64,000 bases of DNA from Xanthobacteraceae bacterium (GCA_049646625.1 JBARWE010000219.1:4361-68360); one strand, 5' to 3'. Shown: positions 1 through 64,000, counted from the stretch's first letter. Numbers and translations are program-made. Notes: generated by a model not told the origin, from the sequence alone.

Positions 1-1
1 C

Positions 2-1096
2 CGTCCGCCAGCGTTGATTAGCGTTGAATCGCCAATTGCTATGCAGCTAATGGCGGAAGGTTTGCTTCTTCCTGTCGATGAACTTGTGCAAAAGATCGGC
101 ACTGATCGCATTTCCGACAGCGTTAAGTGGGATTACTGGGGCAAATGGAAGGGTAAACAGTACGTTATTCCGGCGCATCACCAGCCGCACCTTCTGCTGG
201 TTCGCATGGATATCGTGAAGGAGTTCGGCCTCAAAGATCCCGATATGTGGGACTGGAATGATTTGCTCGATGCCGCCAAAACGATTTCCAGCAAGAAGCC
301 GGAAATGGCCGGGTTCTGTATGGCTCTGGGCCGCAATCTCTGTACGGACTATCATTTCGCGGCACTGCTGCATTCCGCAGGTGGCCGGATGTTTGATCAG
401 GCCAACAAGTTTGAAGTTGTGTTTGATAGTCCACAGACGGTCGAAGCGCTTACCTTCGTAAAGGAGCTTCTGCCGTATATGCCAAAAGGGGCGGCCGAAT
501 ATAGCTTCCTTCAGGTCGTTGACGCGCATGTGACCGGGAAAACTGCGATGAGTTTCTATTGGGGGCGGACGCTCGGGCGTGCTGCGGAGGAAGCAAAGCC
601 GATATTCGAGGCAACCGAGGCATTTAATCATGCTCGGCATCCAAAGACAGGTCGCCGCAGCAACTGGAACGACTTCCAGGGCTGGTGTATCCCGGCGCAG
701 AATAATCCGTTTATTGAAGAGGCCAAGCAGGCACTTGTTTATCAGCAGACAAGCAAAGATTGGCTCATCAAGTATTGCCACTCCCTCGTTCCGAATGTAG
801 GCCCGACCTACAAAGATATTGCGGACGCGCCCGAGCTGCGCAATCACCCGATCTATCAGGCGAAGAAAAGAACCGTAGATACCTATTACAAGACCTCGTT
901 GGCAAACTCGAGCAGTACTGCCAACGAACTATTGCAGGGTGTGAACCCATTTGCGGGTTATGTCCATGGTCGATCGGTTCTGGCTCAGACCGTGCAGAAA
1001 GTTGTGATTGATAATATGGCGCCGGCCGACGCCGCAAAGTGGGGCGCCAAGGAGCTTGAAGCGATTCGCCGCGAAAATATCCGCCTACTAGACTGA
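2..1096 (+). CDS. ABC transporter periplasmic solute-binding protein (family 1, sugar type), 5' end outside window
   Basis: The 360-aa ORF is open to the window edge and has no signal peptide, so the N-terminus is missing. Composition resembles family 1 SBPs. It is followed by two MalF/MalG-type permeases and a MalK-type ATPase. Confidence 0.8.
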   Translation, partial: RPPALISVESPIAMQLMAEGLLLPVDELVQKIGTDRISDSVKWDYWGKWKGKQYVIPAHHQPHLLLVRMDIVKEFGLKDPDMWDWNDLLDAAKTISSKKPEMAGFCMALGRNLCTDYHFAALLHSAGGRMFDQANKFEVVFDSPQTVEALTFVKELLPYMPKGAAEYSFLQVVDAHVTGKTAMSFYWGRTLGRAAEEAKPIFEATEAFNHARHPKTGRRSNWNDFQGWCIPAQNNPFIEEAKQALVYQQTSKDWLIKYCHSLVPNVGPTYKDIADAPELRNHPIYQAKKRTVDTYYKTSLANSSSTANELLQGVNPFAGYVHGRSVLAQTVQKVVIDNMAPADAAKWGAKELEAIRRENIRLLD

Positions 1097-1099
1097 AGT

Positions 1100-1129
1100 A
1101 ATGCTGGGCGGCCGCGGCCGCCCAGCATT
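1100..1129 (+). promoter_or_regulatory. Perfect 30-nt GC-rich palindrome (AATGCTGGGCGGCC GC GGCCGCCCAGCATT) between the SBP and permease genes; intercistronic stem-loop
   Basis: Read directly from the sequence. It starts 4 nt after the SBP stop codon and lies inside an operon, so an mRNA-stabilising or attenuating role is inferred. Confidence 0.6.
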
Positions 1130-1144
1130 CAATGGGCGAGAGCG

Positions 1145-2038
1145 ATGTTTCTGCGAAACTTTCTGTCCTCCGACCGTGTCGTCGGGATCGTGTTCATTAT
1201 GCCGTTTCTTATCACGGCTGCGGTGTTCATGGTCTACCCAATCGGCGAGGCGATCCGGCTTGCCTTCGTCAATTATAATCCGCTGCGGCCTGATGCGTCG
1301 TTCTATGTTGGGTTGGCTAATTTTCGGTATGTGTTCGATGATCCGCTGTTCTGGCAGTCGATGTGGCAGGCGACAGTCTGGACGCTACTATCGACCCTGT
1401 TTCAGACGGTGCTAGGTGTAGGGATAGCGCTACTTCTACACCAGGCGATTTTCGGTATCGCCGTTTTCCGTGGGTTGCTACTCTTTCCCTATATTGTACC
1501 GACAGTGGTAATAGCGCTGATCTGGCGCTGGATTTTTAATCCAGATATCGGCGTAGTTAACTATGGTCTCCAAGCTGCTGGGATTATCGATACGCCGATC
1601 TATTGGTTGTCGACCCCGACGATGGCGATGGCCTCGACCATCATGCTCAATGTCTGGAAGTATACCCCATTTGTTGTCATCGTCGTACTCGCGCGGCTAC
1701 AGACCGTTCCACTCGAATTGTATGATGCCGCAAAAGTGGATGGGGCAGGCGTAATTCGCCGCTTCCTTGATGTAACGCTTCCGCAGTTACGCGAAGTACT
1801 GGTCGTTGTAATCGTGTTCCGCACGATCTGGACTTTCAATAAGTTTGAAGAAATCTACCTGCTAACCAAGGGTGGGCCGGGAACATCGACCTTTAACCTT
1901 GCAATCTATTCCTTCGAACAATCCATGGCGAATCTCAAGCTCGGTGCTGGTGCCGCCACCGGCGTCGTTATGATGGTGATGTTGCTATTTGGCAGTATTA
2001 TCTATCTGCGCGTTGCTGGCTTCGAGCGGGAGGATTGA
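1145..2038 (+). CDS. ABC transporter permease (MalF/UgpA-like, BPD_transp_1)
   Basis: 297-aa polytopic hydrophobic protein with an EAA-like loop (AAKVDGAGVIRRFLDVTLP). Its position in the operon fits. Confidence 0.88.
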   Translation: MFLRNFLSSDRVVGIVFIMPFLITAAVFMVYPIGEAIRLAFVNYNPLRPDASFYVGLANFRYVFDDPLFWQSMWQATVWTLLSTLFQTVLGVGIALLLHQAIFGIAVFRGLLLFPYIVPTVVIALIWRWIFNPDIGVVNYGLQAAGIIDTPIYWLSTPTMAMASTIMLNVWKYTPFVVIVVLARLQTVPLELYDAAKVDGAGVIRRFLDVTLPQLREVLVVVIVFRTIWTFNKFEEIYLLTKGGPGTSTFNLAIYSFEQSMANLKLGAGAATGVVMMVMLLFGSIIYLRVAGFERED

Positions 2039-2042
2039 GGGT

Positions 2043-2939
2043 ATGAACGGGATTCCCTTCCAGGCGGCCAAACGCGCCGCGCTTTACTTGATACTCACGC
2101 TTATTACCTTCGTTGTTTGTTTCCCCCTCGTTTGGGCTCTTTCGACGTCACTAAAATCAAAATCAGAAATTTTCGCTACGCCGCCAACGCTAATTCCACA
2201 TACGGCGACTCTGGAAAACTACGAGGCGCTGCTCACCGGTCGCCAGCAATACTATCAAGCCGATCCCGGCGCTGCGGTGAGCAATCCATCGCCTGCGACA
2301 TTTTTTACTCGCTGGTTTCTGAACAGTATGATCGTAACCATAGGATCAACGCTTATTAGCATAGCGGTCTCGACGCTCGCCGCATATAGTCTTACGCGCT
2401 TCCGCTATTGGGGTAGGAACTTTATTCCGTACTTCAGCCTGCTTGGCTACATGGTCCCTTCGATCATTTTTGTCTTTCCTCTATTTCTGATGATGGTGCG
2501 TCTTGATCTAACCGATAGTCTGTGGAGTCTAATTTTTGGCTATGTATGTATCACTTTACCATTCTGCATGTGGTTGATGTGGGCCTTTATGCGCTCCATC
2601 CCACTCGAGATCGAGGAAGCTGCACTTATTGATGGTGCTTCCCGCTATCAGGTGTTCGCCAGCGTTGTTCTGCCAACGGCGCTTCCTGGAATTATCGCCG
2701 CGTCCATTTTCTCAATGATTGTTTCTTGGAATGACTATCTGTTTGGGCGCGTTTTTATAAATTCGCTTGATAACCTGACGCTGACTGTCGGTGTAATGCT
2801 TTTCTTTGAGGGGACGCATGTTGATTGGGGTCTATTGATGGCAGCGTCCGTACTGATGACGCTTCCGATGGCGATCTTATTCATGACGTTACAGCGCTAT
2901 CTCGTAGCCGGTTTTGGTGCTGGTGCTGTGAAAGGCTGA
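2043..2939 (+). CDS. ABC transporter permease (MalG/UgpE-like)
   Basis: ATG at 2043 is preceded by GGGAGGA and lies 5 nt after the upstream stop. EAA loop: EEAALIDGASRYQVFASVVLP. Confidence 0.88.
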   Translation: MNGIPFQAAKRAALYLILTLITFVVCFPLVWALSTSLKSKSEIFATPPTLIPHTATLENYEALLTGRQQYYQADPGAAVSNPSPATFFTRWFLNSMIVTIGSTLISIAVSTLAAYSLTRFRYWGRNFIPYFSLLGYMVPSIIFVFPLFLMMVRLDLTDSLWSLIFGYVCITLPFCMWLMWAFMRSIPLEIEEAALIDGASRYQVFASVVLPTALPGIIAASIFSMIVSWNDYLFGRVFINSLDNLTLTVGVMLFFEGTHVDWGLLMAASVLMTLPMAILFMTLQRYLVAGFGAGAVKG

Positions 2940-2946
2940 GCGGAAA

Positions 2947-4008
2947 ATGGAAGTCAGACTCGATCGTATCAACAAAAAATTCGGCACGGTTCATGTTCTG
3001 AAGGACATTGATCTCGTGTTTCCTGATCGGCAATTTATCACCCTGCTTGGGCCGTCAGGCTGTGGTAAGACCACTCTGCTTCGAATGATTGCCGGCTTGG
3101 AAGAGATAACCGACGGGCAGATACGGTTTGGCGACCTTGATGTAACAAGGCTCGCGCCTCGCGATCGCAATATCGCGATGGTCTTTCAGTCTTATGCGCT
3201 TTATCCGCAGATGACGGTTCGTAAGAATCTGGGTTATGGGTTGCGCGTGCGCAAGACACCGAAGACCGAAATCGATGTGGCCGTGGGGCGCGTCGCAAAA
3301 ATTCTAGAGATTGATCATTTGCTTGATCGTAAGCCCGGTCAACTTTCCGGTGGCCAGCGTCAGCGTGTTGCCCTTGGGCGAGCCATGGTTCGTAAGCCGG
3401 ATATTTTTTTGATGGACGAGCCGCTCTCCAATCTCGATGCCAAACTTCGTGTTATAATGCGTGGAGAGCTGCGAAAATTTCACCTCGATCTGAACGTGAC
3501 AACGATTTATGTGACGCACGATCAGCTCGAAGCAATGACGATGTCCGACTATATTGCTGTAATGCATCAGGGTGTATTGCAGCAATTTGGCACGCCGGCG
3601 GAAATCTACAACAGTCCAGCGAATATATTCGTGGCGAGTTTCATTGGTAGCCCGCCGATGAATTTCTTATCCTGTTTGATCGAAGATGGTAGGGCGGTGG
3701 CGGATGGTAGCGCCCTGGAATTAACCCCTCTTCCTGCGGTGCCGACAGTCAGTAAATTTCAACTTGGAGTTAGGCCGCAGGATATCTTGATAACTAATCA
3801 GAGCGGCGGAGATCTGCATGGCGCTGTGTCATTAGTTGAATTGCTCGGATCAGAGAAATTAGTTGAGGTTAAACTGGACTCTGGGAAGCTGCTGACCGTG
3901 CAAGTCAGTGCTGATCATATCGTAGAGATCGGTCAATCCGTGCATCTCCGGTTAAGATCGGAGAAAGTTCATATGTTCGATGAGGTTACGGGAAAAGCTA
4001 TCGTGTAG
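2947..4008 (+). CDS. ABC transporter ATP-binding protein (MalK/UgpC-like)
   Basis: Walker A GPSGCGKTT, signature LSGGQRQR and Walker B FLMDEPLSNLD, plus a C-terminal TOBE-like regulatory domain. Confidence 0.93.
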   Translation: MEVRLDRINKKFGTVHVLKDIDLVFPDRQFITLLGPSGCGKTTLLRMIAGLEEITDGQIRFGDLDVTRLAPRDRNIAMVFQSYALYPQMTVRKNLGYGLRVRKTPKTEIDVAVGRVAKILEIDHLLDRKPGQLSGGQRQRVALGRAMVRKPDIFLMDEPLSNLDAKLRVIMRGELRKFHLDLNVTTIYVTHDQLEAMTMSDYIAVMHQGVLQQFGTPAEIYNSPANIFVASFIGSPPMNFLSCLIEDGRAVADGSALELTPLPAVPTVSKFQLGVRPQDILITNQSGGDLHGAVSLVELLGSEKLVEVKLDSGKLLTVQVSADHIVEIGQSVHLRLRSEKVHMFDEVTGKAIV

Positions 4009-4063
4009 AGTAAAAGCTTGCGAGCCGCGCTAGCGCTTAAACTCGCCGCGGCGCAGCACCACC

Positions 4064-4327
4064 TCATTGACGCGGTAGCTCGCGAGAGATGGTTGCGCGA
4101 CTTGCGTACAGGAGTCTTGCAGCGTACGTCTTGTCGGCGCTGGCTACATTGATAGCATGCGCAGTTTTCTTTTTTCGTTCACGCTTCAGATAGCGTTCTA
4201 GATCTAAATCTCCGCCCGCTTGACACTGTCTGCCACTTCGATTGGCGTCTCGAACTTTATGTCGCCGATGATCTACCGCTAAGATTTCACCCAGCGGAAA
4301 TTGGAGCCTCGGCTGTTTCTGTTGCAC
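4064..4327 (-). pseudogene. Fis-type HTH fragment, probably the C-terminal remnant of an NtrC-family regulator or a small Fis-like protein
   Basis: The 87-aa ORF ends ...LERYLKRERKKKTAHAINVASADKTYAARLLYASRATISREL. This resembles the HTH_8 pattern (GNKT.AA.LLGISR.TL.RKL). No AAA+ domain lies upstream. Confidence 0.3.
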
Positions 4328-4440
4328 CGTAGGGCGCGGGTTGAGTAACGTTGCCCCCAGATTTTATCCAATCTTAAGTTCGCTCCGGCAGTTGGGTTTA
4401 CCCGATCAGTCGGTGGAGGCGACGGGGCTGGCACGGAGCC

Positions 4441-4773
4441 TTAGGCAGAGCGCAGCGCCAGATCCCGGCGCGGGTGGAAGGTCAGGGCGAACTCGGCAGG
4501 TGTCTCCATCCGAGCTGCGGGTGCGGTCGGGATCCGTTGTGCTCGGCCTGCCAGCAGCCCAGGGCGACGCGGGCCTGCGCCAACGAGGTGAACAGCGTCT
4601 CGTTCAACAACTCATCCCGCAAGCAGCCGTTGAAGCTTTCGATGAAGGCATCCTGTATCGGCTTGCCCGGCGCGATGTAGTGCTGTTCGACACGGGTCGG
4701 CGACCGAAACGTCGGCCTCGTGTTCCTTCAAAATTTCGATGATCTGTTTTCCCGGAAAGCGACTGCGCTTCAT
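4441..4773 (-). mobile_element. Collapsed IS3-family (IS407-like) transposase remnant: orfA N-terminus joined to the orfB C-terminus
   Basis: The minus strand reads [29 protein letters not shown] (orfA HTH start). It then reads [57 protein letters not shown] (end of the rve core). After a frameshift it ends [20 protein letters not shown]. Most of the element is deleted. Confidence 0.75.
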
Positions 4774-5030
4774 CCTCTGGTCCTCGTCGTGGGCCAGAGC
4801 GAACTTCAATCCGGATTAAGCCTGAGAGGCAACGTCAACAGGCTTGGCGTTGCAATCACCGATGGCGTCGACAAGGAGGCGATCTGACCTGCGATTGAAG
4901 GTCGAACGCAGAATGTAGAATTTCTGCGGCCTGCGCCACTGGTGGACCAGAGTCTTTACCTCTAGGATTTATGGTCCACGAAGCTCGCAGCAACCGCCAA
5001 GTCAGTCGGCCGCCACAACATCCTAGCCTC

Positions 5031-5702
5031 TTAAAAAGTATGATCTCTGAAGGCCGCATCGCGAGGTTTCGATGCGAAGGCAGCCAGGCGCGGATAATTC
5101 TCGACGAGCGATCTCAGGATATCGTCCATAGGAGGCTCAACAAAGGAACCCCTGTCGCGCAGATACTCCATGTGAAGCCGATCGTTCATGTCGTATTCGT
5201 GAAAGAGTGCGTCGTTCTCGCCGTCGAAGACGAGCGGACGCACGCCGAAACGCTCGCACAGCGATTGATTGAAGGCGGGGGTGACCTTGATCCAGCGCTC
5301 ATCCAGATAAAGCGCGGTATACCCGTGATAAAAAAAGACGTCCGACCCCATCAGATCGAGAAGCTTTGGCGAGGAGAGATGGTTCTTCACGTCGGCAAAA
5401 CCGACCGCCGCGGGAATGCCGGCAGCGCGTGCGATGGCCGTCAGCAGGATGGCCTTCTGGACGCAGTAAGCCGATTTGCGGCGGCTCACCGCGGATGCCA
5501 CATAGTCCTCGGGATCGAGGCTGACGCTGTAGGGGTCATACGAGATGCCGTCGCGGACAGCCTCGAAGATCCGGATCGCCTTGTCCCGCTGCGTGTCGGC
5601 ACCGCGCGTCGCCTTGGCGGCGAAAGCGATGATGTCGGGTGCGCCCGAGTCAATATAGCGGCCTGAATCGAGATACCTGGACGGCATAATTCCCGCTCTC
5701 AA
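5031..5702 (-). CDS. Transglutaminase-like cysteine protease family protein
   Basis: 223 aa. The core reads RRKSAYCVQKAILLTAIARAAGIPAAVGFADVKNH ... FFYHGYTALYLDERWIKVTPAFN, which is a typical transglutaminase-core Cys/His/Asp context. Confidence 0.75.
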   Translation of the reverse strand: MRAGIMPSRYLDSGRYIDSGAPDIIAFAAKATRGADTQRDKAIRIFEAVRDGISYDPYSVSLDPEDYVASAVSRRKSAYCVQKAILLTAIARAAGIPAAVGFADVKNHLSSPKLLDLMGSDVFFYHGYTALYLDERWIKVTPAFNQSLCERFGVRPLVFDGENDALFHEYDMNDRLHMEYLRDRGSFVEPPMDDILRSLVENYPRLAAFASKPRDAAFRDHTF

Positions 5703-5823
5703 AAAGATTCATACTGTTCAGTATCTATTCTAGGTGAAGCGCGAGCGTTGTCAAACCTGCGCGGCCGCAGTCAGGCCGCGCAAACAACGAAGACCGTTTG
5801 CTGTTGCGTCTGTCGGCTCGCGC

Positions 5824-6501
5824 TCAGCCCGCCGGCTTGCTCTTCGCGCTGCCGGCAGATGCCGAGCTTGCGGGGGCGGGGGTCATGCCGCTCAGCAGAA
5901 ACCTGCGGGCCGCCGCGACGTAGAGCGATCCGTCGAGTTCGTTCCGGCGGCGCGCCCATTCGAGCAGCATGCCATCGGACATCGCGACCAGCACGCTGGC
6001 CATTTCCCGCGTCGGCGCATGGTTGGCGAATGCGCCGATCGCCTTTCCGTCGTCGATCAGCTGCTCCATGGATTGCGCGAAGTCGTCGTACATCGCGCGC
6101 AGTTTTTTCTCCACCGGGCTGCGAGTCCCCCAGAATTCGGGGGCGATGATGATCGGCAGCAGCAGGGCGTTGCGCTGGGTTTGGCCCCATCGCGACAACT
6201 TGTGAACGAACTGAACCAGGCGTTCGCGTGGCGGAACGGAGCTGTCTTTCAGCGTCTCGAAGACCGGCTTGTAGATCAGCGTCTCGACCCGCTCGATCAG
6301 CTTGAGCAGAATGGTCGTCTTGTCGGAGAAATAGAAGTAGACGGCGCCCTTCGTCAGGTTCGCCCGCTCGGCGATCTGATCGATGGTCGTCGTATGGAAT
6401 CGTTGCGTTACGAACAGGTGCTCGGCGGCGCCCAGAATGGCGTTCAGGCTTATCGAGCGCCGCTCGACATTGGACACGCGCTTGTGCTTCTTTTTCTTCA
6501 T
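5824..6501 (-). CDS. TetR/AcrR family transcriptional regulator
   Basis: N-terminal HTH: LNAILGAAEHLFVTQRFHTTTIDQIAERANLTKGAVYFYFSDK. It is divergent from the acyl-CoA ligase gene. Confidence 0.92.
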   Translation of the reverse strand: MKKKKHKRVSNVERRSISLNAILGAAEHLFVTQRFHTTTIDQIAERANLTKGAVYFYFSDKTTILLKLIERVETLIYKPVFETLKDSSVPPRERLVQFVHKLSRWGQTQRNALLLPIIIAPEFWGTRSPVEKKLRAMYDDFAQSMEQLIDDGKAIGAFANHAPTREMASVLVAMSDGMLLEWARRRNELDGSLYVAAARRFLLSGMTPAPASSASAGSAKSKPAG

Positions 6502-6771
6502 GGGGAATAGCGAGCTTCAGGCGGGGTTGATAGGGTCGTTGGCAGGTGAAATCGCGCGGATATTAGTCCGCCCGCTCGAGGTCGAGCCAGTGTGCAATGC
6601 CGTGGCCATCCAAAGTACCCCCTGGTTCATTCGCTCTTGCGGCTTGCCGGCGTTCTGCGAGCCGTGCCGGTTTCGGTCGATACCGGCCCCTGCCGTGGGG
6701 TGCTTGATAGCTGGCAGAACCCCTTGCGGCTACCCTATCCTCCGAAATAGCCGAGTGAAAGCTGGAGACGC

Positions 6772-6784
6772 TTGATCTTATCAA
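6772..6784. promoter_or_regulatory. Inverted repeat TTGAT-CTT-ATCAA, candidate TetR operator
   Basis: Seen in the TetR/ligase intergenic region, 44 nt upstream of the ligase GTG. It is short, so the significance is modest. Confidence 0.3.
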
Positions 6785-6827
6785 AAACCGGCTGTACAGT
6801 TTGTGAATAACGGGAGGACGAGGGAGC

Positions 6828-8489
6828 GTGGCCACGGTGACCGAAGCGGAGTTGAGAACCGAGCGCCGGCTCGGTGGCTTTGATTTCATTCTTGCCAGAG
6901 GTGCCGAGACGCACCCCGATCTGATTGCCATCGACGACCGCCTCAACGGAAGGCTTCTGACCTATCAGGAGCTTCGCTCCCGATCGATTAAAATGGCCCG
7001 GGCCTTGCAGCGGCTCGGCGTGGTGAAAGGCGACAGGGTCGCTTACGTCTTTTTCAACGAGCACCCCTCGATCGAGGTGCTGTTCGCCTGCGTCATGCTG
7101 GGCGCGATCGCCGTCCCGCTGAATACCCGCCTGCTCGCCGACGAGGCGTGTCAGTATGTCGACAAGCAGGAATGCAGGGTGTTTATCGCGCGCAGCGAGC
7201 TGAGCCGCCTGGCCGAAAACAGCGCCGTCAAACACTTCATCGTCCGCGGGGACAGCGCCTCGTCGCGCGCTGCGCTCGACTACGAGGCGTTGCTGGCGGC
7301 AGAAACGGACGTGCCGCTGCCGCCTCAGGCGGCGTGGGAAGACCGCTACATGCTGGCGATGACCGGCGGCACCACCGGCGGCTCCAAGGCCGTCTCGTGG
7401 ACGCATGGCGGCGCCATGTTTGATGTCCTGTCGGTGATCGCGCTGCTTGGTGTGAAGCGGGGTTATGGCACGATCTGTGTCGCGCCGACCTACCATGCGG
7501 CCGGCCTCGGATGGGGATTCCTGCCGTCGTTCTGGCAGGGCGGGCGGGTGATTTTCTCGCCGAGCACATCGTTCTCGCCGGCCTTCCTGCACAAGACGTT
7601 CGCGGAGCAACCGGTGCCGTTTCTATTCCTCGTGCCGGCGATGATCGATCCGCTGCACCGGGCCTGGAACGGCAAGCCGGTTTCGTGCGTGAAGTCGGTT
7701 TGCGTGGCTTCGGCGCCGACGCCGGAGCCGCTGCGCCGGAAGCTCGTCGAGATGTTTCCCGAGGCGGAGGTGATCGCCGCCTATGGAATGACCGAATCGT
7801 TCTCGGTGTGCGTGCAGCGGCCCGACGAGTTTCTGGCCTTCCCCGGCGGGGTCGGTGCGCCGGCGCTGGATTCGCGCGTGCGGATTGTCGATGACAGCGG
7901 TGCGGTCGTGCCGCGCGGCACTGTCGGCAATATCGTCACGAGAACGCTGGCCATGGGCGTCGGCTATAACGGCGATCCGGCAAGCACGGCCGTTACCTTC
8001 AGGAAATGCGGTGACGATCCCGAAGGTCTCGATTGGATTTTTACCGGCGATATCGGTTCGATGGACGAGAGCGGCCGGCTGACCATCGTCGATCGCTCGA
8101 AGGACGTCATCATCACCGGCGGGGAAAACGTCCATTCCGTCGAGATCGAAACGATTTTGGCATCGCATCCCGGTGTGCGCGAGTGCGCCGTGGTCGGCTT
8201 GCCGGATACGCAGTGGGGCGAACTGGTCACGGCGATCGTCGTGAAGAACGGCGCTGTCGCAACCGACGGCGATCTCGCCTCGGAGCTTCACAGTTTATGC
8301 CGCGCGCGCCTGAGCGGCTACAAGGTTCCGAAGCGGTTCTGCTTCATGGATGAATTGCCGCGCAGCTCGTTTGGAAAGGTCCTCAAGCGCGACTTGAGGG
8401 GCATGACTTACGATCGCGCGATCGACAGCCGGACGCTTGGAGCCGGTGCGACCCGTCCGGTATTTCGGATTGAGAAGGCTTCTGCTTGA
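6828..8489 (+). CDS. AMP-dependent acyl-CoA synthetase/ligase
   Basis: 553 aa. Motifs MTGGTTGGSK, YGMTE and TGDIGSMDESGRLTIVDRSKD, with a C-terminal SSFGKVLKR. The GTG start is preceded by GGGAGGA. Confidence 0.9.
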   Translation: MATVTEAELRTERRLGGFDFILARGAETHPDLIAIDDRLNGRLLTYQELRSRSIKMARALQRLGVVKGDRVAYVFFNEHPSIEVLFACVMLGAIAVPLNTRLLADEACQYVDKQECRVFIARSELSRLAENSAVKHFIVRGDSASSRAALDYEALLAAETDVPLPPQAAWEDRYMLAMTGGTTGGSKAVSWTHGGAMFDVLSVIALLGVKRGYGTICVAPTYHAAGLGWGFLPSFWQGGRVIFSPSTSFSPAFLHKTFAEQPVPFLFLVPAMIDPLHRAWNGKPVSCVKSVCVASAPTPEPLRRKLVEMFPEAEVIAAYGMTESFSVCVQRPDEFLAFPGGVGAPALDSRVRIVDDSGAVVPRGTVGNIVTRTLAMGVGYNGDPASTAVTFRKCGDDPEGLDWIFTGDIGSMDESGRLTIVDRSKDVIITGGENVHSVEIETILASHPGVRECAVVGLPDTQWGELVTAIVVKNGAVATDGDLASELHSLCRARLSGYKVPKRFCFMDELPRSSFGKVLKRDLRGMTYDRAIDSRTLGAGATRPVFRIEKASA

Positions 8490-8514
8490 AGCCGTGGCGT
8501 TAGGGGGAGGGACT

Positions 8515-9720
8515 ATGAGGATTGTTAACTGGCTGACCGTTGCAAAAGGAACGGCGGCCGTGTGCGCGCTGTTCGGCGCGATGCATTCGTTTACGGCATC
8601 GGCGGCCGAGCCTATCAAGATCGGGCTGCTTTTGCCGTATACGGGCGTCTTCGCTTCGATCTCGGAGGATATGACCCGCGGCTTCATGCTTGCCGTCGAT
8701 GAACTGGGCGGGCAGGTCGCTGGTCGTCCGATCGCGGTCATCAAGGGCGATACCGAACTCAAGCCCAACGTCGCGTTGCAACAGCTTGACAAGATATTGG
8801 GTTCGGACAAGGTCGATATCGTTGTCGGCGGAGCAAGCTCCAGCGAGGCGTTCGCGTTGCGCGATGCGCTTGTCAAGCGCAAGAAGCCGCTGGTCAACAT
8901 CCTGGCGGCCAGCGACAGTTTGACGCGCGAGCTTTGCAATCCCTATCTCGTGCGCACCTCCTTTAGCGCGACCGCGTTTGAATCGGCGATGGGACGGTGG
9001 CTCGCCAGTCAGGGCGTCAAGAAGGCGTTCACGATGGCCCCGGACTATTCGGCGGGGCACGAGGTCATCGGCAGCTTCCAGAAAGGATTTGAGGAAGGCG
9101 GAGGAAAGATTGTCGGACAGGCATGGCCTGCGTTCCGCACCACGAAAGACTACGCGCCGTTCTTTGCCAAGGCCAAGGAAAGCGGGGCCGATTTCATCTA
9201 TGCCTTCTTCGGCGGCGCCGAGGCGATTCAGGTTGTGAAGCAGCACGCCGATTTCGGTCTCAAAAAGACGATGCCGCTCTACGGATCGAGCTGGGTCTAC
9301 GATGTCCCGCTGCTGCCTGCGCAGGGTGATGCCGCCCTCGGTGCGAAATTCCTGACGCTTTATCTGCCCGACCTGCCGGGCAAGGTGAACGAGGAGTTCG
9401 TGAAACGCTACACCGCCAAATACGGCGCGCGGCCTTCGACTCCGGCGGTATTCGGTTACGATGCGGCGAAGTCAACCATGCTGGGCCTGCAGAAGCTCAA
9501 AGGCGACGTCTCGAAGCCCGAGAAGGTCGCGCCAGCCATCGCCTCCGCCAGCTATGAAAGCCCGCGCGGGCTGTTCAAGATCGATCCCAAAACGCAGAAC
9601 GTCATCAACGAGCGTCTGTATGTCGCGGAGGTCTCGCGCAACGGCAATGCCCTCGAGCACAAGCTGGTCGAGGCCGTGAAGGGGTTCCCGGATTCCGGTG
9701 AAGGCTGCAAGATGAACTAG
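8515..9720 (+). CDS. Branched-chain-amino-acid-type (LivK/Peripla_BP_6) ABC substrate-binding protein
   Basis: ATG at 8515 follows GGGGGAGG. Signal peptide ...CALFGAMHSFTASAAEP, then the typical IKIGLLLPYTGVFA start of the mature protein. Confidence 0.88.
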   Translation: MRIVNWLTVAKGTAAVCALFGAMHSFTASAAEPIKIGLLLPYTGVFASISEDMTRGFMLAVDELGGQVAGRPIAVIKGDTELKPNVALQQLDKILGSDKVDIVVGGASSSEAFALRDALVKRKKPLVNILAASDSLTRELCNPYLVRTSFSATAFESAMGRWLASQGVKKAFTMAPDYSAGHEVIGSFQKGFEEGGGKIVGQAWPAFRTTKDYAPFFAKAKESGADFIYAFFGGAEAIQVVKQHADFGLKKTMPLYGSSWVYDVPLLPAQGDAALGAKFLTLYLPDLPGKVNEEFVKRYTAKYGARPSTPAVFGYDAAKSTMLGLQKLKGDVSKPEKVAPAIASASYESPRGLFKIDPKTQNVINERLYVAEVSRNGNALEHKLVEAVKGFPDSGEGCKMN

Positions 9721-9752
9721 CGCACTACGTTGTGCTGTCCGCCCATCCGATC

Positions 9753-9786
9753 GAGGGGCGCCAATCTCTTGCGAGTGGCGCCCCTC
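9753..9786 (+). promoter_or_regulatory. GC-rich stem-loop (GAGGGGCGCCA-N12-TGGCGCCCCTC) after the SBP gene
   Basis: 11-bp perfect stem read from the sequence, lying between the SBP gene and the first permease gene. Confidence 0.55.
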
Positions 9787-9818
9787 AACGGTAAGCGTGA
9801 AGGAACGGAGCCTCTATC

Positions 9819-10685
9819 TTGCTGATCCAGATCCTGAATGCCGTGCAGCTCAGCATGCTGATTTTTCTGCTTGCGGTCGGACTGACGTTCATCTTCGGCA
9901 TCATGCGGGTGATCAACCTTGCCCATGGCGCTCTCTATTCGCTTGGCGCCTACCTCGGCGTGGTCGTTGTCGATGCGACGGGTTCGTTCCTCCTTGCGCT
10001 GATCGTGGCGCCGCTAATGGTGGCCGTCGTCGGCGGCTTGCTGCAGATCTTTGCGATCGGGCCGCTGACGGTGCGCGGGCGCAACGAGCTTGAAATAGCC
10101 CTGCTGACCTTCGGCTTGATGTATATATCGATCGGCGTGCTGGAGACGCTGTTCGGCAAGGACTATCTGAGCATCGCGCTGCCAAGCGCGCTGGCGGGAA
10201 GCGTCGATATCCTTGGCGTCTCTTATCCGCTCTATCGTCTGTTCATCATCGCGGTCGGGTTGCTGACGGCACTCTGCATTTCGCTGTTCATCGAGCGCAC
10301 GATCGTTGGCGCTGCGGTGCGGGCCTGCGTCGACAACAAGCCAATGTCGGAATCGCTCGGTATGAATACTGACTGGGTTCTCGCCGGTGTTTTTGCCGTC
10401 GGATCGGGCCTGGCCGCGCTCGGCGGGGTCATCATGGCGCCCGTGTTGAGCGTCTTTCCGCACATGGGCAGTTCTATTCTCATTCTCTCGCTGATTGTCG
10501 TGGTGATCGGTGGCATGGGAAGCCTGAAAGGCTCGTTCTACGGCAGCCTGATCGTCGGGCTGACCGATACCTTGACCCAGTCCTATCTGCCTCAACTCAC
10601 GATGTTCGCCGTCTACATCATTCTGGTTCTGGTGATGCTGACGCGGCCACACGGCCTGTTCGGCCGCCACGCCCATTCGTTGTGA
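9819..10685 (+). CDS. Branched-chain amino acid ABC permease (LivH-like)
   Basis: 288-aa polytopic protein with a LivH-family pattern (INLAHGALYSLGAY ... GGMGSLKGSFYG). TTG start. Confidence 0.88.
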   Translation: MLIQILNAVQLSMLIFLLAVGLTFIFGIMRVINLAHGALYSLGAYLGVVVVDATGSFLLALIVAPLMVAVVGGLLQIFAIGPLTVRGRNELEIALLTFGLMYISIGVLETLFGKDYLSIALPSALAGSVDILGVSYPLYRLFIIAVGLLTALCISLFIERTIVGAAVRACVDNKPMSESLGMNTDWVLAGVFAVGSGLAALGGVIMAPVLSVFPHMGSSILILSLIVVVIGGMGSLKGSFYGSLIVGLTDTLTQSYLPQLTMFAVYIILVLVMLTRPHGLFGRHAHSL

Positions 10686-10687
10686 TC

Positions 10688-11677
10688 ATGACAACAAAGT
10701 CTATTGCCGTGCCCTACCGAGCCAATGTGGCGAGCGATGTTCGCACCCTCAGTATCCTTGCAATCGCCGTAGCCGCCGCGGCACTTGCCTGTGCTCCGTT
10801 CGTGTTGAACGACTATCAGGTGAACCTTGTCATCGAGGCGATGGTGTTCGGCATCTTTGCGATCGGTCTGAATTTTCTCGTCGGCTATACGGGGCTGGTG
10901 TCTCTCGGCCACGCCATGTTCCTCGGGATCGGCGGCTACGGGTTCGGCATTTTCACGGTGCTGCTCGACTGGCCGTGGTGGGCGGCGATCCCGGCAACGA
11001 TTTTGTGTTCCGCGGTGCTGTCGTTCCTGATAGGCATCGTCTGCATCCGTTCGTCGGGCGTTGGATTCTTCATCATGACGCTTGCGTTCTCGGAGCTGAT
11101 GTACGGGCTGGCCTTCAAGACCAAACTCGTCGGCGGCGACGACGGCATGAGCGGCATCTCCCGGCCCGACATCGGCTTTCTGGGGCTTGACATCTATAAT
11201 CCGGCCACCCTTTACGGGTTCATGTTGGTTGCCTTTGCGATTGTGCTGTTCGTCTCGTGGCGGATCATCCGCTCGCCGTTCGGCATGGTTCTGGTCGGCA
11301 TTCGCGAGAACGAAAGCCGGATGCGCGCGCTCGGCTACAGAACGCAATGGTACAAGATGGCCGTCTTTACCCTGTCCGGCATGATCTCGAGCTTCGGAGG
11401 GGTGATGCTCGTCATCAAGACAGGGTTTATGTCGCCCGAAACGCTGTCCTGGATGATGAGCGGCGAGGGACTGCTGATGGTGATCGTCGGGGGGGCCGGA
11501 ACATTTCTCGGTCCGGTTCTTGGTGCGGCAGCCTATGTTCTTCTTCGTGCCGGTCTGACGGGAATAACGGATCATTGGATTCTGTTTCTCGGCTCGTTCT
11601 TTGTGCTTACCGTCGTCTTCTTTCGAGGTGGCCTTATCGGGCTTATATCCGGCGCAATGGCATGGGTGCGGAGATGA
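10688..11677 (+). CDS. Branched-chain amino acid ABC permease (LivM-like)
   Basis: Contains GYTGLVSLGHAMFLGIGGY and GGAGTFLGPVLGA. The start could be GTG 10682 (overlapping the upstream stop) or ATG 10688. Confidence 0.86.
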   Translation: MTTKSIAVPYRANVASDVRTLSILAIAVAAAALACAPFVLNDYQVNLVIEAMVFGIFAIGLNFLVGYTGLVSLGHAMFLGIGGYGFGIFTVLLDWPWWAAIPATILCSAVLSFLIGIVCIRSSGVGFFIMTLAFSELMYGLAFKTKLVGGDDGMSGISRPDIGFLGLDIYNPATLYGFMLVAFAIVLFVSWRIIRSPFGMVLVGIRENESRMRALGYRTQWYKMAVFTLSGMISSFGGVMLVIKTGFMSPETLSWMMSGEGLLMVIVGGAGTFLGPVLGAAAYVLLRAGLTGITDHWILFLGSFFVLTVVFFRGGLIGLISGAMAWVRR

Positions 11678-12420
11678 TGGCCCTGAAGGTCGAATCGCTT
11701 TCCAAGCGATTTGGGGGGCTTCACGTTCTCGAGGACGTGGCCTTTTCCATTCCGGCTGGCGCACGGCATGCGTTGCTTGGGCCGAATGGTGCTGGCAAAA
11801 CAACATTGATCAATGTCGTGTCCGGTTGGTTGCGGCCGGATTCGGGGAAAATCGAGATCTATGGGGAGGATACGACCGGCCTTCCAGTGGAAAAACTGGT
11901 GAGGCGTGGGCTTGCTCGTTCGTTTCAGCGCAACAGCGCAATCGGCGATCTCTCGGTGCTCGAAAACCTCTGCCTTGCCTCTCACGCGATTATGCCTGGG
12001 CATGCAAACCTCTGGAGAGATCGGACGAGCTATGCCCAACCAATCGATCGGGCAACGGAAACTGCCGCGTGGATGGGTCTCGATAAGGTGCTGCATAGGT
12101 CCGCACGAGAGCTTTCGTACGGCGAAAAGCGTCAGCTCGAAGTCGCCCTCGCAATGTGCTCGAAACCAAGACTTCTGCTGCTGGACGAGCCGGCGGCCGG
12201 CACGTCGCCCGGAGAGCGTGGACGTCTCCGCGATCTGATCAAGTCGCTGCCGCCCGATATCAGCCTGGTGATGATCGAGCATGACATCGACCTGGTGTTC
12301 GACGTCTGCGATTCCGCAACGATCCTGAGCTACGGGCAAGTCATCGCCCAAGGCAGCAGAGAGGAAATCCGCAAAAGCACCGCGGTCCAGAATGCGTATC
12401 TCGGGGCTGCTCATGCTTAA
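11674..12420 (+). CDS. ABC ATP-binding protein (LivG-like)
   Basis: ATGA overlap with the livM-like stop. Walker A GPNGAGKTT, signature LSYGEKRQLE, Walker B LLLDEPAAG. Confidence 0.9.
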   Translation: MMALKVESLSKRFGGLHVLEDVAFSIPAGARHALLGPNGAGKTTLINVVSGWLRPDSGKIEIYGEDTTGLPVEKLVRRGLARSFQRNSAIGDLSVLENLCLASHAIMPGHANLWRDRTSYAQPIDRATETAAWMGLDKVLHRSARELSYGEKRQLEVALAMCSKPRLLLLDEPAAGTSPGERGRLRDLIKSLPPDISLVMIEHDIDLVFDVCDSATILSYGQVIAQGSREEIRKSTAVQNAYLGAAHA

Positions 12421-13114
12421 GGTCAGGGACATCCGCACATATTACGGCGAAAGCTGTATTCTTCAGGGCGTAACCCTTGATGTGAAAGAGGGAACGTGCG
12501 TCGCTCTGGTCGGCCGCAACGGCGCCGGGAAGACGACGACGCTTCGCAGCATCCTCGGCATGGTGCCGCCGCGGCAAGGCAGCATTCAGTACAAAGGCAA
12601 AGACATCACCCGTATGCGGACATGGCGCATCGCGCGCATGGGAATCGTGAATGTCCCGGAAGATCGCGGTATTTTTCCATCTCTGACCATCGAGGAGCAG
12701 CTGCGTCTCACGAAAGCGCTGGCGCGGAATCGTCCCAACTCGCGCTCAATCGATGAGGTCTATGCGATTTTTCCGCGCCTCGCCGAGCGACGCAAGCATC
12801 TGGGGACGCATCTTTCGGGCGGCGAGCAGCAGATGCTCGCGATCGGACGCGCGACAATCCTTGGGCCGGACCTTCTGGTCCTCGATGAGCCGAGTGAGGG
12901 GCTTGCGCCGCTCATCGTCGAACATGTCTTTATGGCACTCGACCGGATCCGCCGGGAGGGGACGACGATCCTGCTGGTCGAGCAGAACTATCATTGGGCC
13001 ATCCAGCTGGCCGATTTCGTTTATGTGCTGAGCCAGGGCGAGGTGAAATTTGAGGGCAGTCCCGCGCTGCTCGAATCCCACCCGGCCGTCAAGCAAGAGT
13101 TTTTGGGCATCTGA
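12413..13114 (+). CDS. ABC ATP-binding protein (LivF-like)
   Basis: Walker A GRNGAGKTT, signature LSGGEQQML, Walker B LVLDEPSEGL. The start overlaps the upstream gene by 8 nt. Confidence 0.9.
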   Translation: MLKVRDIRTYYGESCILQGVTLDVKEGTCVALVGRNGAGKTTTLRSILGMVPPRQGSIQYKGKDITRMRTWRIARMGIVNVPEDRGIFPSLTIEEQLRLTKALARNRPNSRSIDEVYAIFPRLAERRKHLGTHLSGGEQQMLAIGRATILGPDLLVLDEPSEGLAPLIVEHVFMALDRIRREGTTILLVEQNYHWAIQLADFVYVLSQGEVKFEGSPALLESHPAVKQEFLGI

Positions 13115-13189
13115 CAGAGCGCAGCCGGCACTGTCCCATCCGCCGGCCGTTGCAGGCTGCCCGTCGTTGAGGCGTCGTGGAGATTTGAC

Positions 13190-13984
13190 GTGACGTATGA
13201 TGACTACAAGACCATCGCGGTGACGCGTGCCGGCAGGATTTTGACCCTGACGATGAACCGTGCCGACAAGCTGAACGCGACCGATGCCTTGATGCATGAG
13301 GAACTGTCGCGGATTTTCTACGACGTCGGCCGGGACGGTGAAGCCGATGTCGTCATTCTGACTGGCGCGGGAAAAGCATTTTGCGCCGGCGGCGATACCA
13401 ACTGGATGCAGGATACCATCGACGATCCGTCGCTCTGGCGCAAAACCGTCACCGAAGCCAAGGGGATCATCTTTGGCCTGCTCGACCTTGAGAAGCCGGT
13501 TATCGCCAAGCTGAACGGCGCGGCGGTCGGGCTTGGGGCGACCATCGCGCTTTACTGCGATGTCATCTTTGCCTCCGACCGCGCCAAGATCGGAGACCCT
13601 CATGTCAGCGTCGGCTTTGTCGCCGGCGATGGCGGGTCGGCAATCTGGCCGCAGCTTGTCGGATACGCGCGCGCCAAGGAATTTTTGATGACGGGCGATA
13701 TCATCGGCGCGCAGACCGCCGCCGATATGGGGTTGATCAATCATTGCGTCCCGCATGAGGAGCTGGATCAGCGGGTGCAGGCTTTTGCCGAGAGGCTGGC
13801 GGGCGGTGCGATCCGCGCCATCCAGTGGACCAAGATGGCGATCAACGGGCCGTTGCGCCAAATCGTATCGACCAACCTCGAGATGTCGCTCGCTCTCGAG
13901 GGGTTGTCGAATGTCTCGGCCGATCACCAGGAGGGCGTGCGCGCATTCAACGAGAAGCGCGCACCCCGCTTCACCGGACAATAG
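13190..13984 (+). CDS. Enoyl-CoA hydratase/isomerase (crotonase) family protein
   Basis: 264 aa. Oxyanion-hole region GAGKAFCAGGD and a C-terminal EGVRAFNEKRAPRF. Confidence 0.9.
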   Translation: MTYDDYKTIAVTRAGRILTLTMNRADKLNATDALMHEELSRIFYDVGRDGEADVVILTGAGKAFCAGGDTNWMQDTIDDPSLWRKTVTEAKGIIFGLLDLEKPVIAKLNGAAVGLGATIALYCDVIFASDRAKIGDPHVSVGFVAGDGGSAIWPQLVGYARAKEFLMTGDIIGAQTAADMGLINHCVPHEELDQRVQAFAERLAGGAIRAIQWTKMAINGPLRQIVSTNLEMSLALEGLSNVSADHQEGVRAFNEKRAPRFTGQ

Positions 13985-13999
13985 TGCGTAGGAAAGCAT

Positions 14000-15568
14000 A
14001 TGTTCTTCAATCGGCAAACCATTGGGGGCGTGCTGCGCGCGACCGCCCGAGCGAGATCGGATCATGTCGCCGTCGTTCAGGGCGAGTTGATGCTGACTTA
14101 CCGGGAGCTGGACGAGGCCGTCGACAAGCTCGGCGCTCATCTCATCGCCGCCGGCATCCGCAAGGGCGATCGTGCGGCCTTCATGTTCTTGAACCAGTGG
14201 GAAATCCTGGTCGCCTACTATGCCATTGCGCGCATCGGGGCCGTGTGCGTTTCGCTGAACTACCGGCTGACGCCGGGTGAGATCGAGTACCAGCTCCGGA
14301 AGACCAATGCGCGCGTCGTTCTCTACGATGACAGCTTTGGTGAGCTGTTCGCGCGGCTGCCGGCGTCCCTGATCGAAAAGCTCATTTTCATTTCATCGGC
14401 CGAAGGGGGCGGCGATCGGCACATTCCGGTCAGCGGCAACTTTGTCGATATCCTGCGCAAAGGTTATGCCGGCCGGGTCGAGGTCGATGTCGAGTCGAGC
14501 GATGACAGCGGCATCTGGTTCACCTCCGGAACCACCGGAAGCCCGAAGGGGGCGATCGTTCGTCACGCTTCGTCGATTGCCTCGGCGGATATCACCGCTC
14601 TCGTCTGCAACTTCGGCGTGGAGACGCGCTTTCTGGCGACGGCGCCAATGTTTCATCGCGGTGCGATGGAGGATATGCACCTGGCGATCACGCTGGTCGG
14701 TGCCACCCACGTTCTTCTGCCGCGCTTCGAGCCGAAGCGGGCGCTCGAACTGATCGAATCCGAGAAAATCTCGCACGCATTCATCGTCCCGACGATGTCG
14801 CGCCTCATTTTGCAGCTTCCCGGCTGCGAAACGTATGACCTGACCTCGATGGAGCGATGGATTTCCGCCTCGGCGCCGTTCCCTGCTGAGCTGGCAACCG
14901 CGATCCAGGAGCGCCTGAGGCTGCGGGATGATGTCGTCATGAATGCCTACGGGATCACCGAGTCGCTGTTGAACGCTGCCTGTTATCCGCGGGAGATGCG
15001 TGCGCGACCCGGTTCGGTCGGCCGCGCGGTGCCGAAGATGCAGGTGCGGATCGTCGATGCGCAGCACACCTTTGTGGCCGATGGTGAGGTCGGCGAGATC
15101 GTGACGTCGGGGCCGACCACGTTTCGCACCTACCTCGACGACGAGGCGGCGTTTCGATCTGCGGTTTTTCAGGCTGACGATGCGGTCTGGTACAACACCG
15201 GCGACGTCGGCTATCGGGATGAGGATGGCTACATCTACATTGTCGACCGCAAGAAGGACATGATCATTTCCGGCGGCGAGAATATCTACTGTGTCGAGGT
15301 TGAAAGCGCGATTGCGCGCCACGCGGACGTATCCGAGGTCGCCGTTGTCGGGGCGCCTGACGAGTTGTGGGGCGAGCGGGTCGTCGCCTTCGTCGTGCCA
15401 AAACCCGGCGCCAGCCTCGATCAGGACACGGTCTTGTCGTTCTGCCAGGACCTTGCGGGATACAAGCGCCCGCGTGAGGTCAAAGTGATCGCGGCCTTTC
15501 CCCGGAATTCGTTCGGAAAGATTCAGAAGGCCGAGTTGCGCAAGCTGGTGGCGGAGCGGGCGCCTTAG
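14000..15568 (+). CDS. AMP-dependent acyl-CoA synthetase/ligase
   Basis: 522 aa. Motifs FTSGTTGSPKG, YGITE, TGDVGYRDEDGYIYIVDRKKD and NSFGKIQK. Confidence 0.9.
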   Translation: MFFNRQTIGGVLRATARARSDHVAVVQGELMLTYRELDEAVDKLGAHLIAAGIRKGDRAAFMFLNQWEILVAYYAIARIGAVCVSLNYRLTPGEIEYQLRKTNARVVLYDDSFGELFARLPASLIEKLIFISSAEGGGDRHIPVSGNFVDILRKGYAGRVEVDVESSDDSGIWFTSGTTGSPKGAIVRHASSIASADITALVCNFGVETRFLATAPMFHRGAMEDMHLAITLVGATHVLLPRFEPKRALELIESEKISHAFIVPTMSRLILQLPGCETYDLTSMERWISASAPFPAELATAIQERLRLRDDVVMNAYGITESLLNAACYPREMRARPGSVGRAVPKMQVRIVDAQHTFVADGEVGEIVTSGPTTFRTYLDDEAAFRSAVFQADDAVWYNTGDVGYRDEDGYIYIVDRKKDMIISGGENIYCVEVESAIARHADVSEVAVVGAPDELWGERVVAFVVPKPGASLDQDTVLSFCQDLAGYKRPREVKVIAAFPRNSFGKIQKAELRKLVAERAP

Positions 15569-15996
15569 CGTCGGATGGCGACCTTTCGCAGACGCTCGGC
15601 CAGTTCAGCGCTGATCGGTGCCGGGCGGCGCGCTGCCTTCGAGAAGTGCACCAGAACCGTTTCGGCGACGGCGGCGCACTCGCTCTGGCTGAAAAGACCT
15701 TGTGCTATCGTAAAGGAACTTGTGCCGGTGTGTAGGATGCCCGTGCCTATCCTGACTTGTCCCGGCGCGAACAGCTCCCTGAGCAAATTGACCGTTGTGC
15801 GCGCGACGACGGCCGCGGTGGTCAGCTTCTCGCCGATAATCCCAAGCTCGATGCACAATGTCAGCCGCGCCGTGTCGCAATAGGTCACATATGAGGCGGT
15901 GTTGATGTGTCCGAGCAGATCGGTATCGCCGAATCTCAACGTATCGTCGGTCCAGTGCGGATACGCATCGGGATGCTTCAGTCGTTCGTCGATCAT
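15565..15996 (-). CDS. Acyl-CoA thioesterase, 4HBT/YbgC-like hotdog fold
   Basis: 143 aa. The N-terminus (...LRFGDTDLLGHINTASYVTYCDTAR) matches the 4HBT pattern (D.D..GHV.N..Y). Confidence 0.78.
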   Translation of the reverse strand: MIDERLKHPDAYPHWTDDTLRFGDTDLLGHINTASYVTYCDTARLTLCIELGIIGEKLTTAAVVARTTVNLLRELFAPGQVRIGTGILHTGTSSFTIAQGLFSQSECAAVAETVLVHFSKAARRPAPISAELAERLRKVAIRR

Positions 15997-16110
15997 GGTT
16001 GTCGTCCTAGCGGGGAGCGTGGGGGCGCGGCCGTGATGGCGGGAGGGCCAAACGGCCGCCGTGTTTTGCGATCAGGTCGCTCTTTCGAGCGCATGGAATG
16101 GAGGAATGAG

Positions 16111-16497
16111 ATGGCGCTTCAGGTCGGAGCAACGAGCAGCGAGAGCTTTGCCGTGGGGCAGGAGCATACGGCGCTGGCCATGGGCAACGAGGGGGTTTCC
16201 GTTCTCGGCACGCCGGCATTGATCCTGTTCGCGGAGACGGTCTGTCATCGGATGCTTGTGCCGCATCTGGCGGACGGAGACGCATCTGTCGGAATAGCTG
16301 TCAACATTCGTCATCTCAAGGCGACCCCGGTCGGCATGCGGGTGCAGGTCAGCGCCACCCTGCGGGAGATCGCTGGCAGGCGTCATCTGTTCGAGGTGTC
16401 CGGGCAGGACGAGGAAGGCGCGATCCTTGCCGGCACTCATGAACGGGCCATTGTCGATCTGGCGCCGTTTCTGGCCAAGATCGAGGTGGCCAGGTAG
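16111..16497 (+). CDS. Hotdog-fold thioesterase (fluoroacetyl-CoA-thioesterase-like family)
   Basis: ATG 16111 lies 7 nt after GGAGGA. Pattern: GVSVLGTPALILFAETVCHRML ... SVGIAVNIRHLKATPVGMRV ... GRRHLFEV. Confidence 0.72.
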   Translation: MALQVGATSSESFAVGQEHTALAMGNEGVSVLGTPALILFAETVCHRMLVPHLADGDASVGIAVNIRHLKATPVGMRVQVSATLREIAGRRHLFEVSGQDEEGAILAGTHERAIVDLAPFLAKIEVAR

Positions 16498-16587
16498 CGT
16501 CCCATCGAAGCCGCGCTCGCCCCATGGATCATGACGCGATGGCGCTCCGTTGACGATGCAAAGGCAGGGCGCCAGCACGGCCACCCG

Positions 16588-17412
16588 CTACATGTAACGA
16601 ACGACGAAGGTGGCGACGCCGATGGGCTTGTCGCTGCCGACCGTATTCCAGGTGACGTCGTATGAGACGGACAGGCCGCGCTCGCGCGGCTCGACCCGCC
16701 CGACCTTGACCGTTTGCGTCAGCCTCGCTCCCTGCACGAGCGGGGCGAGCAGGCGGATGCGGTCGCTGCCCTGAAACAGCATGGTGTCGACGTTACGTAT
16801 CTCGACCAGATCGAAGAACAGTTTTGGAAACAGCGCCGCCGCCATCATGCCCGGCGCAATCGTCGTGCCGAAGGGCGAGGCCTTGCAGCGCTCCTCGTCC
16901 CAATGGATCCATTCGGTGTTCTCGGTCGAGCGGCAGAACTGGTCGATCCGGTCCTGGGTGATTTCGATCGGCCCGGCCGTGCCAAGCGTCGTTCCCTCAA
17001 GCGGGGCGAATCCGGACAGGCCGTCGATGACGATGCTTGCGGTCATGGTCTTGCGTTCCTTTGAAAGTTGCCCGCCGGAGCCGGAGGCTGTGAACTGGTC
17101 CGCTATCGGTGCCAAGCCGTTCTGCGAGTTTTGGGCGACATTGCACCTGCCGCGACCGCAAAGACGGTCAAGGGACGTATCGTCGTCGGTGTCTGAGGTT
17201 CTGGCTCTTTCGGCCACGGTCAACCGCTGGAAGTAATCCATTGCGGTTGGCGGCAGCTTGCCGGACCACTTCACCCAGTTGAAGATGGTCCGGCACGTCC
17301 TGCACTCGAACATCACTTCCGAGATGCTGCTTCCGAATAGTGACAGAAGCTCCACGTTGCCGCCGTGACATTCGGGGCAGCGGACATCCTTGAAGTCGTC
17401 GTCGCGCATCAA
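16588..17412 (-). CDS. Fusion ORF: PaaD-type C-terminal zinc ribbon, a linker of about 70 aa, and a MaoC-like (R)-hydratase domain
   Basis: Residues 10-48 read VRCPECHGGNVELLSLFGSSISEVMFECRTCRTIFNWVKW. This matches the E. coli PaaD C-terminus as I recall it (VRCPRC...LISEFGSTACKALYRCDSCREPFDYFK). Residues 123-274 are a MaoC hotdog domain. No stop codon separates the two parts. An internal ATG at 17046 with AAGGAA upstream could also start a stand-alone MaoC protein. Confidence 0.7.
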   Translation of the reverse strand: MMRDDDFKDVRCPECHGGNVELLSLFGSSISEVMFECRTCRTIFNWVKWSGKLPPTAMDYFQRLTVAERARTSDTDDDTSLDRLCGRGRCNVAQNSQNGLAPIADQFTASGSGGQLSKERKTMTASIVIDGLSGFAPLEGTTLGTAGPIEITQDRIDQFCRSTENTEWIHWDEERCKASPFGTTIAPGMMAAALFPKLFFDLVEIRNVDTMLFQGSDRIRLLAPLVQGARLTQTVKVGRVEPRERGLSVSYDVTWNTVGSDKPIGVATFVVRYM

Positions 17413-18188
17413 TTGTAGGCCGCGGCCGGGTCTTTCAGTTGAACGATGCCGAACAGACGGTCCGGGATATTGCCGGCGCGGCGCCGTTCGATCGTCCAGT
17501 CGGCTGCCGGCGGGACCGGATCGGGCAGCTTTGCGTCGATTTGCGACGCCTGAAGCGCGGCCGAAACCTCATTGAGGAATGCCTCCCGCAGCTTCGTGGC
17601 CGGCAGCGCGCGCAGCCCCGCATCGTACAGGACGTCGTTCTGGCTGCTGTCGCCGAACCACGCCGCCGCCTGCGGCAGCCGCTGCGCCACCGCCTGGCCG
17701 AACTCCACATTCTCAGTGCCGGCGAAAATGCCGCGCCAGCCTTCGCAATACTTCAGGTGGAAGTAGGATTCCTGGCCGATTTTATGGACCAGACCGGACA
17801 ATGCGCGATCCGGATGCGACAGGAAGCCGGAGGCGAAAGTCCACATCGCCTGCTCGGCGAGATAGACCGATGCAACAAAGTCCTCCCAGGACTCCGGCGG
17901 GCTGTCGAGAAGGTTCATCGAGTTGATGCCGGTCGCATCGCGACGCCGCTCCAGATCGGTGTACGGGATGCCGAAATTGACCAGATACAGATACAGCCCG
18001 CGCGTATGGCCGAACGTTGCAGTCGCCATGCCGAGGATGGCGGCGAAGTCGGGCAGGGATCGGCCGTTGTGCACGCACATCGTATACCAGTTGGCCAGCA
18101 CAAGCTTGCTGTCGGCCAGCGCCAGCACGTCGGACTTGAGGCGATCGCGAGCCTCGGGGGCGAGCGTTGCCAGATCGAAACGGTTCAT
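17409..18188 (-). CDS. paaC: PaaC-like (PaaI) structural subunit of a phenylacetyl-CoA-epoxidase-type oxygenase
   Basis: 259 aa from ATG 18188. Ferritin-like helical protein (LADSKLVLANWYTMCV ... GHTRGLYLYL). It sits directly after paaB. Confidence 0.75.
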   Translation of the reverse strand: MNRFDLATLAPEARDRLKSDVLALADSKLVLANWYTMCVHNGRSLPDFAAILGMATATFGHTRGLYLYLVNFGIPYTDLERRRDATGINSMNLLDSPPESWEDFVASVYLAEQAMWTFASGFLSHPDRALSGLVHKIGQESYFHLKYCEGWRGIFAGTENVEFGQAVAQRLPQAAAWFGDSSQNDVLYDAGLRALPATKLREAFLNEVSAALQASQIDAKLPDPVPPAADWTIERRRAGNIPDRLFGIVQLKDPAAAYN

Positions 18189-18192
18189 GATC

Positions 18193-18450
18193 CTAAGCCT
18201 CTTTGATTTTGCCGCGGGCACCTTTGTCGGTCACCGAGATGACCGCATCGGTAGGAACCACGCACATTTCGCGCCAACGCTGCTGGTCGTAGACGTACCA
18301 GGCGCGAACCTGAGCCAACTCGTCGTTGGGCGCCTCGATACTGCCGACGTGAGCCAGTACGTCGTTTGAGTCGATTCGCGCGAACACTTCGTAGAACTTG
18401 GTGCTGTTGCCGCCGAGTTCCGCGCGATTGATCTTCTTCGGCTTGATCAT
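18193..18450 (-). CDS. paaB: PaaB-like small subunit
   Basis: 85 aa. FYEVFARIDSNDVLAHVGSIEAPNDELA..A...Y follows the PaaB pattern (YEVF.R......H.GS..A). ATGA overlap with the upstream gene. Confidence 0.78.
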   Translation of the reverse strand: MIKPKKINRAELGGNSTKFYEVFARIDSNDVLAHVGSIEAPNDELAQVRAWYVYDQQRWREMCVVPTDAVISVTDKGARGKIKEA

Positions 18451-18758
18451 ATCTGGATTCCGTTTGTTCGCATCAACGTCTTGGTCTCGTCGTCCAGCAG
18501 GTCGCGCGACCACGGCAGGAAAAAGCCGTTTTCGATAACGACGCTGCGAACGCCGGGAAGATCGAGCAACGCGCGTTCGATATCGCCGTGGAGCATACTG
18601 ACGCCGGGACAGCCGAGGCAGGGAATGCACAGTTGCACATGCACCACGCCATCCTCGATGGAGATGTCCCGGAGCATGCCCATGCGCCGGATGCTGACCG
18701 GAACATGGGGATCGTTGACCTTCTCCAGGGCCTCGCGGATATCGTCGACGGTTACCAC
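18447..18758 (-). CDS. DUF59/MIP18-family protein, equivalent to the N-terminal domain of PaaD
   Basis: 103 aa from a GTG that overlaps the paaA stop (GTGGTAA). Sequence: VTVDDIREALEKVNDPHVPVSIRRMGMLRDISIEDGVVHVQLCIPCLGCPG. Confidence 0.72.
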   Translation of the reverse strand: MVTVDDIREALEKVNDPHVPVSIRRMGMLRDISIEDGVVHVQLCIPCLGCPGVSMLHGDIERALLDLPGVRSVVIENGFFLPWSRDLLDDETKTLMRTNGIQI

Positions 18759-19735
18759 AGAGCGCTGCCCCAGTGCTCTTCCTGAAGCCGCTTGAACCCC
18801 GAAACCTTTGTGGGACCGCCCTTGCGCCACTGCTCGAACTGCTCTTCCCAGGTCGTGGTCTTGTAGTCCCACTTGCCGGTTTCCTCGTTGAGAAGGATCG
18901 GCATTTCGTAGTCCAGGACGTAGCAGCCCTTGTCCGCATCGAAGTGCGCCGGAACACGAATGCCGATCGACTCGCAGAACGGCACAACCTCGTTGAGCCA
19001 GCGCTGCCGCAGCTCGTCGTTGCTCTGGCCGCGGATCTTATAGGACAGCTGGTCGACCCGCTTCTTCATGGTGTCGGGAGTACCGAACCACATCACGGCG
19101 TTCGGAAATACGAAGTCGATCGCCTCCTGCACGCGCTTGCGCGTTTCCGGCGACAGGTTCCAGTAGAACTTGGTCCACTTCTCGCCGTGAGCGACGTGAA
19201 ACTGCTCCTCGAAATTGACCTTGCGGAGTGAGCGCGCGTAGGGGCCGTAGGAACACGATTCCTCGAGGTCGCGGGTGGTGGTGTAGCCGGCGCGATCGCC
19301 CAGCAGCATGTACACCACGCACTGGATGTAATCGGGAATATCGTGCTGCGTGAGGTAGAACGTCTTGAACTCGGTCGGATCGCGCTCGAAGATCAGCTCG
19401 TGGGTGTTGTAGCCGAAATCCTCGAGCATCCGATACATCACCTGAGCGTGGCCTAGCTCGTCCTGCATGGCAGATGCGACCGCCATTTTTGCTTCCAGCG
19501 TCGGCGCCTTCACAAGTGGCGTGTAGTACATGGTGATGGTCGAGACCTCGAGGTCCGCGGCGATCAACATGGTCTGCACCAGCACGTTGCGATAGCGCGG
19601 CGTCATCTCGCGGTCGTCTTCGAGCTTGCGGCCGCTTTTGACCCATATCTGGAGCGCTGTCTCGCGATCCTCGTCTTTCAACCCGGATACCGGAGGCATC
19701 CTGTTTTCGTGGTTGGCGACGGCTGCATCAGGCAT
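18752..19735 (-). CDS. paaA: PaaA-like catalytic diiron subunit (1,2-phenylacetyl-CoA epoxidase subunit A family)
   Basis: 327 aa. Carboxylate/His ligand motifs QDELGH and FEEQFH, plus the PaaA-typical SYGPYARS and NDELRQR. Confidence 0.85.
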   Translation of the reverse strand: MPDAAVANHENRMPPVSGLKDEDRETALQIWVKSGRKLEDDREMTPRYRNVLVQTMLIAADLEVSTITMYYTPLVKAPTLEAKMAVASAMQDELGHAQVMYRMLEDFGYNTHELIFERDPTEFKTFYLTQHDIPDYIQCVVYMLLGDRAGYTTTRDLEESCSYGPYARSLRKVNFEEQFHVAHGEKWTKFYWNLSPETRKRVQEAIDFVFPNAVMWFGTPDTMKKRVDQLSYKIRGQSNDELRQRWLNEVVPFCESIGIRVPAHFDADKGCYVLDYEMPILLNEETGKWDYKTTTWEEQFEQWRKGGPTKVSGFKRLQEEHWGSALW

Positions 19736-19902
19736 TCTTTTTCTCCATGGGTGCTACCAAAATCGTGGCCCCGTCCCTCTGAACGGTCCTGATGTCAGGC
19801 CCTCGGAAAGGGGCGGGGCGTCTCCTGCACCGCTTGCAAACATACCGACTACTTAGTAATGTTATCAGACGGAGATTTTGTCAAGTTTGGATGTTCACAG
19901 GG

Positions 19903-21405
19903 ATGCGCAAGCTTCAGCTTTTCATTGGTGGTGAGTTCGTCGAGGCGGAAAACGGCGAGACTTATTTTTCGATAAATCCGGCCAACGGCGAGGCGATCGC
20001 CGAATGCGCCTGGGCGGGCGCGGGCGACGCGGAGCGGGCGATTGCCGCCGCCCGGACGGCGTTCGACAGGGGGCCGTGGCGCGACTTTTCGGCCTCGGAC
20101 CGCAAGAGCGTGCTGCTGAAGCTCGCCGCCCTGTTGAAGGACCGCCAGAACGACGTCGCGCTGATGGAGGTGCAGGACGCCGGCGCGCTGATCGGCAAGG
20201 CGACGACCGATGTCGCGCTTTGCGTCAAGCAGCTTCGCTATTTTGCCGAGATGGCGGACAAGTTCACCGGCGAGCCGGTGCCGATCGAGGGCCTGTCCCG
20301 GCCGGGACGCTCGCACTACTATACGGTGAGGGAGCCGTTCGGCGTTTGCGGCGCCATCATCCCCTGGAATTTTCCATTGACGATGGCGGTGTGGAAGATC
20401 GCCTCCGCGCTGGCGACGGGCAATGCGATCGTTCTCAAATGTGCGGCGGAAACGCCTTTAAGCGCCATGGAGCTGGCGCGATTGTGCAACGAGGCGGGCG
20501 TGCCGCCGGGCGTGGTCAATGTGATCACCGGTGAGGTGGAGGCCGGGCAGGCGCTGGTCAAAAGCTCCTCTGTCGACAAAATCTCCTTTACCGGCTCGAC
20601 CGAAGTCGGCCGCGAGATCATGCGCGAGGCGGCCGCGACGTTGAAGAACGTGACGCTCGAATGCGGAGGAAAATCGGCCAACATCGTCATGGACGACGCC
20701 GACCTTGAGACCGCCGTGGATGGCTCGCTGTATGCGACCTTCTTCCATAGCGGGCAGGTCTGCGAGTCGGGCACCCGTCTTCTGTTGAGCAAGAAGCTTC
20801 ATGATTCGTTCGTCGAGCGAATGATTGCGCGTGTCGAAGCCATGCGGATCGGAGACCCCATGGATCCGGAGACGACGGTGGGTCCGGTCGTCTCCGAACG
20901 GCAGATGGATCGCGTCCTCGACTATATCGAAGTTGGCAAGCGCGAGGGCGCCAGGCTGAGCGTCGGCGGTTCGCGTGCGACCGAGGGGCCTCTTGCCAGG
21001 GGGTTTTTCGTCAAGCCGACGATCTTTACCGACGTCAGCAACGACATGCGGATTGCCCGTGAGGAAATTTTTGGCCCGGTTCTATGCGTTCTTCGCTATG
21101 GCGACGTTGATGAGGCGGTCGGGATCGCGAACGATAGCATTTTTGGCCTCGCCGCCGGTGTCTGGAGCAAAGATATCCCGCGGGCGACGGACGTTGCGCG
21201 AAAACTCCAGGCGGGCTGGGTCTGGCTCAATGAATGGCATGTGCTATCGGAGCGCGCTCCGTTCGGCGGCTACAAGCAGTCCGGGATCGGCCGCGAACTG
21301 GGTGAAGAAGGCTTGAATGCGTATACACAGCTCAAGACGCTCTATCGGGACGACTCGACGGGCCGTCAGGCGAAGCCGTGGTACGACATTCTCGTTCGTC
21401 AGTAG
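19903..21405 (+). CDS. NAD(P)-dependent aldehyde dehydrogenase
   Basis: Catalytic region LECGGKSANIV and FHSGQVCESGTR. ATG 19903 is chosen because it begins the typical LFIGGEFV N-terminus. An alternative ATG is at 19891. Confidence 0.9.
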   Translation: MRKLQLFIGGEFVEAENGETYFSINPANGEAIAECAWAGAGDAERAIAAARTAFDRGPWRDFSASDRKSVLLKLAALLKDRQNDVALMEVQDAGALIGKATTDVALCVKQLRYFAEMADKFTGEPVPIEGLSRPGRSHYYTVREPFGVCGAIIPWNFPLTMAVWKIASALATGNAIVLKCAAETPLSAMELARLCNEAGVPPGVVNVITGEVEAGQALVKSSSVDKISFTGSTEVGREIMREAAATLKNVTLECGGKSANIVMDDADLETAVDGSLYATFFHSGQVCESGTRLLLSKKLHDSFVERMIARVEAMRIGDPMDPETTVGPVVSERQMDRVLDYIEVGKREGARLSVGGSRATEGPLARGFFVKPTIFTDVSNDMRIAREEIFGPVLCVLRYGDVDEAVGIANDSIFGLAAGVWSKDIPRATDVARKLQAGWVWLNEWHVLSERAPFGGYKQSGIGRELGEEGLNAYTQLKTLYRDDSTGRQAKPWYDILVRQ

Positions 21406-21447
21406 CCCCCGGCTGAAACTCCACATCCGCAAATCGAGGACGACGGC

Positions 21448-22260
21448 ATGAAGGACGGCGAACGCGCGCCTGTTGTATTTCAGGTGCAGGACGGGGTCGC
21501 AACGTTGACGCTTAACGACCCGGACAACCGCAATCCGATTTCGGCGCCGGACATGGTTGACGCCATTATTTCCGCGATCGAGAGCGTCAATGTCCGCGAC
21601 GACATTTCGGTGCTGGTGCTAACCGGCAACGGCTCGGCTTTCTCGGCGGGTGGCGACATCAAGGCAATGCGGGAGCGCACCGGCATTTCCGGCGGCTCGC
21701 CGATGGAGGTCGACCGCAACTATCGCCGGACAATCCAGCGCATCCCCCTGTGTCTTTACAATGTTGAGGTTCCGACCGTCGCCGCGGTTAATGGCCCCGC
21801 CATCGGGGCGGGCTGTGACCTGGCGTTGATGTGCGACATCCGGATCGCGTCGACGACGGCGCGCTTCGGCGAAACGTTCGTCAATCTCGGTATCATTCCC
21901 GGCGACGGCGGCGCGTGGTTTTTGCCCCGGCGGATCGGATACGAGCGCGCGGCGGAGATGATCTTCACCGGGCGTATTGTCGACGCGCAGGAAGCGCACG
22001 AGATCGGCATGGTGCTTAAGGTGGTTGATCCCGCCAGCCTGATGCAGGAGAGCTACGAACTGGCGCGGAAAATTGCCGCCAAGCCGCCGGCCGCCATTCG
22101 CATGGCCAAGCGGCTCCTGCGCCAGAGCGCCTCGGCGCAGTTGCGCGATTTTCTCGACACCTGTGCCGCCTATCAGGCGCTGGCGCATCATATGGACGAC
22201 CACATGGAAGCGATCGAGGCGTTCTTCGAGAAGCGGCCCGCAACGTTCCGGGGAGCCTAG
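21448..22260 (+). CDS. Enoyl-CoA hydratase/isomerase family protein
   Basis: 270 aa. GNGSAFSAGGD, and a C-terminal MEAIEAFFEKRPATF. Confidence 0.9.
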   Translation: MKDGERAPVVFQVQDGVATLTLNDPDNRNPISAPDMVDAIISAIESVNVRDDISVLVLTGNGSAFSAGGDIKAMRERTGISGGSPMEVDRNYRRTIQRIPLCLYNVEVPTVAAVNGPAIGAGCDLALMCDIRIASTTARFGETFVNLGIIPGDGGAWFLPRRIGYERAAEMIFTGRIVDAQEAHEIGMVLKVVDPASLMQESYELARKIAAKPPAAIRMAKRLLRQSASAQLRDFLDTCAAYQALAHHMDDHMEAIEAFFEKRPATFRGA

Positions 22261-22327
22261 TCGGCGAAGCTCGATGACGAGTCCCGGGCACGCGGCGCGA
22301 CCGGGCACGGATCAAGGAAGGAACGCG

Positions 22328-23086
22328 ATGGCGCTGATCGAGGAAAGATCGCAAGACGTTGTTGTTTTGACGATCGACCAGCCGGAGCGGCGCAACGCGC
22401 TGTCCTCTGCCGTCAAGCAGCGCCTTGCCGAGGTGATGGATCGTCTGGAGACCGACACCACGGTGCGCGCGATTGTCATCACGGGGACCGGCGGAAATTT
22501 CAGTTCCGGCGGCGATCTGGCCGAGATGGGCACGCCGACACTGGCCGAGGCGCGCGACCGGTTCATCGAGTCGCACCGGCTCGTGCGCGCCATCGTGCGC
22601 TCCAGCAAGGTTGTCATTGCCGCGGTCGAAGGCTGGGCGGTCGGCGCGGGCATGTCGCTGGCGCTCGTTTGCGATTCCGTGGTCGCCGCTGAGGATGCGA
22701 GGTTTTCCGCCGGCTTCGGCAAGGTCGGTCTGATCGGCGACCTCGGCATTGTCTATTCGCTTGCGCGGCGGGTAGGGGAGGCGCGGGCAAAGCAGATCTT
22801 GCTCTATGCGCAGACGATCGGGGTTGAGGAAGCGAAGCGGATCGGGCTGATCGATGACGTCGCCGGCAAGGGGAATGCGCTTGCCGGGGCCATGGAGATG
22901 GCGCACCGGGTGAGGTCGGTGGCGCCGCTCTCGATCAGCGCGACCAAGGCCATGCTGGTCGGACAACTGGATATCTTTCTGGACCGGGAACGGGAGATAC
23001 AAGCCTCGCTTCTGACCTCTCAGGATTTTCTTGAGGGAAAACTGGCTTTCCGGGAAAAGCGTGCGCCGAACTTCCGCAATCAGTAG
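22328..23086 (+). CDS. Enoyl-CoA hydratase/isomerase family protein
   Basis: ATG 22328 follows AAGGAAGGA. GTGGNFSSGGD, and a C-terminal FLEGKLAFREKRAPNF. Confidence 0.88.
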   Translation: MALIEERSQDVVVLTIDQPERRNALSSAVKQRLAEVMDRLETDTTVRAIVITGTGGNFSSGGDLAEMGTPTLAEARDRFIESHRLVRAIVRSSKVVIAAVEGWAVGAGMSLALVCDSVVAAEDARFSAGFGKVGLIGDLGIVYSLARRVGEARAKQILLYAQTIGVEEAKRIGLIDDVAGKGNALAGAMEMAHRVRSVAPLSISATKAMLVGQLDIFLDREREIQASLLTSQDFLEGKLAFREKRAPNFRNQ

Positions 23087-23366
23087 AGGCCGGCACCTGC
23101 TGCAAGCAATCAAATCAGCGACGAAGCCGCTCTTAATACCTCATACTTTCTAAGTGGGAGACTGTGTCCGGCCAGTTTGAGGGTTATCTCAGTACGACGT
23201 CAGCGCACTGGCCGATGGCACGCACGCTGCAGATCTTGCCGTGCCGACCGCGTAGGTCACCGGATTCGATCAGTCGCCGCCTGACCGCCGTGGTCTCTGC
23301 AGTGATGATCATTGCCCCTGTTATTGGAATCCAGCCCTTGCTCCTCCTTTCGAGGAGGCGGCCACA

Positions 23367-23519
23367 TGGCGCGAGCGCTTCAAGGCACTGGCGGAAACCC
23401 GGCAGTCGCCGGTCCTGATCCTGATCGTCATTGTTGCGCTTTATAGTGGCATTTCCACCACGACAGAGACAGCCGCTGTCGGCGCGCTGGCGGCATTGGT
23501 CATGGCGGCAAGCAATTGG
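23367..23519 (+). pseudogene. Internal fragment of a TRAP transporter large permease (DctM)
   Basis: Translation WRERFKALAETRQSPVLILIVIVALYSGISTTTETAAVGALAALVMAA matches the DctM mid-protein pattern (..GGIY.G..TPTEAAAV.A..AL). There is no start and no continuation, and the flanks are out of frame. Confidence 0.6.
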
Positions 23520-23614
23520 TCGGGCGCCATTTCAGGAAGCAAAGTTTCTATAGGCCGCCGACGCTCTCCTCGCCGAAATCGGCTGACATCGACTCGTGCC
23601 GATGCTGGGCGGCA

Positions 23615-24859
23615 TTAAGCCGCTCGCGGGCTGGCGCCACCTATCGTCATACGGCGACGCATGACCAGGATGCCGATCAGCGTGGCATGCGCGGCGTTCA
23701 CCGCCAGTCCAGCGGCGAAGGCCGGCGCATAATAGCCAAAGTAATCGTAGATATATCCGGCGAGCCAGCCGCCGGTCGCCATGCCGCTACCGGAGCACAA
23801 TAGCAACAGCGGGATGCGCCACGCTGCTTCGCGCGCCGGAAACATCTCGCGCACGACCAGGATGGTCGCCGGGATCAGGCCGCTGAAACCGAGGCCGAAG
23901 ATCGCGGAGGCGGTGAACAGGCCGTATTCGTCCTGGACGATCAGGAAGGCGCTGATGGTAACGAGCTGGGTCACCGAGCCGAGCATGACGGTACGCAGGC
24001 CGCCGATCCTGTCGGAGATTCTGCCCCAGACCTGGCGAAAAACGAAGGCGCTGCCGAGCAACACCGATAGCATCAGGGCGCCGTGCGCGGCGCTGATGCC
24101 GAGATCACCACAGAAGGCGACGATGTGCTGCTGCGGCATCGCCATTGGCACGCAGCACATGAAGATCGCCGCCATTAACATCGCAAATACCAGGTTCGGC
24201 GGCCAGCCGAGGACCGCCCTGCGCATCGGCACAGTCCCCACCTTAAGGGAGGGATCGGTCCGCTCGGGTGCCTTGGCCAGAAAGACAAAGGCGAGCGGCA
24301 CGATCACCAGCACCTCGATGATCCCGTAGGCCATCATGCTGTCGCGCCAGCCATAGAGGCTGATGGCACGCTCGAAGAACGGAGGCCACACTGCGCCGGC
24401 GACGTAGATGCCGCTGGAAATCAGCGCCAGTGCAGAGCCGCGGCGGTGATCGAACCAGCGGCTGACATAGACATAGAGCGGCGCATTGATACCGGCGAGG
24501 CCGAGCAGTCCGATAAACAGGCCATGCCCGACATACAATGGCCAGCCCGGACCAGCACTTGACAGCATCAGCCCGCAGGCGATCATCAACGCGCCGCCGC
24601 TCACGGTCCAGCGCACCCCGATGCGCTCGGCGACGTAACCCATCGCAATCCCGCCGAAGCCGGACCCGAACCATGCCAGCGCTCCGGCGAGCGCCGGCAC
24701 CGCCCGCACCCCGCCTGCTTCCTCAGCGATCGGCTGCAGTGCCACCGTGGTCAGCCAAGGCGCCCCGAACGAGAACGCCAAGATGCCGAGGGTGACGAAG
24801 GCCACCGTCCACGAGCGGCGCGATTCGATCGAAGCTGGGGCAGGAGAGGTTTGCAGCAT
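23615..24859 (-). CDS. MFS transporter
   Basis: 414 aa with about 12 hydrophobic segments and two-halves symmetry. Confidence 0.85.
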   Translation of the reverse strand: MLQTSPAPASIESRRSWTVAFVTLGILAFSFGAPWLTTVALQPIAEEAGGVRAVPALAGALAWFGSGFGGIAMGYVAERIGVRWTVSGGALMIACGLMLSSAGPGWPLYVGHGLFIGLLGLAGINAPLYVYVSRWFDHRRGSALALISSGIYVAGAVWPPFFERAISLYGWRDSMMAYGIIEVLVIVPLAFVFLAKAPERTDPSLKVGTVPMRRAVLGWPPNLVFAMLMAAIFMCCVPMAMPQQHIVAFCGDLGISAAHGALMLSVLLGSAFVFRQVWGRISDRIGGLRTVMLGSVTQLVTISAFLIVQDEYGLFTASAIFGLGFSGLIPATILVVREMFPAREAAWRIPLLLLCSGSGMATGGWLAGYIYDYFGYYAPAFAAGLAVNAAHATLIGILVMRRRMTIGGASPRAA

Positions 24860-25032
24860 GCGGGCCGAGCTTCTGGGCGGAATGCGCGCTGCTCCACTCG
24901 ACGGAGCATGGTTGAGGGTGCTGATGATCGGGCGGCCCAGGGCGCGCTATCTCGACGTCAGCGGATTGACTCGGATATTGACGGCTGAAGGTGAGGCCGC
25001 GTTGCGAGGCGCCGCACCAGCCGCATCGGCGG

Positions 25033-26442
25033 TTAGACGAAGGTGATCGTTTCGGTCATTTCCAGAATTCTCCGCAGCTCGATCAACGCGCGCTCGAGAT
25101 CGCTCTCTGCCGGATGGCCAAGGCATAGTCGCACGCCAAGCGTGCTGCGGTCGATCTGCTGCAAAGCGCCCGGCGGCGCCAAGGTGATGCCGGCATGCGA
25201 CGCCTGGGTGATCAGGCTGTTGAGCATGCGTCCGGCCGGCAGCGGCAACCAGCGATGGAAGCCGGGCTGCGACAACAGCGGCGGCAGCCAGTCCCCCAAA
25301 GTGCGATCGGCGATAGCGTTGCGAACCATCGCCTTGTCGCGCTTGCGACGGACCTGCTCGGTCAGCGCGCCGTTGTGGATCAGGCGCGCGACCACCTCGG
25401 CCATCAACGGCGTCGCCATCCACCCCGTCGCGCGGATACCGTTGTTGCAGCGGTCGCGATAGGCGGCAGGCGCGATCATGGCCGCAATCCGCAGGCCCGG
25501 CGCCAAGCATTTGGCGAGGCTGACCACATAGAAGCTGCGGTCCGGGATACGCAAGGAGATCGGACGTGGCGGCGCCGCAAACAAGGAGGCGTAAGCGTCG
25601 TCCTCGATCAGGTAGGCGCCGTGCTTGCGGACGATCTCGGCCACGACATCGCGCCGCTCTTCAGACATCACCGTGCCTGTCGGGGTCTGCAGCGTCGGCA
25701 TGCAGAACAGCACGCGCGCGCCGGTCTCGTGAAAGGCGCGGTCGAGCGCATCCGGAACCAGGCCGTGCGCGTCGGTTGCAACGCCGCGTAAACGGTAGCC
25801 GTTCTGCGCAGCAAGCGCGATCATGCCGGAATAAGTGAACATTTCGGACAGGATGGTGTCGCCGTTCGCCGCCACCATGCCGAATGCCACCGCCAGCCCG
25901 TGCTGGCCGCCATGGGTAATGAACAGATGGTCGGCGTCGGCAGCGATGCCGAGCGATGCCATCCACGCGGCAATCGCCGCACGGTGCCGCGGCAGGCCCT
26001 GGTGCGGCAGATAGCCAAGCAGGTTGGCCATCTCTCCCTCGGCGGCGATGTCCGACAGAACGTTGGCGATGACCGTGTCCTCGCCGGTGTAAGGCGGGAC
26101 GTTAAGCGCAAGATTGACCGTCAGGCTTGCGGCGTCGTGGCCGTTGTGGCGTTGCGGCTGGCGGCGCTGGACGAATGTGCCACGGCCGACCTCGCCAGAA
26201 ATCAGGCCGCGCAACTCGGCCTCGGCATAAGCCTTCGAGATGGTGCCGACGCTGAGCGACAGCCGTTGTGCCATCTCCCGCTGCGGCAACAGCCGCATGC
26301 CCGGCTTGACGCGCCCGCTGCTGATGTCCGCTTCCAGCGCCGCAACAAAGGCTGCGTAGCGCGGACTATTATCCCGTGGAAGGGTCGGCACCCAGTCGGT
26401 CATATCAGTTTGCGCCTGCTTGTTCGCCCGACGGATGGACAA
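25033..26442 (-). CDS. MocR/PdxR-type regulator (GntR HTH fused to an aminotransferase class I/II fold)
   Basis: N-terminal HTH: LPQREMAQRLSLSVGTISKAYAEAELRGLI. The long C-terminal PLP-fold domain includes VVSLAKCLAPGLRIA. The start may be ATG 26403. Confidence 0.88.
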   Translation of the reverse strand: MSIRRANKQAQTDMTDWVPTLPRDNSPRYAAFVAALEADISSGRVKPGMRLLPQREMAQRLSLSVGTISKAYAEAELRGLISGEVGRGTFVQRRQPQRHNGHDAASLTVNLALNVPPYTGEDTVIANVLSDIAAEGEMANLLGYLPHQGLPRHRAAIAAWMASLGIAADADHLFITHGGQHGLAVAFGMVAANGDTILSEMFTYSGMIALAAQNGYRLRGVATDAHGLVPDALDRAFHETGARVLFCMPTLQTPTGTVMSEERRDVVAEIVRKHGAYLIEDDAYASLFAAPPRPISLRIPDRSFYVVSLAKCLAPGLRIAAMIAPAAYRDRCNNGIRATGWMATPLMAEVVARLIHNGALTEQVRRKRDKAMVRNAIADRTLGDWLPPLLSQPGFHRWLPLPAGRMLNSLITQASHAGITLAPPGALQQIDRSTLGVRLCLGHPAESDLERALIELRRILEMTETITFV

Positions 26443-26570
26443 AAGTCGATTGGTTCAATCTCGGGATTGCCGCAAGATAACTGTGACAATTCTGAAAATC
26501 CATGGATAGCCGAACGACGACGGCCTTTGAGTAGTGGACAGTACAGGTTAATCACAGTGCATTGCACCTA

Positions 26571-26584
26571 TTGAACCGGTTCAA
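26571..26584. promoter_or_regulatory. Perfect 14-bp palindrome TTGAACCGGTTCAA in an AT-rich intergenic region, candidate operator
   Basis: Read from the sequence. It sits next to a second palindrome, GTGCAtTGCAC (26557-26567), and upstream of TTGACA (26620-26625)-N17-TTACTT (26643-26648). Confidence 0.4.
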
Positions 26585-26689
26585 ATCAACATAAAAAATC
26601 TTATTGCATCGTTTTTTGTTTGACAATCTCTCATTTATTTCCTTACTTGCACTGGAACATAATAATGAACCGCTCAGGAGGAGCGCGCC

Positions 26690-27016
26690 TTGATCTATGA
26701 AATCCGCATCTATGAGGCCTCCGAGAGCAACGCGCCGGCTATGCGCGCCCGGTTCTATAACCACGTCGCAAAAACCTTCTTTCCGCGTCACGGTATCGAG
26801 TTGGTTGGTGCATTCACGGCGCCGGTCGAGGATGGCCGCCTGGTCTACATGACCCGCTTTGCCAGCGATGAGGCACGCAAGACGGCGTGGGCTGCGTTCG
26901 CCGCCGACCCGGAGTGGGGCACCCTGAAGAAAGCCAGCGAGGTCAATGGGCCGCTGCTTAAGAGCCAGACCATTACGGTATTAACCCCTGCCATGGCCGG
27001 CCTGCCGCTCGCCTGA
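26690..27016 (+). CDS. NIPSNAP family protein
   Basis: 108 aa. MIYEIRIYE ... is the typical NIPSNAP start. The TTG start is preceded by AGGAGGA. Confidence 0.75.
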   Translation: MIYEIRIYEASESNAPAMRARFYNHVAKTFFPRHGIELVGAFTAPVEDGRLVYMTRFASDEARKTAWAAFAADPEWGTLKKASEVNGPLLKSQTITVLTPAMAGLPLA

Positions 27017-27082
27017 GAGATATTTGGGCAATCGATCGTCGGCGGGGCTGGCGGTCGGATCCAGATTGAAAGAAAGGTCGTC

Positions 27083-27967
27083 ATGAAGCCCGCTCCCTTC
27101 GATTATGTTCGTCCTGAAACGCTGGCGCAGACCTGCCAGCTGCTGGCGGCGGACGAGAATGCGCGGGTTATTGCCGGTGGGCAGACGCTGGTGCCGATGC
27201 TAGCAATGCGTCTCGCCCGCCCAACGCAACTGATTGATATTTTGCGCATTCCCGGCCTGTCCGGAATTCGGGCCGAGGGCGGGACTGTGGTCGTCGGCGC
27301 TACCACGCGACAGGTCGAGGCCTTGCACAGTCCAGTGATCCATGCATCCGTGCCGCTGCTGGCGCAGGCTCTGCCGTGGGTCGGACATCCGCCGACCCGC
27401 AACCGCGGCACGGTCGGCGGCTCGCTTGCCAATGGCGATCCGTCCGCCGAGATCCCGCTGGTGGCGGTGACACTCAATGCCGACATCGTGCTGGCGACGA
27501 CGGCGGGCGAAACGGCGATATCGGCCGATGACTTCTATATCGGGCCGATGCTGACGGCGATCGACGTCGGCCAGTGCGTCAGCGCCGTGCGTTTCCCGGT
27601 CTGGAGCGAACGCCGGATCGGCGTCGGCTTCCAGGAGATCAGCGCCCGCAAATCCGACTTTGCATTCGTCTCGGCCGCCGCCCAGGTCGCGCTCGACGAC
27701 GGGGGCCGCTGCACGGCGATCGTCGCCGGTATCGGCGGCGCCGCCGAACGGCCGACACGGCTCGACCTGTCGCAGCTTATCGGCATGCACCTCGAGGAGG
27801 CGACAGTGACCGAGGCTGTCGCCGCAGCGACAGCGGACATGGAGACGATGACCGACCTGCACGCCAGCGCCGCCTATCGCCGCCGCGTGGCGACCGCAAT
27901 GGGCGCGCGTGCGGTGCTCGACGCCGCCCGCGACGCCGGCGAGAACGACAAGGGCATTGGACGATGA
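27083..27967 (+). CDS. FAD-binding medium subunit of a xanthine-dehydrogenase/CODH-family molybdenum hydroxylase (CoxM-like)
   Basis: 294 aa. FDYVRPETLAQ ... AGGQTLVPMLAMRLARP ... HPPTRNRGTVGGSLANGDP. Confidence 0.88.
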   Translation: MKPAPFDYVRPETLAQTCQLLAADENARVIAGGQTLVPMLAMRLARPTQLIDILRIPGLSGIRAEGGTVVVGATTRQVEALHSPVIHASVPLLAQALPWVGHPPTRNRGTVGGSLANGDPSAEIPLVAVTLNADIVLATTAGETAISADDFYIGPMLTAIDVGQCVSAVRFPVWSERRIGVGFQEISARKSDFAFVSAAAQVALDDGGRCTAIVAGIGGAAERPTRLDLSQLIGMHLEEATVTEAVAAATADMETMTDLHASAAYRRRVATAMGARAVLDAARDAGENDKGIGR

Positions 27968-28467
27968 GGGTTGAACTCCGGGTCAATGGGCTGCCGCGCA
28001 GCGCCGACGTCGAGCCGCGCAAGACGCTGCTCGACGTGCTGCGCGACGATTTTCGTCTGACCGGCGCCCATGCCGGCTGCGAGCACGGCGTTTGCGGCGC
28101 ATGCACCGTGCTGCTCAACGGCGATGCGGTGCGCTCGTGCCTGATCTTTGCGGTGCAGGCCGACGGCTATGATATCACCACGATCGAGGGACTGGCGCCA
28201 TCGCCGGGCGAACTCAGCGTCATTCAGGATGCGTTCTGCGAAGCGCATGGCCTGCAGTGCGGCTATTGCACGCCGGGCATGATCTTGAGTGCGCATACGC
28301 TGTTGCAGCGGACGCTGACGCCAACACGCGAAGATATCGTTGAAGCGATTTCCGGAAACATCTGCCGCTGCACCGGCTACGGCCAGATCGTCGAGGCTGT
28401 CGAGATCGCCGCCGAGCGGCTGAGGCAATCCAATACGCAGGGGATCTCGCGCGAGGTTGCGAAATGA
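27964..28467 (+). CDS. [2Fe-2S] small subunit of a molybdenum hydroxylase (CoxS-like)
   Basis: ATGA overlap with the upstream gene. Cys motifs CEHGVCGACTV, CGYCTPG and CRCTGY. Confidence 0.92.
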   Translation: MRVELRVNGLPRSADVEPRKTLLDVLRDDFRLTGAHAGCEHGVCGACTVLLNGDAVRSCLIFAVQADGYDITTIEGLAPSPGELSVIQDAFCEAHGLQCGYCTPGMILSAHTLLQRTLTPTREDIVEAISGNICRCTGYGQIVEAVEIAAERLRQSNTQGISREVAK

Positions 28468-30857
28468 GTGCGCCGGTTAACTTGCGCTTTGTCTCGCGTA
28501 ACCGCCGCGTCCGTGAGGACCGCCGCTTCGTCACCGGCAATGGCTGCTACGTTGCCGACGTCGCGCTGGCCGACGTTCTGCACGTCGCGCTGGTGCCATC
28601 GCAGTACCCGGCAGCGCGCATCGAGGCGATCGACATCAGCGCCGCACAGGCAATGCCAGGAGTACATTACGTCCTGCTCGGCGAGGAACTGGCGGCCGCT
28701 ACCGATCCGCTAATGAACGGTCTTCACACGCCCGAGGTGAAGCGCTATCCGCTCGCCGTCGGCCAGGTCCGCTACGCCGGCGAGTGGGTCGCCGCCGTGG
28801 TGGCCGACAGCCGCGCGCAGGCCGAAGACGCGGCGGAGCGGGTCCGCGTAACCTACCAGCCGCTGCCGTTTGTCATCGATCCAGAAGAAGCGCTCAAGCC
28901 GGACAGCCCGGCCGTCCATTCGGCTCACGGCTCGAATGTCCTGCTCAACAAAACTTTTGTCTGGGGTGATGTCGACAAGCATTTCGCCGAGGCCGAACGC
29001 ACGCTGTCATTCCGCGTCACCTGGGGCCGCAGTTCGACCGTGCCGATCGAGACTTTCGGCGTCGTCGCGTCGTGGAATCCGTGGCGCGAGGTTCTCGATG
29101 TCTGGGCCTCGATCCAGATGCCGAAATACCCCGAGCAGGTCGCCCGCTCGTTGCGAATTCCGGCCAACAATGTTCGCGTCAATCAGGATATCGATGTCGG
29201 CGGCGCTTATGGCGTCAAGCGCGGCATCAAGCACACCATTCTGGTCGCGTACCTGTCGCGCCGACTCGGACGCCCGGTTCGCCTGATCGAGGATCGCCTC
29301 GAGAATATGCGCGCGGGCGACGCGCAGGGGCCGGAGCGTATCTTCGATGTCGATCTCGCCTTCAATACCGACGGCCTGATCAAATCGATGAAGATGCGGG
29401 CGCTCGACAATGCCGGAGCCTATGCCGGCCGCGCGCCATTCCAGCTCGGCAAGCCGATCGGTGCCATCGTCGGGCCTTATCGTATCGAGAGCGTCAAATA
29501 CGTCGCCCAGTCCGTCACCACCAACAAGGGTGTCGAGGAGGCGGTGAAGGGTTTTGGCCAGTCGCCAACCAACTACGCAATTGAGACGGCAATCGAGAAG
29601 GTCGCGCAAGCCACCGGCCTCGACCGCATCGAAGTGCGCCGGCGCAACTTCATCCGTAAGGAAGAGTTTCCTTACCTCATTCCCAGCGGCACCCGCTACG
29701 ACAGCGGCGACTATCACGGCATGGTCGACAAGGTGCTAACCCACGTCGATTACCCGGCGCTGGTGCGCGAGCGTGACCGGCTGCGTGCCTCGGGCCTGCT
29801 CGCCGGCATCGGGCTTGCGGCCTGCCTTGAGCCGAGCGGCGGTAACTCCGCGTTCGAGCCGTTGCTCAATGAAAGGAACAAAACCTCGACCTGGATGGAC
29901 TCCTGCCGCATCAATGTCGACGGTGCCGGCTATCTCAGCGCGACCATCCACACGCTGTCGTCCGGCCAGGGTCACGAGACGCTCGCCGCCACGGTGATCG
30001 GCGAAGTTCTGGAGATCAATCCCGACCTGATCCGCATCGTGCGACCCGACTCGCTCGCCTGCCTGCCGTCCAACGCTCCGGTCGGCAGCCGCATGGCGAT
30101 CATGCTCGGCGGAGCGGCATTCCATGCCGCGCGCAAGCTCAAGGAAAAGCTCGTTGCTATTGCCGCGCAACAATTCGGCGTTGCCGCTGGGGAACTGACC
30201 TACGCGAACGGCGGCGTATCGCATGCGGCAAGCAGCAAGCGGCTGGATTGGGCCGACCTCGTCAACATCGCCCATCGCAACTACCACCTTCTGCCACCAG
30301 GTATGGAGCCGGGCCTCGAAACCACGCATGTGATGCAGGTGCCGACCGGCACCAAGCTGCCCGAGAACGGCCGCGTGCAGATGTATCCGTGCCACTCGTT
30401 CGAGTTTCACGTCGTACTGGTGGCGATAGATCCGATCCTCGGTAAGCCGGAGATCCGTCGCTATGTCATCGGCCATGATTGCGGCACGATTATCAATCCG
30501 CACATCGTCAAGGGCATGACCCTCGGCGGCATCGCCCACGGCATCGGCGCGGCGCTGTTTGAGGAATTCGTCTACGACGAGCAGGGCCAGATGACGACGC
30601 AGAGTCTAATGGATTATCTGCTGCCCTCATCGCATGAGGTGCCACAGGTCGAGATCGTGCACCAATGCACGCCTTCGCCGCATACCGTCTTCGGCCAGAA
30701 GGGCGCTGGCGAGAGCGGCTATATGGGAGCACCGGCGGCGATGTCGGGCGCCATCAACGACGCCGTCAGTGCGCTCGGCATTTCCTTCGTCAAACTGCCC
30801 ATCCGCATTTCAGCCATCGGCGATGCCATCGCCGAGGCGCAATCAACCAAGGCATAA
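28464..30857 (+). CDS. Molybdopterin-binding large subunit of a molybdenum hydroxylase (CoxL-like, not a CO dehydrogenase)
   Basis: 797 aa with aldehyde-oxidase/XDH a/b-hammerhead and Moco domains. The loop reads NAGAYAGRAPFQ, where form I CODH has VAYRCSFR. Confidence 0.88.
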   Translation: MSAPVNLRFVSRNRRVREDRRFVTGNGCYVADVALADVLHVALVPSQYPAARIEAIDISAAQAMPGVHYVLLGEELAAATDPLMNGLHTPEVKRYPLAVGQVRYAGEWVAAVVADSRAQAEDAAERVRVTYQPLPFVIDPEEALKPDSPAVHSAHGSNVLLNKTFVWGDVDKHFAEAERTLSFRVTWGRSSTVPIETFGVVASWNPWREVLDVWASIQMPKYPEQVARSLRIPANNVRVNQDIDVGGAYGVKRGIKHTILVAYLSRRLGRPVRLIEDRLENMRAGDAQGPERIFDVDLAFNTDGLIKSMKMRALDNAGAYAGRAPFQLGKPIGAIVGPYRIESVKYVAQSVTTNKGVEEAVKGFGQSPTNYAIETAIEKVAQATGLDRIEVRRRNFIRKEEFPYLIPSGTRYDSGDYHGMVDKVLTHVDYPALVRERDRLRASGLLAGIGLAACLEPSGGNSAFEPLLNERNKTSTWMDSCRINVDGAGYLSATIHTLSSGQGHETLAATVIGEVLEINPDLIRIVRPDSLACLPSNAPVGSRMAIMLGGAAFHAARKLKEKLVAIAAQQFGVAAGELTYANGGVSHAASSKRLDWADLVNIAHRNYHLLPPGMEPGLETTHVMQVPTGTKLPENGRVQMYPCHSFEFHVVLVAIDPILGKPEIRRYVIGHDCGTIINPHIVKGMTLGGIAHGIGAALFEEFVYDEQGQMTTQSLMDYLLPSSHEVPQVEIVHQCTPSPHTVFGQKGAGESGYMGAPAAMSGAINDAVSALGISFVKLPIRISAIGDAIAEAQSTKA

Positions 30858-30868
30858 GAGTTACGCTT

Positions 30869-31843
30869 ATGATTATCGACTGCCACGCCCACCTCGTCCC
30901 GCCCAGCCTGCTTGATGCGATGCGTGCGCAGGCGGCGCAGTTTCCCTCGGTCCGCCTGATCGAGGACGGCGGTAGCCTCGCCTTCTCGTTTGCCGGTGGC
31001 AAGCCGACGCGGCCGGTCTCCAAAGGGTTGAGCGACATTCCAGCACGGCTGCGCTGGATGGATGAGCAGACTATCGATCGCCAAGTCAATGGCGCATGGC
31101 TTGATATGTTCGGCTATGAAATTCCCGCCGCGGAAGGTGCGCGCTGGTCGCGGCTGATTAACGAGCATCTTGCCCGTACCGCCAAGGCCGAGCCGCGGCT
31201 GCTGGCGCTGGCGACCGTGCCGCTGCAGGATGGCGCGGTGGCAGCCGAGGTGCTGCGCGAGGCGCACGGCAACGGCTTCAAAGGCGTGATGATCGGCACC
31301 CAGCCCAAGGGCGTCGGCGGCGTGCTCGACGATCCGTCGCTGATACCATTCTGGGAGACCGCCAACGAGCTTGGCTCGGTCGTCTTCATCCATCCGGTGT
31401 TCGAAAGCGGCGACAACCGCGTCCACGACTATGGCATGGCCAACGCCGTCGGCCGCATCACGGATACGCTGATCGCGGTGTCGCGCCTGATCTATGCCGG
31501 CCACGTCACGCGCTACGCCAACACACGAATAGTTGTCGGCATCGGCGGCGCGGCGCTGCCTTACGTCGTCGGCCGGCTGCGGCGCAACTTCACCGTCAGC
31601 AAGGACAAGCTCGGCGACCCCGATGCGGCGCTGGCGGTGCTCTATTACGACACTATCGTTCAGGATCGGCGTTCGCTGCGTTTTCTCGCCGACGTCGTCG
31701 GCGCCGAGCGCATCATGATGGGTTCGGACATGCCATTCCCGATCGGCGATCTCGCGCCGCTTCAGATCGTTGCCGACACTGGCTTCTCCGAAGCGGAGTG
31801 TCGCGCCATCAATGGCGGACTCGCCGCCCGGCTGTTGGCCTGA
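30869..31843 (+). CDS. Amidohydrolase_2 family protein (ACMSD/LigW-type metal-dependent decarboxylase or hydrolase)
   Basis: Starts MIIDCHAHLVPP (HxH metal motif). Also FIHP and a later D ligand context (MGSDMPFP). Confidence 0.82.
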   Translation: MIIDCHAHLVPPSLLDAMRAQAAQFPSVRLIEDGGSLAFSFAGGKPTRPVSKGLSDIPARLRWMDEQTIDRQVNGAWLDMFGYEIPAAEGARWSRLINEHLARTAKAEPRLLALATVPLQDGAVAAEVLREAHGNGFKGVMIGTQPKGVGGVLDDPSLIPFWETANELGSVVFIHPVFESGDNRVHDYGMANAVGRITDTLIAVSRLIYAGHVTRYANTRIVVGIGGAALPYVVGRLRRNFTVSKDKLGDPDAALAVLYYDTIVQDRRSLRFLADVVGAERIMMGSDMPFPIGDLAPLQIVADTGFSEAECRAINGGLAARLLA

Positions 31844-31858
31844 CCGGCGGAGATACGC

Positions 31859-32326
31859 ATGAAGCTCGATATTAGCGGAACAGAAACGATCGCGTCTCCG
31901 GTCGAAGTGGTTTGGCAGGCGCTCAACGATCCACAAGTGCTGACCCGCTGCGTTCCCGGCTGCAAGGCAATGACCGAAATCGCTCCCGATACTTATAAGC
32001 TTGATATGCAGTTGCGAGTTGCCGCGGTGTCCGGTTCGTTCGAGGGCGAAATCAGCCTGTTCGACAAGGCGCCGCCGACCGTCTGCAACATCAAGGTGTC
32101 CGGAGCCGGAACGCTCGGTCATGGCAACGGCACAGCGCGTTTTGAACTGACCGCCGACGGCGACGCCGCCGCGCGCCTCACCTATCAGGGCAGTGGCGAG
32201 ATCGGCGGCCTTGTCGCCGGCGTCGGCCAGCGCATTCTCAGTAGCGTTTCCAAGCATCTGATCGGCCGGTTCTTCACCGCCCTGCGCAAGGAGTTCGAAC
32301 CGTCGATGGACAAGACCGCGACCTAA
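31859..32326 (+). CDS. CoxG-like SRPBCC (carbon monoxide dehydrogenase subunit G family) protein
   Basis: 155 aa. VWQALNDPQVLTRCVPGC ... SGSFEGEISL parallels the coxG product at 35337-35978. Confidence 0.82.
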   Translation: MKLDISGTETIASPVEVVWQALNDPQVLTRCVPGCKAMTEIAPDTYKLDMQLRVAAVSGSFEGEISLFDKAPPTVCNIKVSGAGTLGHGNGTARFELTADGDAAARLTYQGSGEIGGLVAGVGQRILSSVSKHLIGRFFTALRKEFEPSMDKTAT

Positions 32327-32414
32327 CGCGGCGGACGATCCGCCGCGACGATAGGAGGCCGGTGAGACGTAACGACACTGCAGTCATAATGAACTGAACA
32401 AAGGGAGGGCTATC

Positions 32415-33386
32415 ATGAAGAAAATTCTATTCGGTCTTGCTGGATTCGCGACGGTATTGTCGCTGTCTCCTGCGTACGCGCAAACACCGGTTCCGCTGTC
32501 GATCGTCGTATTCGGTCCGCCGTCGCTCGGCGCATTCCTGCCGCCGGTTATCAAAGCCCATAAGCTCGATGAGAAACACGGCCTTGCCATCAAGTTCGAG
32601 GAGCGGACGCCGGACGCTTACGCCGCACAGTTCAACTCCGGTGAGTTTAAGCTCGGCGGTAGCGCGGCGCTGCTCACCGTCGGGCTTGCCGATACGCGCG
32701 GCATCAAGGTGACCTACCTGTTCAACCTGTTCGACTTCTGGGGCGCGGTGGTGACGTCGCGGTCGGACATCAAGACGGTGAAGGACCTCGAAGGCAAGGA
32801 TATCGCTGCGGCGAAGGGGACCACCAACTATGTGATGTTCGAGTGGTTCGCGCGCCAGCTCGGCGCCGATCCGTCGAAGTTCTCGGTGGTCAACACGGCA
32901 ACGCCGGGTCTCGTCGGCTACGCGATGGCCGACCGCGCCACTGCCATCCAGCTCTGGGAGCCAGCCTACACCACGTTGATCACGCGCAAGCCGGACATCC
33001 GCACCATCGATCTGCATATCGCCGATCGCTGGAAAAAGTTCACCGGCAGCACCAACATTCCCTATCTCGGCGTCGCCGCGCATATCGACTGGGTTAAGAA
33101 GAATCCTACCCTGGTGTCCAAGTTGTACGCTGCCTACAAGGACGCCGCCGAGTGGGTCGCGGCCAATCCCGATGAGGCAGCAAAGCTGATTGCCGCCAAG
33201 GGCACGGACGAACAGCGCCAGGCCATCGCCACGCTCATTCGCGCTAATAACCGGCTCGGTATGAACGTCAAGTGGGCGTCGGACGTGAAGAAGGAAATCA
33301 CGCAGGTTTACGCGGCGGGCAAATCGTCGTCGTTCCTTGCCTCTGATCCCGACAGTTCGACCATCTACCAGGCTTCCGGAAAATGA
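32415..33386 (+). CDS. NitT/TauT-family ABC substrate-binding protein (NMT1/THI5-like)
   Basis: Signal peptide MKKILFGLAGFATVLSLSPAYAQ. It is followed by a cognate permease and ATPase. Confidence 0.78.
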   Translation: MKKILFGLAGFATVLSLSPAYAQTPVPLSIVVFGPPSLGAFLPPVIKAHKLDEKHGLAIKFEERTPDAYAAQFNSGEFKLGGSAALLTVGLADTRGIKVTYLFNLFDFWGAVVTSRSDIKTVKDLEGKDIAAAKGTTNYVMFEWFARQLGADPSKFSVVNTATPGLVGYAMADRATAIQLWEPAYTTLITRKPDIRTIDLHIADRWKKFTGSTNIPYLGVAAHIDWVKKNPTLVSKLYAAYKDAAEWVAANPDEAAKLIAAKGTDEQRQAIATLIRANNRLGMNVKWASDVKKEITQVYAAGKSSSFLASDPDSSTIYQASGK

Positions 33387-34195
33387 CCGGTTCCACGCAG
33401 ACGATGCCGTCGCCGCAGCTTGCTACGCTGGCTGCGACGGCCAAGCGGGTGGGGTCGCTGGCGCTGCCGTTTATCGCTGTCGCCGTGGTCTGGCAGATTG
33501 CCGGGCTGTTTTTCCCGCGGTTCCTGTTTCCGTCGCTGATCGACGTCTTCTGGCGCTGCGTCGAAATCCTGGTGACCGGCTCCATGCTGAGCGACGTCAT
33601 TGCTACCGTGCTGCGCATTCTTGGCGGCCTGGTCGGCGCGTTCGTCTGCGGCAGCCTGGTCGCGCTGGTAATGGCGCGATCGGCGGCCGCCGATCGCTTC
33701 CTGGCGCCGATCCTATCGTTACTTCAGGGCATTCCTGCGCTGTCCTGGGTGGTGTTCGCCATCATCTGGTTTCATGGCATCGAGTTCCGCATCTTCTTCA
33801 TCATGGTGGTGACGACGCTGCCGGCATTCACGTTCCAGGTGCTAGGCGCGCTGCGGGCGATGTCCAAGGACCTGACCGAGATGGTGCTCAGCTTCCGGCC
33901 GACACGCATGAAGCTGTTCCGTGCGATGATTCTGCCGGCAGTGCTGCCGGACATCCTGACTGCCTGGAAGGTCAACCTTGGTAATGCGTCGCGCGTCGTC
34001 GTCGTCGCCGAACTGGTCGGCGCCACCGGCGGCATCGGCTATGAGCTTCTTCAGCAGCAACAACTCTTTGATATGGCGGGAGCACTCGCATGGACGCTGC
34101 AAATCGTGTTTTTTGTGCTGATTATGCAGACGGTGTTGACCCTGATCGAGAACACGGCCTTCCGCTATCGCGCGGTGTCGGAGCGCTCGATGTGA
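33383..34195 (+). CDS. NitT/TauT-family ABC permease
   Basis: 270 aa, hydrophobic, BPD_transp_1 type. ATGA overlap with the SBP gene. Confidence 0.85.
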   Translation: MTGSTQTMPSPQLATLAATAKRVGSLALPFIAVAVVWQIAGLFFPRFLFPSLIDVFWRCVEILVTGSMLSDVIATVLRILGGLVGAFVCGSLVALVMARSAAADRFLAPILSLLQGIPALSWVVFAIIWFHGIEFRIFFIMVVTTLPAFTFQVLGALRAMSKDLTEMVLSFRPTRMKLFRAMILPAVLPDILTAWKVNLGNASRVVVVAELVGATGGIGYELLQQQQLFDMAGALAWTLQIVFFVLIMQTVLTLIENTAFRYRAVSERSM

Positions 34196-34959
34196 GCTAC
34201 ACCCTCAACGATGCAGGCGTGGCGATCCATCTTGGCGGGGTGTCCAAGATCTTTGGCAAGGCCGGCAGCTCGACGGCATTCCGCGCCGTCGATGATCTCG
34301 ATCTCGATGTGCGCTCCGGCGAAATGCTGGCGGTGCTTGGCAAGACCGGCTGCGGCAAGTCGACCATCTTCAATATGGTTGCCGGCCTGACCGAGCCGAC
34401 GAGCGGCACCGTTCGCGTCAACGGCCACGACCCGTTCAAGAACTTCAACGCCTTTCGCGGCGAAATCGCTATCGTATTTCAGGGCGATCGGCTGTTGCCA
34501 TGGCGGACCGCGCTCGCCAATGTCGAGCTTGGGCTTGAGATTCTCGACATGCCGGCCAAGGAGCGGCGCGACATCGCGCAGCTCTGGCTGACCAAGCTCG
34601 GACTAGATGGCCATGAACGCGATTTCCCGCACGCGCTGTCCGGCGGCATGCGCCAGCGCGTCTCGATCGCCCGCGCCTTCGCTACCAATGCGAGTATCCT
34701 GTTGTGCGACGAGCCATTCTCGGCGCTCGATGAGATTACCGCCAACCGTCTGCGCGGCGAGTTTCTCAAGCTCGTCAAGGAAAACGGCAAGACCGCTGTT
34801 TTCATCACGCACTCCATCAACGAGGCGCTGCAGATCGGCGATCGCATCGTCGTGCTGAAACGGCCGGCCAAGATCGCCTACGACGTCAATCTCGCCAATG
34901 CCACAGCGGCCGACAAGCAGGCGATCCGTGAGCGGATCGAGGAAATCCTGTCAGCGTGA
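34192..34959 (+). CDS. NitT/TauT-family ABC ATP-binding protein
   Basis: GTG overlaps the permease stop. Walker A GKTGCGKST, signature LSGGMRQR, Walker B LLCDEPFSALD. Confidence 0.88.
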   Translation: MSYTLNDAGVAIHLGGVSKIFGKAGSSTAFRAVDDLDLDVRSGEMLAVLGKTGCGKSTIFNMVAGLTEPTSGTVRVNGHDPFKNFNAFRGEIAIVFQGDRLLPWRTALANVELGLEILDMPAKERRDIAQLWLTKLGLDGHERDFPHALSGGMRQRVSIARAFATNASILLCDEPFSALDEITANRLRGEFLKLVKENGKTAVFITHSINEALQIGDRIVVLKRPAKIAYDVNLANATAADKQAIRERIEEILSA

Positions 34960-35026
34960 TTGATCCGCTCCTTTCTGAGTGGCCCATGGACTATCATCGT
35001 CTGGGCCGGGAAGGACGTTGACCGGG

Positions 35027-35140
35027 ATCACGAAAGTCGATGCCGGTGGCGGCAACGACACTGTCTATTCGGCAACCAGCATAAGCGGTCATGTCGTCTA
35101 CGACGGCAATGCCGGTACGGACAGGCGGAAGGTCTCATAG
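35027..35140 (+). pseudogene. Fragment with hemolysin-type (RTX) calcium-binding repeats
   Basis: Translation ITKVDAGGGNDTVYSATSISGHVVYDGNAGTD contains GGGNDTVY and GNAGTD nonapeptide-like repeats. There is no start and no context. Confidence 0.3.
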
Positions 35141-35232
35141 GCGCCCATGATCCGGTCGAAGCCGAAGCGATGCGTGATCGGGCGCAACGGGTCGATTTTC
35201 TTCGCCTGCACGGTTTTCAAAAGCATCGGCGT
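35128..35232 (-). pseudogene. C-terminal fragment of a zinc-dependent alcohol dehydrogenase family gene
   Basis: Minus-strand translation TPMLLKTVQAKKIDPLRPITHRFGFDRIMGAYETF matches the conserved MDR-family C-terminal region. The rest of the gene is absent. Confidence 0.5.
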
Positions 35233-35336
35233 GTATCGCAACAGCCGTAACTATAGCGCACGACCGTGGCGACCAGTTATGGAGGGCGGAGGCAGGCAGT
35301 CGCTATCCGGTTGAGATCGGCTGCCGCTTCATCCGG

Positions 35337-35978
35337 TCAGACGGAACCGGGCGTGCCTAACGCATGAGCGGCGGCGGACTGGCTGCAAATGGTGTCCGGC
35401 AGGGCTTGTGCGTGGTGGATACCGGTCACGCAACACCAGTTCGCGCCGGACATCATCAGAAGGCCGATCACCGCCGAGGTTCCGGTAAGTTTCGCAAGCC
35501 ACCCCGCCTTACCCTGTTGCTGCGGCTGAGCCGTCGTGCCGGAGACTTTCTCCGCAAAGGAGTCAAAGAACTGGCCGGCAAGTTTTTTGGCCGTCGAATC
35601 GATCAGCCGCCCGCCGAGTTGCGCGATCTTGCCGCCGACCTGGGCGTCGACGGTATAGTGCAGGATGGTGACATCGTCGCTTTCGGCCTCCAGCCGCACG
35701 ACAGCCCCGCCTTTGGCGAATCCCGCGACGCCGCCGGACCCTTCGCCAGAAATCCGGTAGCCGTTCGGCGCATCGATCTCCGATAGCGTCACCTTGCCGC
35801 CGAAGCTCGCTTTCACCGGCCCGACCTTGAGGACAACCGTTGCGGTCATCTCGTTCGGGGCGGTCATGTCGAGGCTTTGGCAGCCGGGAATGCAGGCTTT
35901 CAACACCTCGGGATCGTTGAGGGCCGCCCACACCTTGTCTTGCGATGCGGGAATCCGTTGGCTGTCGTTCATCTGCAT
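35337..35978 (-). CDS. coxG: CoxG (SRPBCC) accessory protein of CO dehydrogenase, with a hydrophobic C-terminal extension
   Basis: ATG 35978 follows GAGGA. VWAALNDPEVLKACIPGC ... KASFGGKVTL, with C-terminal TSAVIGLLMMSGANW. Confidence 0.85.
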   Translation of the reverse strand: MQMNDSQRIPASQDKVWAALNDPEVLKACIPGCQSLDMTAPNEMTATVVLKVGPVKASFGGKVTLSEIDAPNGYRISGEGSGGVAGFAKGGAVVRLEAESDDVTILHYTVDAQVGGKIAQLGGRLIDSTAKKLAGQFFDSFAEKVSGTTAQPQQQGKAGWLAKLTGTSAVIGLLMMSGANWCCVTGIHHAQALPDTICSQSAAAHALGTPGSV

Positions 35979-35988
35979 GGTGCGATCC

Positions 35989-36825
35989 TCAGTGGTCCGA
36001 AGGAGAGGCGGGATTGCGCTGGCCGCGCCGGCGCTCAGTCGTGATCTCCGCAAGGATCGACATCGCGATTTCTTCCGGCGTGATGGCGCCGAGGTCGAGG
36101 CCGGCCGGCGCCTTGATGCGGTCGAGCGCCGCCGCCGCAATGCCCGTGTCGATCAGCTTGTCGCGCAGCGCCGTCATCTTGCGGCGACTGCCGACAAAGG
36201 CGTGGTAAGCGGCGTCGATGGTCAGCGCGGTTTTCAGCGCCGCCTCGTCGCCCTTGCCCTGGGTCGAGACGACGACGAAGCGTTTCGCTTCGTTGAGGTA
36301 GCCCGGCTCGAAGCCGTCGACGCGAACATCGGCGTCGGGCGTCTCGGCGAAATCGGACGATGGCGCCGCGATCGTCACATGATAGCCCAGCGCCCGCGCC
36401 TGCGTCGCAAGCGACAGGGCCACCGGGCTGGCACCGAGGATGACCAGCGAGGGATGAGGCAAGACCGGCTCCACGAAGATATCCATGGTGCCCTTGCTAG
36501 GGCACATGTTGTTGGCAAAACGGATACCGTCGCGGCTTTCGCCCGGCCTGACCCCGAGTTCGGCCAGCAGGTTCTCCGGTTGCACCGAGATCATGCGCGG
36601 CTCGCCGTCGCTCAACGCTTCCCGTGCCGCCCTGAGCACCGCGCCACGCGCGCAGCCGCCGCCGATCCAGCCGGCGACGATGGTGCCGTCGGGGCGGATC
36701 ACCGCCTTGGCGCCGGCCTTGGCGGCGGTCACCGAGACGGTGCGAACCACGGTGGCAAGTGCAAACGGCTGTTCGTCCGCCTTCAGTTGCGCAACGAGAT
36801 CGATCACTTCGACGTGCGCGGTCAT
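35989..36825 (-). CDS. coxF: XdhC/CoxF-family molybdenum-cofactor maturation protein
   Basis: 278 aa. FALATVVRTVSVTAAKAGAKAVIRPDGTIVAGWIGGGCARG plus a Rossmann-like half. The position after coxE fits. Confidence 0.8.
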   Translation of the reverse strand: MTAHVEVIDLVAQLKADEQPFALATVVRTVSVTAAKAGAKAVIRPDGTIVAGWIGGGCARGAVLRAAREALSDGEPRMISVQPENLLAELGVRPGESRDGIRFANNMCPSKGTMDIFVEPVLPHPSLVILGASPVALSLATQARALGYHVTIAAPSSDFAETPDADVRVDGFEPGYLNEAKRFVVVSTQGKGDEAALKTALTIDAAYHAFVGSRRKMTALRDKLIDTGIAAAALDRIKAPAGLDLGAITPEEIAMSILAEITTERRRGQRNPASPSDH

Positions 36826-36833
36826 GATCGCTC

Positions 36834-38039
36834 CTATAACTTCGCCAGATATGGCTCCAGCGCCTGTAAGCTCCTCAACGTGTGCGCCGGCGCGTAGAGA
36901 TCAATGTGCGGCAGCGCCGCCTTGATGCCGGCGGCTTCTGGCGCGTAGCCCTCCCAACCCATCATTGGGTTGAGCCAGACGATGCGGCGGCAGCGTTTGG
37001 CGAGTTGCGCCATCTCGCGGCCGAGCAGCTTTGCATCGCCCGTTTCGTAGCCGTCGGAGACGATCATCACGCAGGTGCGCGAATGAATGACGCGCGCGGC
37101 GTGCCAGCGGTTGAAGGTCTGTAACGAAAGCCCGATGCGGGTGCCGCCGCCGGCGCCTTGCGCCATCATTGCGAGGCGATCGAGGGCGCGCGCCGGGTCG
37201 CGTTCGGCCATTGCGTCCGACACATGCGCAAGCTGGGTGTGAAACAGGAATGCCTCGGCCTCGCGAAACTCGTCGAGCACGCCGTGGATGAAGCGAACGA
37301 ACACGCCGGTGTACAGGCTCATCGAGCCGGAGGCGTCGAGCAGCACCACGAGCCGCAGCGGCTTGTCCTTGCGCCGCCGCCGCATCAGTTCGATCGGCAC
37401 GCCGCCGCGGCTGATATTGGCATGGATGGTGCGGCGCAGATCGAGCCGGGAGCCACGGTGGCACGCGAGGTCGCGGCGCGTGAGCCGGGTGCGCATGGCC
37501 TTGGCAAGCCGCGCCGCTGCTGCGTGCGCCTGCGCGACCTGCTCGGGATCGTTGAGCTTGCGGAAATCGACATCGGCGAGGTTTTCGGCTTGCGAGGCGC
37601 CTTCCATGCGCCCTTCGCCGCCACCGCTCTCGGGCGCGTCGTCGAGCGAGGGCACCTGGTCCAGGATCTGCGCGCCGCCGCGCTCCACGCGACCATCTCG
37701 TAAGGTCTTGAGCGAGGGACTGTCGGCCGGCTTCTGCGCGCCGGCGATCATCGACCGCGACCGTACCCGCTTGCCGAGCCAGAAGGCGTCGAAAATACCG
37801 TCGAACCTGTCCCACTCCGCCTTGCGGCTCGAGAACAGATGCTTGAACGCCGAGCGCAACAGTGCTGGATGTCTGGCATGGCCGGACGCGATCAGCGTTG
37901 CCGCATCCTCGCCCTCGCGGGGGCCGACCACAAAGCCGTTATCGCGCAGCGTAGCAAGAAAGCCCGCGAGCCGCAGCGCGATCAGGCTGTCCGGGCCGGT
38001 GCCGGAATCATCGACGCGGAATGGGGCATGCGCGCTCAT
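36834..38039 (-). CDS. coxE: CoxE, VWA-domain protein
   Basis: 401 aa. MIDAS motif VVLLDASGSM. Follows coxD with a 4-nt overlap. Confidence 0.85.
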   Translation of the reverse strand: MSAHAPFRVDDSGTGPDSLIALRLAGFLATLRDNGFVVGPREGEDAATLIASGHARHPALLRSAFKHLFSSRKAEWDRFDGIFDAFWLGKRVRSRSMIAGAQKPADSPSLKTLRDGRVERGGAQILDQVPSLDDAPESGGGEGRMEGASQAENLADVDFRKLNDPEQVAQAHAAAARLAKAMRTRLTRRDLACHRGSRLDLRRTIHANISRGGVPIELMRRRRKDKPLRLVVLLDASGSMSLYTGVFVRFIHGVLDEFREAEAFLFHTQLAHVSDAMAERDPARALDRLAMMAQGAGGGTRIGLSLQTFNRWHAARVIHSRTCVMIVSDGYETGDAKLLGREMAQLAKRCRRIVWLNPMMGWEGYAPEAAGIKAALPHIDLYAPAHTLRSLQALEPYLAKL

Positions 38040-38911
38040 GCCACCTTCCCCAACAGCTTCGCGGTGACCTCAGGCTTGAAGCGTGCCTTGTCCTCGCGGG
38101 TCTTGATGAGGCACATCAGCGTTTCGTGAACGAGGTCCGGTGCGTCGTGCAGATCGCGCACGTCAAGGCCGACGAGCGCCGCAGCCCAGTCCAGCGTTTC
38201 GGCGACGCCTGGCACCTTGCGCAGGTCTTCCTTGCGGATGCTGTCCACCATCCGCGCGATCTGTACGGCGAGCGAGGCGCCGATGCCGGCGATGCGCGCC
38301 ATGATGATGCGCGCTTCACGATCGACGTCCGGGTAATCGACATAATGATAGAGGCAGCGGCGGCGTAGTGCGTCGGACAGTTCGCGCGTGCCGTTCGATG
38401 TCAGCACGACATAGGGGATGGAGTCCGCCGTGACCGTGCCAAGTTCGGGAATCGACACCTGGAAATCCGACAGCAGTTCCAGCAAAAAGGCTTCGAACTC
38501 GTCGTCGGCGCGGTCGATCTCGTCGATCAGCAGCACCGGTGGCGTTGCACGGCGGATCGCGGCGAGCAGCGGCCGTTCCAGCAGATACTTCTCCGAAAAG
38601 ATACGATTCTCGATGTCAGCGCCGCTTTGGCCCTGATGCGCCTGGATGGCCAGCAACTGGCGCTGGTAGTTCCACTCGTACAGCGCTGCCGGCTGGTCGA
38701 GGCCCTCGTAGCATTGCAGGCGGATCAACTCGGTACCATAAAGCGCGGCCAGCGCCTTCGCCACCTCGGTCTTGCCGACGCCCGCCTCGCCTTCAAGCAG
38801 CAGCGGGCGCCGCAGCATCTGCATCAGCGAGAGCGCCGTCGCGAGTTCCCCGTCGGCGATATAGCCGACGGCGGCCAGACGTTCGGCGATCTCGTTACGT
38901 GTCATGGTCAC
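38036..38911 (-). CDS. coxD: CoxD, MoxR-type AAA+ ATPase
   Basis: Walker A GEAGVGKTE and Walker B LLIDEIDRA. 4-nt overlap with the coxL stop. Confidence 0.9.
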   Translation of the reverse strand: MTMTRNEIAERLAAVGYIADGELATALSLMQMLRRPLLLEGEAGVGKTEVAKALAALYGTELIRLQCYEGLDQPAALYEWNYQRQLLAIQAHQGQSGADIENRIFSEKYLLERPLLAAIRRATPPVLLIDEIDRADDEFEAFLLELLSDFQVSIPELGTVTADSIPYVVLTSNGTRELSDALRRRCLYHYVDYPDVDREARIIMARIAGIGASLAVQIARMVDSIRKEDLRKVPGVAETLDWAAALVGLDVRDLHDAPDLVHETLMCLIKTREDKARFKPEVTAKLLGKVA

Positions 38912-41343
38912 GCGGCCGTCGCCTCCCTGATGAGGCCCAGCTCCTTTGCGGCCTGCCAGTTACGCCAGAAGTCGTGCGGCATCTGGATATGGGTCGCGCC
39001 CAGGAATGAGAAGGCGTCGTTGACGGCATTGGAGAATGCCGGCACGCCGCCGACATTCGGGCTTTCGCCGACGCCCTTGGCGCCGATCGGATGATGCGGC
39101 GACGGCGTCACCGTGAAGTCCGTCTCCCAGTGCGGAGTCTCGACCGCGGTTGGCAGGAAGAAGTCCATGAACGAGCCGCCGAGCACGTTGCCTGCCTCGT
39201 CGTAGTGGATTTCCTGCCCCATCGCGATGGCGAAGGCCTCGGTCAAGCCGCCATGCACCTGGCCCTCGATGATCATCGGGTTGATGCGGGTGCCACAGTC
39301 GTCGAGCGCATAGAAGCGCCGCACCTTGTAGACGCCGGTATCGACGTCGATATCCATCACGCAGATATAGGCGCCGAACGGGTAGGTCATGTTCGGTGGG
39401 TCGTAGTAGCTCACCGCCTCAAGCCCCGGCTCCATGCCCGGCGGCGGCGAATTGTAGGCCAGCCAGCAGATATCCTTCATGCCGAGGAATTTTTCCGGCA
39501 GGCCCTTCACCCGGAAGCCGTCGATATCCCATTCGAGGTCGTCCTCGTGGACTTCGAGCTTGTAGGCGGCGATCATCTGCGCCTTGGCCTTGATCTTGCG
39601 CGCGGCCATGGCGATCGCCGCTCCCGCCACCGGCGTCGAGCGCGAGCCGTAGGTGCCGAGGCCGTAAGGGGCGGTGTCGGTGTTGCCTTCCTCGACCATG
39701 ATGTTGTCGGCGGGAATGCCGATCTCGGTGGCGATGATCTGCGCCCAGGTCGTCTCGTGGCCTTGGCCCTGGCTCTTGGTGCCCATGCGCGCGATACCGG
39801 CCCCGGTCGGGTGCAGGCGGATCTCGCAGGAGTCGAACATGGCGATGCCGAGAATGTCGCAGTTCTTCGAGGGGCCGGCGCCGACGATCTCGGTGAAGAA
39901 CGACAAGCCGATGCCCATGATCTCGCGCGTCTCGCCGCGCTTGAACGCTTCGCGCCTGGCCGCCTGCTCGCGGCGCAGCCCTGCATAGTCCACCGTCTCC
40001 ATCGCCTTTGTCATGGCGGTGTGATAGTCGCCGGAATCGTATTCCCAGCCGAGTGCCGAGTGATACGGAAACTGCTCCGGCCGGACGAAATTCTTCAGCC
40101 GCAGTTCGGCCGGGTCCATGTTCAGCTTCTGCGCCAGAATATCCATCCCCCGTTCAATGCAGTAGGCGGCTTCCGTAACGCGGAACGAACAGCGGTAGGC
40201 GACGCCGCCCGGCGCCTTGTTGGTATAGACGCCATCGACGGAAAGATGGGCGGTCGGGAAGTCGTAAGAGCCGGTGACGATGTTGAAGAACCCCGCCGGC
40301 CATTTCGACGGGTCGGCGCAGGCGTCGAACGCGCCGTGGTCGGCCAGCACATGCACGCGCAGGCCCGTCACCTTGCCCTCCTTTGTGGCGGCGATTTCCG
40401 TGGTCATGTGGTAGTCGCGGGCAAAGGAGGTGCTGGTCAGGTTTTCCATGCGGTCCTCGACCCACTTCACCGGCTTGCCGGTGACGATGGAGGCGACGGC
40501 CGCGCAGATGTAGCCCGGATAGGCGCCGACCTTGTTGCCGAAGCCGCCACCGATATCGGGCGAGATCACATGGATCTTCTGCTCCGGCAGTTTTGCGATC
40601 AGCGCCACCACCGTACGGATGACGTGCGGAGCCTGAAAGGTGCCCCAGATGGTCAGTTCGCCCTTGATCTTGTCGAACGAGCAGACGCACTGGCAGGTTT
40701 CGAGCGGGGAAGGGTGTACGCGCTGATAGGAGATCAACTCCTTGATCGTCACCTCCGCCTTCTTGAAAGCGGCGTCGGTCAGGTCCTTGTCACCGACCGT
40801 CCACTCGAAGATGTGGTTATAGTGTTTGCGCGGGCCATGCGCGCCGTCGCTCTTGTCCTTGATGTCCTCGCGCAGCACCGGTGCGTCCGGCGCCATCGCC
40901 TTGAACGGATCGACCAGCGGCGGCAGCGGTTCGTACTCGACCTCGACGGCGTTGATGCCATCGTCGGCGGCATAGCGGTCGGTGGCGACGACGAAGGCCA
41001 CCTCCTGGTTCTGGAACAGCACCTTGCCGTCAGCCAGCACCATCTGTACGTCGCCGGCCAGCGTCGGCATCCAGGCGAGGTTGACGGTCTTCAGCGTCTC
41101 GGCGGTGATGACCGCGAGCACGCCGGGCACTTTCAGCGCTGCCTCGGTGTTGATGGCTTTGACGCGCGCGTGGGCGTGCGGCGAGCGCACGAAATCGCCG
41201 TGCAGCATGCCGGGCAGCTTGACGTCATCGACGTAATTGCCCTTGCCTTGCGTGAAGCGGATGTCCTCGACGCGCTTTCTCTTGCAGCCCATGCCTTCAA
41301 GGCGGGCCTCGCGTTCTTCCCGCGTGGGTGTCATATCGTTCAT
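38908..41343 (-). CDS. coxL: Form I aerobic CO dehydrogenase large (Mo-Cu) subunit CoxL
   Basis: 811 aa from ATG 41343 (ATGA overlap with coxS). Contains the form I active-site signature VAYRCSFR. Confidence 0.92.
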
Positions 41344-41840
41344 TCCGCGGCCTCCTTGAATTCGACGCCGTTCCGCTTGGCGGCGGCGTACTGGATCGCC
41401 TTGACGATGTTCTGATAGCCGGTGCAGCGGCACAGGTTGCCGGCGATGCCGGAGCGGATCTCTACTTCAGTCGGGTTGGGGTTTTCCTGGAGCAGCCGGT
41501 GGGCGCGTACGATCATGCCCGGCGTGCAATAGCCGCACTGCAGGCCGTGCATCATGCGAAAGCCTTCCTGCAGTGCCGACAGCGTGCCGTCGGCGTTCGC
41601 CATGCCCTCGATCGTGGTGATCTCGGCGCCGTCGGCCTGCACCGCGAACACCGTGCAGCTTTTCACCGACATGCCGTTGAGATCGACGGTGCAGGCGCCG
41701 CAATGGGTGGTGTCGCAGCCGATATGGGTGCCGGTCATCTGCAAATTCTCGCGGATGAAATGCACGAGCAGCGTGCGCGGCTCGACGAGGCCTTCGACCT
41801 CTGTGCCGTTGACGGTCATGGTGACGTGGGTTTTTGCCAT
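41340..41840 (-). CDS. coxS: CO dehydrogenase small [2Fe-2S] subunit CoxS
   Basis: 166 aa. Motifs [18 protein letters not shown] and CRCTGY. Confidence 0.93.
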
Positions 41841-41851
41841 AGACGCCTCCC

Positions 41852-42715
41852 TTACCTGGCGCGGGCCGCGGCGCGCTTCAGCGCCCGCTGCACCATGATG
41901 CCGCCGACGTGGCGGCGGTATTCCGGCGAGCCGCGACCATCGGCCGCCGGCTGCATGATGGCCATCGCGGCGGCCGCTGCGCGTTGCAGCACTGTGTCGT
42001 CGAGGTCGGTGCCGATCACGGCTTGCGCGGCCGCGTCGGCAAGGAGCGGCGCCTCGGCGAGATTGGTCAGGCCGATGCGGCAGGTCGCCACCCGCCCGCC
42101 GGCCATCGTCAGCACGACCGCTGCCGCGGCAGTGGCGTAATCGCCGACCTTGCGCTTGAGTTTCTCGTAGGCCGAGCCGTGGCCGGCCGGCGGCACCGGG
42201 ATCGCAACGGCGGTCAGAAGCTCGCCGGGTTCCAGAGCGGTGAAATAGGCGCCCTGATAAAACTCCGTAGCCGGGACCTCGCGGGCGCCGCCTTCGCCTT
42301 CCAACCGGTAGGCTGCGCCCAGCGCCATCATCACCGCCGGCATGTCGTTGCCGGGGTCGCCGTTGGCGACGTTGCCGCCGATGGTGCCCATGTAGCGCAC
42401 CTGCGGATCGGCGATCAGCACCGCCGCCTCGTGCAGCACCGGCAGCGTTTCGGCAATGAGGTTTGAGGCCAGCAGGTCGTGCTGGGTGGTGGTGGCGCCG
42501 ATGACAATGTGATCGCCGTCGCGGCGGATACCCCTGAGCGCGCCGATGCCGCCGAGGTCGACGAGGTGGGCGGGCGCGGCCAGCCGCAGCTTCATCATCG
42601 GGATCAGGCTGTGGCCACCGGCGAGCGCGCGTGCGTCTTCGCCCAGCGTCGCCATCAGATGGACCGCCTCGGCCAGGCTCGCCGGCCGGTGATAGTCGAA
42701 CTGGCCAGGAATCAT
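41852..42715 (-). CDS. coxM: CO dehydrogenase medium FAD subunit CoxM
   Basis: ATG 42715 follows [19 protein letters not shown] ... [15 protein letters not shown] ... [12 protein letters not shown]. Confidence 0.9.
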
Positions 42716-42899
42716 CGTGTCCTCCCTCGTTTGTTGCGCATCCGGAGTGTCCTGGGGCTGGCGCCTTCGGCACATGAGTGAATGCACACTTGAGGGAATG
42801 GATGGCTTCGCGGTCCGGTGTAAGCAAGACAGCGCGGTGCGGTCCGGTCACGAGGCGCGGGAATTCGCACCAAATGCGCGCCTGCCCGCACGAAATGCG

Positions 42900-44162
42900 T
42901 CAGCAGCGCTGACTTACCGCGGAGCGTTGGAGTGGAGTGGGGCGTCGGACGAGACCGAGGCGTGCTCTGACCTCGGCGATCCGCGCGCGGCTCACGGGAA
43001 TACGATGCGGTTCTGCGCCATCCAGTTCGATGATCGCGCCATCACCTTCGCGGCGCACAAACGTGATGTGGCGAATGGCGACGATATGGCTGCGGTGGAC
43101 CCGCAGGAACAAAGCGGGGTCGAGCTGGGCTTCGGCTTCGGAAATCGACCACGGGCACATCCGCTCGCGGGTACCGTCGTGAACGTGGGTGTAATGGGCG
43201 TCGGCACGGATGCTGCGCACGTCCGCGGCCTCGATGAAATGCGTGCCGTCGGCGCCGGTAACCGGCAGGCGCGGCGCCGGCTGAGACCGTGGCTGCCCAA
43301 GCCCGCCGAGCGGCAGCCCGCCGAGCGATGAGACGTTTGCCGGTGCGGCCCTCGGGCCGGCCGCTTCGGCCTTGCCGGCGATGGCGATCTCAACGTCATC
43401 CGGGTCGGTATCCGCTACGGCAGGACCGGCCGCCGCCACAACGCGCGGGTGCCGATCCGGAACCAGCGACAGCAGGAAGCCGGCGGCAACGACGAAGCAG
43501 AACAGCGCGACGATCAGCGCCAGCATCTGCTGCGACGCAACGAGGCCGCCCAGATCGTGATGGGCCGCATCCGGCGTTCCGGGTGCGAAGTGCGTGCCGG
43601 CCATCGCCGTGTAGTGCATGCCCGAGACCGCGATGCCGAACGCCGTTGCGCTGAAGATGAGCTGTGCGCCGTGCTGCCCTGCAAGGAACACGCGCAGGCC
43701 GCCATAGGCGGCGCCGATCGCGATCAGCACCGAAAGCGCGATGAAAAGCGGGTCGTGCCGCATCTCGAACGGCCCCGACAGGCCGTGCATGCCGACATAG
43801 TGCATGCTCGAAATGCCGACGCCGAGCAGCGTCGCGGCGCCCGCGAGCCGCTGCCAGGACGGCGGGCCGATGCTGACGAGGAACAGCGATACCCCAACCA
43901 CCAGCACGCAGATGAGAAACGATACGATCGTCGGCAGGACGAGGTAGACGGTGCCGGAGGGCAGGGGAGCCGCCAGCATGCCGATGAAATGCATGGTCCA
44001 GATGCCGATCGCGAGGAATGCCGCGGCGCCAGCAAGCAGCACGCGATAGTTCGCATCAAGCCGCCCACGGATGCGCGCGGCGAGCGCAAATCCGGTGTAG
44101 CCGCCAAGAATTGCAATCGCCACGGACAGGGCGACCAGATAGAGATCGTGTCCTTCGAACAT
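42900..44162 (-). CDS. coxC: CoxC-like membrane sensor: triple MHYT domain plus a C-terminal LytTR DNA-binding domain
   Basis: Three repeats (WTMHFIGM, SSMHYVGM, SGMHYTAM) lie in consecutive TM pairs. The C-terminus reads HFIEAADVRSIRADAHYTHVHDG ... FLRVHRSHIVAIRHI (LytTR). The start may be 44204. Confidence 0.85.
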   Translation of the reverse strand: MFEGHDLYLVALSVAIAILGGYTGFALAARIRGRLDANYRVLLAGAAAFLAIGIWTMHFIGMLAAPLPSGTVYLVLPTIVSFLICVLVVGVSLFLVSIGPPSWQRLAGAATLLGVGISSMHYVGMHGLSGPFEMRHDPLFIALSVLIAIGAAYGGLRVFLAGQHGAQLIFSATAFGIAVSGMHYTAMAGTHFAPGTPDAAHHDLGGLVASQQMLALIVALFCFVVAAGFLLSLVPDRHPRVVAAAGPAVADTDPDDVEIAIAGKAEAAGPRAAPANVSSLGGLPLGGLGQPRSQPAPRLPVTGADGTHFIEAADVRSIRADAHYTHVHDGTRERMCPWSISEAEAQLDPALFLRVHRSHIVAIRHITFVRREGDGAIIELDGAEPHRIPVSRARIAEVRARLGLVRRPTPLQRSAVSQRC

Positions 44163-44379
44163 GACCTTTCGGCACGCCTGTCTCCACGGGCGCGCCTCCT
44201 CCAAAGAACGACTCTAATCTGTTTCTCAACGGGATGACAACGGGTGCCGTACCGGCGGGGCCGGTATCGGGCTATCCTGCTGAAATGTGCCCGCAGCCCG
44301 ATATCCGCCGCGCGGACAGGGCTTTCAGTAGCCGGTCAACTCGGAACTTGCCCAGCCGCATCACCTCGCGAACCACCTT

Positions 44380-44545
44380 GCGAGAGATCCCCCAACTCCC
44401 CGCAGATCGCCTCGCACCGCCAACGATATTCACATCGGCACGCGCGTCGCCGCTCACCACCGGCAATCTGACATTCGAGATCGCTTGGCAGGGAGTAGTT
44501 TTGCAGGATGCGGTTCTTGAGCGTCTGATGCCGGCGCTCCGGTGA
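44380..44545 (-). mobile_element. Remnant of an integrase-core (rve) transposase C-terminus
   Basis: The minus strand reads ERRHQTLKNRILQNYSLPSDLE, compared with the common GKIERWHQTLKNRILLENYYLPGDLE. The surrounding frames are broken and no intact ORF remains. Confidence 0.55.
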
Positions 44546-44940
44546 TCAGGGTGGCGATGTCCGAAAGGTTCGTGAAGATCTTACCCTCATAGGGGTCGAC
44601 GCCGGCTGCGAAGCTGTCGTCCGGGCCATTGCAGGGCGGGGCCGGTAATTTGCTCCCGCCCGTCTTTTTGGTCAGATGTTCAGCCAGCTTACGCTTAGCT
44701 AAATCGGCCCGTTCGGATCAGACATAATTAAGTTGCTGCGGTCCAAGTTGGCTGTGCGCGGCGGCCTGACATAACAACCTTGTTGGGTCGGAGCATCCAT
44801 TAACTCAGCGCGCGGTGGTCCCAAAATCCCTGACGGCGGATGGTTGTAGTGCCGGTTAAGAGGCCCGTTGCGCCTCGCTGCAATCAAATTTGTTATCGTG
44901 GAGGTCCAAACGAGCCAAGAATTAGTTCTTGACAAAGATG

Positions 44941-44955
44941 TGTCCACTGTCGACA
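44941..44955. promoter_or_regulatory. Operator-like motif TGTCCACTGTCGACA (contains the 12-bp palindrome ACTGTCGACAGT), overlapping a TTGACA-N17 promoter-like element
   Basis: TTGACA lies at 44929-44934. The motif ends 29 nt upstream of the SBP ATG. An identical 15-mer is at 50447-50461. Confidence 0.6.
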
Positions 44956-44983
44956 GTTGGCGCGGCATACGAGGAGAGTGGAC

Positions 44984-46234
44984 ATGTTGGACAGACGAGC
45001 CTTGCTGGTTTCGAGCGCAACTGCCCTGTTGGCCGGTGCCTCGCGGAGTGCTTGGGGGCAGGGGGCGGACGAAGTAAAAATCGGCGTCTTGTATCCGTTC
45101 ACCGGAGCGGGCGCACAGGTGGGGGTGGAAGCGCGTTACGCGCTTGAAGTCGCGGCCGATGTCATCAATGAATCGCATGACGTCGACTTGCCTCTTGCCA
45201 AGGAAAAGGGGCTGCCGGGTCTCGGCGGTGCCAAAATCAACCTGGTCTTTGCCGATCATCAGGCCGACCCTCAGAAGGGGCGTTCGGAAGCCGAGCGATT
45301 GATCACCCAGGATCGCGTCTGCGCGCTGCTCGGCACATATTACAGCTCGGTGGCGGCCGTTGTGTCCCAGGTAGCTGAGCGGTATCAGGTTCCATTTGTT
45401 GCGGCCGAATCGTCGTCGCCCTCATTGCATACGAAGGGCCTGAAATACTTCTTCCGTCCCGGCCCGCACGACGAAATGTACTCGATCGCGATGTTCGATT
45501 TCATCAAGGATCTGAAGAAGAAGTATCCGGATTCGAGCAAGACGATCGCGCTGTTCTACGAGGACACGTTGTTCGGCAACGATACTGGTCGTGTGCAGAA
45601 ACGGCTCGCCCAGGAACAGAACGTGGAGATCGTTGCCGACGTCAAGTATCGGGCCAATTCTCCGTCGCTGAGCACGGAGGTCCAGCTTCTGAAGTCCAAG
45701 AACCCGGACATCATTCTGGCGACCTCCTATACGACCGACGCGATCCTGTTCGTGCGGACCATGCGCGAGCTTGGCTTCAAGCCGCACGGGCTGATCAGCC
45801 AGAACGGGGGCTTCATCGAGCCGGCATTCCTGAGCGCCGTCGGCAATCAGGCCGATGGCATCATCAGTCGCGCGAGCTTCGTTCTCGATCTGGCTTTGAA
45901 GCGGCCGTCGCTCGAATATGTAAATGGGTTGTTCAAGAAGCGAGCCGGCAAGGATCTCAACGACAACACGGCTCGCGAGTTCATGGCGCTGATTATCCTT
46001 GCAGATGCGATCAACCGTGCCGCGAGCAACAAGGGGCCAGCCATCGAGGCAGCACTGCGTGCCACGAAAATCCCCGGCGCGTCCACGATCATGCCGTGGG
46101 AGGAGGTGGCGTTTGGTGCCGATGGTCAGAACAATTCGATCCGTCCGGTGATGATGCAGTACGGGGCTGGAGAATACCGGACTGTTTGGCCGGACAGCCT
46201 TGCGACAAGGCAGCTTCAGTGGCCGCTTGGTTGA
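44984..46234 (+). CDS. Liv-type (Peripla_BP_6) ABC substrate-binding protein
   Basis: ATG 44984 follows GAGGAGAG. Signal-like MLDRRALLVSSATALLAGASRSAWGQ, then VKIGVLYPFTG. Confidence 0.86.
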   Translation: MLDRRALLVSSATALLAGASRSAWGQGADEVKIGVLYPFTGAGAQVGVEARYALEVAADVINESHDVDLPLAKEKGLPGLGGAKINLVFADHQADPQKGRSEAERLITQDRVCALLGTYYSSVAAVVSQVAERYQVPFVAAESSSPSLHTKGLKYFFRPGPHDEMYSIAMFDFIKDLKKKYPDSSKTIALFYEDTLFGNDTGRVQKRLAQEQNVEIVADVKYRANSPSLSTEVQLLKSKNPDIILATSYTTDAILFVRTMRELGFKPHGLISQNGGFIEPAFLSAVGNQADGIISRASFVLDLALKRPSLEYVNGLFKKRAGKDLNDNTAREFMALIILADAINRAASNKGPAIEAALRATKIPGASTIMPWEEVAFGADGQNNSIRPVMMQYGAGEYRTVWPDSLATRQLQWPLG

Positions 46235-46278
46235 TACGTCGCTCCGGAGCTGACGTTCCAATTTCAAGTGATTGAGTA

Positions 46279-46311
46279 AATTGCCGCCCATATCGTGCAT
46301 GGGCGGCAATT
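46279..46311 (+). promoter_or_regulatory. Stem-loop AATTGCCGCCCAT-N7-ATGGGCGGCAATT after the SBP gene
   Basis: 13-bp perfect stem read from the sequence, lying between the SBP and permease genes. Confidence 0.55.
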
Positions 46312-46336
46312 CAAGTTGCCTTTAGGGAGGGCGCTA

Positions 46337-47215
46337 ATGGCGCTTGAAGTGATCGCTCAGATCCTCGTCAGCGGTCTGCTTATGGGATTGATTTATGCGT
46401 TGATGGCGTCCGGGCTTGCCCTCATTTTCGGCCTCATGGACGTTGTCAACTTTGCGCATGGGGAATTCCTCATGATCGCAATGTACCTGATGTTCGGGCT
46501 GGTGGTGGTGACCGGCTTCGATCCCCTGCTGCTGTGGCCTGTTGTCGTCTGCTGCCTATTCTTCATCGGGGCGGGCGTCTATCTCGGCATCGTGCGGTAT
46601 GCGCTCAGGGTGCAGACTAACCGCGGTATGGTGCAGGTCTTTACGACCTTCGGCCTCGGGTTGATCCTGGTCGGTCTGGCACAATCGTTGCTTTCGCCAG
46701 ACTACCGGAGCATCGGCGATAGCTGGATCGGCGGAAAGACCGTTTCCCTGTTCGGTATCTATCTGCCGCTCCCTCAGCTTGTCGGCGGTGGCGCGTCACT
46801 TCTGACGTTCGTGCTGATCTGGTTTCTGATCAACAGGACGGATTTTGGTAAGGCGCTCGAGGCGACGCGCGAGGACGCCGGAGCGGTGTCCCTGGTCGGG
46901 ATCGATAAGGATCTCGTCTTTACGTTCGGCTGGGGTATCGGCGCGGCGCTGGTGGGACTGGCCGGCTCCATCATCGCGATTTTCTTCTATGTGTATCCCA
47001 GCGTCGGCAGCTCATTCATCCTGACCGCGTTCGTCGTGGTCGCGCTGGGTGGCTTCGGGAGTGTCTACGGCGCGCTCGCGGCCGGATTGATCGTCGGTCT
47101 TGTTGAGGCGGGCACGGCCGCGTTCCTGTCGCCTGCGCTTAAATCGCTGGGCGTGTTCGCCATATATCTTCTCGTCGTTATGTTCAGGCCACGCGGCCTT
47201 TTCGGGTCGATGTGA
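46337..47215 (+). CDS. Branched-chain-type ABC permease (LivH-like)
   Basis: ATG 46337 follows GGGAGG. VNFAHGEFLMIAMY ... GGFGSVYGALAAG. Confidence 0.86.
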   Translation: MALEVIAQILVSGLLMGLIYALMASGLALIFGLMDVVNFAHGEFLMIAMYLMFGLVVVTGFDPLLLWPVVVCCLFFIGAGVYLGIVRYALRVQTNRGMVQVFTTFGLGLILVGLAQSLLSPDYRSIGDSWIGGKTVSLFGIYLPLPQLVGGGASLLTFVLIWFLINRTDFGKALEATREDAGAVSLVGIDKDLVFTFGWGIGAALVGLAGSIIAIFFYVYPSVGSSFILTAFVVVALGGFGSVYGALAAGLIVGLVEAGTAAFLSPALKSLGVFAIYLLVVMFRPRGLFGSM

Positions 47216-47230
47216 TCGGGGTGCCTTGAA

Positions 47231-48247
47231 TTGAGCAATCCATCCTTGCTTGCCGATACCAACCTCGCCGACGAACGCAATCGGCGCGCGCGACAGGTGG
47301 CTACCGCTCTGATTGTCGCTGCCATAGCCGGAATGATTCCGCTCGTGGTGAGCGATGTCTACACGATGAACGTGTTGATCCTGACGCTGATGTATGTCGC
47401 GCTGTCGCAAAGCTGGAATATTCTGGGTGGATACTGCGGTCAGATATCGCTCGGTCATGCGATCTATTTCGGCATAGGCGCGTATGTGACCACGGCAGCG
47501 CTGCTGGTGGCCGGCATCCTGCCGTGGTTCGGCATGCTGGCGGGAGGTATGACTGCTGCCGTCATCGCGCTTTTCCTCGGCTACTTCTGCTTTCGCCTCG
47601 GCGGGCACTATTACACGATTGCAACCATTGTGATCGCCGAGGCTGCCCTTCTTATATTTCTCAACTGGGAGTTCGTCGGCGCTGCGCTCGGCCTGCAGCT
47701 TCCCTATACTGGTGACAGTTGGGCGACGTTGCAGTTCGGGCAAAGCAAGCTGCCGTATTTCTATCTTGCGCTTGGCTTTTCGCTGATCACCTGGCTGATC
47801 GCCTGGACTATCGAAGGCAGTCGGTGGGGCTACTGGTGGCGGGCGGTCAAGGACGACGCCGAGGCGGCCGAAAGCCTGGGCGTCAACATCTTCAGTTCGA
47901 AGATGGCCGCGTCCGGGATATCCGCGTTTCTCACAGCGGTCGGTGGCGGTTTTTACGCGCTGTTCGTCTCCTATATCGAACCGCAGAGCGTTCTTGGATT
48001 TCAGATATCGCTCCTGATCGCACTGCCGGCGGTCCTCGGTGGCATCGGCACCCTGTGGGGGCCGGCAGTGGGGGCCATCATCCTCATCCCGATCGGAGAG
48101 CTGACGCGCAGTTATATCGGCGGCTCCGGCAGCGGCGCCCACCTCGTGATCTACGGAACGCTGATCGTGATTGTCTCGCTCCTACGGCCGGAAGGGTTGA
48201 GCAGCGTGCTGTCGGTGAGCAAGCGTGCCAATGGGGTGACCCGATGA
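47231..48247 (+). CDS. Branched-chain-type ABC permease (LivM-like)
   Basis: 338 aa. GYCGQISLGHAIYFGIGAY ... GGIGTLWGPAVGA. TTG start, and the exact start is uncertain. Confidence 0.84.
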   Translation: MSNPSLLADTNLADERNRRARQVATALIVAAIAGMIPLVVSDVYTMNVLILTLMYVALSQSWNILGGYCGQISLGHAIYFGIGAYVTTAALLVAGILPWFGMLAGGMTAAVIALFLGYFCFRLGGHYYTIATIVIAEAALLIFLNWEFVGAALGLQLPYTGDSWATLQFGQSKLPYFYLALGFSLITWLIAWTIEGSRWGYWWRAVKDDAEAAESLGVNIFSSKMAASGISAFLTAVGGGFYALFVSYIEPQSVLGFQISLLIALPAVLGGIGTLWGPAVGAIILIPIGELTRSYIGGSGSGAHLVIYGTLIVIVSLLRPEGLSSVLSVSKRANGVTR

Positions 48248-48975
48248 CAAAAGCTGCTCTTTTGGAGGCGCGCGGCATTACCAAATATTTTGGAGCGCTC
48301 AGAGCCAACAAAGACGTCTCCCTTCAGGTGGAGGAAGGCGAGATCGTAGGTCTGATTGGCCCGAACGGCGCCGGCAAATCCACATTCTTCAACATCATCG
48401 CCGGGGCGTTCCTGCCGACGTCCGGGACGATCGCGTTCCAGGGAAACGACGTTACTTCGCTTGGACCGGCCGTGCGTTGCGCGCGCGGTATCGCCCGCAC
48501 ATTCCAGGTCGTGCGTAGCTTCGATTCCATGAATGTCGTCGACAATGTCATCGTCGGCTCGCTTTTGCGCACGTTCAAACCGAAGGAGGCCCGTCGCGCG
48601 GCTTGCGATGTGCTGGAATTCGTCGAGCTGGACGCACGGGCCGGAACGCGGGCGGGCGACCTGACCTCGCCCGAGAAACGACGGCTTGAGTTGGCGAGGG
48701 CGCTTGCGACTGCGCCGAAGCTTCTGTTGCTCGACGAGGTCATGGCTGGTCTGACGCCGACCGAAGCCCAGCGTGGCGTCGAGCTGATCAAGCGGATCAG
48801 GGCCAAGGGAGTTACCATCATCATGGTCGAGCATGTGATGGAGATCGTGATGCCGCTCGTCGATCGGGCGGTTGTTCTCGACCTCGGCGAACTCATCGCT
48901 GCCGGCTCGCCGCAGGACGTGATCAACGATCCGAAGGTGATCACGGCGTACCTCGGAGACCGCAAATATGCTTGA
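48244..48975 (+). CDS. ABC ATP-binding protein (LivG-like)
   Basis: ATGA overlap with the upstream gene. Walker A GPNGAGKST, Walker B LLLDEVMAGL. Confidence 0.9.
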   Translation: MTKAALLEARGITKYFGALRANKDVSLQVEEGEIVGLIGPNGAGKSTFFNIIAGAFLPTSGTIAFQGNDVTSLGPAVRCARGIARTFQVVRSFDSMNVVDNVIVGSLLRTFKPKEARRAACDVLEFVELDARAGTRAGDLTSPEKRRLELARALATAPKLLLLDEVMAGLTPTEAQRGVELIKRIRAKGVTIIMVEHVMEIVMPLVDRAVVLDLGELIAAGSPQDVINDPKVITAYLGDRKYA

Positions 48976-49672
48976 GGTCTCCAATCTGACGACAGCTTAT
49001 CAGGGGCTGATTGCGATATCGGGCGTGTCGTTCCGCGTTGGCGAAGGAGAGATCGTTACGATTGCCGGCGCGAACGGGGCGGGGAAGTCGACTCTGTTGA
49101 AAACCGTTGCCGGGATGGAGCGTGCGCGTGAGGGAACGATCACCTTTCGCGGCGAGGTGATCACCGGCGAGAAAGCTTACCGGATTACCGCGCGCGGAAT
49201 TGCTTTTGTGCCCGAGAACCGGCGGCTTTTCCCGCGGCTTTCAGTGCGGACGAATCTCGAGCTTGGCAGCTTTCTGTTCCGTAAAGAGGCGGATCGAAAT
49301 GCACCGCTGGACGAGGTTTTCAGGCTGTTTCCCGTCTTGCGTTCCCGTCTCGACCAATTGGCGGGAACGCTGTCGGGAGGCGAGCAGCAGATGCTGGCGA
49401 TCGGACGCGCGCTGATGACGCGCCCCATCTTGCTGATGCTGGATGAGCCGTCTCAGGGTATCATGCCGAAGTTGGTAGATCAGATTTTTGAGGCCGTTAA
49501 AGCAATACGCGAAACGGGCGTTACGGTTCTCCTGGTCGAACAGCGGCTTGCTGAAAGCCTGAGTATTGCCGACAATGCCGTGGTCCTTCAAACCGGAAAA
49601 GTCGTCCTCGAAGGAGATGCCGCAACGGTCAGGAACCACCCCGATATCCAGAAAGCCTATCTCGGCGGCTAA
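48968..49672 (+). CDS. ABC ATP-binding protein (LivF-like)
   Basis: Walker A GANGAGKST, signature LSGGEQQML, Walker B LMLDEPSQGI. Confidence 0.9.
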   Translation: MLEVSNLTTAYQGLIAISGVSFRVGEGEIVTIAGANGAGKSTLLKTVAGMERAREGTITFRGEVITGEKAYRITARGIAFVPENRRLFPRLSVRTNLELGSFLFRKEADRNAPLDEVFRLFPVLRSRLDQLAGTLSGGEQQMLAIGRALMTRPILLMLDEPSQGIMPKLVDQIFEAVKAIRETGVTVLLVEQRLAESLSIADNAVVLQTGKVVLEGDAATVRNHPDIQKAYLGG

Positions 49673-49690
49673 GATATGCGGAATGCCGCC

Positions 49691-50377
49691 TCAGGAAGCC
49701 TGACGCTTGCGTTGTGAGGGGGAATTGTTCGACGGGGCATCGAGTGACGACAGGATGTGGGCTTCGATCAGCATGCGCGCCTTGCCGGCATCCCCCTTCT
49801 TGATCGCGTCAAGAACGGGTTCGTGTTCGTCGGCGGCATCAACGAGGTTTTCATAATAGGAATTGTCGATAGTAAGCGCCATCCTGATTTGGGCATTGAG
49901 CATATCGCTCACCTTCATCACATAAGGGTTGCCTGAAAGCTCGCAGAGAATACGGTGAAACTCCAACTCGGCGCCTACGAATTTATCGAGTTCTTTCTTG
50001 CGGGCGTGACGCTTCATAACCGTGATGCATGAGTCCAGAGGTGACAAGTCGAGGCTCTTCCGGTTGCGGGTGACCTCACGAATGGCAAGGCCCTCGATCG
50101 CTGCGCGTAGTTCATAGAGCGAACGGATCTTCGACATCGTCATCCGAATGACCGAAGTGCCGAAATGGGTCTTGCTTTCCAGCAGGCCGTCCTGGAGCAG
50201 GCGGTTCACGGCCTCTCGAACCGGCGCCCGGCTGATTTGGAGGTTCTTGGCAATCTGCGCCTCCACCACACGCGATCCCTGTTCAAGTTCACCCGACAGG
50301 ATGGCGGCGCGGAGATGTTCATAGACCTGCTCCGCAATCGAAAGCCGATCAATCTGCATCCCCGAGGTTGTAGCCAT
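49691..50377 (-). CDS. GntR-family (FadR/FCD subfamily) transcriptional regulator
   Basis: ATG 50377 lies 6 nt after GGAGAA. HTH: EAQIAKNLQISRAPVREAVNRLLQDGLL. The helical C-terminal FCD-like domain includes EHEPVLDAIKKGD. Confidence 0.88.
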   Translation of the reverse strand: MATTSGMQIDRLSIAEQVYEHLRAAILSGELEQGSRVVEAQIAKNLQISRAPVREAVNRLLQDGLLESKTHFGTSVIRMTMSKIRSLYELRAAIEGLAIREVTRNRKSLDLSPLDSCITVMKRHARKKELDKFVGAELEFHRILCELSGNPYVMKVSDMLNAQIRMALTIDNSYYENLVDAADEHEPVLDAIKKGDAGKARMLIEAHILSSLDAPSNNSPSQRKRQAS

Positions 50378-50446
50378 TTCGATTTCTCCGATTCCGCAAG
50401 TTCTGACCTCCGTCGCTCTTGACATCGCGGCGGAAAGAGTGTGATC

Positions 50447-50461
50447 TGTCCACTGTCGACA
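50447..50461. promoter_or_regulatory. Second copy of the operator-like motif TGTCCACTGTCGACA, downstream of TTGACA (50419-50424)
   Basis: 15/15 identity with 44941-44955. It lies between the GntR gene and the divergent NTF2-like / aminotransferase / hyuAB operon. Confidence 0.6.
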
Positions 50462-50507
50462 ATCTCTAGGCGACGAGAGTCATTGTTCCTGATGGTGCTG
50501 AGGTAAC

Positions 50508-50888
50508 ATGCTGAGTCCTGCGGAGGAAGTGCACGATCGGCTAATTGACTACTTCGATGCGCTTTATCACGGTGATGTGCCGCTTTTTACGAAGCTATTT
50601 CACCCCAAGGCCTGTCTTTTTTCTCCGACGGGCGGTGAGCTTCTCGTCCTGGATGTGCCGAGCTACCTCGATATCGTCGCGGGACGACAGGCGCCGGCGG
50701 CACGGGGCGATCGCAGGGATGACCGGATCCTCAGCATCGATATTCCCACCCCGACCACGGCGCATGCGCGCGTTCAGGAACTATTTCTTCCCAAGCGATT
50801 CACCGACGAACTGACATTCATCCGCGTGCAGGACGAGTGGAAGATCATTTCCAAGGTCTGGCACTTCGAGATCGAGCCAGTCGACTGA
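50508..50888 (+). CDS. NTF2-like (putative lumazine-binding / SnoaL-like) protein
   Basis: 126 aa. The pattern is an N-terminal helix ending DALYHGDV..F..LFHP, then a beta-rich C-terminus DEWKIISKVWHFE. Confidence 0.6.
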   Translation: MLSPAEEVHDRLIDYFDALYHGDVPLFTKLFHPKACLFSPTGGELLVLDVPSYLDIVAGRQAPAARGDRRDDRILSIDIPTPTTAHARVQELFLPKRFTDELTFIRVQDEWKIISKVWHFEIEPVD

Positions 50889-50940
50889 TCGTTAACGTTC
50901 TATCACCGTTCACCTTCGGTGGGCGGCAAGGAGAGTAATT

Positions 50941-52221
50941 GTGAACGACTTGCGGGATGCATCTTCACTCAAGACCAGTACGGAGGTTCTGTCCGCGTAT
51001 GTCGAGCGGTCGTGGCGCTCGAATGCGCTTCGCCAGATCGAGAAGGGAATCGATTTTGTTATCGGCAAGCGCGAGGGTGTTCATCTTTGGAATCTTGAAG
51101 GCACCAAGAAGGTGATCGACTGCGGCACGGCTGGTGGCGTCCATGCCCTCGGCCACCGCCATCCAGCCGTTGTCCGCGCTCTGCGCGACGCAATCGACGA
51201 CGGGCGCGACACGGGACTGTGGTCGCTGCCGAATGTCGAGTACCTCAAATTGCAGGATCGCCTCGCTGCGCTTGCGCCGGTCAAGGCCCTCAATCGCAGC
51301 GTCGTCACGTTGAGTTCGACCACATCGGTGGATGTGGCGACGATGTTCGCCTTCCGCGCCACCGGCCGCCAGAAGATTCTGGCATTCCGTCACGGCTATC
51401 ACGGCCATTCCGGCTTCGCCGCGCTTGCCACCGGCTCTGCTGAAGAAGGGGTGATCGACTACTATAAGCTTCCTGATGGATACGTTCGTTTTTTCGAGAC
51501 ATATGGCGACCTTGAGGAGGCCGACCGGCTGCTTACTGATGATATCGCCGCATTAATCCTCGAACCGATCAATTATGAAACGTTCGAGCCGGCATCGAAG
51601 GCGTATTTTGAGGGGTTGAACAGGCTTTGCCATGCTCGGGGCATCCTGTTTGTTGTCGACGAGACACGGACCGGGCTTGGCCGCACCGGCTGCCTGTGGG
51701 CGTCGCAGCGGTATGATATCGAGCCTGACATGCTGATCACCGGAAAGGGGTTGTCGGGCGGGATGTATCCGGTCAGCGCGCTGATGCTCAGGGAGCCGAT
51801 CTATGAGGAGTGCATGAATCAGCACAACTTCTCCTACATCAGCAGCCTGGGTGGCAACGAGATCAGTTGTCTTGTGGCGGGTGCCGTTCTCGACGTTGCA
51901 AGCCAGGAGTCTTTTCTTTCTCATGTGAGGACGATTTCCGAGGCTTTCGGTGGCATGCTGAGCGAGGTTTGCCGCAAGTACCACAATATGCTGTCGTTGG
52001 GCGTCGTTCACGGCGGGATATTCACGGTGAAGGTCAGCGACCCGGAGACGGCGCGACGCCTCTACAAGGCGATGTACGATCATGGCGTGCTGTGCCATTC
52101 CGTTTCCGTTATTGAACCCACGGTCCTGAAATTCCTGCCGCCTCTCATCCTCAGTGAGGATCAGGCCAAGGGCATTGCCTGTGCGCTGGAGAGCGCGGCA
52201 AGGGACGTGCTGTCGCCCTAG
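50941..52221 (+). CDS. Class III (omega) aminotransferase, PLP-dependent
   Basis: 426 aa. VVDETRTGLGRTG and the PLP-lysine context ITGKGLSGG. The GTG start follows GGAGAG. Confidence 0.88.
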   Translation: MNDLRDASSLKTSTEVLSAYVERSWRSNALRQIEKGIDFVIGKREGVHLWNLEGTKKVIDCGTAGGVHALGHRHPAVVRALRDAIDDGRDTGLWSLPNVEYLKLQDRLAALAPVKALNRSVVTLSSTTSVDVATMFAFRATGRQKILAFRHGYHGHSGFAALATGSAEEGVIDYYKLPDGYVRFFETYGDLEEADRLLTDDIAALILEPINYETFEPASKAYFEGLNRLCHARGILFVVDETRTGLGRTGCLWASQRYDIEPDMLITGKGLSGGMYPVSALMLREPIYEECMNQHNFSYISSLGGNEISCLVAGAVLDVASQESFLSHVRTISEAFGGMLSEVCRKYHNMLSLGVVHGGIFTVKVSDPETARRLYKAMYDHGVLCHSVSVIEPTVLKFLPPLILSEDQAKGIACALESAARDVLSP

Positions 52222-52278
52222 CCGCGCCCGTTAACATGACGTGGCTGTAGGTGAACGGAGCTTTTCTGTGGAGGCGGT

Positions 52279-54294
52279 ATGCCTGGTTGGCAGGTAGGCA
52301 TTGATATCGGCGGGACCTTCACGGATGTCGTCGCGATCGACGGGGTTTCCGGGAAGATTGCGTCGGCCAAGGTCCGGACATTCCGCAACGATCCGATCAA
52401 GAGTCTTTTGGGAGGACTGGAGGCGGTCGGGCTGCGCTGGGACGAGGTGGACGATCTGGTTCATGGGACCACCGCCGTCACCAATGCGATCGTGGAAGGG
52501 CGGACGGCCAAGGTGGCTCTCGTCACCACCGAGGGTTTCGCCGACGTCCTTGCCATCGGGCGCCAGAACCGTCGGGACCTCTACCGTCTGGATGTTCCTC
52601 CGAAGATCGAGCCGCAGGTACCATCCGAGCTTTGTTTCGAGGTGGAGGAGCGCACCGATTACAAGGGAAACGTCGTCTCTCCGCTCAATCACAGTTCGGT
52701 GGAACGGTTGGCTGGGGCGCTTGCGCAGGCGGGCGTCGATTCGATTGCGATCTCCCTGCTCCACTCCTATGCCAACCCTGTTCATGAGCGGAAACTGTTT
52801 GAGCGGCTGAAGAAGGTGGTGCCGCATGTTGCGCTGTCGCATCGGGTTAATCCCGAGGTGAGGGAGTTCGAGCGTGCGAGCACGACTGTTCTGAGTGCCA
52901 GCGTCATGCCGCTTGTATCTGGCTATATCGATCGCCTGGAGGCCAGCAAACCACCGGCAAGCCGTCTTCACTTCTTCCATTCGGCAAGCGGGCTGTGCGC
53001 GCCGGTGGTGTTGCGTGAGCTGCCGCTCGCGCTTGCATTGTCGGGGCCGGCGGCTGGCGTGGCGGCGGCCAGCCGGATCGCGCGCGAACTGGGGCTTAGT
53101 CGCGCGCTGACTTTCGACATGGGCGGCACGACGACCGATGTCTGCCTTATCGTCGATGGGGAGGCGGAGATCTCCGCCGACCGCAGTCTTGCCGGCCGGC
53201 CGCTGCGGGCGCCGGCGGTGGCGGTCGAGGCCGTCGGGGCCGGCGGCGGCTCTGTCGTGCGTTACGATGGACGGGTGATCCGCGTCGGACCGGATAGTGC
53301 AGGGGCCGATCCCGGCCCGGCTTGTTACGGATTGGGCGGTGTGGAGCCTACCCTTAGCGACGCCGATATTCTGCTTGGCTATCTGCAGGATGGTGCGACA
53401 TTTGGCGGCAACATCGTGCTGAGTCGAAATCTGGCCGAGAAGGCGATTGCGCCTCTTGCTGGCCAACTGGCACTGTCGCCACAGGAAACGGCGCAGGGTA
53501 TCGTCAAGGTCGCCAACAATGCGATGAGCAACGCGCTGCGCCGGGTGACGGTGGAACGCGGGATCGATGCACGCAGCTGTGCCTTGATTGCCTTTGGTGG
53601 CGCCGGCCCGATGCATGCCGTCGAGGTGGCAAGGCTGCTCGGCATCCGCAAGGTGATTGTGCCCGGTCATTCCAGTGCGCTGTCGGCGCTGGGATGCGTG
53701 TCTTCCGATATCAGCTACACGCTGCACCGGTCGATCTATCTGAGCAGCGTCAACTGGGACAAGGCGAACCTCGACCGGACCCGCGCGGACATCATCGCCG
53801 AGATCAGCCGGCTTCTGGGAAGCATCGATAAGACGCCGGAATTCAGATGGATCGCTGCTGTCCGTTATGCCGGCCAGAGTTATGCGGTCGAACTGCCGCA
53901 GCCGGACCTCGATTCCCCGTCCGATCTCGGCGACCGCTTTCGTGAACGCCACTCGCAGCTCTACGGTTTTGCCACCGACGAGCCGTGGGAAGTGGTCGCG
54001 CTGCGGTTGACAGCGACGGTGCCGAGGCGGATTCCGCGTGGCGGAGAGCCTGGTGCCGTTGTGACGGCGGGAGACACCGGGAAGCGGCCACAGGGAATGC
54101 GGCAGTGCTATTTTGCGGGCAGTGCGCCTGCGGATACGCCTGAATATGAGCGGACCCGCCTCGCGCAGGGGCGGACCATCACCGGCCCGGCGATCATTTC
54201 CGACAGCATGTCGACGCTGGTGCTGCCGCCGCACAGCCATGCAACCGTTCTGGGATCGGGGCATCTCGACGTCGATACCGGGCTAGGCTCATGA
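52279..54294 (+). CDS. hyuA: Hydantoinase A / oxoprolinase-family ATP-dependent (lact)amidase subunit
   Basis: 671 aa. The N-terminal GIDIGGTFTDVV and a second MGGTTTDV are ASKHA-fold phosphate loops. Confidence 0.9.
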   Translation: MPGWQVGIDIGGTFTDVVAIDGVSGKIASAKVRTFRNDPIKSLLGGLEAVGLRWDEVDDLVHGTTAVTNAIVEGRTAKVALVTTEGFADVLAIGRQNRRDLYRLDVPPKIEPQVPSELCFEVEERTDYKGNVVSPLNHSSVERLAGALAQAGVDSIAISLLHSYANPVHERKLFERLKKVVPHVALSHRVNPEVREFERASTTVLSASVMPLVSGYIDRLEASKPPASRLHFFHSASGLCAPVVLRELPLALALSGPAAGVAAASRIARELGLSRALTFDMGGTTTDVCLIVDGEAEISADRSLAGRPLRAPAVAVEAVGAGGGSVVRYDGRVIRVGPDSAGADPGPACYGLGGVEPTLSDADILLGYLQDGATFGGNIVLSRNLAEKAIAPLAGQLALSPQETAQGIVKVANNAMSNALRRVTVERGIDARSCALIAFGGAGPMHAVEVARLLGIRKVIVPGHSSALSALGCVSSDISYTLHRSIYLSSVNWDKANLDRTRADIIAEISRLLGSIDKTPEFRWIAAVRYAGQSYAVELPQPDLDSPSDLGDRFRERHSQLYGFATDEPWEVVALRLTATVPRRIPRGGEPGAVVTAGDTGKRPQGMRQCYFAGSAPADTPEYERTRLAQGRTITGPAIISDSMSTLVLPPHSHATVLGSGHLDVDTGLGS

Positions 54295-55880
54295 GCACAA
54301 TCGATCCGTTTACCCTCGAAGTCGTGCGGCATGCGCTGAGCAGTACCGCTGAGGAGATGTCGCTCATCGTGATGCGGGCTGCCCGCTCGCCGCTGCTGCG
54401 CGAGGCCGGCGATCTGTCGTCGGCCCTGACCGATCACGATGGTCATCTCATCGCGCAGGGCAAGGATATCCCCATGCATATGGGGGTGATGAGCTTCACG
54501 GTTCGTGAGTTTCTCAAGCGGGTGCCCAAGGACAAGCTCAGGCCGGGCGATGTCTGGTTTCTGAATCTGCCTCATGTCGGGGGCAATCATCTGCCTGACG
54601 TAAAGGCGATCCGCCCCGTCTTCGTCGGTGGCGAGATCTTGGCCTTCGCCGTCAGCCTGGCGCACTGGGCGGATGTCGGCGGCGCGGTTCCGGGCAGCTA
54701 TGTGCCCTTTGCACGCGATGCGTGGCAGGAGGGGCTACGCATCAGCCCGCTGCGTGTGTTCACCGCCGATGGCGTCGATCGGGAAAAGCTCGACATCATC
54801 CTTTCCAACGTGCGGGGGGCTGAGGAGCGGGAGGGCGACATTCTCGCCCAGATGGCGGCGACCCGCGCGGCCGAGCAGCAGCTTCTGCGGCTTTGCGATG
54901 AGCATGGTCATCAGGTCGTGCGTAAGAGCATCGCCGAATTGCACGACTGGGCCGAACAGATGATGGGCGACGCAATCGAGGCGCTGCCGGACGGTGAACT
55001 ATTCGGTGAGGATTTTCTGGACGACGATGGCGCCGGCGGCGCGCCGATCCCCATCCGCGTGAAGGTGCGGATACAGGGTCGCAGGATTTCGTTCGACTTC
55101 TCCGGGAGTGGTGATGCCGCGCGTGGCCCGGTGAATACCACACCGTTCATCGCGGCGGCCTCGGTCTTCTACGTCATGAGGACTCTTTTCGCGCCTGACA
55201 CGCCGCCCAACGGCGGTTGCTATCGGCCGTTCACCATCATCACCCGGCCGTCGTCGGTTCTTGATCCCGGCCCCGACAAGCCGGTCGTGGGCGGCAACCA
55301 CGAGACGTCGCAGCGCATCGCCGACGCGCTGTTTCGGGCGTTCGAATCGATTGTACCGGAGCGGCTCAGCGCCGGTGGACCGACCACGTCCGGCCTCCTG
55401 CTTTTCGCCGGCCGCCGCGAGGATGGCCGCTGGGCCACGCTTTACGAGACGCATGGCGGCGGTGAAGGAGCGCGTTGCGACCGGGACGGCATGCCGGTGC
55501 TGCGCGTTCATATGTCGAACGTGATGAACACGCCGGCGGAGGTGATCGAGGCCGAGTATCCGCTCGAAGTGGTCTATCAGAAGGTCAGGCGGGGATCTGG
55601 CGGCAATGGTGTGCATCGAGGCGGCGACGGTCTCCACCGCTGCTACCGCGTCACCGGTGACGAGGTCTCGCTCACCAGCATGTTCGAGCGGGCCGTCGTT
55701 CCGCCCTATGGCCTGCGTGGCGGCGAGAACGGTGCCCCGTTCAAGGTCGATATCATGCGTGGAGGAGCCGCTGCGGAGCGTTTCGCCGGAAAACAGAACA
55801 CCCGCCTCGGCAAAGGTGATCTGGTTGTTGTTCAGAGTTGCGGAGGGGGCGGATACGGCTCTCCTCGGATAAAGCATTGA
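54291..55880 (+). CDS. hyuB: Hydantoinase B / oxoprolinase-family subunit
   Basis: 529 aa. ATGA overlap with hyuA. DPFTLEVVRHAL ... the typical HyuB N-terminus, plus GGGGYG near the C-terminus. Confidence 0.9.
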   Translation: MSTIDPFTLEVVRHALSSTAEEMSLIVMRAARSPLLREAGDLSSALTDHDGHLIAQGKDIPMHMGVMSFTVREFLKRVPKDKLRPGDVWFLNLPHVGGNHLPDVKAIRPVFVGGEILAFAVSLAHWADVGGAVPGSYVPFARDAWQEGLRISPLRVFTADGVDREKLDIILSNVRGAEEREGDILAQMAATRAAEQQLLRLCDEHGHQVVRKSIAELHDWAEQMMGDAIEALPDGELFGEDFLDDDGAGGAPIPIRVKVRIQGRRISFDFSGSGDAARGPVNTTPFIAAASVFYVMRTLFAPDTPPNGGCYRPFTIITRPSSVLDPGPDKPVVGGNHETSQRIADALFRAFESIVPERLSAGGPTTSGLLLFAGRREDGRWATLYETHGGGEGARCDRDGMPVLRVHMSNVMNTPAEVIEAEYPLEVVYQKVRRGSGGNGVHRGGDGLHRCYRVTGDEVSLTSMFERAVVPPYGLRGGENGAPFKVDIMRGGAAAERFAGKQNTRLGKGDLVVVQSCGGGGYGSPRIKH

Positions 55881-55896
55881 GGAAAGGATAACGAGA

Positions 55897-56679
55897 ATGA
55901 AACTGTCGGGTAGGAATGCAGTCGTCACCGGCGGCGCGAAGGGAATGGGATCGGCGATCACCGAGACGTTGGCGCGGGAAGGCGCCGATATCTTCCTTGC
56001 GGGGCGCGATACCGCCGCGCTGGACGAGGTGGCGGCGGTCGTGAAGGGAATGGGCCGCAAGGCTGGGGTTACGGCTTGCGATGTCGTCGATGAGAAGTCG
56101 GTGGCAGCTATGGCCGAGGCTGCCTCGAAGTTCTTTGATGGCCGGATCGATATTCTGGTCAACGTCGCCGGTGTGACGGGACCGATCGAGACGCCGATCC
56201 AGGACATCAAGCCCGACGATTTCAGCTATGTCATTGAGGCGAACATTCGCGGCTCGTACCTGCCGATCAAATACATTGTTCCGACGATGATCTCGCAGCG
56301 CGCCGGCAAAATCGTCAATATCGGCGGCACGTCCGGACTTCGCGGCTACAAGTATCGCGCCGCCTACAGTTCGTCGAAATGGGGCGTTCGCGGTTTGACA
56401 CGGACCGTGGCCCTGGAGGTCGGCGAGTTCAACATCAACTGCAACGTGGTGTGCCCTGGGATCGTTCATACTCCACGGATGGAGAAGCTCTGCCGCGAGA
56501 AGGCGAAGGTGCGGGGATGGACATACGAGCAGGTCTATGAAGAGTATGTGCAGGACATGGCGTTGAAGCGCGTAACCATGCCGCAGGATATCGCAAATGC
56601 GGTCCTCTTTCTCGCGAGTGATGATGCCCGCAATATCACAGGGCAGGAGTTGGCAGTTGATGGTGGGTGGGACGTTTGA
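55897..56679 (+). CDS. Short-chain dehydrogenase/reductase (SDR)
   Basis: TGGAKGMG cofactor motif and the YSSSK catalytic motif. Confidence 0.9.
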   Translation: MKLSGRNAVVTGGAKGMGSAITETLAREGADIFLAGRDTAALDEVAAVVKGMGRKAGVTACDVVDEKSVAAMAEAASKFFDGRIDILVNVAGVTGPIETPIQDIKPDDFSYVIEANIRGSYLPIKYIVPTMISQRAGKIVNIGGTSGLRGYKYRAAYSSSKWGVRGLTRTVALEVGEFNINCNVVCPGIVHTPRMEKLCREKAKVRGWTYEQVYEEYVQDMALKRVTMPQDIANAVLFLASDDARNITGQELAVDGGWDV

Positions 56680-56711
56680 TAGTCGAGCGGTCAGGTTACA
56701 GTAAATAAGCA

Positions 56712-56739
56712 AGGATGCCCGCCTGATGGCGGGCATCCT
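56712..56739. terminator. Bidirectional stem-loop AGGATGCCCGCC-TGAT-GGCGGGCATCCT between convergent genes
   Basis: 12-bp perfect stem with a 4-nt loop, lying between the SDR (+) and Lrp (-) stop codons. The flanks are A/T-rich. Confidence 0.7.
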
Positions 56740-56771
56740 ATATCGCTGTGTAAGCGCCGGCAGGCCCGACG

Positions 56772-57248
56772 TTAGCTGCTAAGCGCGCCGGGCGAAATGT
56801 TGCGCTTGGTGACGACGCGCATCGCGAAGCTGGAATGCAGGCGGATCACGCCCGGCAACCGCGACAGGTGCTGGTTGTGAATCCGTTCATAATCTTCCAT
56901 GTCGCGCGCCTGCACTTCGACCAGATAGTCCTCGCTGCCGGACATCAGATAGCACGACATCACGTCTGGACATTTGCCGATGGCCTTTTCAAAAGCCGAG
57001 AGGGTGTTTTCATTCTGGCGGTCGAGCGTGATGCTGACGACGATCTGCATCCGATAGCCCAGCGTGGCGGCGTCGATCTCGGCGGAATAGCCACGAATGA
57101 TGCCGGCCTTCTCAAGCTGCTGTACACGCCGTGCGCAGGCCGTTGGCGACAGTCCAATCCGCTTGGCCAGCATCACCTGACTGACGCGGGCATCGCGTAC
57201 CAGCTCACGCATGATCTTCTGATCGATTTTGTCGATATCGGCGGGCAC
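56772..57248 (-). CDS. Lrp/AsnC family transcriptional regulator
   Basis: 158 aa. IDQKIMRELVRDARVSQVMLAKRIGLSPTACARRVQQLEKAGIIRGY plus an AsnC-type ligand domain. It is divergent from the dad genes. Confidence 0.92.
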   Translation of the reverse strand: MPADIDKIDQKIMRELVRDARVSQVMLAKRIGLSPTACARRVQQLEKAGIIRGYSAEIDAATLGYRMQIVVSITLDRQNENTLSAFEKAIGKCPDVMSCYLMSGSEDYLVEVQARDMEDYERIHNQHLSRLPGVIRLHSSFAMRVVTKRNISPGALSS

Positions 57249-57400
57249 GGCGATAATCTAGGCCTGATTTGAGGATCTTGCGCAGAATATAACTGGAAAA
57301 TTGAATAATCACGCACGATTTATGCGAGTTGTAGCAAAAACGATCGCATCTTCGCCCGGAATCTCCGGCGTTTCGATGGCAAAATCCATCACGCGGTTCA

Positions 57401-57754
57401 ATGGGGAATTTGGGCGTGGCGATCCCGTCTGGCGAGCGGCAGGCAGCTTCAGTTCTCGCTGTCGATCTGGCGGCGGTGCGTGACAACTACCCTCGTCTGA
57501 AGGCGAGGGTAGGATTGGGCATCTCGATGGACAGCCTGATCGTCGATGTCACTGCGCTGCCCGAAGAAGCGATTATGCCGGGTACGATTGTGGAGGTCAT
57601 CGGTAGCCGTCAGACAGTAGATGACCTTGCGGCTGCAATGAGTACGATCGGCTACGAGGTACTTACCTCGCTGGCCATCGCTTCACGCGGGTCTATCGCG
57701 ATGCCGCTGCCCGATGCATCTTTGCCTCAGCTTTCCGAAGGTTTCGTGTCATGA
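57401..57754 (+). pseudogene. dadX: Alanine racemase (dadX) with a large internal deletion
   Basis: The 117-aa ORF joins an N-terminal piece (VLAVDLAAVRDNYPRLKARVG) directly to the C-terminal beta-domain (ISMDSLIVDVTALPEEAIMPGTIVEVIG...[19 protein letters not shown]). The PLP-binding barrel is missing. Its stop overlaps the dadA ATG. Confidence 0.75.
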
Positions 57755-59004
57755 GGGTCCTCATTCTCGGTGCCGGTGTGATCGGCGTGACCACAGCTTA
57801 CTATCTGTCGAAACACGGTTTCGAGGTGACGGTGATCGACCGCCAGCCCGGGCCGGGGCTGGAAACCAGCTTCGCCAATGCCGGCGAGGTGTCGCCCGGC
57901 TATGCCTCGCCATGGGCGGGGCCGGGCGTTCCGGTGAAAGCAATCCGCTGGCTGCTGGATCGACATGGTCCGCTGGTGGTGCGGCCGCAAGCCGATCCCG
58001 CGATGTGGCGCTGGATGTGGCAGATGCTGCGCAACTGCACGGCGGCGCGCTATGCGGTGAACAAGGCGCGGATGGTCGGCATCGCCGAATATAGCCGCGA
58101 CTGCCTGCGGGCGCTGCGTGCGGAGACGGGCATCCGCTACGACGAACGCAGCCAGGGCACGCTGCAGCTATTCCGCAAGCAGGCCCAGCTTGACCAGATC
58201 GGCGGCGATATCGAGGTGCTGCGTCAGTACAATGTACCTTATGAGGTGCTGGATCGCGAGGGATGCATCCGCGTCGAGCCGGGCCTTGCCACTGTGCGCG
58301 AGCGGTTCGTCGGCGGCTTGCGGCTACCCGATGACGAGACGGGCGATTGCCATATGTTTACGCAGCGATTGGAACAGCTTGCGGCGGCGCAGGGCGTCAA
58401 CTTCCTCTACGATACGACGATCAATTCCGTGGATGTGGGTGACAGCCGCGTGGCGCAGGTGTCCACCAACCGTGGTGCGCTTACGGCTGATACCTATGTG
58501 ATGGCGCTCGGCAGCTTCTCGCCGCTGCTGCTGCGGCCGATCGGGATCAGCATTCCAGTCTATCCCGTGAAGGGTTATTCGCTCACCGTGCCGATCGTGA
58601 ACAGCAACATCGCGCCGGAATCCACCATCATGGACGAGACCTACAAGGTCGCCATCACGCGACTCGGCGATCGCATCCGCGTCGGCGGCACGGCGGAAGT
58701 CGGCGACTACGAGGTGCGTTTGAGTCAGCACCGGCGCGCCACGCTCGACCGTTCGTTGATGGATCTGTTTCCGGGCGCGGGCGACCTTGGACGTGCAACA
58801 TTCTGGAGCGGGCTGCGGCCGATGACGCCGGACGGGCCGCCGATCATCGGTAGCACCCGCTACGCCAATCTGCACCTCAACACCGGCCACGGTACATTGG
58901 GTTGGACCATGGCCTGCGGTGCCGCGCGTGTCGTTGCGGATCAGGTCGCCGGCCTGCCGCCGGAGATCCCAGCCGACGAACTCTCGATCGCGCGTTATCA
59001 ATAA
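57751..59004 (+). CDS. dadA: D-amino acid dehydrogenase small subunit
   Basis: 417 aa. [19 protein letters not shown] (GxGxxG) and typical DadA length. The lrp/dadX context fits. Confidence 0.92.
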
Positions 59005-59044
59005 ACGCCGTTCACAGTCGGTGACGCTCACACTTAAGGCTCGG

Positions 59045-59258
59045 TCAGCAGGCGACGACCTTGACGGCAAGGCCGCCCTGCGACGTTTCCTTGTATTTCG
59101 AATTCATGTCTCGCCCGGTATCTCGCATCGTGCGAATGCACAGCCTTCACTGCCAACCCATTCCGCTCGATGCAAGGGATCTGCACCAGGCCTGCGATCG
59201 GATCGCACGTCATGCCGAGATGGTGTTCGAGTGCGATCTCTGCGGCATTCTCAATCTG
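59045..59258 (-). pseudogene. sdaA: 3' remnant of an L-serine ammonia-lyase gene, frameshifted
   Basis: One minus-strand frame reads [41 protein letters not shown] second frame then reads [28 protein letters not shown]. The N-terminal ~85 percent of the gene is absent. Confidence 0.75.
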
Positions 59259-59607
59259 TGCATAGCTCGTGCAGCATATCCTGCCGTTCCTGTCGGGGGA
59301 TGCGGCGCCTGTCGTTACGCATCTTGTCCAGTCGCTGGCGCTTCCGGCGCGTGGGATGCTCATGGGCGACGAACTGGCCACAATGACAGACGCCGCATTG
59401 GCCGCCCGCGTGATTGAAGCGGACATGTCCGCCAAGCAGTTCTCCAAAAAATCCGTCCCACCCTTGGTATGTTTTGGCGATTGGGCTGGTCTTTCCAACC
59501 ACGGTCCATGTTACGTCTTCCGCTACGATGCGTTTGAGAGCTTCGTGGTCGCCGGCGCTGTGTCCCTGCCAGAAAGCCTCAACGATAGTCCTCACGCTCG
59601 ATGGCAT
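59251..59607 (-). CDS. SnoaL/NTF2-like protein, 3' end possibly disrupted
   Basis: The N-terminus [53 protein letters not shown] is typical SnoaL_2. The C-terminal third is arginine-rich, unlike the family, and abuts the sdaA remnant. Confidence 0.5.
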
Positions 59608-59707
59608 GTGCATCTCCCCTCCGTCGGCGTCGCTGCCGACGCTATGGCATTGCGAATGGCAGCCGGCCGCTCGTCAATCGGCCGGCTTCCGGCGGGCAAG
59701 GTTGATG

Positions 59708-60136
59708 TCAGACGAAACGAATGCCGTGTTCCGGGCCGAGACGCACGACCTCCGCAGGGTCGGCCAGACCGCTGATCTTGGTCATGTAGTCGTAGAAGTC
59801 GCCGGTCGGCGATACCATCACCAATGCCTTCACGAGCTTGCCCGAGCGGTTGTGCAGCGAATGAGGAATGCCTTTCGGCAGCGTCACCGCGGTGCCGGGG
59901 CCAGCCTTGATTGTCTCGCCTTCCATGTCGAAATCCATTTCGCCTTCCAGGATGTAAAGAATTTCGTCCTGGGTCACATGGATATGCGTCGGCACGAAAC
60001 TGTTCGGCCCGAATTCGGCATCCAACAGCAGCGACGACGGCGTCATGTGCAGCGGCACATACGGTTCGCCGAGAATGCTCCACTTCTGGCCCTGAAAGCC
60101 CTTCTCCCGAGTCATCGCGCCTTTGCTGTATTTCAT
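59708..60136 (-). CDS. Cupin domain protein
   Basis: 142 aa from ATG 60136 (GGGAGGA upstream). Cupin motif PTHIHVTQDEILYILEGE ... PKGIPHSLHN. Confidence 0.8.
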   Translation of the reverse strand: MKYSKGAMTREKGFQGQKWSILGEPYVPLHMTPSSLLLDAEFGPNSFVPTHIHVTQDEILYILEGEMDFDMEGETIKAGPGTAVTLPKGIPHSLHNRSGKLVKALVMVSPTGDFYDYMTKISGLADPAEVVRLGPEHGIRFV

Positions 60137-60990
60137 GACGAATCCTCCCATAGCGGCATTGCGTTCGTATCAGATCGATCAATCTGCGCGGTTTGCGGAG
60201 CGCGCCTTGTCGGCAACGGCTTCTTTCGCGAACTCACTGTTCGTCGAGTTTGCTTCAGCCGTATCCATCCGATCTATCCCGTCGACGCGAGAAATGTACG
60301 GATCGTGCATAAAACTTGTCCGGTACAAAACCTTGTCACCGTGCTTGGTCATGTGCGGTTGATCGACGCTTTTGGTAGAGGAGTCCTATCGCGCGCCGGA
60401 CCACGCGGCGACGGCAATACGCAGCCGCGCCACAACACGAACGCTTACAAGGCAGGCGTCATGTCTTGCTGGAAAGATTTTATAGAAATTGAACTATTAG
60501 GCCGTTGCCGGCGCGGCATCAGGAAGGTCACTCTCGACAATTCGATCCGGGCCACCGAGAAGCAAGGAAAGATGAATTCCAAACGGATCGAGCGCACGGA
60601 CGACAGTCTGATCAACGACATCCGATAAGGTGAGCTGGTCAGGGCTGGGCATGCTCCTTCTGCAATGCCGGCTGGCTGCCCCTTCCATGCGGCTGGCCAG
60701 GAATATTCCGTTTATGCCGGTTGAAACCCTCTTTACGGGGCGCCGCGCTATTGCCGCGATTCATAAAGACGCTCCTCCCGCTATGGGCATGACAATCGCG
60801 GACCGATCGGCGTTTACCGGAAGTTACGTCGGCCACCCGATAGGCGGGCAACTTTCTTGACAATGTCGCGACCGTTTCGTTTATTTATCTAAATACTTTG
60901 AGCCTAAAATTCTGAACCAGACTATCCGCCGGGTGCGGAAATCGTACAGATAGCGCGACAAACAGCTTTGAAACATCCGGTGCCGCTGCC

Positions 60991-61953
60991 ATGACGCTGG
61001 AACATCGCCTTATCTTCGAGACTACCGACCTCGATGAGGCGCGCGACAGAATAGGGAGCGTCTATTGCCGGCACCGGATCGACTACTCCGGGCATGAGCG
61101 GCATCTCGCTGTGCGCCTGCATCTTGCCACCCTGAAGCATCTTTCGCTCAGTCATGTCACCTACGGCGCCGAAGTGGCGATCGACGCCGGCGAGCCGGAG
61201 CACTGCTTTCTCATCCATCTCATCAATGGTGGCGGCTGTGAGATGCGAGTGGGCAATGCCACTGTCATGGCCGGATCGGTGACGGGTGCCATCAGCTCGG
61301 CGACATTGCCCTTGCGCATGCGCTGGAGCGCCGGATGTGCTCACACCGTTCTTAAGATAAACCGCTACGCGCTTGAGCGGCATCTGGGAGAATTGCTGCA
61401 GAATGCGGTCGGGCGGCCGATCGAGTTCGCACCTGAGCTGGACGTCGCGTCCGCCGCTGGAGGCAGCTATCGCCGCACGGTCGATTTCGCCTCCGCCGAA
61501 CTCGCGAGCAGACAGGCGTTGCCGTCCTCGCCGCTGTGGATCAGCTATCTCGAACAGATGCTGATGACGATGCTATTGACGATATTGCCTCACAATTATT
61601 CCGCACGGCTGGCGGCCCCGGTCAGTCCGGCGACACCGCGCCATGTGCGCCGAGCCGAGGATTACATCCTGACCAACGCGGCGCAGGACATCTCGATTGC
61701 CGATATCGCCAAAGCAGCGGGCGTCAGCGTGCGCACGCTGTTCGAGGGCTTCAAGCAGTTTCGTAGAACCACGCCGCTTGCGATGCTGCGCAACACCCGC
61801 CTGGAACACGCCCGCGCCGAACTTCAGCGGGCGTGCCCGTCGACATCCGTCACCGATATTGCGCTGAAATGAGGTTTTGCGAACGGCGGCCGCTTCGCGC
61901 AGAGCTACCGCGCGCGGTTTGGCGAACTGCCGTCGCAGACCTTGCGGGGGTGA
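60991..61953 (+). pseudogene. AraC-family regulator interrupted by an in-frame TGA at 61870-61872
   Basis: The ORF ends ...SVTDIALK*. The same frame continues GFANGGRFAQSYRARFGELPSQTLRG* and completes the second AraC HTH. The TGA sits where the family has a conserved aromatic residue (W/Y/F). Confidence 0.8.
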
Positions 61954-62011
61954 GGTAAGCGATAGCCTTACGAAGCGGCGCGAAAACCGGCCGCTTGGCG
62001 GCGATCGATAG

Positions 62012-63628
62012 TCAGGACGCGCGAAGGCGAAAGCGCTGGATTTTGCCGGTCAGCGTTCTGGGCAGGCTGTCGACGAATTTGACCGATCGCGGATATTTGT
62101 AGGGCGCGATCATCGCCTTCACATGCTCCTGTAGCAGCCGGACGGTCGCGTCATCGGCACGGCCGCCCGATATCAGCACGACATAAGCCTCGACGATCTG
62201 TCCGCGCTCCTCGTCCGGCGCGCCGATCACGGCGCATTCCAGCACCAGCTCATGGGCAAGAAGCGCGGCCTCAACCTCGGGTCCGGCGATATTGTAACCG
62301 GCCGAGAGGATCATGTCGTCGGAGCGGGCGGCGAAATGGAAATGGCCATCCTGATCCTGGGTGAAGGAATCGCCGGTCAGATTCCAGCCGTCCCGCACAT
62401 AGTTCTTCTGGCGTTCGTCGTTGAGATAGCGGCAGCCGGTCGGTCCCCGCACCGCCAGCCGCCCGACCGTGCCGCGCGGCAGTTCATTCATATCGTCGTC
62501 AACGATCTTCGCCTCGTAGCCGGCCACCGGCTTTCCCGTGCTGCCGGGCGCGCGATCGTTCAATCGGTTGGAGATGAAAATATGCAGCATCTCGGTGGCG
62601 CCGATTCCGTCGAGGATCGGCTTCCCGGTCTTTCGCTCCCACTCCTCGAACACAGGTGCCGGCAGCGTCTCGCCGGCCGAGACGGCGACGCGCAGCGACG
62701 ACAGGTCGGCGCCTTCGTCCATCGCCTTCATCATCGCCCGGTAGGCCGTCGGCGCGGTGAACGAGATGGTCGCCTTGTAGGTCTCGATGATCTCGATCAT
62801 GTGCGGCGGCGTTGCGGTCTCCAGCAGCGCCGCCGCAGCGCCAAAGCGCAGCGGAAACACCGCCAGCCCGCCCAGCCCGAAGGTGAATGCAAGCGGCGGC
62901 GAGCCGACGAATACGTCGTCGGGGGTGACGCCGAGCACTTCCTTGGCGTAGCCATCGGCGATGATCAGGATATCACGGTGGAAATGCATCGTGGCTTTCG
63001 GCACGCCGGTGGTGCCCGAGGTGAAGCCGAGCAGCGCCACGTCGTCGCGGCCGGTGCGGGCCGCCTCGAAGGCAACAGGCTTGTCGAGCGCGGCGCGATC
63101 CAGCTCGGCGTCGTGGTTGGCGGTGCCGTCGAAGCCCACCACCTGCTTCAGGAAGCGGCTTTCCTTGGCGCAAGCCACCAATTCATCCTTGATGCGGGTA
63201 TCGCACAGGGCCAGCGCGATCTCCGCCTTGTCCACGATCTTGGCAAGCTCGCCGGCGCGCAACATCGGCATGGTGTTGACCACCACCGCGCCGGCCTTGG
63301 TGGCGGCCAGCCAGCAGGCGACCATTGCCGGATTGTTGGCGGAGCGGATCAGGATTCGATTGCCCGGCTTGATCCCGTAATTCTCGACCAGGGCGCGCGC
63401 CAGGCGGTTGGTCCAGTCGGCCAGCTCCTTGTAGGTGCGGCGACGCCCGTTGCCGATCAGCGCGGTCCGGTCGCCGAAGCCTTTCTCAACCATGCGGTCG
63501 GTCAGTTCGACGGCACAGTTGAGATATTCGGGATATTGAAACCTGTCGAGCAGCAGGTCTGGCCACTGCTCGGGAGGCGGGAGATTGTCGCGGCAGAATG
63601 TATCGATATGTCCTGACTGTCCAAGCAT
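62012..63628 (-). CDS. Aryl-CoA ligase (benzoate / 2-aminobenzoate-CoA ligase family)
   Basis: 538 aa. N-terminal HIDTFCRDNLPPPEQWPDLL...YPEYLNCAVELTD, then FTSGTTGVPKA and TGDSFTQDQDGHFHFAARSDD. Confidence 0.85.
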   Translation of the reverse strand: MLGQSGHIDTFCRDNLPPPEQWPDLLLDRFQYPEYLNCAVELTDRMVEKGFGDRTALIGNGRRRTYKELADWTNRLARALVENYGIKPGNRILIRSANNPAMVACWLAATKAGAVVVNTMPMLRAGELAKIVDKAEIALALCDTRIKDELVACAKESRFLKQVVGFDGTANHDAELDRAALDKPVAFEAARTGRDDVALLGFTSGTTGVPKATMHFHRDILIIADGYAKEVLGVTPDDVFVGSPPLAFTFGLGGLAVFPLRFGAAAALLETATPPHMIEIIETYKATISFTAPTAYRAMMKAMDEGADLSSLRVAVSAGETLPAPVFEEWERKTGKPILDGIGATEMLHIFISNRLNDRAPGSTGKPVAGYEAKIVDDDMNELPRGTVGRLAVRGPTGCRYLNDERQKNYVRDGWNLTGDSFTQDQDGHFHFAARSDDMILSAGYNIAGPEVEAALLAHELVLECAVIGAPDEERGQIVEAYVVLISGGRADDATVRLLQEHVKAMIAPYKYPRSVKFVDSLPRTLTGKIQRFRLRAS

Positions 63629-63793
63629 CTCAAACTGCCTCCCGAACTTCGACTATGTTATGCCGGTCTTCTTGCGCGGCCCAAGCATAGCGAATTTATT
63701 ATTTGAAGCCTAAAGTTTATTTGCTGGCGAAGTGCCGGCAACGAGTTGGTTATTGCCGATAACCGTGATGCGGTGCCCGCCGCATGCAAGGCG

Positions 63794-64000
63794 TCAATCG
63801 GGGACAACGGCGACCGCCTGTATCTCGACCAGTGCCTCATCCTCGATGAGACCGGATACCTCGACCACCGCCATGGTCGGAAAATTGCGGCCGATGACCG
63901 CCTTGTAGGCCGCCCCGATGTCCTTGAGCGAGGCGGAGTAAGCCTTCCGGTCGGTCAGGTACCAGGTCATCGCGGTGATGTGCTCAGGGCCGGCGCCGGC
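63794..64000 (-). CDS. RidA/YjgF family protein, N-terminus outside window
   Basis: Minus-strand translation ...HITAMTWYLTDRKAYSASLKDIGAAYKAVIGRNFPTMAVVEVSGLIEDEALVEIQAVAVVPD*. The frame is open to the window edge. Confidence 0.8.
   Translation of the reverse strand, partial: AGAGPEHITAMTWYLTDRKAYSASLKDIGAAYKAVIGRNFPTMAVVEVSGLIEDEALVEIQAVAVVPD

Follow-up and report, generated by a model that had tools for sequence, protein, structure and literature searches.

The furoate (Trudgill) pathway, encoded by hmfABCDE and hmfFG, is known from Cupriavidus basilensis HMF14 and P. putida Fu1. Two hmf clusters were used for comparison in this study, those of D. shibae pDSHI01, a confirmed furfural degrader, and G. 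kaustophilus pHTA426. Other described systems combine a molybdenum (Mo) enzyme with an amidohydrolase_2 protein. The pic cluster of Alcaligenes faecalis JQ135 includes the Mo hydroxylase PicA and the amidohydrolase_2 protein PicC (10.1101/530550), and lumazine breakdown in Cupriavidus sp. LA-1 involves a Mo dehydrogenase (LuDH, reported as a separate XOR group), an isomerase of the amidohydrolase-2 family, and a decarboxylase of the UbiD/UbiX type (PMC12391406). Within the amidohydrolase_2 family, the ACMSD subgroup also includes IDCase, LigW, LigJ, and LigY.

The locus analyzed here is part of a 64,000-nucleotide stretch of DNA from a Xanthobacteraceae bacterium (the window), where nine plus-strand genes and a divergent MocR regulator form a unit of ten genes, all present by Pfam matches (Table 1). 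The nine genes encode, in order, NIPSNAP, the FAD, 2Fe-2S, and Mo subunits, an Amidohydro_2 protein (AH2), CoxG, and the binding protein, permease, and ATPase of an ABC importer. This agrees with the gene set and order given in an earlier note made from the sequence alone, as do the overlapping or short junctions, which comprise four overlaps of 4 nt each and spacers of 66, 11, 15, and 88 nt. The coupling of the Mo hydroxylase to an amidohydrolase and an ABC importer was likewise borne out. The arrangement is far beyond chance. A core set of the FAD, 2Fe-2S, and Mo subunits, AH2, and the importer recurs across many genera, with 88 loci in which it surrounds an AH2 orthologue. Candidate carriers in culture are B. 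canariense GAS369, Afipia massiliensis DSM 17498, Aquabacter spiritensis DSM 9035, and Azorhizobium doebereinerae. The core order was rearranged in two loci, Ferrovibrio (L077) and L092. The AH2 gene always adjoins a Mo subunit gene, which argues against its placement on an unrelated transcript. The ten-gene unit is under selection, and a search of the literature found no paper describing it. The module is a real and widely conserved unit that has not previously been studied.

Table 1. Features of the ten-gene unit (positions counted from the first letter of the window).
Feature	Position	Strand	Evidence and remarks
MocR-type regulator	25033-26442	-	Pfam GntR HTH and Aminotran_1_2 (class I/II aminotransferase-like domain); divergent from operon
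Control region	26443-26689		TTGACA -35 box; -10-like hexamer 17 nt downstream; points into NIPSNAP
NIPSNAP	26690-27016	+	Pfam NIPSNAP 1.7e-12; first operon gene; TTG start, AGGAGG 8 nt upstream
FAD-binding medium subunit	27083-27967	+	Pfam FAD_binding_5 8.8e-44, CO_deh_flav_C
Two-[2Fe-2S] small subunit	27964-28467	+	Pfam Fer2, Fer2_2
Molybdopterin large subunit	28464-30857	+	Pfam Ald_Xan_dh_C, MoCoBD_1, MoCoBD_2
Amidohydro_2 (AH2)	30869-31843 (or GTG at 30860)	+	Pfam Amidohydro_2; single 324-aa protein
CoxG/SRPBCC	31859-32326	+	Pfam COXG 1.4e-23
Periplasmic binding protein, NitT/TauT-type importer (NMT1/SsuA-like)	32415-33386	+	Pfam NMT1 2.2e-15
ABC permease	33383-34195	+	Pfam BPD_transp_1; 4-nt overlap with each neighbor
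ABC ATPase	34192-34959	+	Pfam ABC_tran 1.1e-34; GTG start overlaps permease stop

The enzyme has the make-up of a three-subunit xanthine oxidase-type Mo hydroxylase, with hammerhead and MoCoBD domains in the molybdopterin subunit and all Pfam matches above the gathering scores. The catalytic Glu (GAGESGY) and the active-site Gln (IQMPKY) of the large subunit are intact and aligned with the corresponding positions of CoxL and HmfA-type proteins. The CO dehydrogenase (CODH) loop VAYRCSFR of the neighboring CoxL, which bears the Cu-binding Cys, aligned with EAVK--GFGQSP, and no such Cys-bearing loop was present in the large subunit. The earlier note was thus right that a CODH signature is missing, but it had compared the wrong site by pairing VAYRCSFR with AYAGRAPFQ. 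Orthologues carry AVRGFGQ in the active-site loop, as opposed to AVKGFGQ in the window. None of the NCBIfam equivalogs was passed by the large subunit, and the TIGR02416 score was 437 bits (cut-off, 991). Form I CODH was rejected on the basis of the missing loop and the TIGR02416 score. Form II CoxL-like proteins have an active-site loop of AYRGAGR; this assignment was also rejected, given the AVKGFGQ loop and the position of the large subunit in the HmfA superclade. The clustering with form II proteins that the earlier note had considered was not observed, as the large subunit fell apart from the CoxL clades in a tree built without a verified form II reference. The large subunit is that of a non-CODH hydroxylase of the xanthine oxidase family.

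Comparisons with characterized enzymes placed the large subunit nearest to HmfA. In phmmer searches, it matched the HmfA-type proteins with 518 and 468 bits, compared with 375 for CutL (also the score of the best PDB chain), 371 for Qor, 335 for Kdh, and 330 for the CoxL of the window, and in a query with HmfA it was the best match in the genome. A quick tree of 26 rows recovered the large subunit and the HmfA-type proteins as sister groups (SH-aLRT 99), apart from CoxL and nine other paralogues of the genome. Measured against the proteins of D. shibae and G. kaustophilus, sequence identities were 36-38% for the large subunit, 37-39% for the FAD subunit (HmfB-type), and 50-54% for the 2Fe-2S subunit (HmfC-type). 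The JGI naming of large-subunit homologues also follows the K number for furoyl-CoA dehydrogenase. By sequence, the HmfA-type 2-furoyl-CoA dehydrogenases are hence the closest functionally assigned relatives of the large subunit, which is not their orthologue. The substrate class may differ, since HmfA proteins of confirmed degraders share at least 54% identity among themselves. A tblastn search for HmfD and HmfE yielded a single weak HmfD-like ligase match, near only one module locus.

The best PDB match of AH2 was human ACMSD (5e-34), and its predicted structure (pLDDT 92.7) aligned to ACMSD with TM-scores of 0.86-0.89. The metal ligands (HxH, His, and Asp: H6, H8, H175, and D287) are kept and invariant. 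Both substrate-binding arginines are also kept, where R48 and R236, the latter invariant, align with R47 and R235 of human ACMSD (R51 and R239* in ACMSD). In contrast, the strand-6 His that ACMSD needs for catalysis, as PDB titles also indicate (H228 of P. fluorescens ACMSD), is replaced by Ile in the window. Ile was found at this position in 84 of the 88 loci; the remaining loci had Met, Val, or Thr, and none had His. The earlier note had called AH2 an amidohydrolase_2 enzyme of the decarboxylase type. AH2 is ACMSD-like, but the decarboxylase label is not secure because the catalytic His is missing, and the reaction of this putative metalloenzyme is uncertain.

The remaining genes of the unit were recovered at varying frequencies. 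CoxG (53 of 88 loci) shares 40% identity with its counterpart in the hmf cluster of G. kaustophilus, which is encoded as a separate gene, and it matches a CoxG-like region inside the 983-aa HmfA of D. shibae. Pfam and NCBIfam indicated a NitT/TauT-type importer with an NMT1/SsuA-like binding protein, one permease, and one ATPase. The binding protein (77 of 88 loci) scored far below the NCBIfam SsuA_fam cut-off and had only remote PDB matches. Since its similarity to THI5 (E-value 0.0057) was no closer than that to SsuA or TauA, it offers no support for the pyridine- or pyrimidine-type ligand suggested earlier from a THI5-like character. NIPSNAP (52 of 88 loci) is predicted to adopt a dimeric alpha+beta barrel type of fold (pLDDT 94), closest to uncharacterized bacterial NIPSNAP proteins, followed by cofactor-less isomerases and oxygenases. 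A MocR orthologue was divergent in 50 of 88 loci; in the window, the Lys of an SLAK motif, read by eye from the sequence and not aligned to GabR, is a candidate PLP carrier. In the control region, CAAT/ATTG repeat boxes adjoin the mocR start, and the TTGAC and ACAAT..ATTG..CAAT boxes were invariant when eight intergenic regions of different genera were aligned. A 14-bp palindrome in the window was absent from the other loci.

Besides the core genes, several accessory genes were found in related loci. A PcaD-like enol-lactonase (PDB 2xua, 1e-51) occurred in 20 of the 88 loci, with the TIGR02427 cut-off passed in L031, L091, and L080. TctC was found in 37 loci, UbiD in 11, UbiX in five, and a dehydrogenase resembling succinate semialdehyde dehydrogenase (SSADH) in three, as well as in a Burkholderia variant, in which an alpha/beta hydrolase and a crotonase-family protein take the place of AH2. 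The best PDB match of UbiD was HmfF (6h6x), and a second UbiD lineage is 39% identical to the HmfF of D. shibae. Some of the fuller versions carry these genes within a single operon; in L080, the genes UbiD-UbiX-NIPSNAP-M-S-L-AH2-CoxG-PcaD-SSADH share one strand. The aldehyde dehydrogenases of the module score below the SSADH cut-off and could oxidize furfural instead. No oxygenase family recurred among the compared loci, and the copy in the window has no PcaD, UbiD, or SSADH-like dehydrogenase.

The operon is proposed to be a self-contained, MocR-controlled unit for uptake and funnelling. In the preferred reading, which is slightly less likely than not, it would degrade a five-membered heteroaromatic carboxylate without the use of CoA. 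The substrate is most likely 2-furoate, or 2,5-furandicarboxylate (FDCA) in the relatives with UbiD/UbiX, with pyrrole-2-carboxylate as the second choice. The importer would take up the small ring acid, and the Mo hydroxylase, using water, would hydroxylate the C-H adjoining the heteroatom in the ring of the free acid rather than of a CoA ester. The 5-hydroxy product would tautomerize to an unsaturated lactone, on which AH2 would act in one of two ways. It may decarboxylate the lactone to a C4 enol-lactone, in the manner of PcaC of the beta-ketoadipate pathway, whereupon a PcaD-type lactonase would release succinate semialdehyde for oxidation by the SSADH-like enzyme (model A), or it may hydrolyze the lactone to 2-oxoglutarate (model B). 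The Burkholderia variant fits model B better, because other enzymes stand in place of AH2. Neither an oxygenase nor CoA would be needed, consistent with the near absence of HmfD-like ligases and of any recurring oxygenase family, and the ACMSD metal site and arginines kept in AH2 also count in its favor, as do the grouping of the large subunit with HmfA-type proteins, the CoxG shared with hmf clusters, the recurrent accessory genes, and the gene set of L080. Counted against furoate are the missing PcaD, UbiD, and dehydrogenase genes in the window and the regulator, as MocR proteins usually sense amines and would fit an N-compound better. A fuller version of this route is doubtful: furoate would arise from FDCA where UbiD/UbiX are present, the His-less ACMSD-derived enzyme would decarboxylate the lactone tautomer, and the lactonase and SSADH would convert the C4 enol-lactone to succinate. 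Such a CoA-independent, oxygenase-free furan carboxylate route would be previously undescribed and, if true, would give furoate a second natural pathway alongside that of Trudgill.

The model of the earlier note, which is rather unlikely though the strongest of the rivals, follows picolinate-type logic. A six-membered N-heterocyclic carboxylate (a pyridine or pyrimidine (di)carboxylate, quinolinate for example) would be hydroxylated next to the ring N and decarboxylated by the ACMSD-like enzyme to, for example, 6-hydroxypicolinate, which genes elsewhere would degrade. The similarity of AH2 to ACMSD with both carboxylate-binding arginines fits this model, and 6-hydroxyquinolinate can be regarded as the cyclic analogue of the ACMSD substrate. 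PicA and PicC provide a precedent, and B. canariense GAS369, a carrier of the module, was named among the holders of pic clusters (10.1101/530550). The PLP-type MocR also suggests an amine or N-compound as effector. However, the large subunit stands apart from the compared N-heterocycle hydroxylases Qor and Kdh, the decarboxylase His is missing, the binding protein shows no particular likeness to THI5, and the compared loci share no recurring ring-cleavage oxygenase or maleamate-pathway gene. A pyridine route would leave the enol-lactonase, the HmfF-like UbiD, and the SSADH-like enzyme without a function. Comparative evidence instead favors furan-type lactone chemistry: HmfA is the nearest assigned relative, the accessory genes include a PcaD-type enol-lactonase, an HmfF-like UbiD with UbiX, and an SSADH-like dehydrogenase, and no oxygenase family recurs in the compared loci.

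A lumazine-type scheme is considerably less probable. Here, the Mo enzyme would form a lactam by oxidizing a heterocycle of the fused or diaza type. AH2 would be no decarboxylase but a ring-opening or ring-contracting hydrolase or isomerase, and UbiD/UbiX, where present, would remove the resulting carboxylate. The same three enzyme families co-occur in module loci, and the lost His fits a changed AH2 reaction, but AH2 is a single ACMSD-like protein of 324 aa, the large subunit groups with HmfA whereas LuDH was reported as a separate XOR group, and the scheme gives no account of the enol-lactonase or the SSADH-like enzyme. Least probable of all is an aldehyde oxidoreductase, resembling glyceraldehyde dehydrogenase or oxidizing furfural or HMF, that makes an acid for AH2. 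Aldehyde oxidation is common among xanthine oxidase-family enzymes, and glyceraldehyde dehydrogenase beta and gamma subunits were the top NCBIfam matches of the medium and small subunits, with alpha second best for the large subunit. All of these matches fell far short of their cut-offs (209 against 350 and 424 against 790), the importer type serves anions and polar solutes, and loci that require an aldehyde step have recruited distinct aldehyde dehydrogenases for it.

Among known systems, the neighboring CoxMSL (form I CODH, approximately 35.3-42.9 kb) shares the enzyme family, the M-S-L order, and a CoxG gene with the module, but differs in its clade, its 33% identity, its VAYRCSFR loop, and its CoxD/E/F genes. 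Catabolic genes of the pic cluster likewise include both a Mo hydroxylase and an amidohydrolase_2 enzyme, while its PicB monooxygenase and PicD-G maleamate-pathway genes are found neither in the unit of the window nor as recurrent neighbors. Lumazine cluster I (LuDH, DHLI, XCDC/UbiX) resembles the module in its three enzyme families, with UbiD/UbiX in some relatives only, but its description sets it apart by a DHLI of two small subunits, a GTP-binding helper, and a pterin deaminase, none of which the module has. AH2 shares the TIM-barrel fold, metal ligands, and arginines of ACMSD at only 28-30% identity; the pocket Trp is not kept, and its neighbor is a Mo hydroxylase instead of 3-hydroxyanthranilate dioxygenase. 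The proposed decarboxylation of a carboxy-butenolide and hydrolysis of the enol-lactone would parallel the PcaC and PcaD steps, and the PcaD model is passed by the lactonase found as an accessory, although the candidate decarboxylase is an amidohydrolase_2 protein and PcaC belongs to the CMD family. Unlike the hmf clusters, with their L-M-S order, the module has no CoA ligase (HmfD) or HmfE; what it carries instead is an ACMSD-like AH2 together with NIPSNAP, an ABC importer and a MocR regulator of its own, and in many cases a PcaD-type lactonase. Like them, it encodes a three-subunit Mo/FAD/2Fe-2S enzyme with a CoxG partner, its fuller versions include UbiD/UbiX and an aldehyde dehydrogenase, and its hydroxylated ring is expected to open via a lactone.

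The module is best read as a CoA-free route for a five-membered heteroaromatic carboxylate, probably 2-furoate or FDCA, with pyrrole-2-carboxylate as a second choice. It consists of nine genes and a divergent mocR (table below), and the gene order proposed in an earlier note was borne out by ORF listing and Pfam. With starts at 27964 for the 2Fe-2S subunit (S), 30869 (or a GTG at 30860) for the ACMSD-like amidohydrolase_2 (AH2), and 34192 for the ATPase, each inside a longer mechanical ORF, the junctions comprised four 4-nt overlaps and gaps of 66, 11, 15, and 88 nt. None of the module's proteins reached an NCBIfam equivalog cut-off.

Positions of module features, and numbers of loci with a given gene within 10.5 kb of AH2 among 88 module loci
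Feature	Position	Strand	Loci
NIPSNAP, FAD subunit, 2Fe-2S subunit, Moco subunit, AH2, CoxG, NMT1-type binding protein, permease, ATPase (in gene order)	26690-34959	+	
MocR-type regulator, divergent from operon	25033-26442	-	50/88
CoxG			53/88
NIPSNAP			52/88
TctC-type receptor			37/88
PcaD-like hydrolase			20/88
UbiD			11/88
UbiX			5/88
SSADH-like aldehyde dehydrogenase			3/88
AH2 copies of G295, a complete genome of the same family	G295:C1 5037232-5038200 and 5924314-5925282		

The MocR-NIPSNAP intergenic regions of eight genera were aligned (window 26443-26689; L001 5507-5755; L003 2033-2285; L090 5564-5847; and those of L078, L084, L068, and L094, all loci from other genomes). All eight contain a TTGAC(A) box, followed 17 nt further on by a -10-like hexamer, as well as paired ACAAT..ATTG..(G)CAAT boxes adjoining the mocR start. 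Judged by these motifs, the first pair is a candidate promoter and the CAAT/ATTG boxes are a candidate MocR operator, and the common promoter-like box supports an operon that starts with NIPSNAP. A 14-bp palindrome in the window's control region was absent from the other loci, and a simple promoter and terminator scan gave a signal no higher than shuffles. Three sludge RNA libraries yielded short contigs with exactly the window's sequence over the genes of the FAD subunit (M), Mo subunit (L), binding protein, and ATPase, at a depth of 2-4, where DNA carry-over is possible; no contig from these libraries bridged a gene junction, and the sole contig spanning the L-AH2 junction came from a run that is probably DNA. 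The module includes no XdhC gene, and three XdhC-family genes were found elsewhere in the genome, one of them within the adjacent cox cluster. An MFS transporter gene (23615-24859) follows mocR, likewise on the minus strand; as no other locus had it beside the module, it is probably not a member.

Species-representative genomes were scanned with AH2, which returned at least 399 related stretches, and the best 80 were inspected together with loci fetched otherwise. The M-S-L-AH2 block and the ABC importer were found in 75-78 of the 88 loci, and wherever the contig was long enough. Carriers included Bradyrhizobium, Afipia, Nitrobacter, Pseudorhodoplanes, Azorhizobium, Xanthobacter, Aquabacter, Reyranella, and Ferrovibrio, as well as Beijerinckiaceae and Methylobacteriaceae MAGs. 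Among the carriers are the cultured strains B. canariense GAS369, Afipia massiliensis DSM 17498, Afipia sp. Root123D2, Azorhizobium doebereinerae UFLA1-100, Aquabacter spiritensis DSM 9035, and Ferrovibrio xuzhouensis KCTC 42182. The flanking genes varied from locus to locus, and the Ferrovibrio locus (L077) and L092 contained the same module genes in a changed order, which favors a functional link over inherited synteny. Occurrence was patchy: the module was found in eight of 401 sampled genomes of the order, the window's own included. The complete 7.3-Mb genome G295 encodes two module AH2 copies (79% and 81% identical), and the inspected copy (L094) includes a PcaD-like gene. A search of plasmids with AH2 gave no orthologue above 34% identity, and none of the distant homologues P0241, P0243, and P0244 adjoins a Mo enzyme. 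DNA of the window's genome (3.3 Mb, 88% complete) occurs in activated-sludge metagenomes of many studies. Large subunits of the xanthine-oxidase family were matched 12 times in this genome, 11 times at nearly full length, on contigs C23, C60, C131, C139, C190, C216, C218, C219, and C224, an unusually high number for its size.

The large subunit retains the catalytic Glu and the active-site Gln. The stretch AYAGRAPFQ, previously set against the CoxL signature VAYRCSFR, proved to be misplaced, as in an alignment with the window's form I CoxL this signature aligns with EAVK--GFGQSP; module orthologues have AVRGFGQ at the CODH-loop position. A comparison with solved structures put CutL (375 bits), quinoline oxidoreductase (371), and Kdh (335) at roughly the same distance from the subunit. 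Scored in the same way by phmmer, two HmfA-type (2-furoyl-CoA dehydrogenase) proteins gave 518 and 468 bits and the neighboring CoxL gave 330. Both HmfA-type proteins come from hmf clusters identified by tblastn of plasmids, one on Geobacillus kaustophilus pHTA426 and one on Dinoroseobacter shibae pDSHI01; each cluster encodes L, M, S, an AMP-ligase, a crotonase, and UbiD, and UbiX is also present in D. shibae. The latter is a confirmed furfural degrader, with an HmfA 54% identical to the Cupriavidus basilensis HMF14 protein (PMC3223595).

The same plasmid search gave a 61% identical large-subunit orthologue in Burkholderia sp. PAMC 26561 and an uncharacterised C. basilensis cluster (L098, pRK1-1, 6487-17088), in which genes for a GntR regulator, an AMP-ligase, and a TPP enzyme accompany M-S-L-CoxG-XdhC. 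A quick maximum-likelihood tree that also included the ten other paralogues from the window's genome showed the module large subunits as monophyletic, the Burkholderia one included (SH-aLRT 100), with the L098 protein as their nearest outgroup; these proteins and the two HmfA-type ones together formed one clade (support 99). The scores and the tree grouping thus place the large subunit in the furoyl-CoA dehydrogenase superclade. Its identity to HmfA is 36-38%, so that it is not an orthologue; an HmfD-like CoA ligase was near only one module locus, and the window's genome encodes no HmfA homologue closer than the module protein.

AH2 matched human and Pseudomonas ACMSD best by sequence (5e-34), and its structural model (pLDDT 92.7) also matched ACMSD best (TM 0.86-0.89), followed by IDCase, LigW, LigJ, and LigY. 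The metal ligands H6, H8, H175, and D287 are retained, as are both arginines that bind the substrate carboxylates in ACMSD (R48 and R236). The strand-6 histidine of ACMSD, an active-site residue with a dual role according to the PDB titles 4era, 4eri, and 4epk, is replaced by Ile. Among module loci this position was Ile in 84 of 88, Met, Val, or Thr in the rest, and His in none, and more distant homologues retain HGG there. Since this catalytic residue is missing, a decarboxylase function is plausible from the sequence but not secure. A 46% identical AH2, also without the catalytic His, adjoins a TcuA-like FAD flavoprotein and no Mo enzyme on a metagenome contig (L005, 367-4247). Approximately 73 kb from the module, B. 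canariense GAS369 contains a second, unrelated Mo-hydroxylase/amidohydrolase_2 cluster (L088, 2903000-2922999), with M-S-L, a luciferase-like monooxygenase, a polysaccharide-deacetylase-like protein, an acyl-CoA-dehydrogenase-like flavoprotein, a 31% identical AH2, and a Liv-type ABC system.

The PcaD-like hydrolase passed the 3-oxoadipate enol-lactonase model in three lineages (best PDB match PcaD, 2xua). The 550-aa UbiD type matched HmfF (6h6x) best in the PDB, and D. shibae HmfF is 39% identical to the 444-aa UbiD of a second lineage. L080 combines these on one strand as UbiD-UbiX-NIPSNAP-M-S-L-AH2-CoxG-PcaD-dehydrogenase, and in L090 the TctC receptor is followed by a TctA-family gene. No oxygenase family recurred among the module neighbors. 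On the Burkholderia plasmid (L095, NZ_CP014310.1, 7496-17700), an alpha/beta hydrolase and a crotonase-family protein take the place of AH2; a long CoxG and XdhC come next, and an SSADH-like gene is divergent. This operon lacks the ABC importer. The window's CoxG matched part of the 983-aa D. shibae HmfA (L096, 8875-11826; 67 bits), apparently a fused SRPBCC domain, and in the Geobacillus hmf cluster a standalone CoxG gene separates the L and M genes (L097, 10307-10765). CoxG thus appears to accompany this clade of Mo hydroxylases generally, and not CO dehydrogenase alone. NIPSNAP had no PDB match by sequence, and by fold it resembled only uncharacterised NIPSNAP proteins and ABM-type barrels; as no muconolactone isomerase appeared in the top 50, a lactone-isomerase role stays a guess.

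A five-membered heteroaromatic 2-carboxylate explains this gene set best, and we infer the steps as follows. Hydroxylation next to the ring heteroatom would yield a lactone (or lactam), and because such a ring is hydrolysable, no oxygenase would be needed. For furoate, the 5-hydroxy product would be the enol-lactone form of 2-oxoglutarate, the CoA-bound equivalent of which has been described for the known furoate pathway (PMC3223595). In one model (A), AH2 would decarboxylate the 2,5-dihydro tautomer, a vinylogous beta-keto acid, in parallel to PcaC, and PcaD-like and SSADH-like enzymes would lead to succinate. In the other (B), AH2 or the alpha/beta hydrolase would open the lactone to 2-oxoglutarate, with the dehydrogenase oxidising furfural upstream. 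UbiD/UbiX would feed FDCA in, like HmfFG. The ACMSD-like pocket leans towards model A and the Burkholderia variant towards model B. Pyrrole-2-carboxylate is kept within this reading, as a PLP-type MocR, with its Lys within SLAK, would fit the nitrogen analogue somewhat better.

A six-membered N-heterocycle of the picolinate or quinolinate type, the logic favored in the earlier note, would account for neither the accessory genes nor the relationship to HmfA and is considered unlikely. The pyridine- or pyrimidine-type ligand proposed from a THI5-like importer carries no weight here, since the binding protein matched SsuA, TauA, and THI5 alike only remotely (E 5e-4 to 7e-3). The dipicolinate pathway was ruled out, as it is Mo-independent. 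A lumazine-type substrate has a precedent in the characterised lumazine cluster of Cupriavidus sp. LA-1, in which a ring-contracting isomerase encoded next to a Mo dehydrogenase is an amidohydrolase-2 protein (PMC12391406); this reading ranks below the picolinate type and is quite improbable. The Mo enzyme as an aldehyde oxidase ranks below it as well, and is the least probable of the three.

Whatever heterocycle proves to be the substrate, a widespread orphan clade of Mo hydroxylases and an ACMSD-like clade without the catalytic histidine are defined, and culturable carrier strains are named for direct tests of both. Furoate, furfural, and FDCA are major biomass-derived, bioplastic-related compounds. 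If the furoate reading is true, the parts would include a free-furoate hydroxylase, a new ACMSD-family activity, and a binding protein and regulator as sensors. The literature searched contained no account of this module; the composition of this Mo-hydroxylase-based heterocycle catabolic cluster is new, and its route is probably new. To our knowledge, the sole known bacterial route for furoate, furfural, and FDCA involves CoA esters. If this compact module, equipped with an importer and a regulator of its own, is indeed CoA-free, it would be a new catabolic route.
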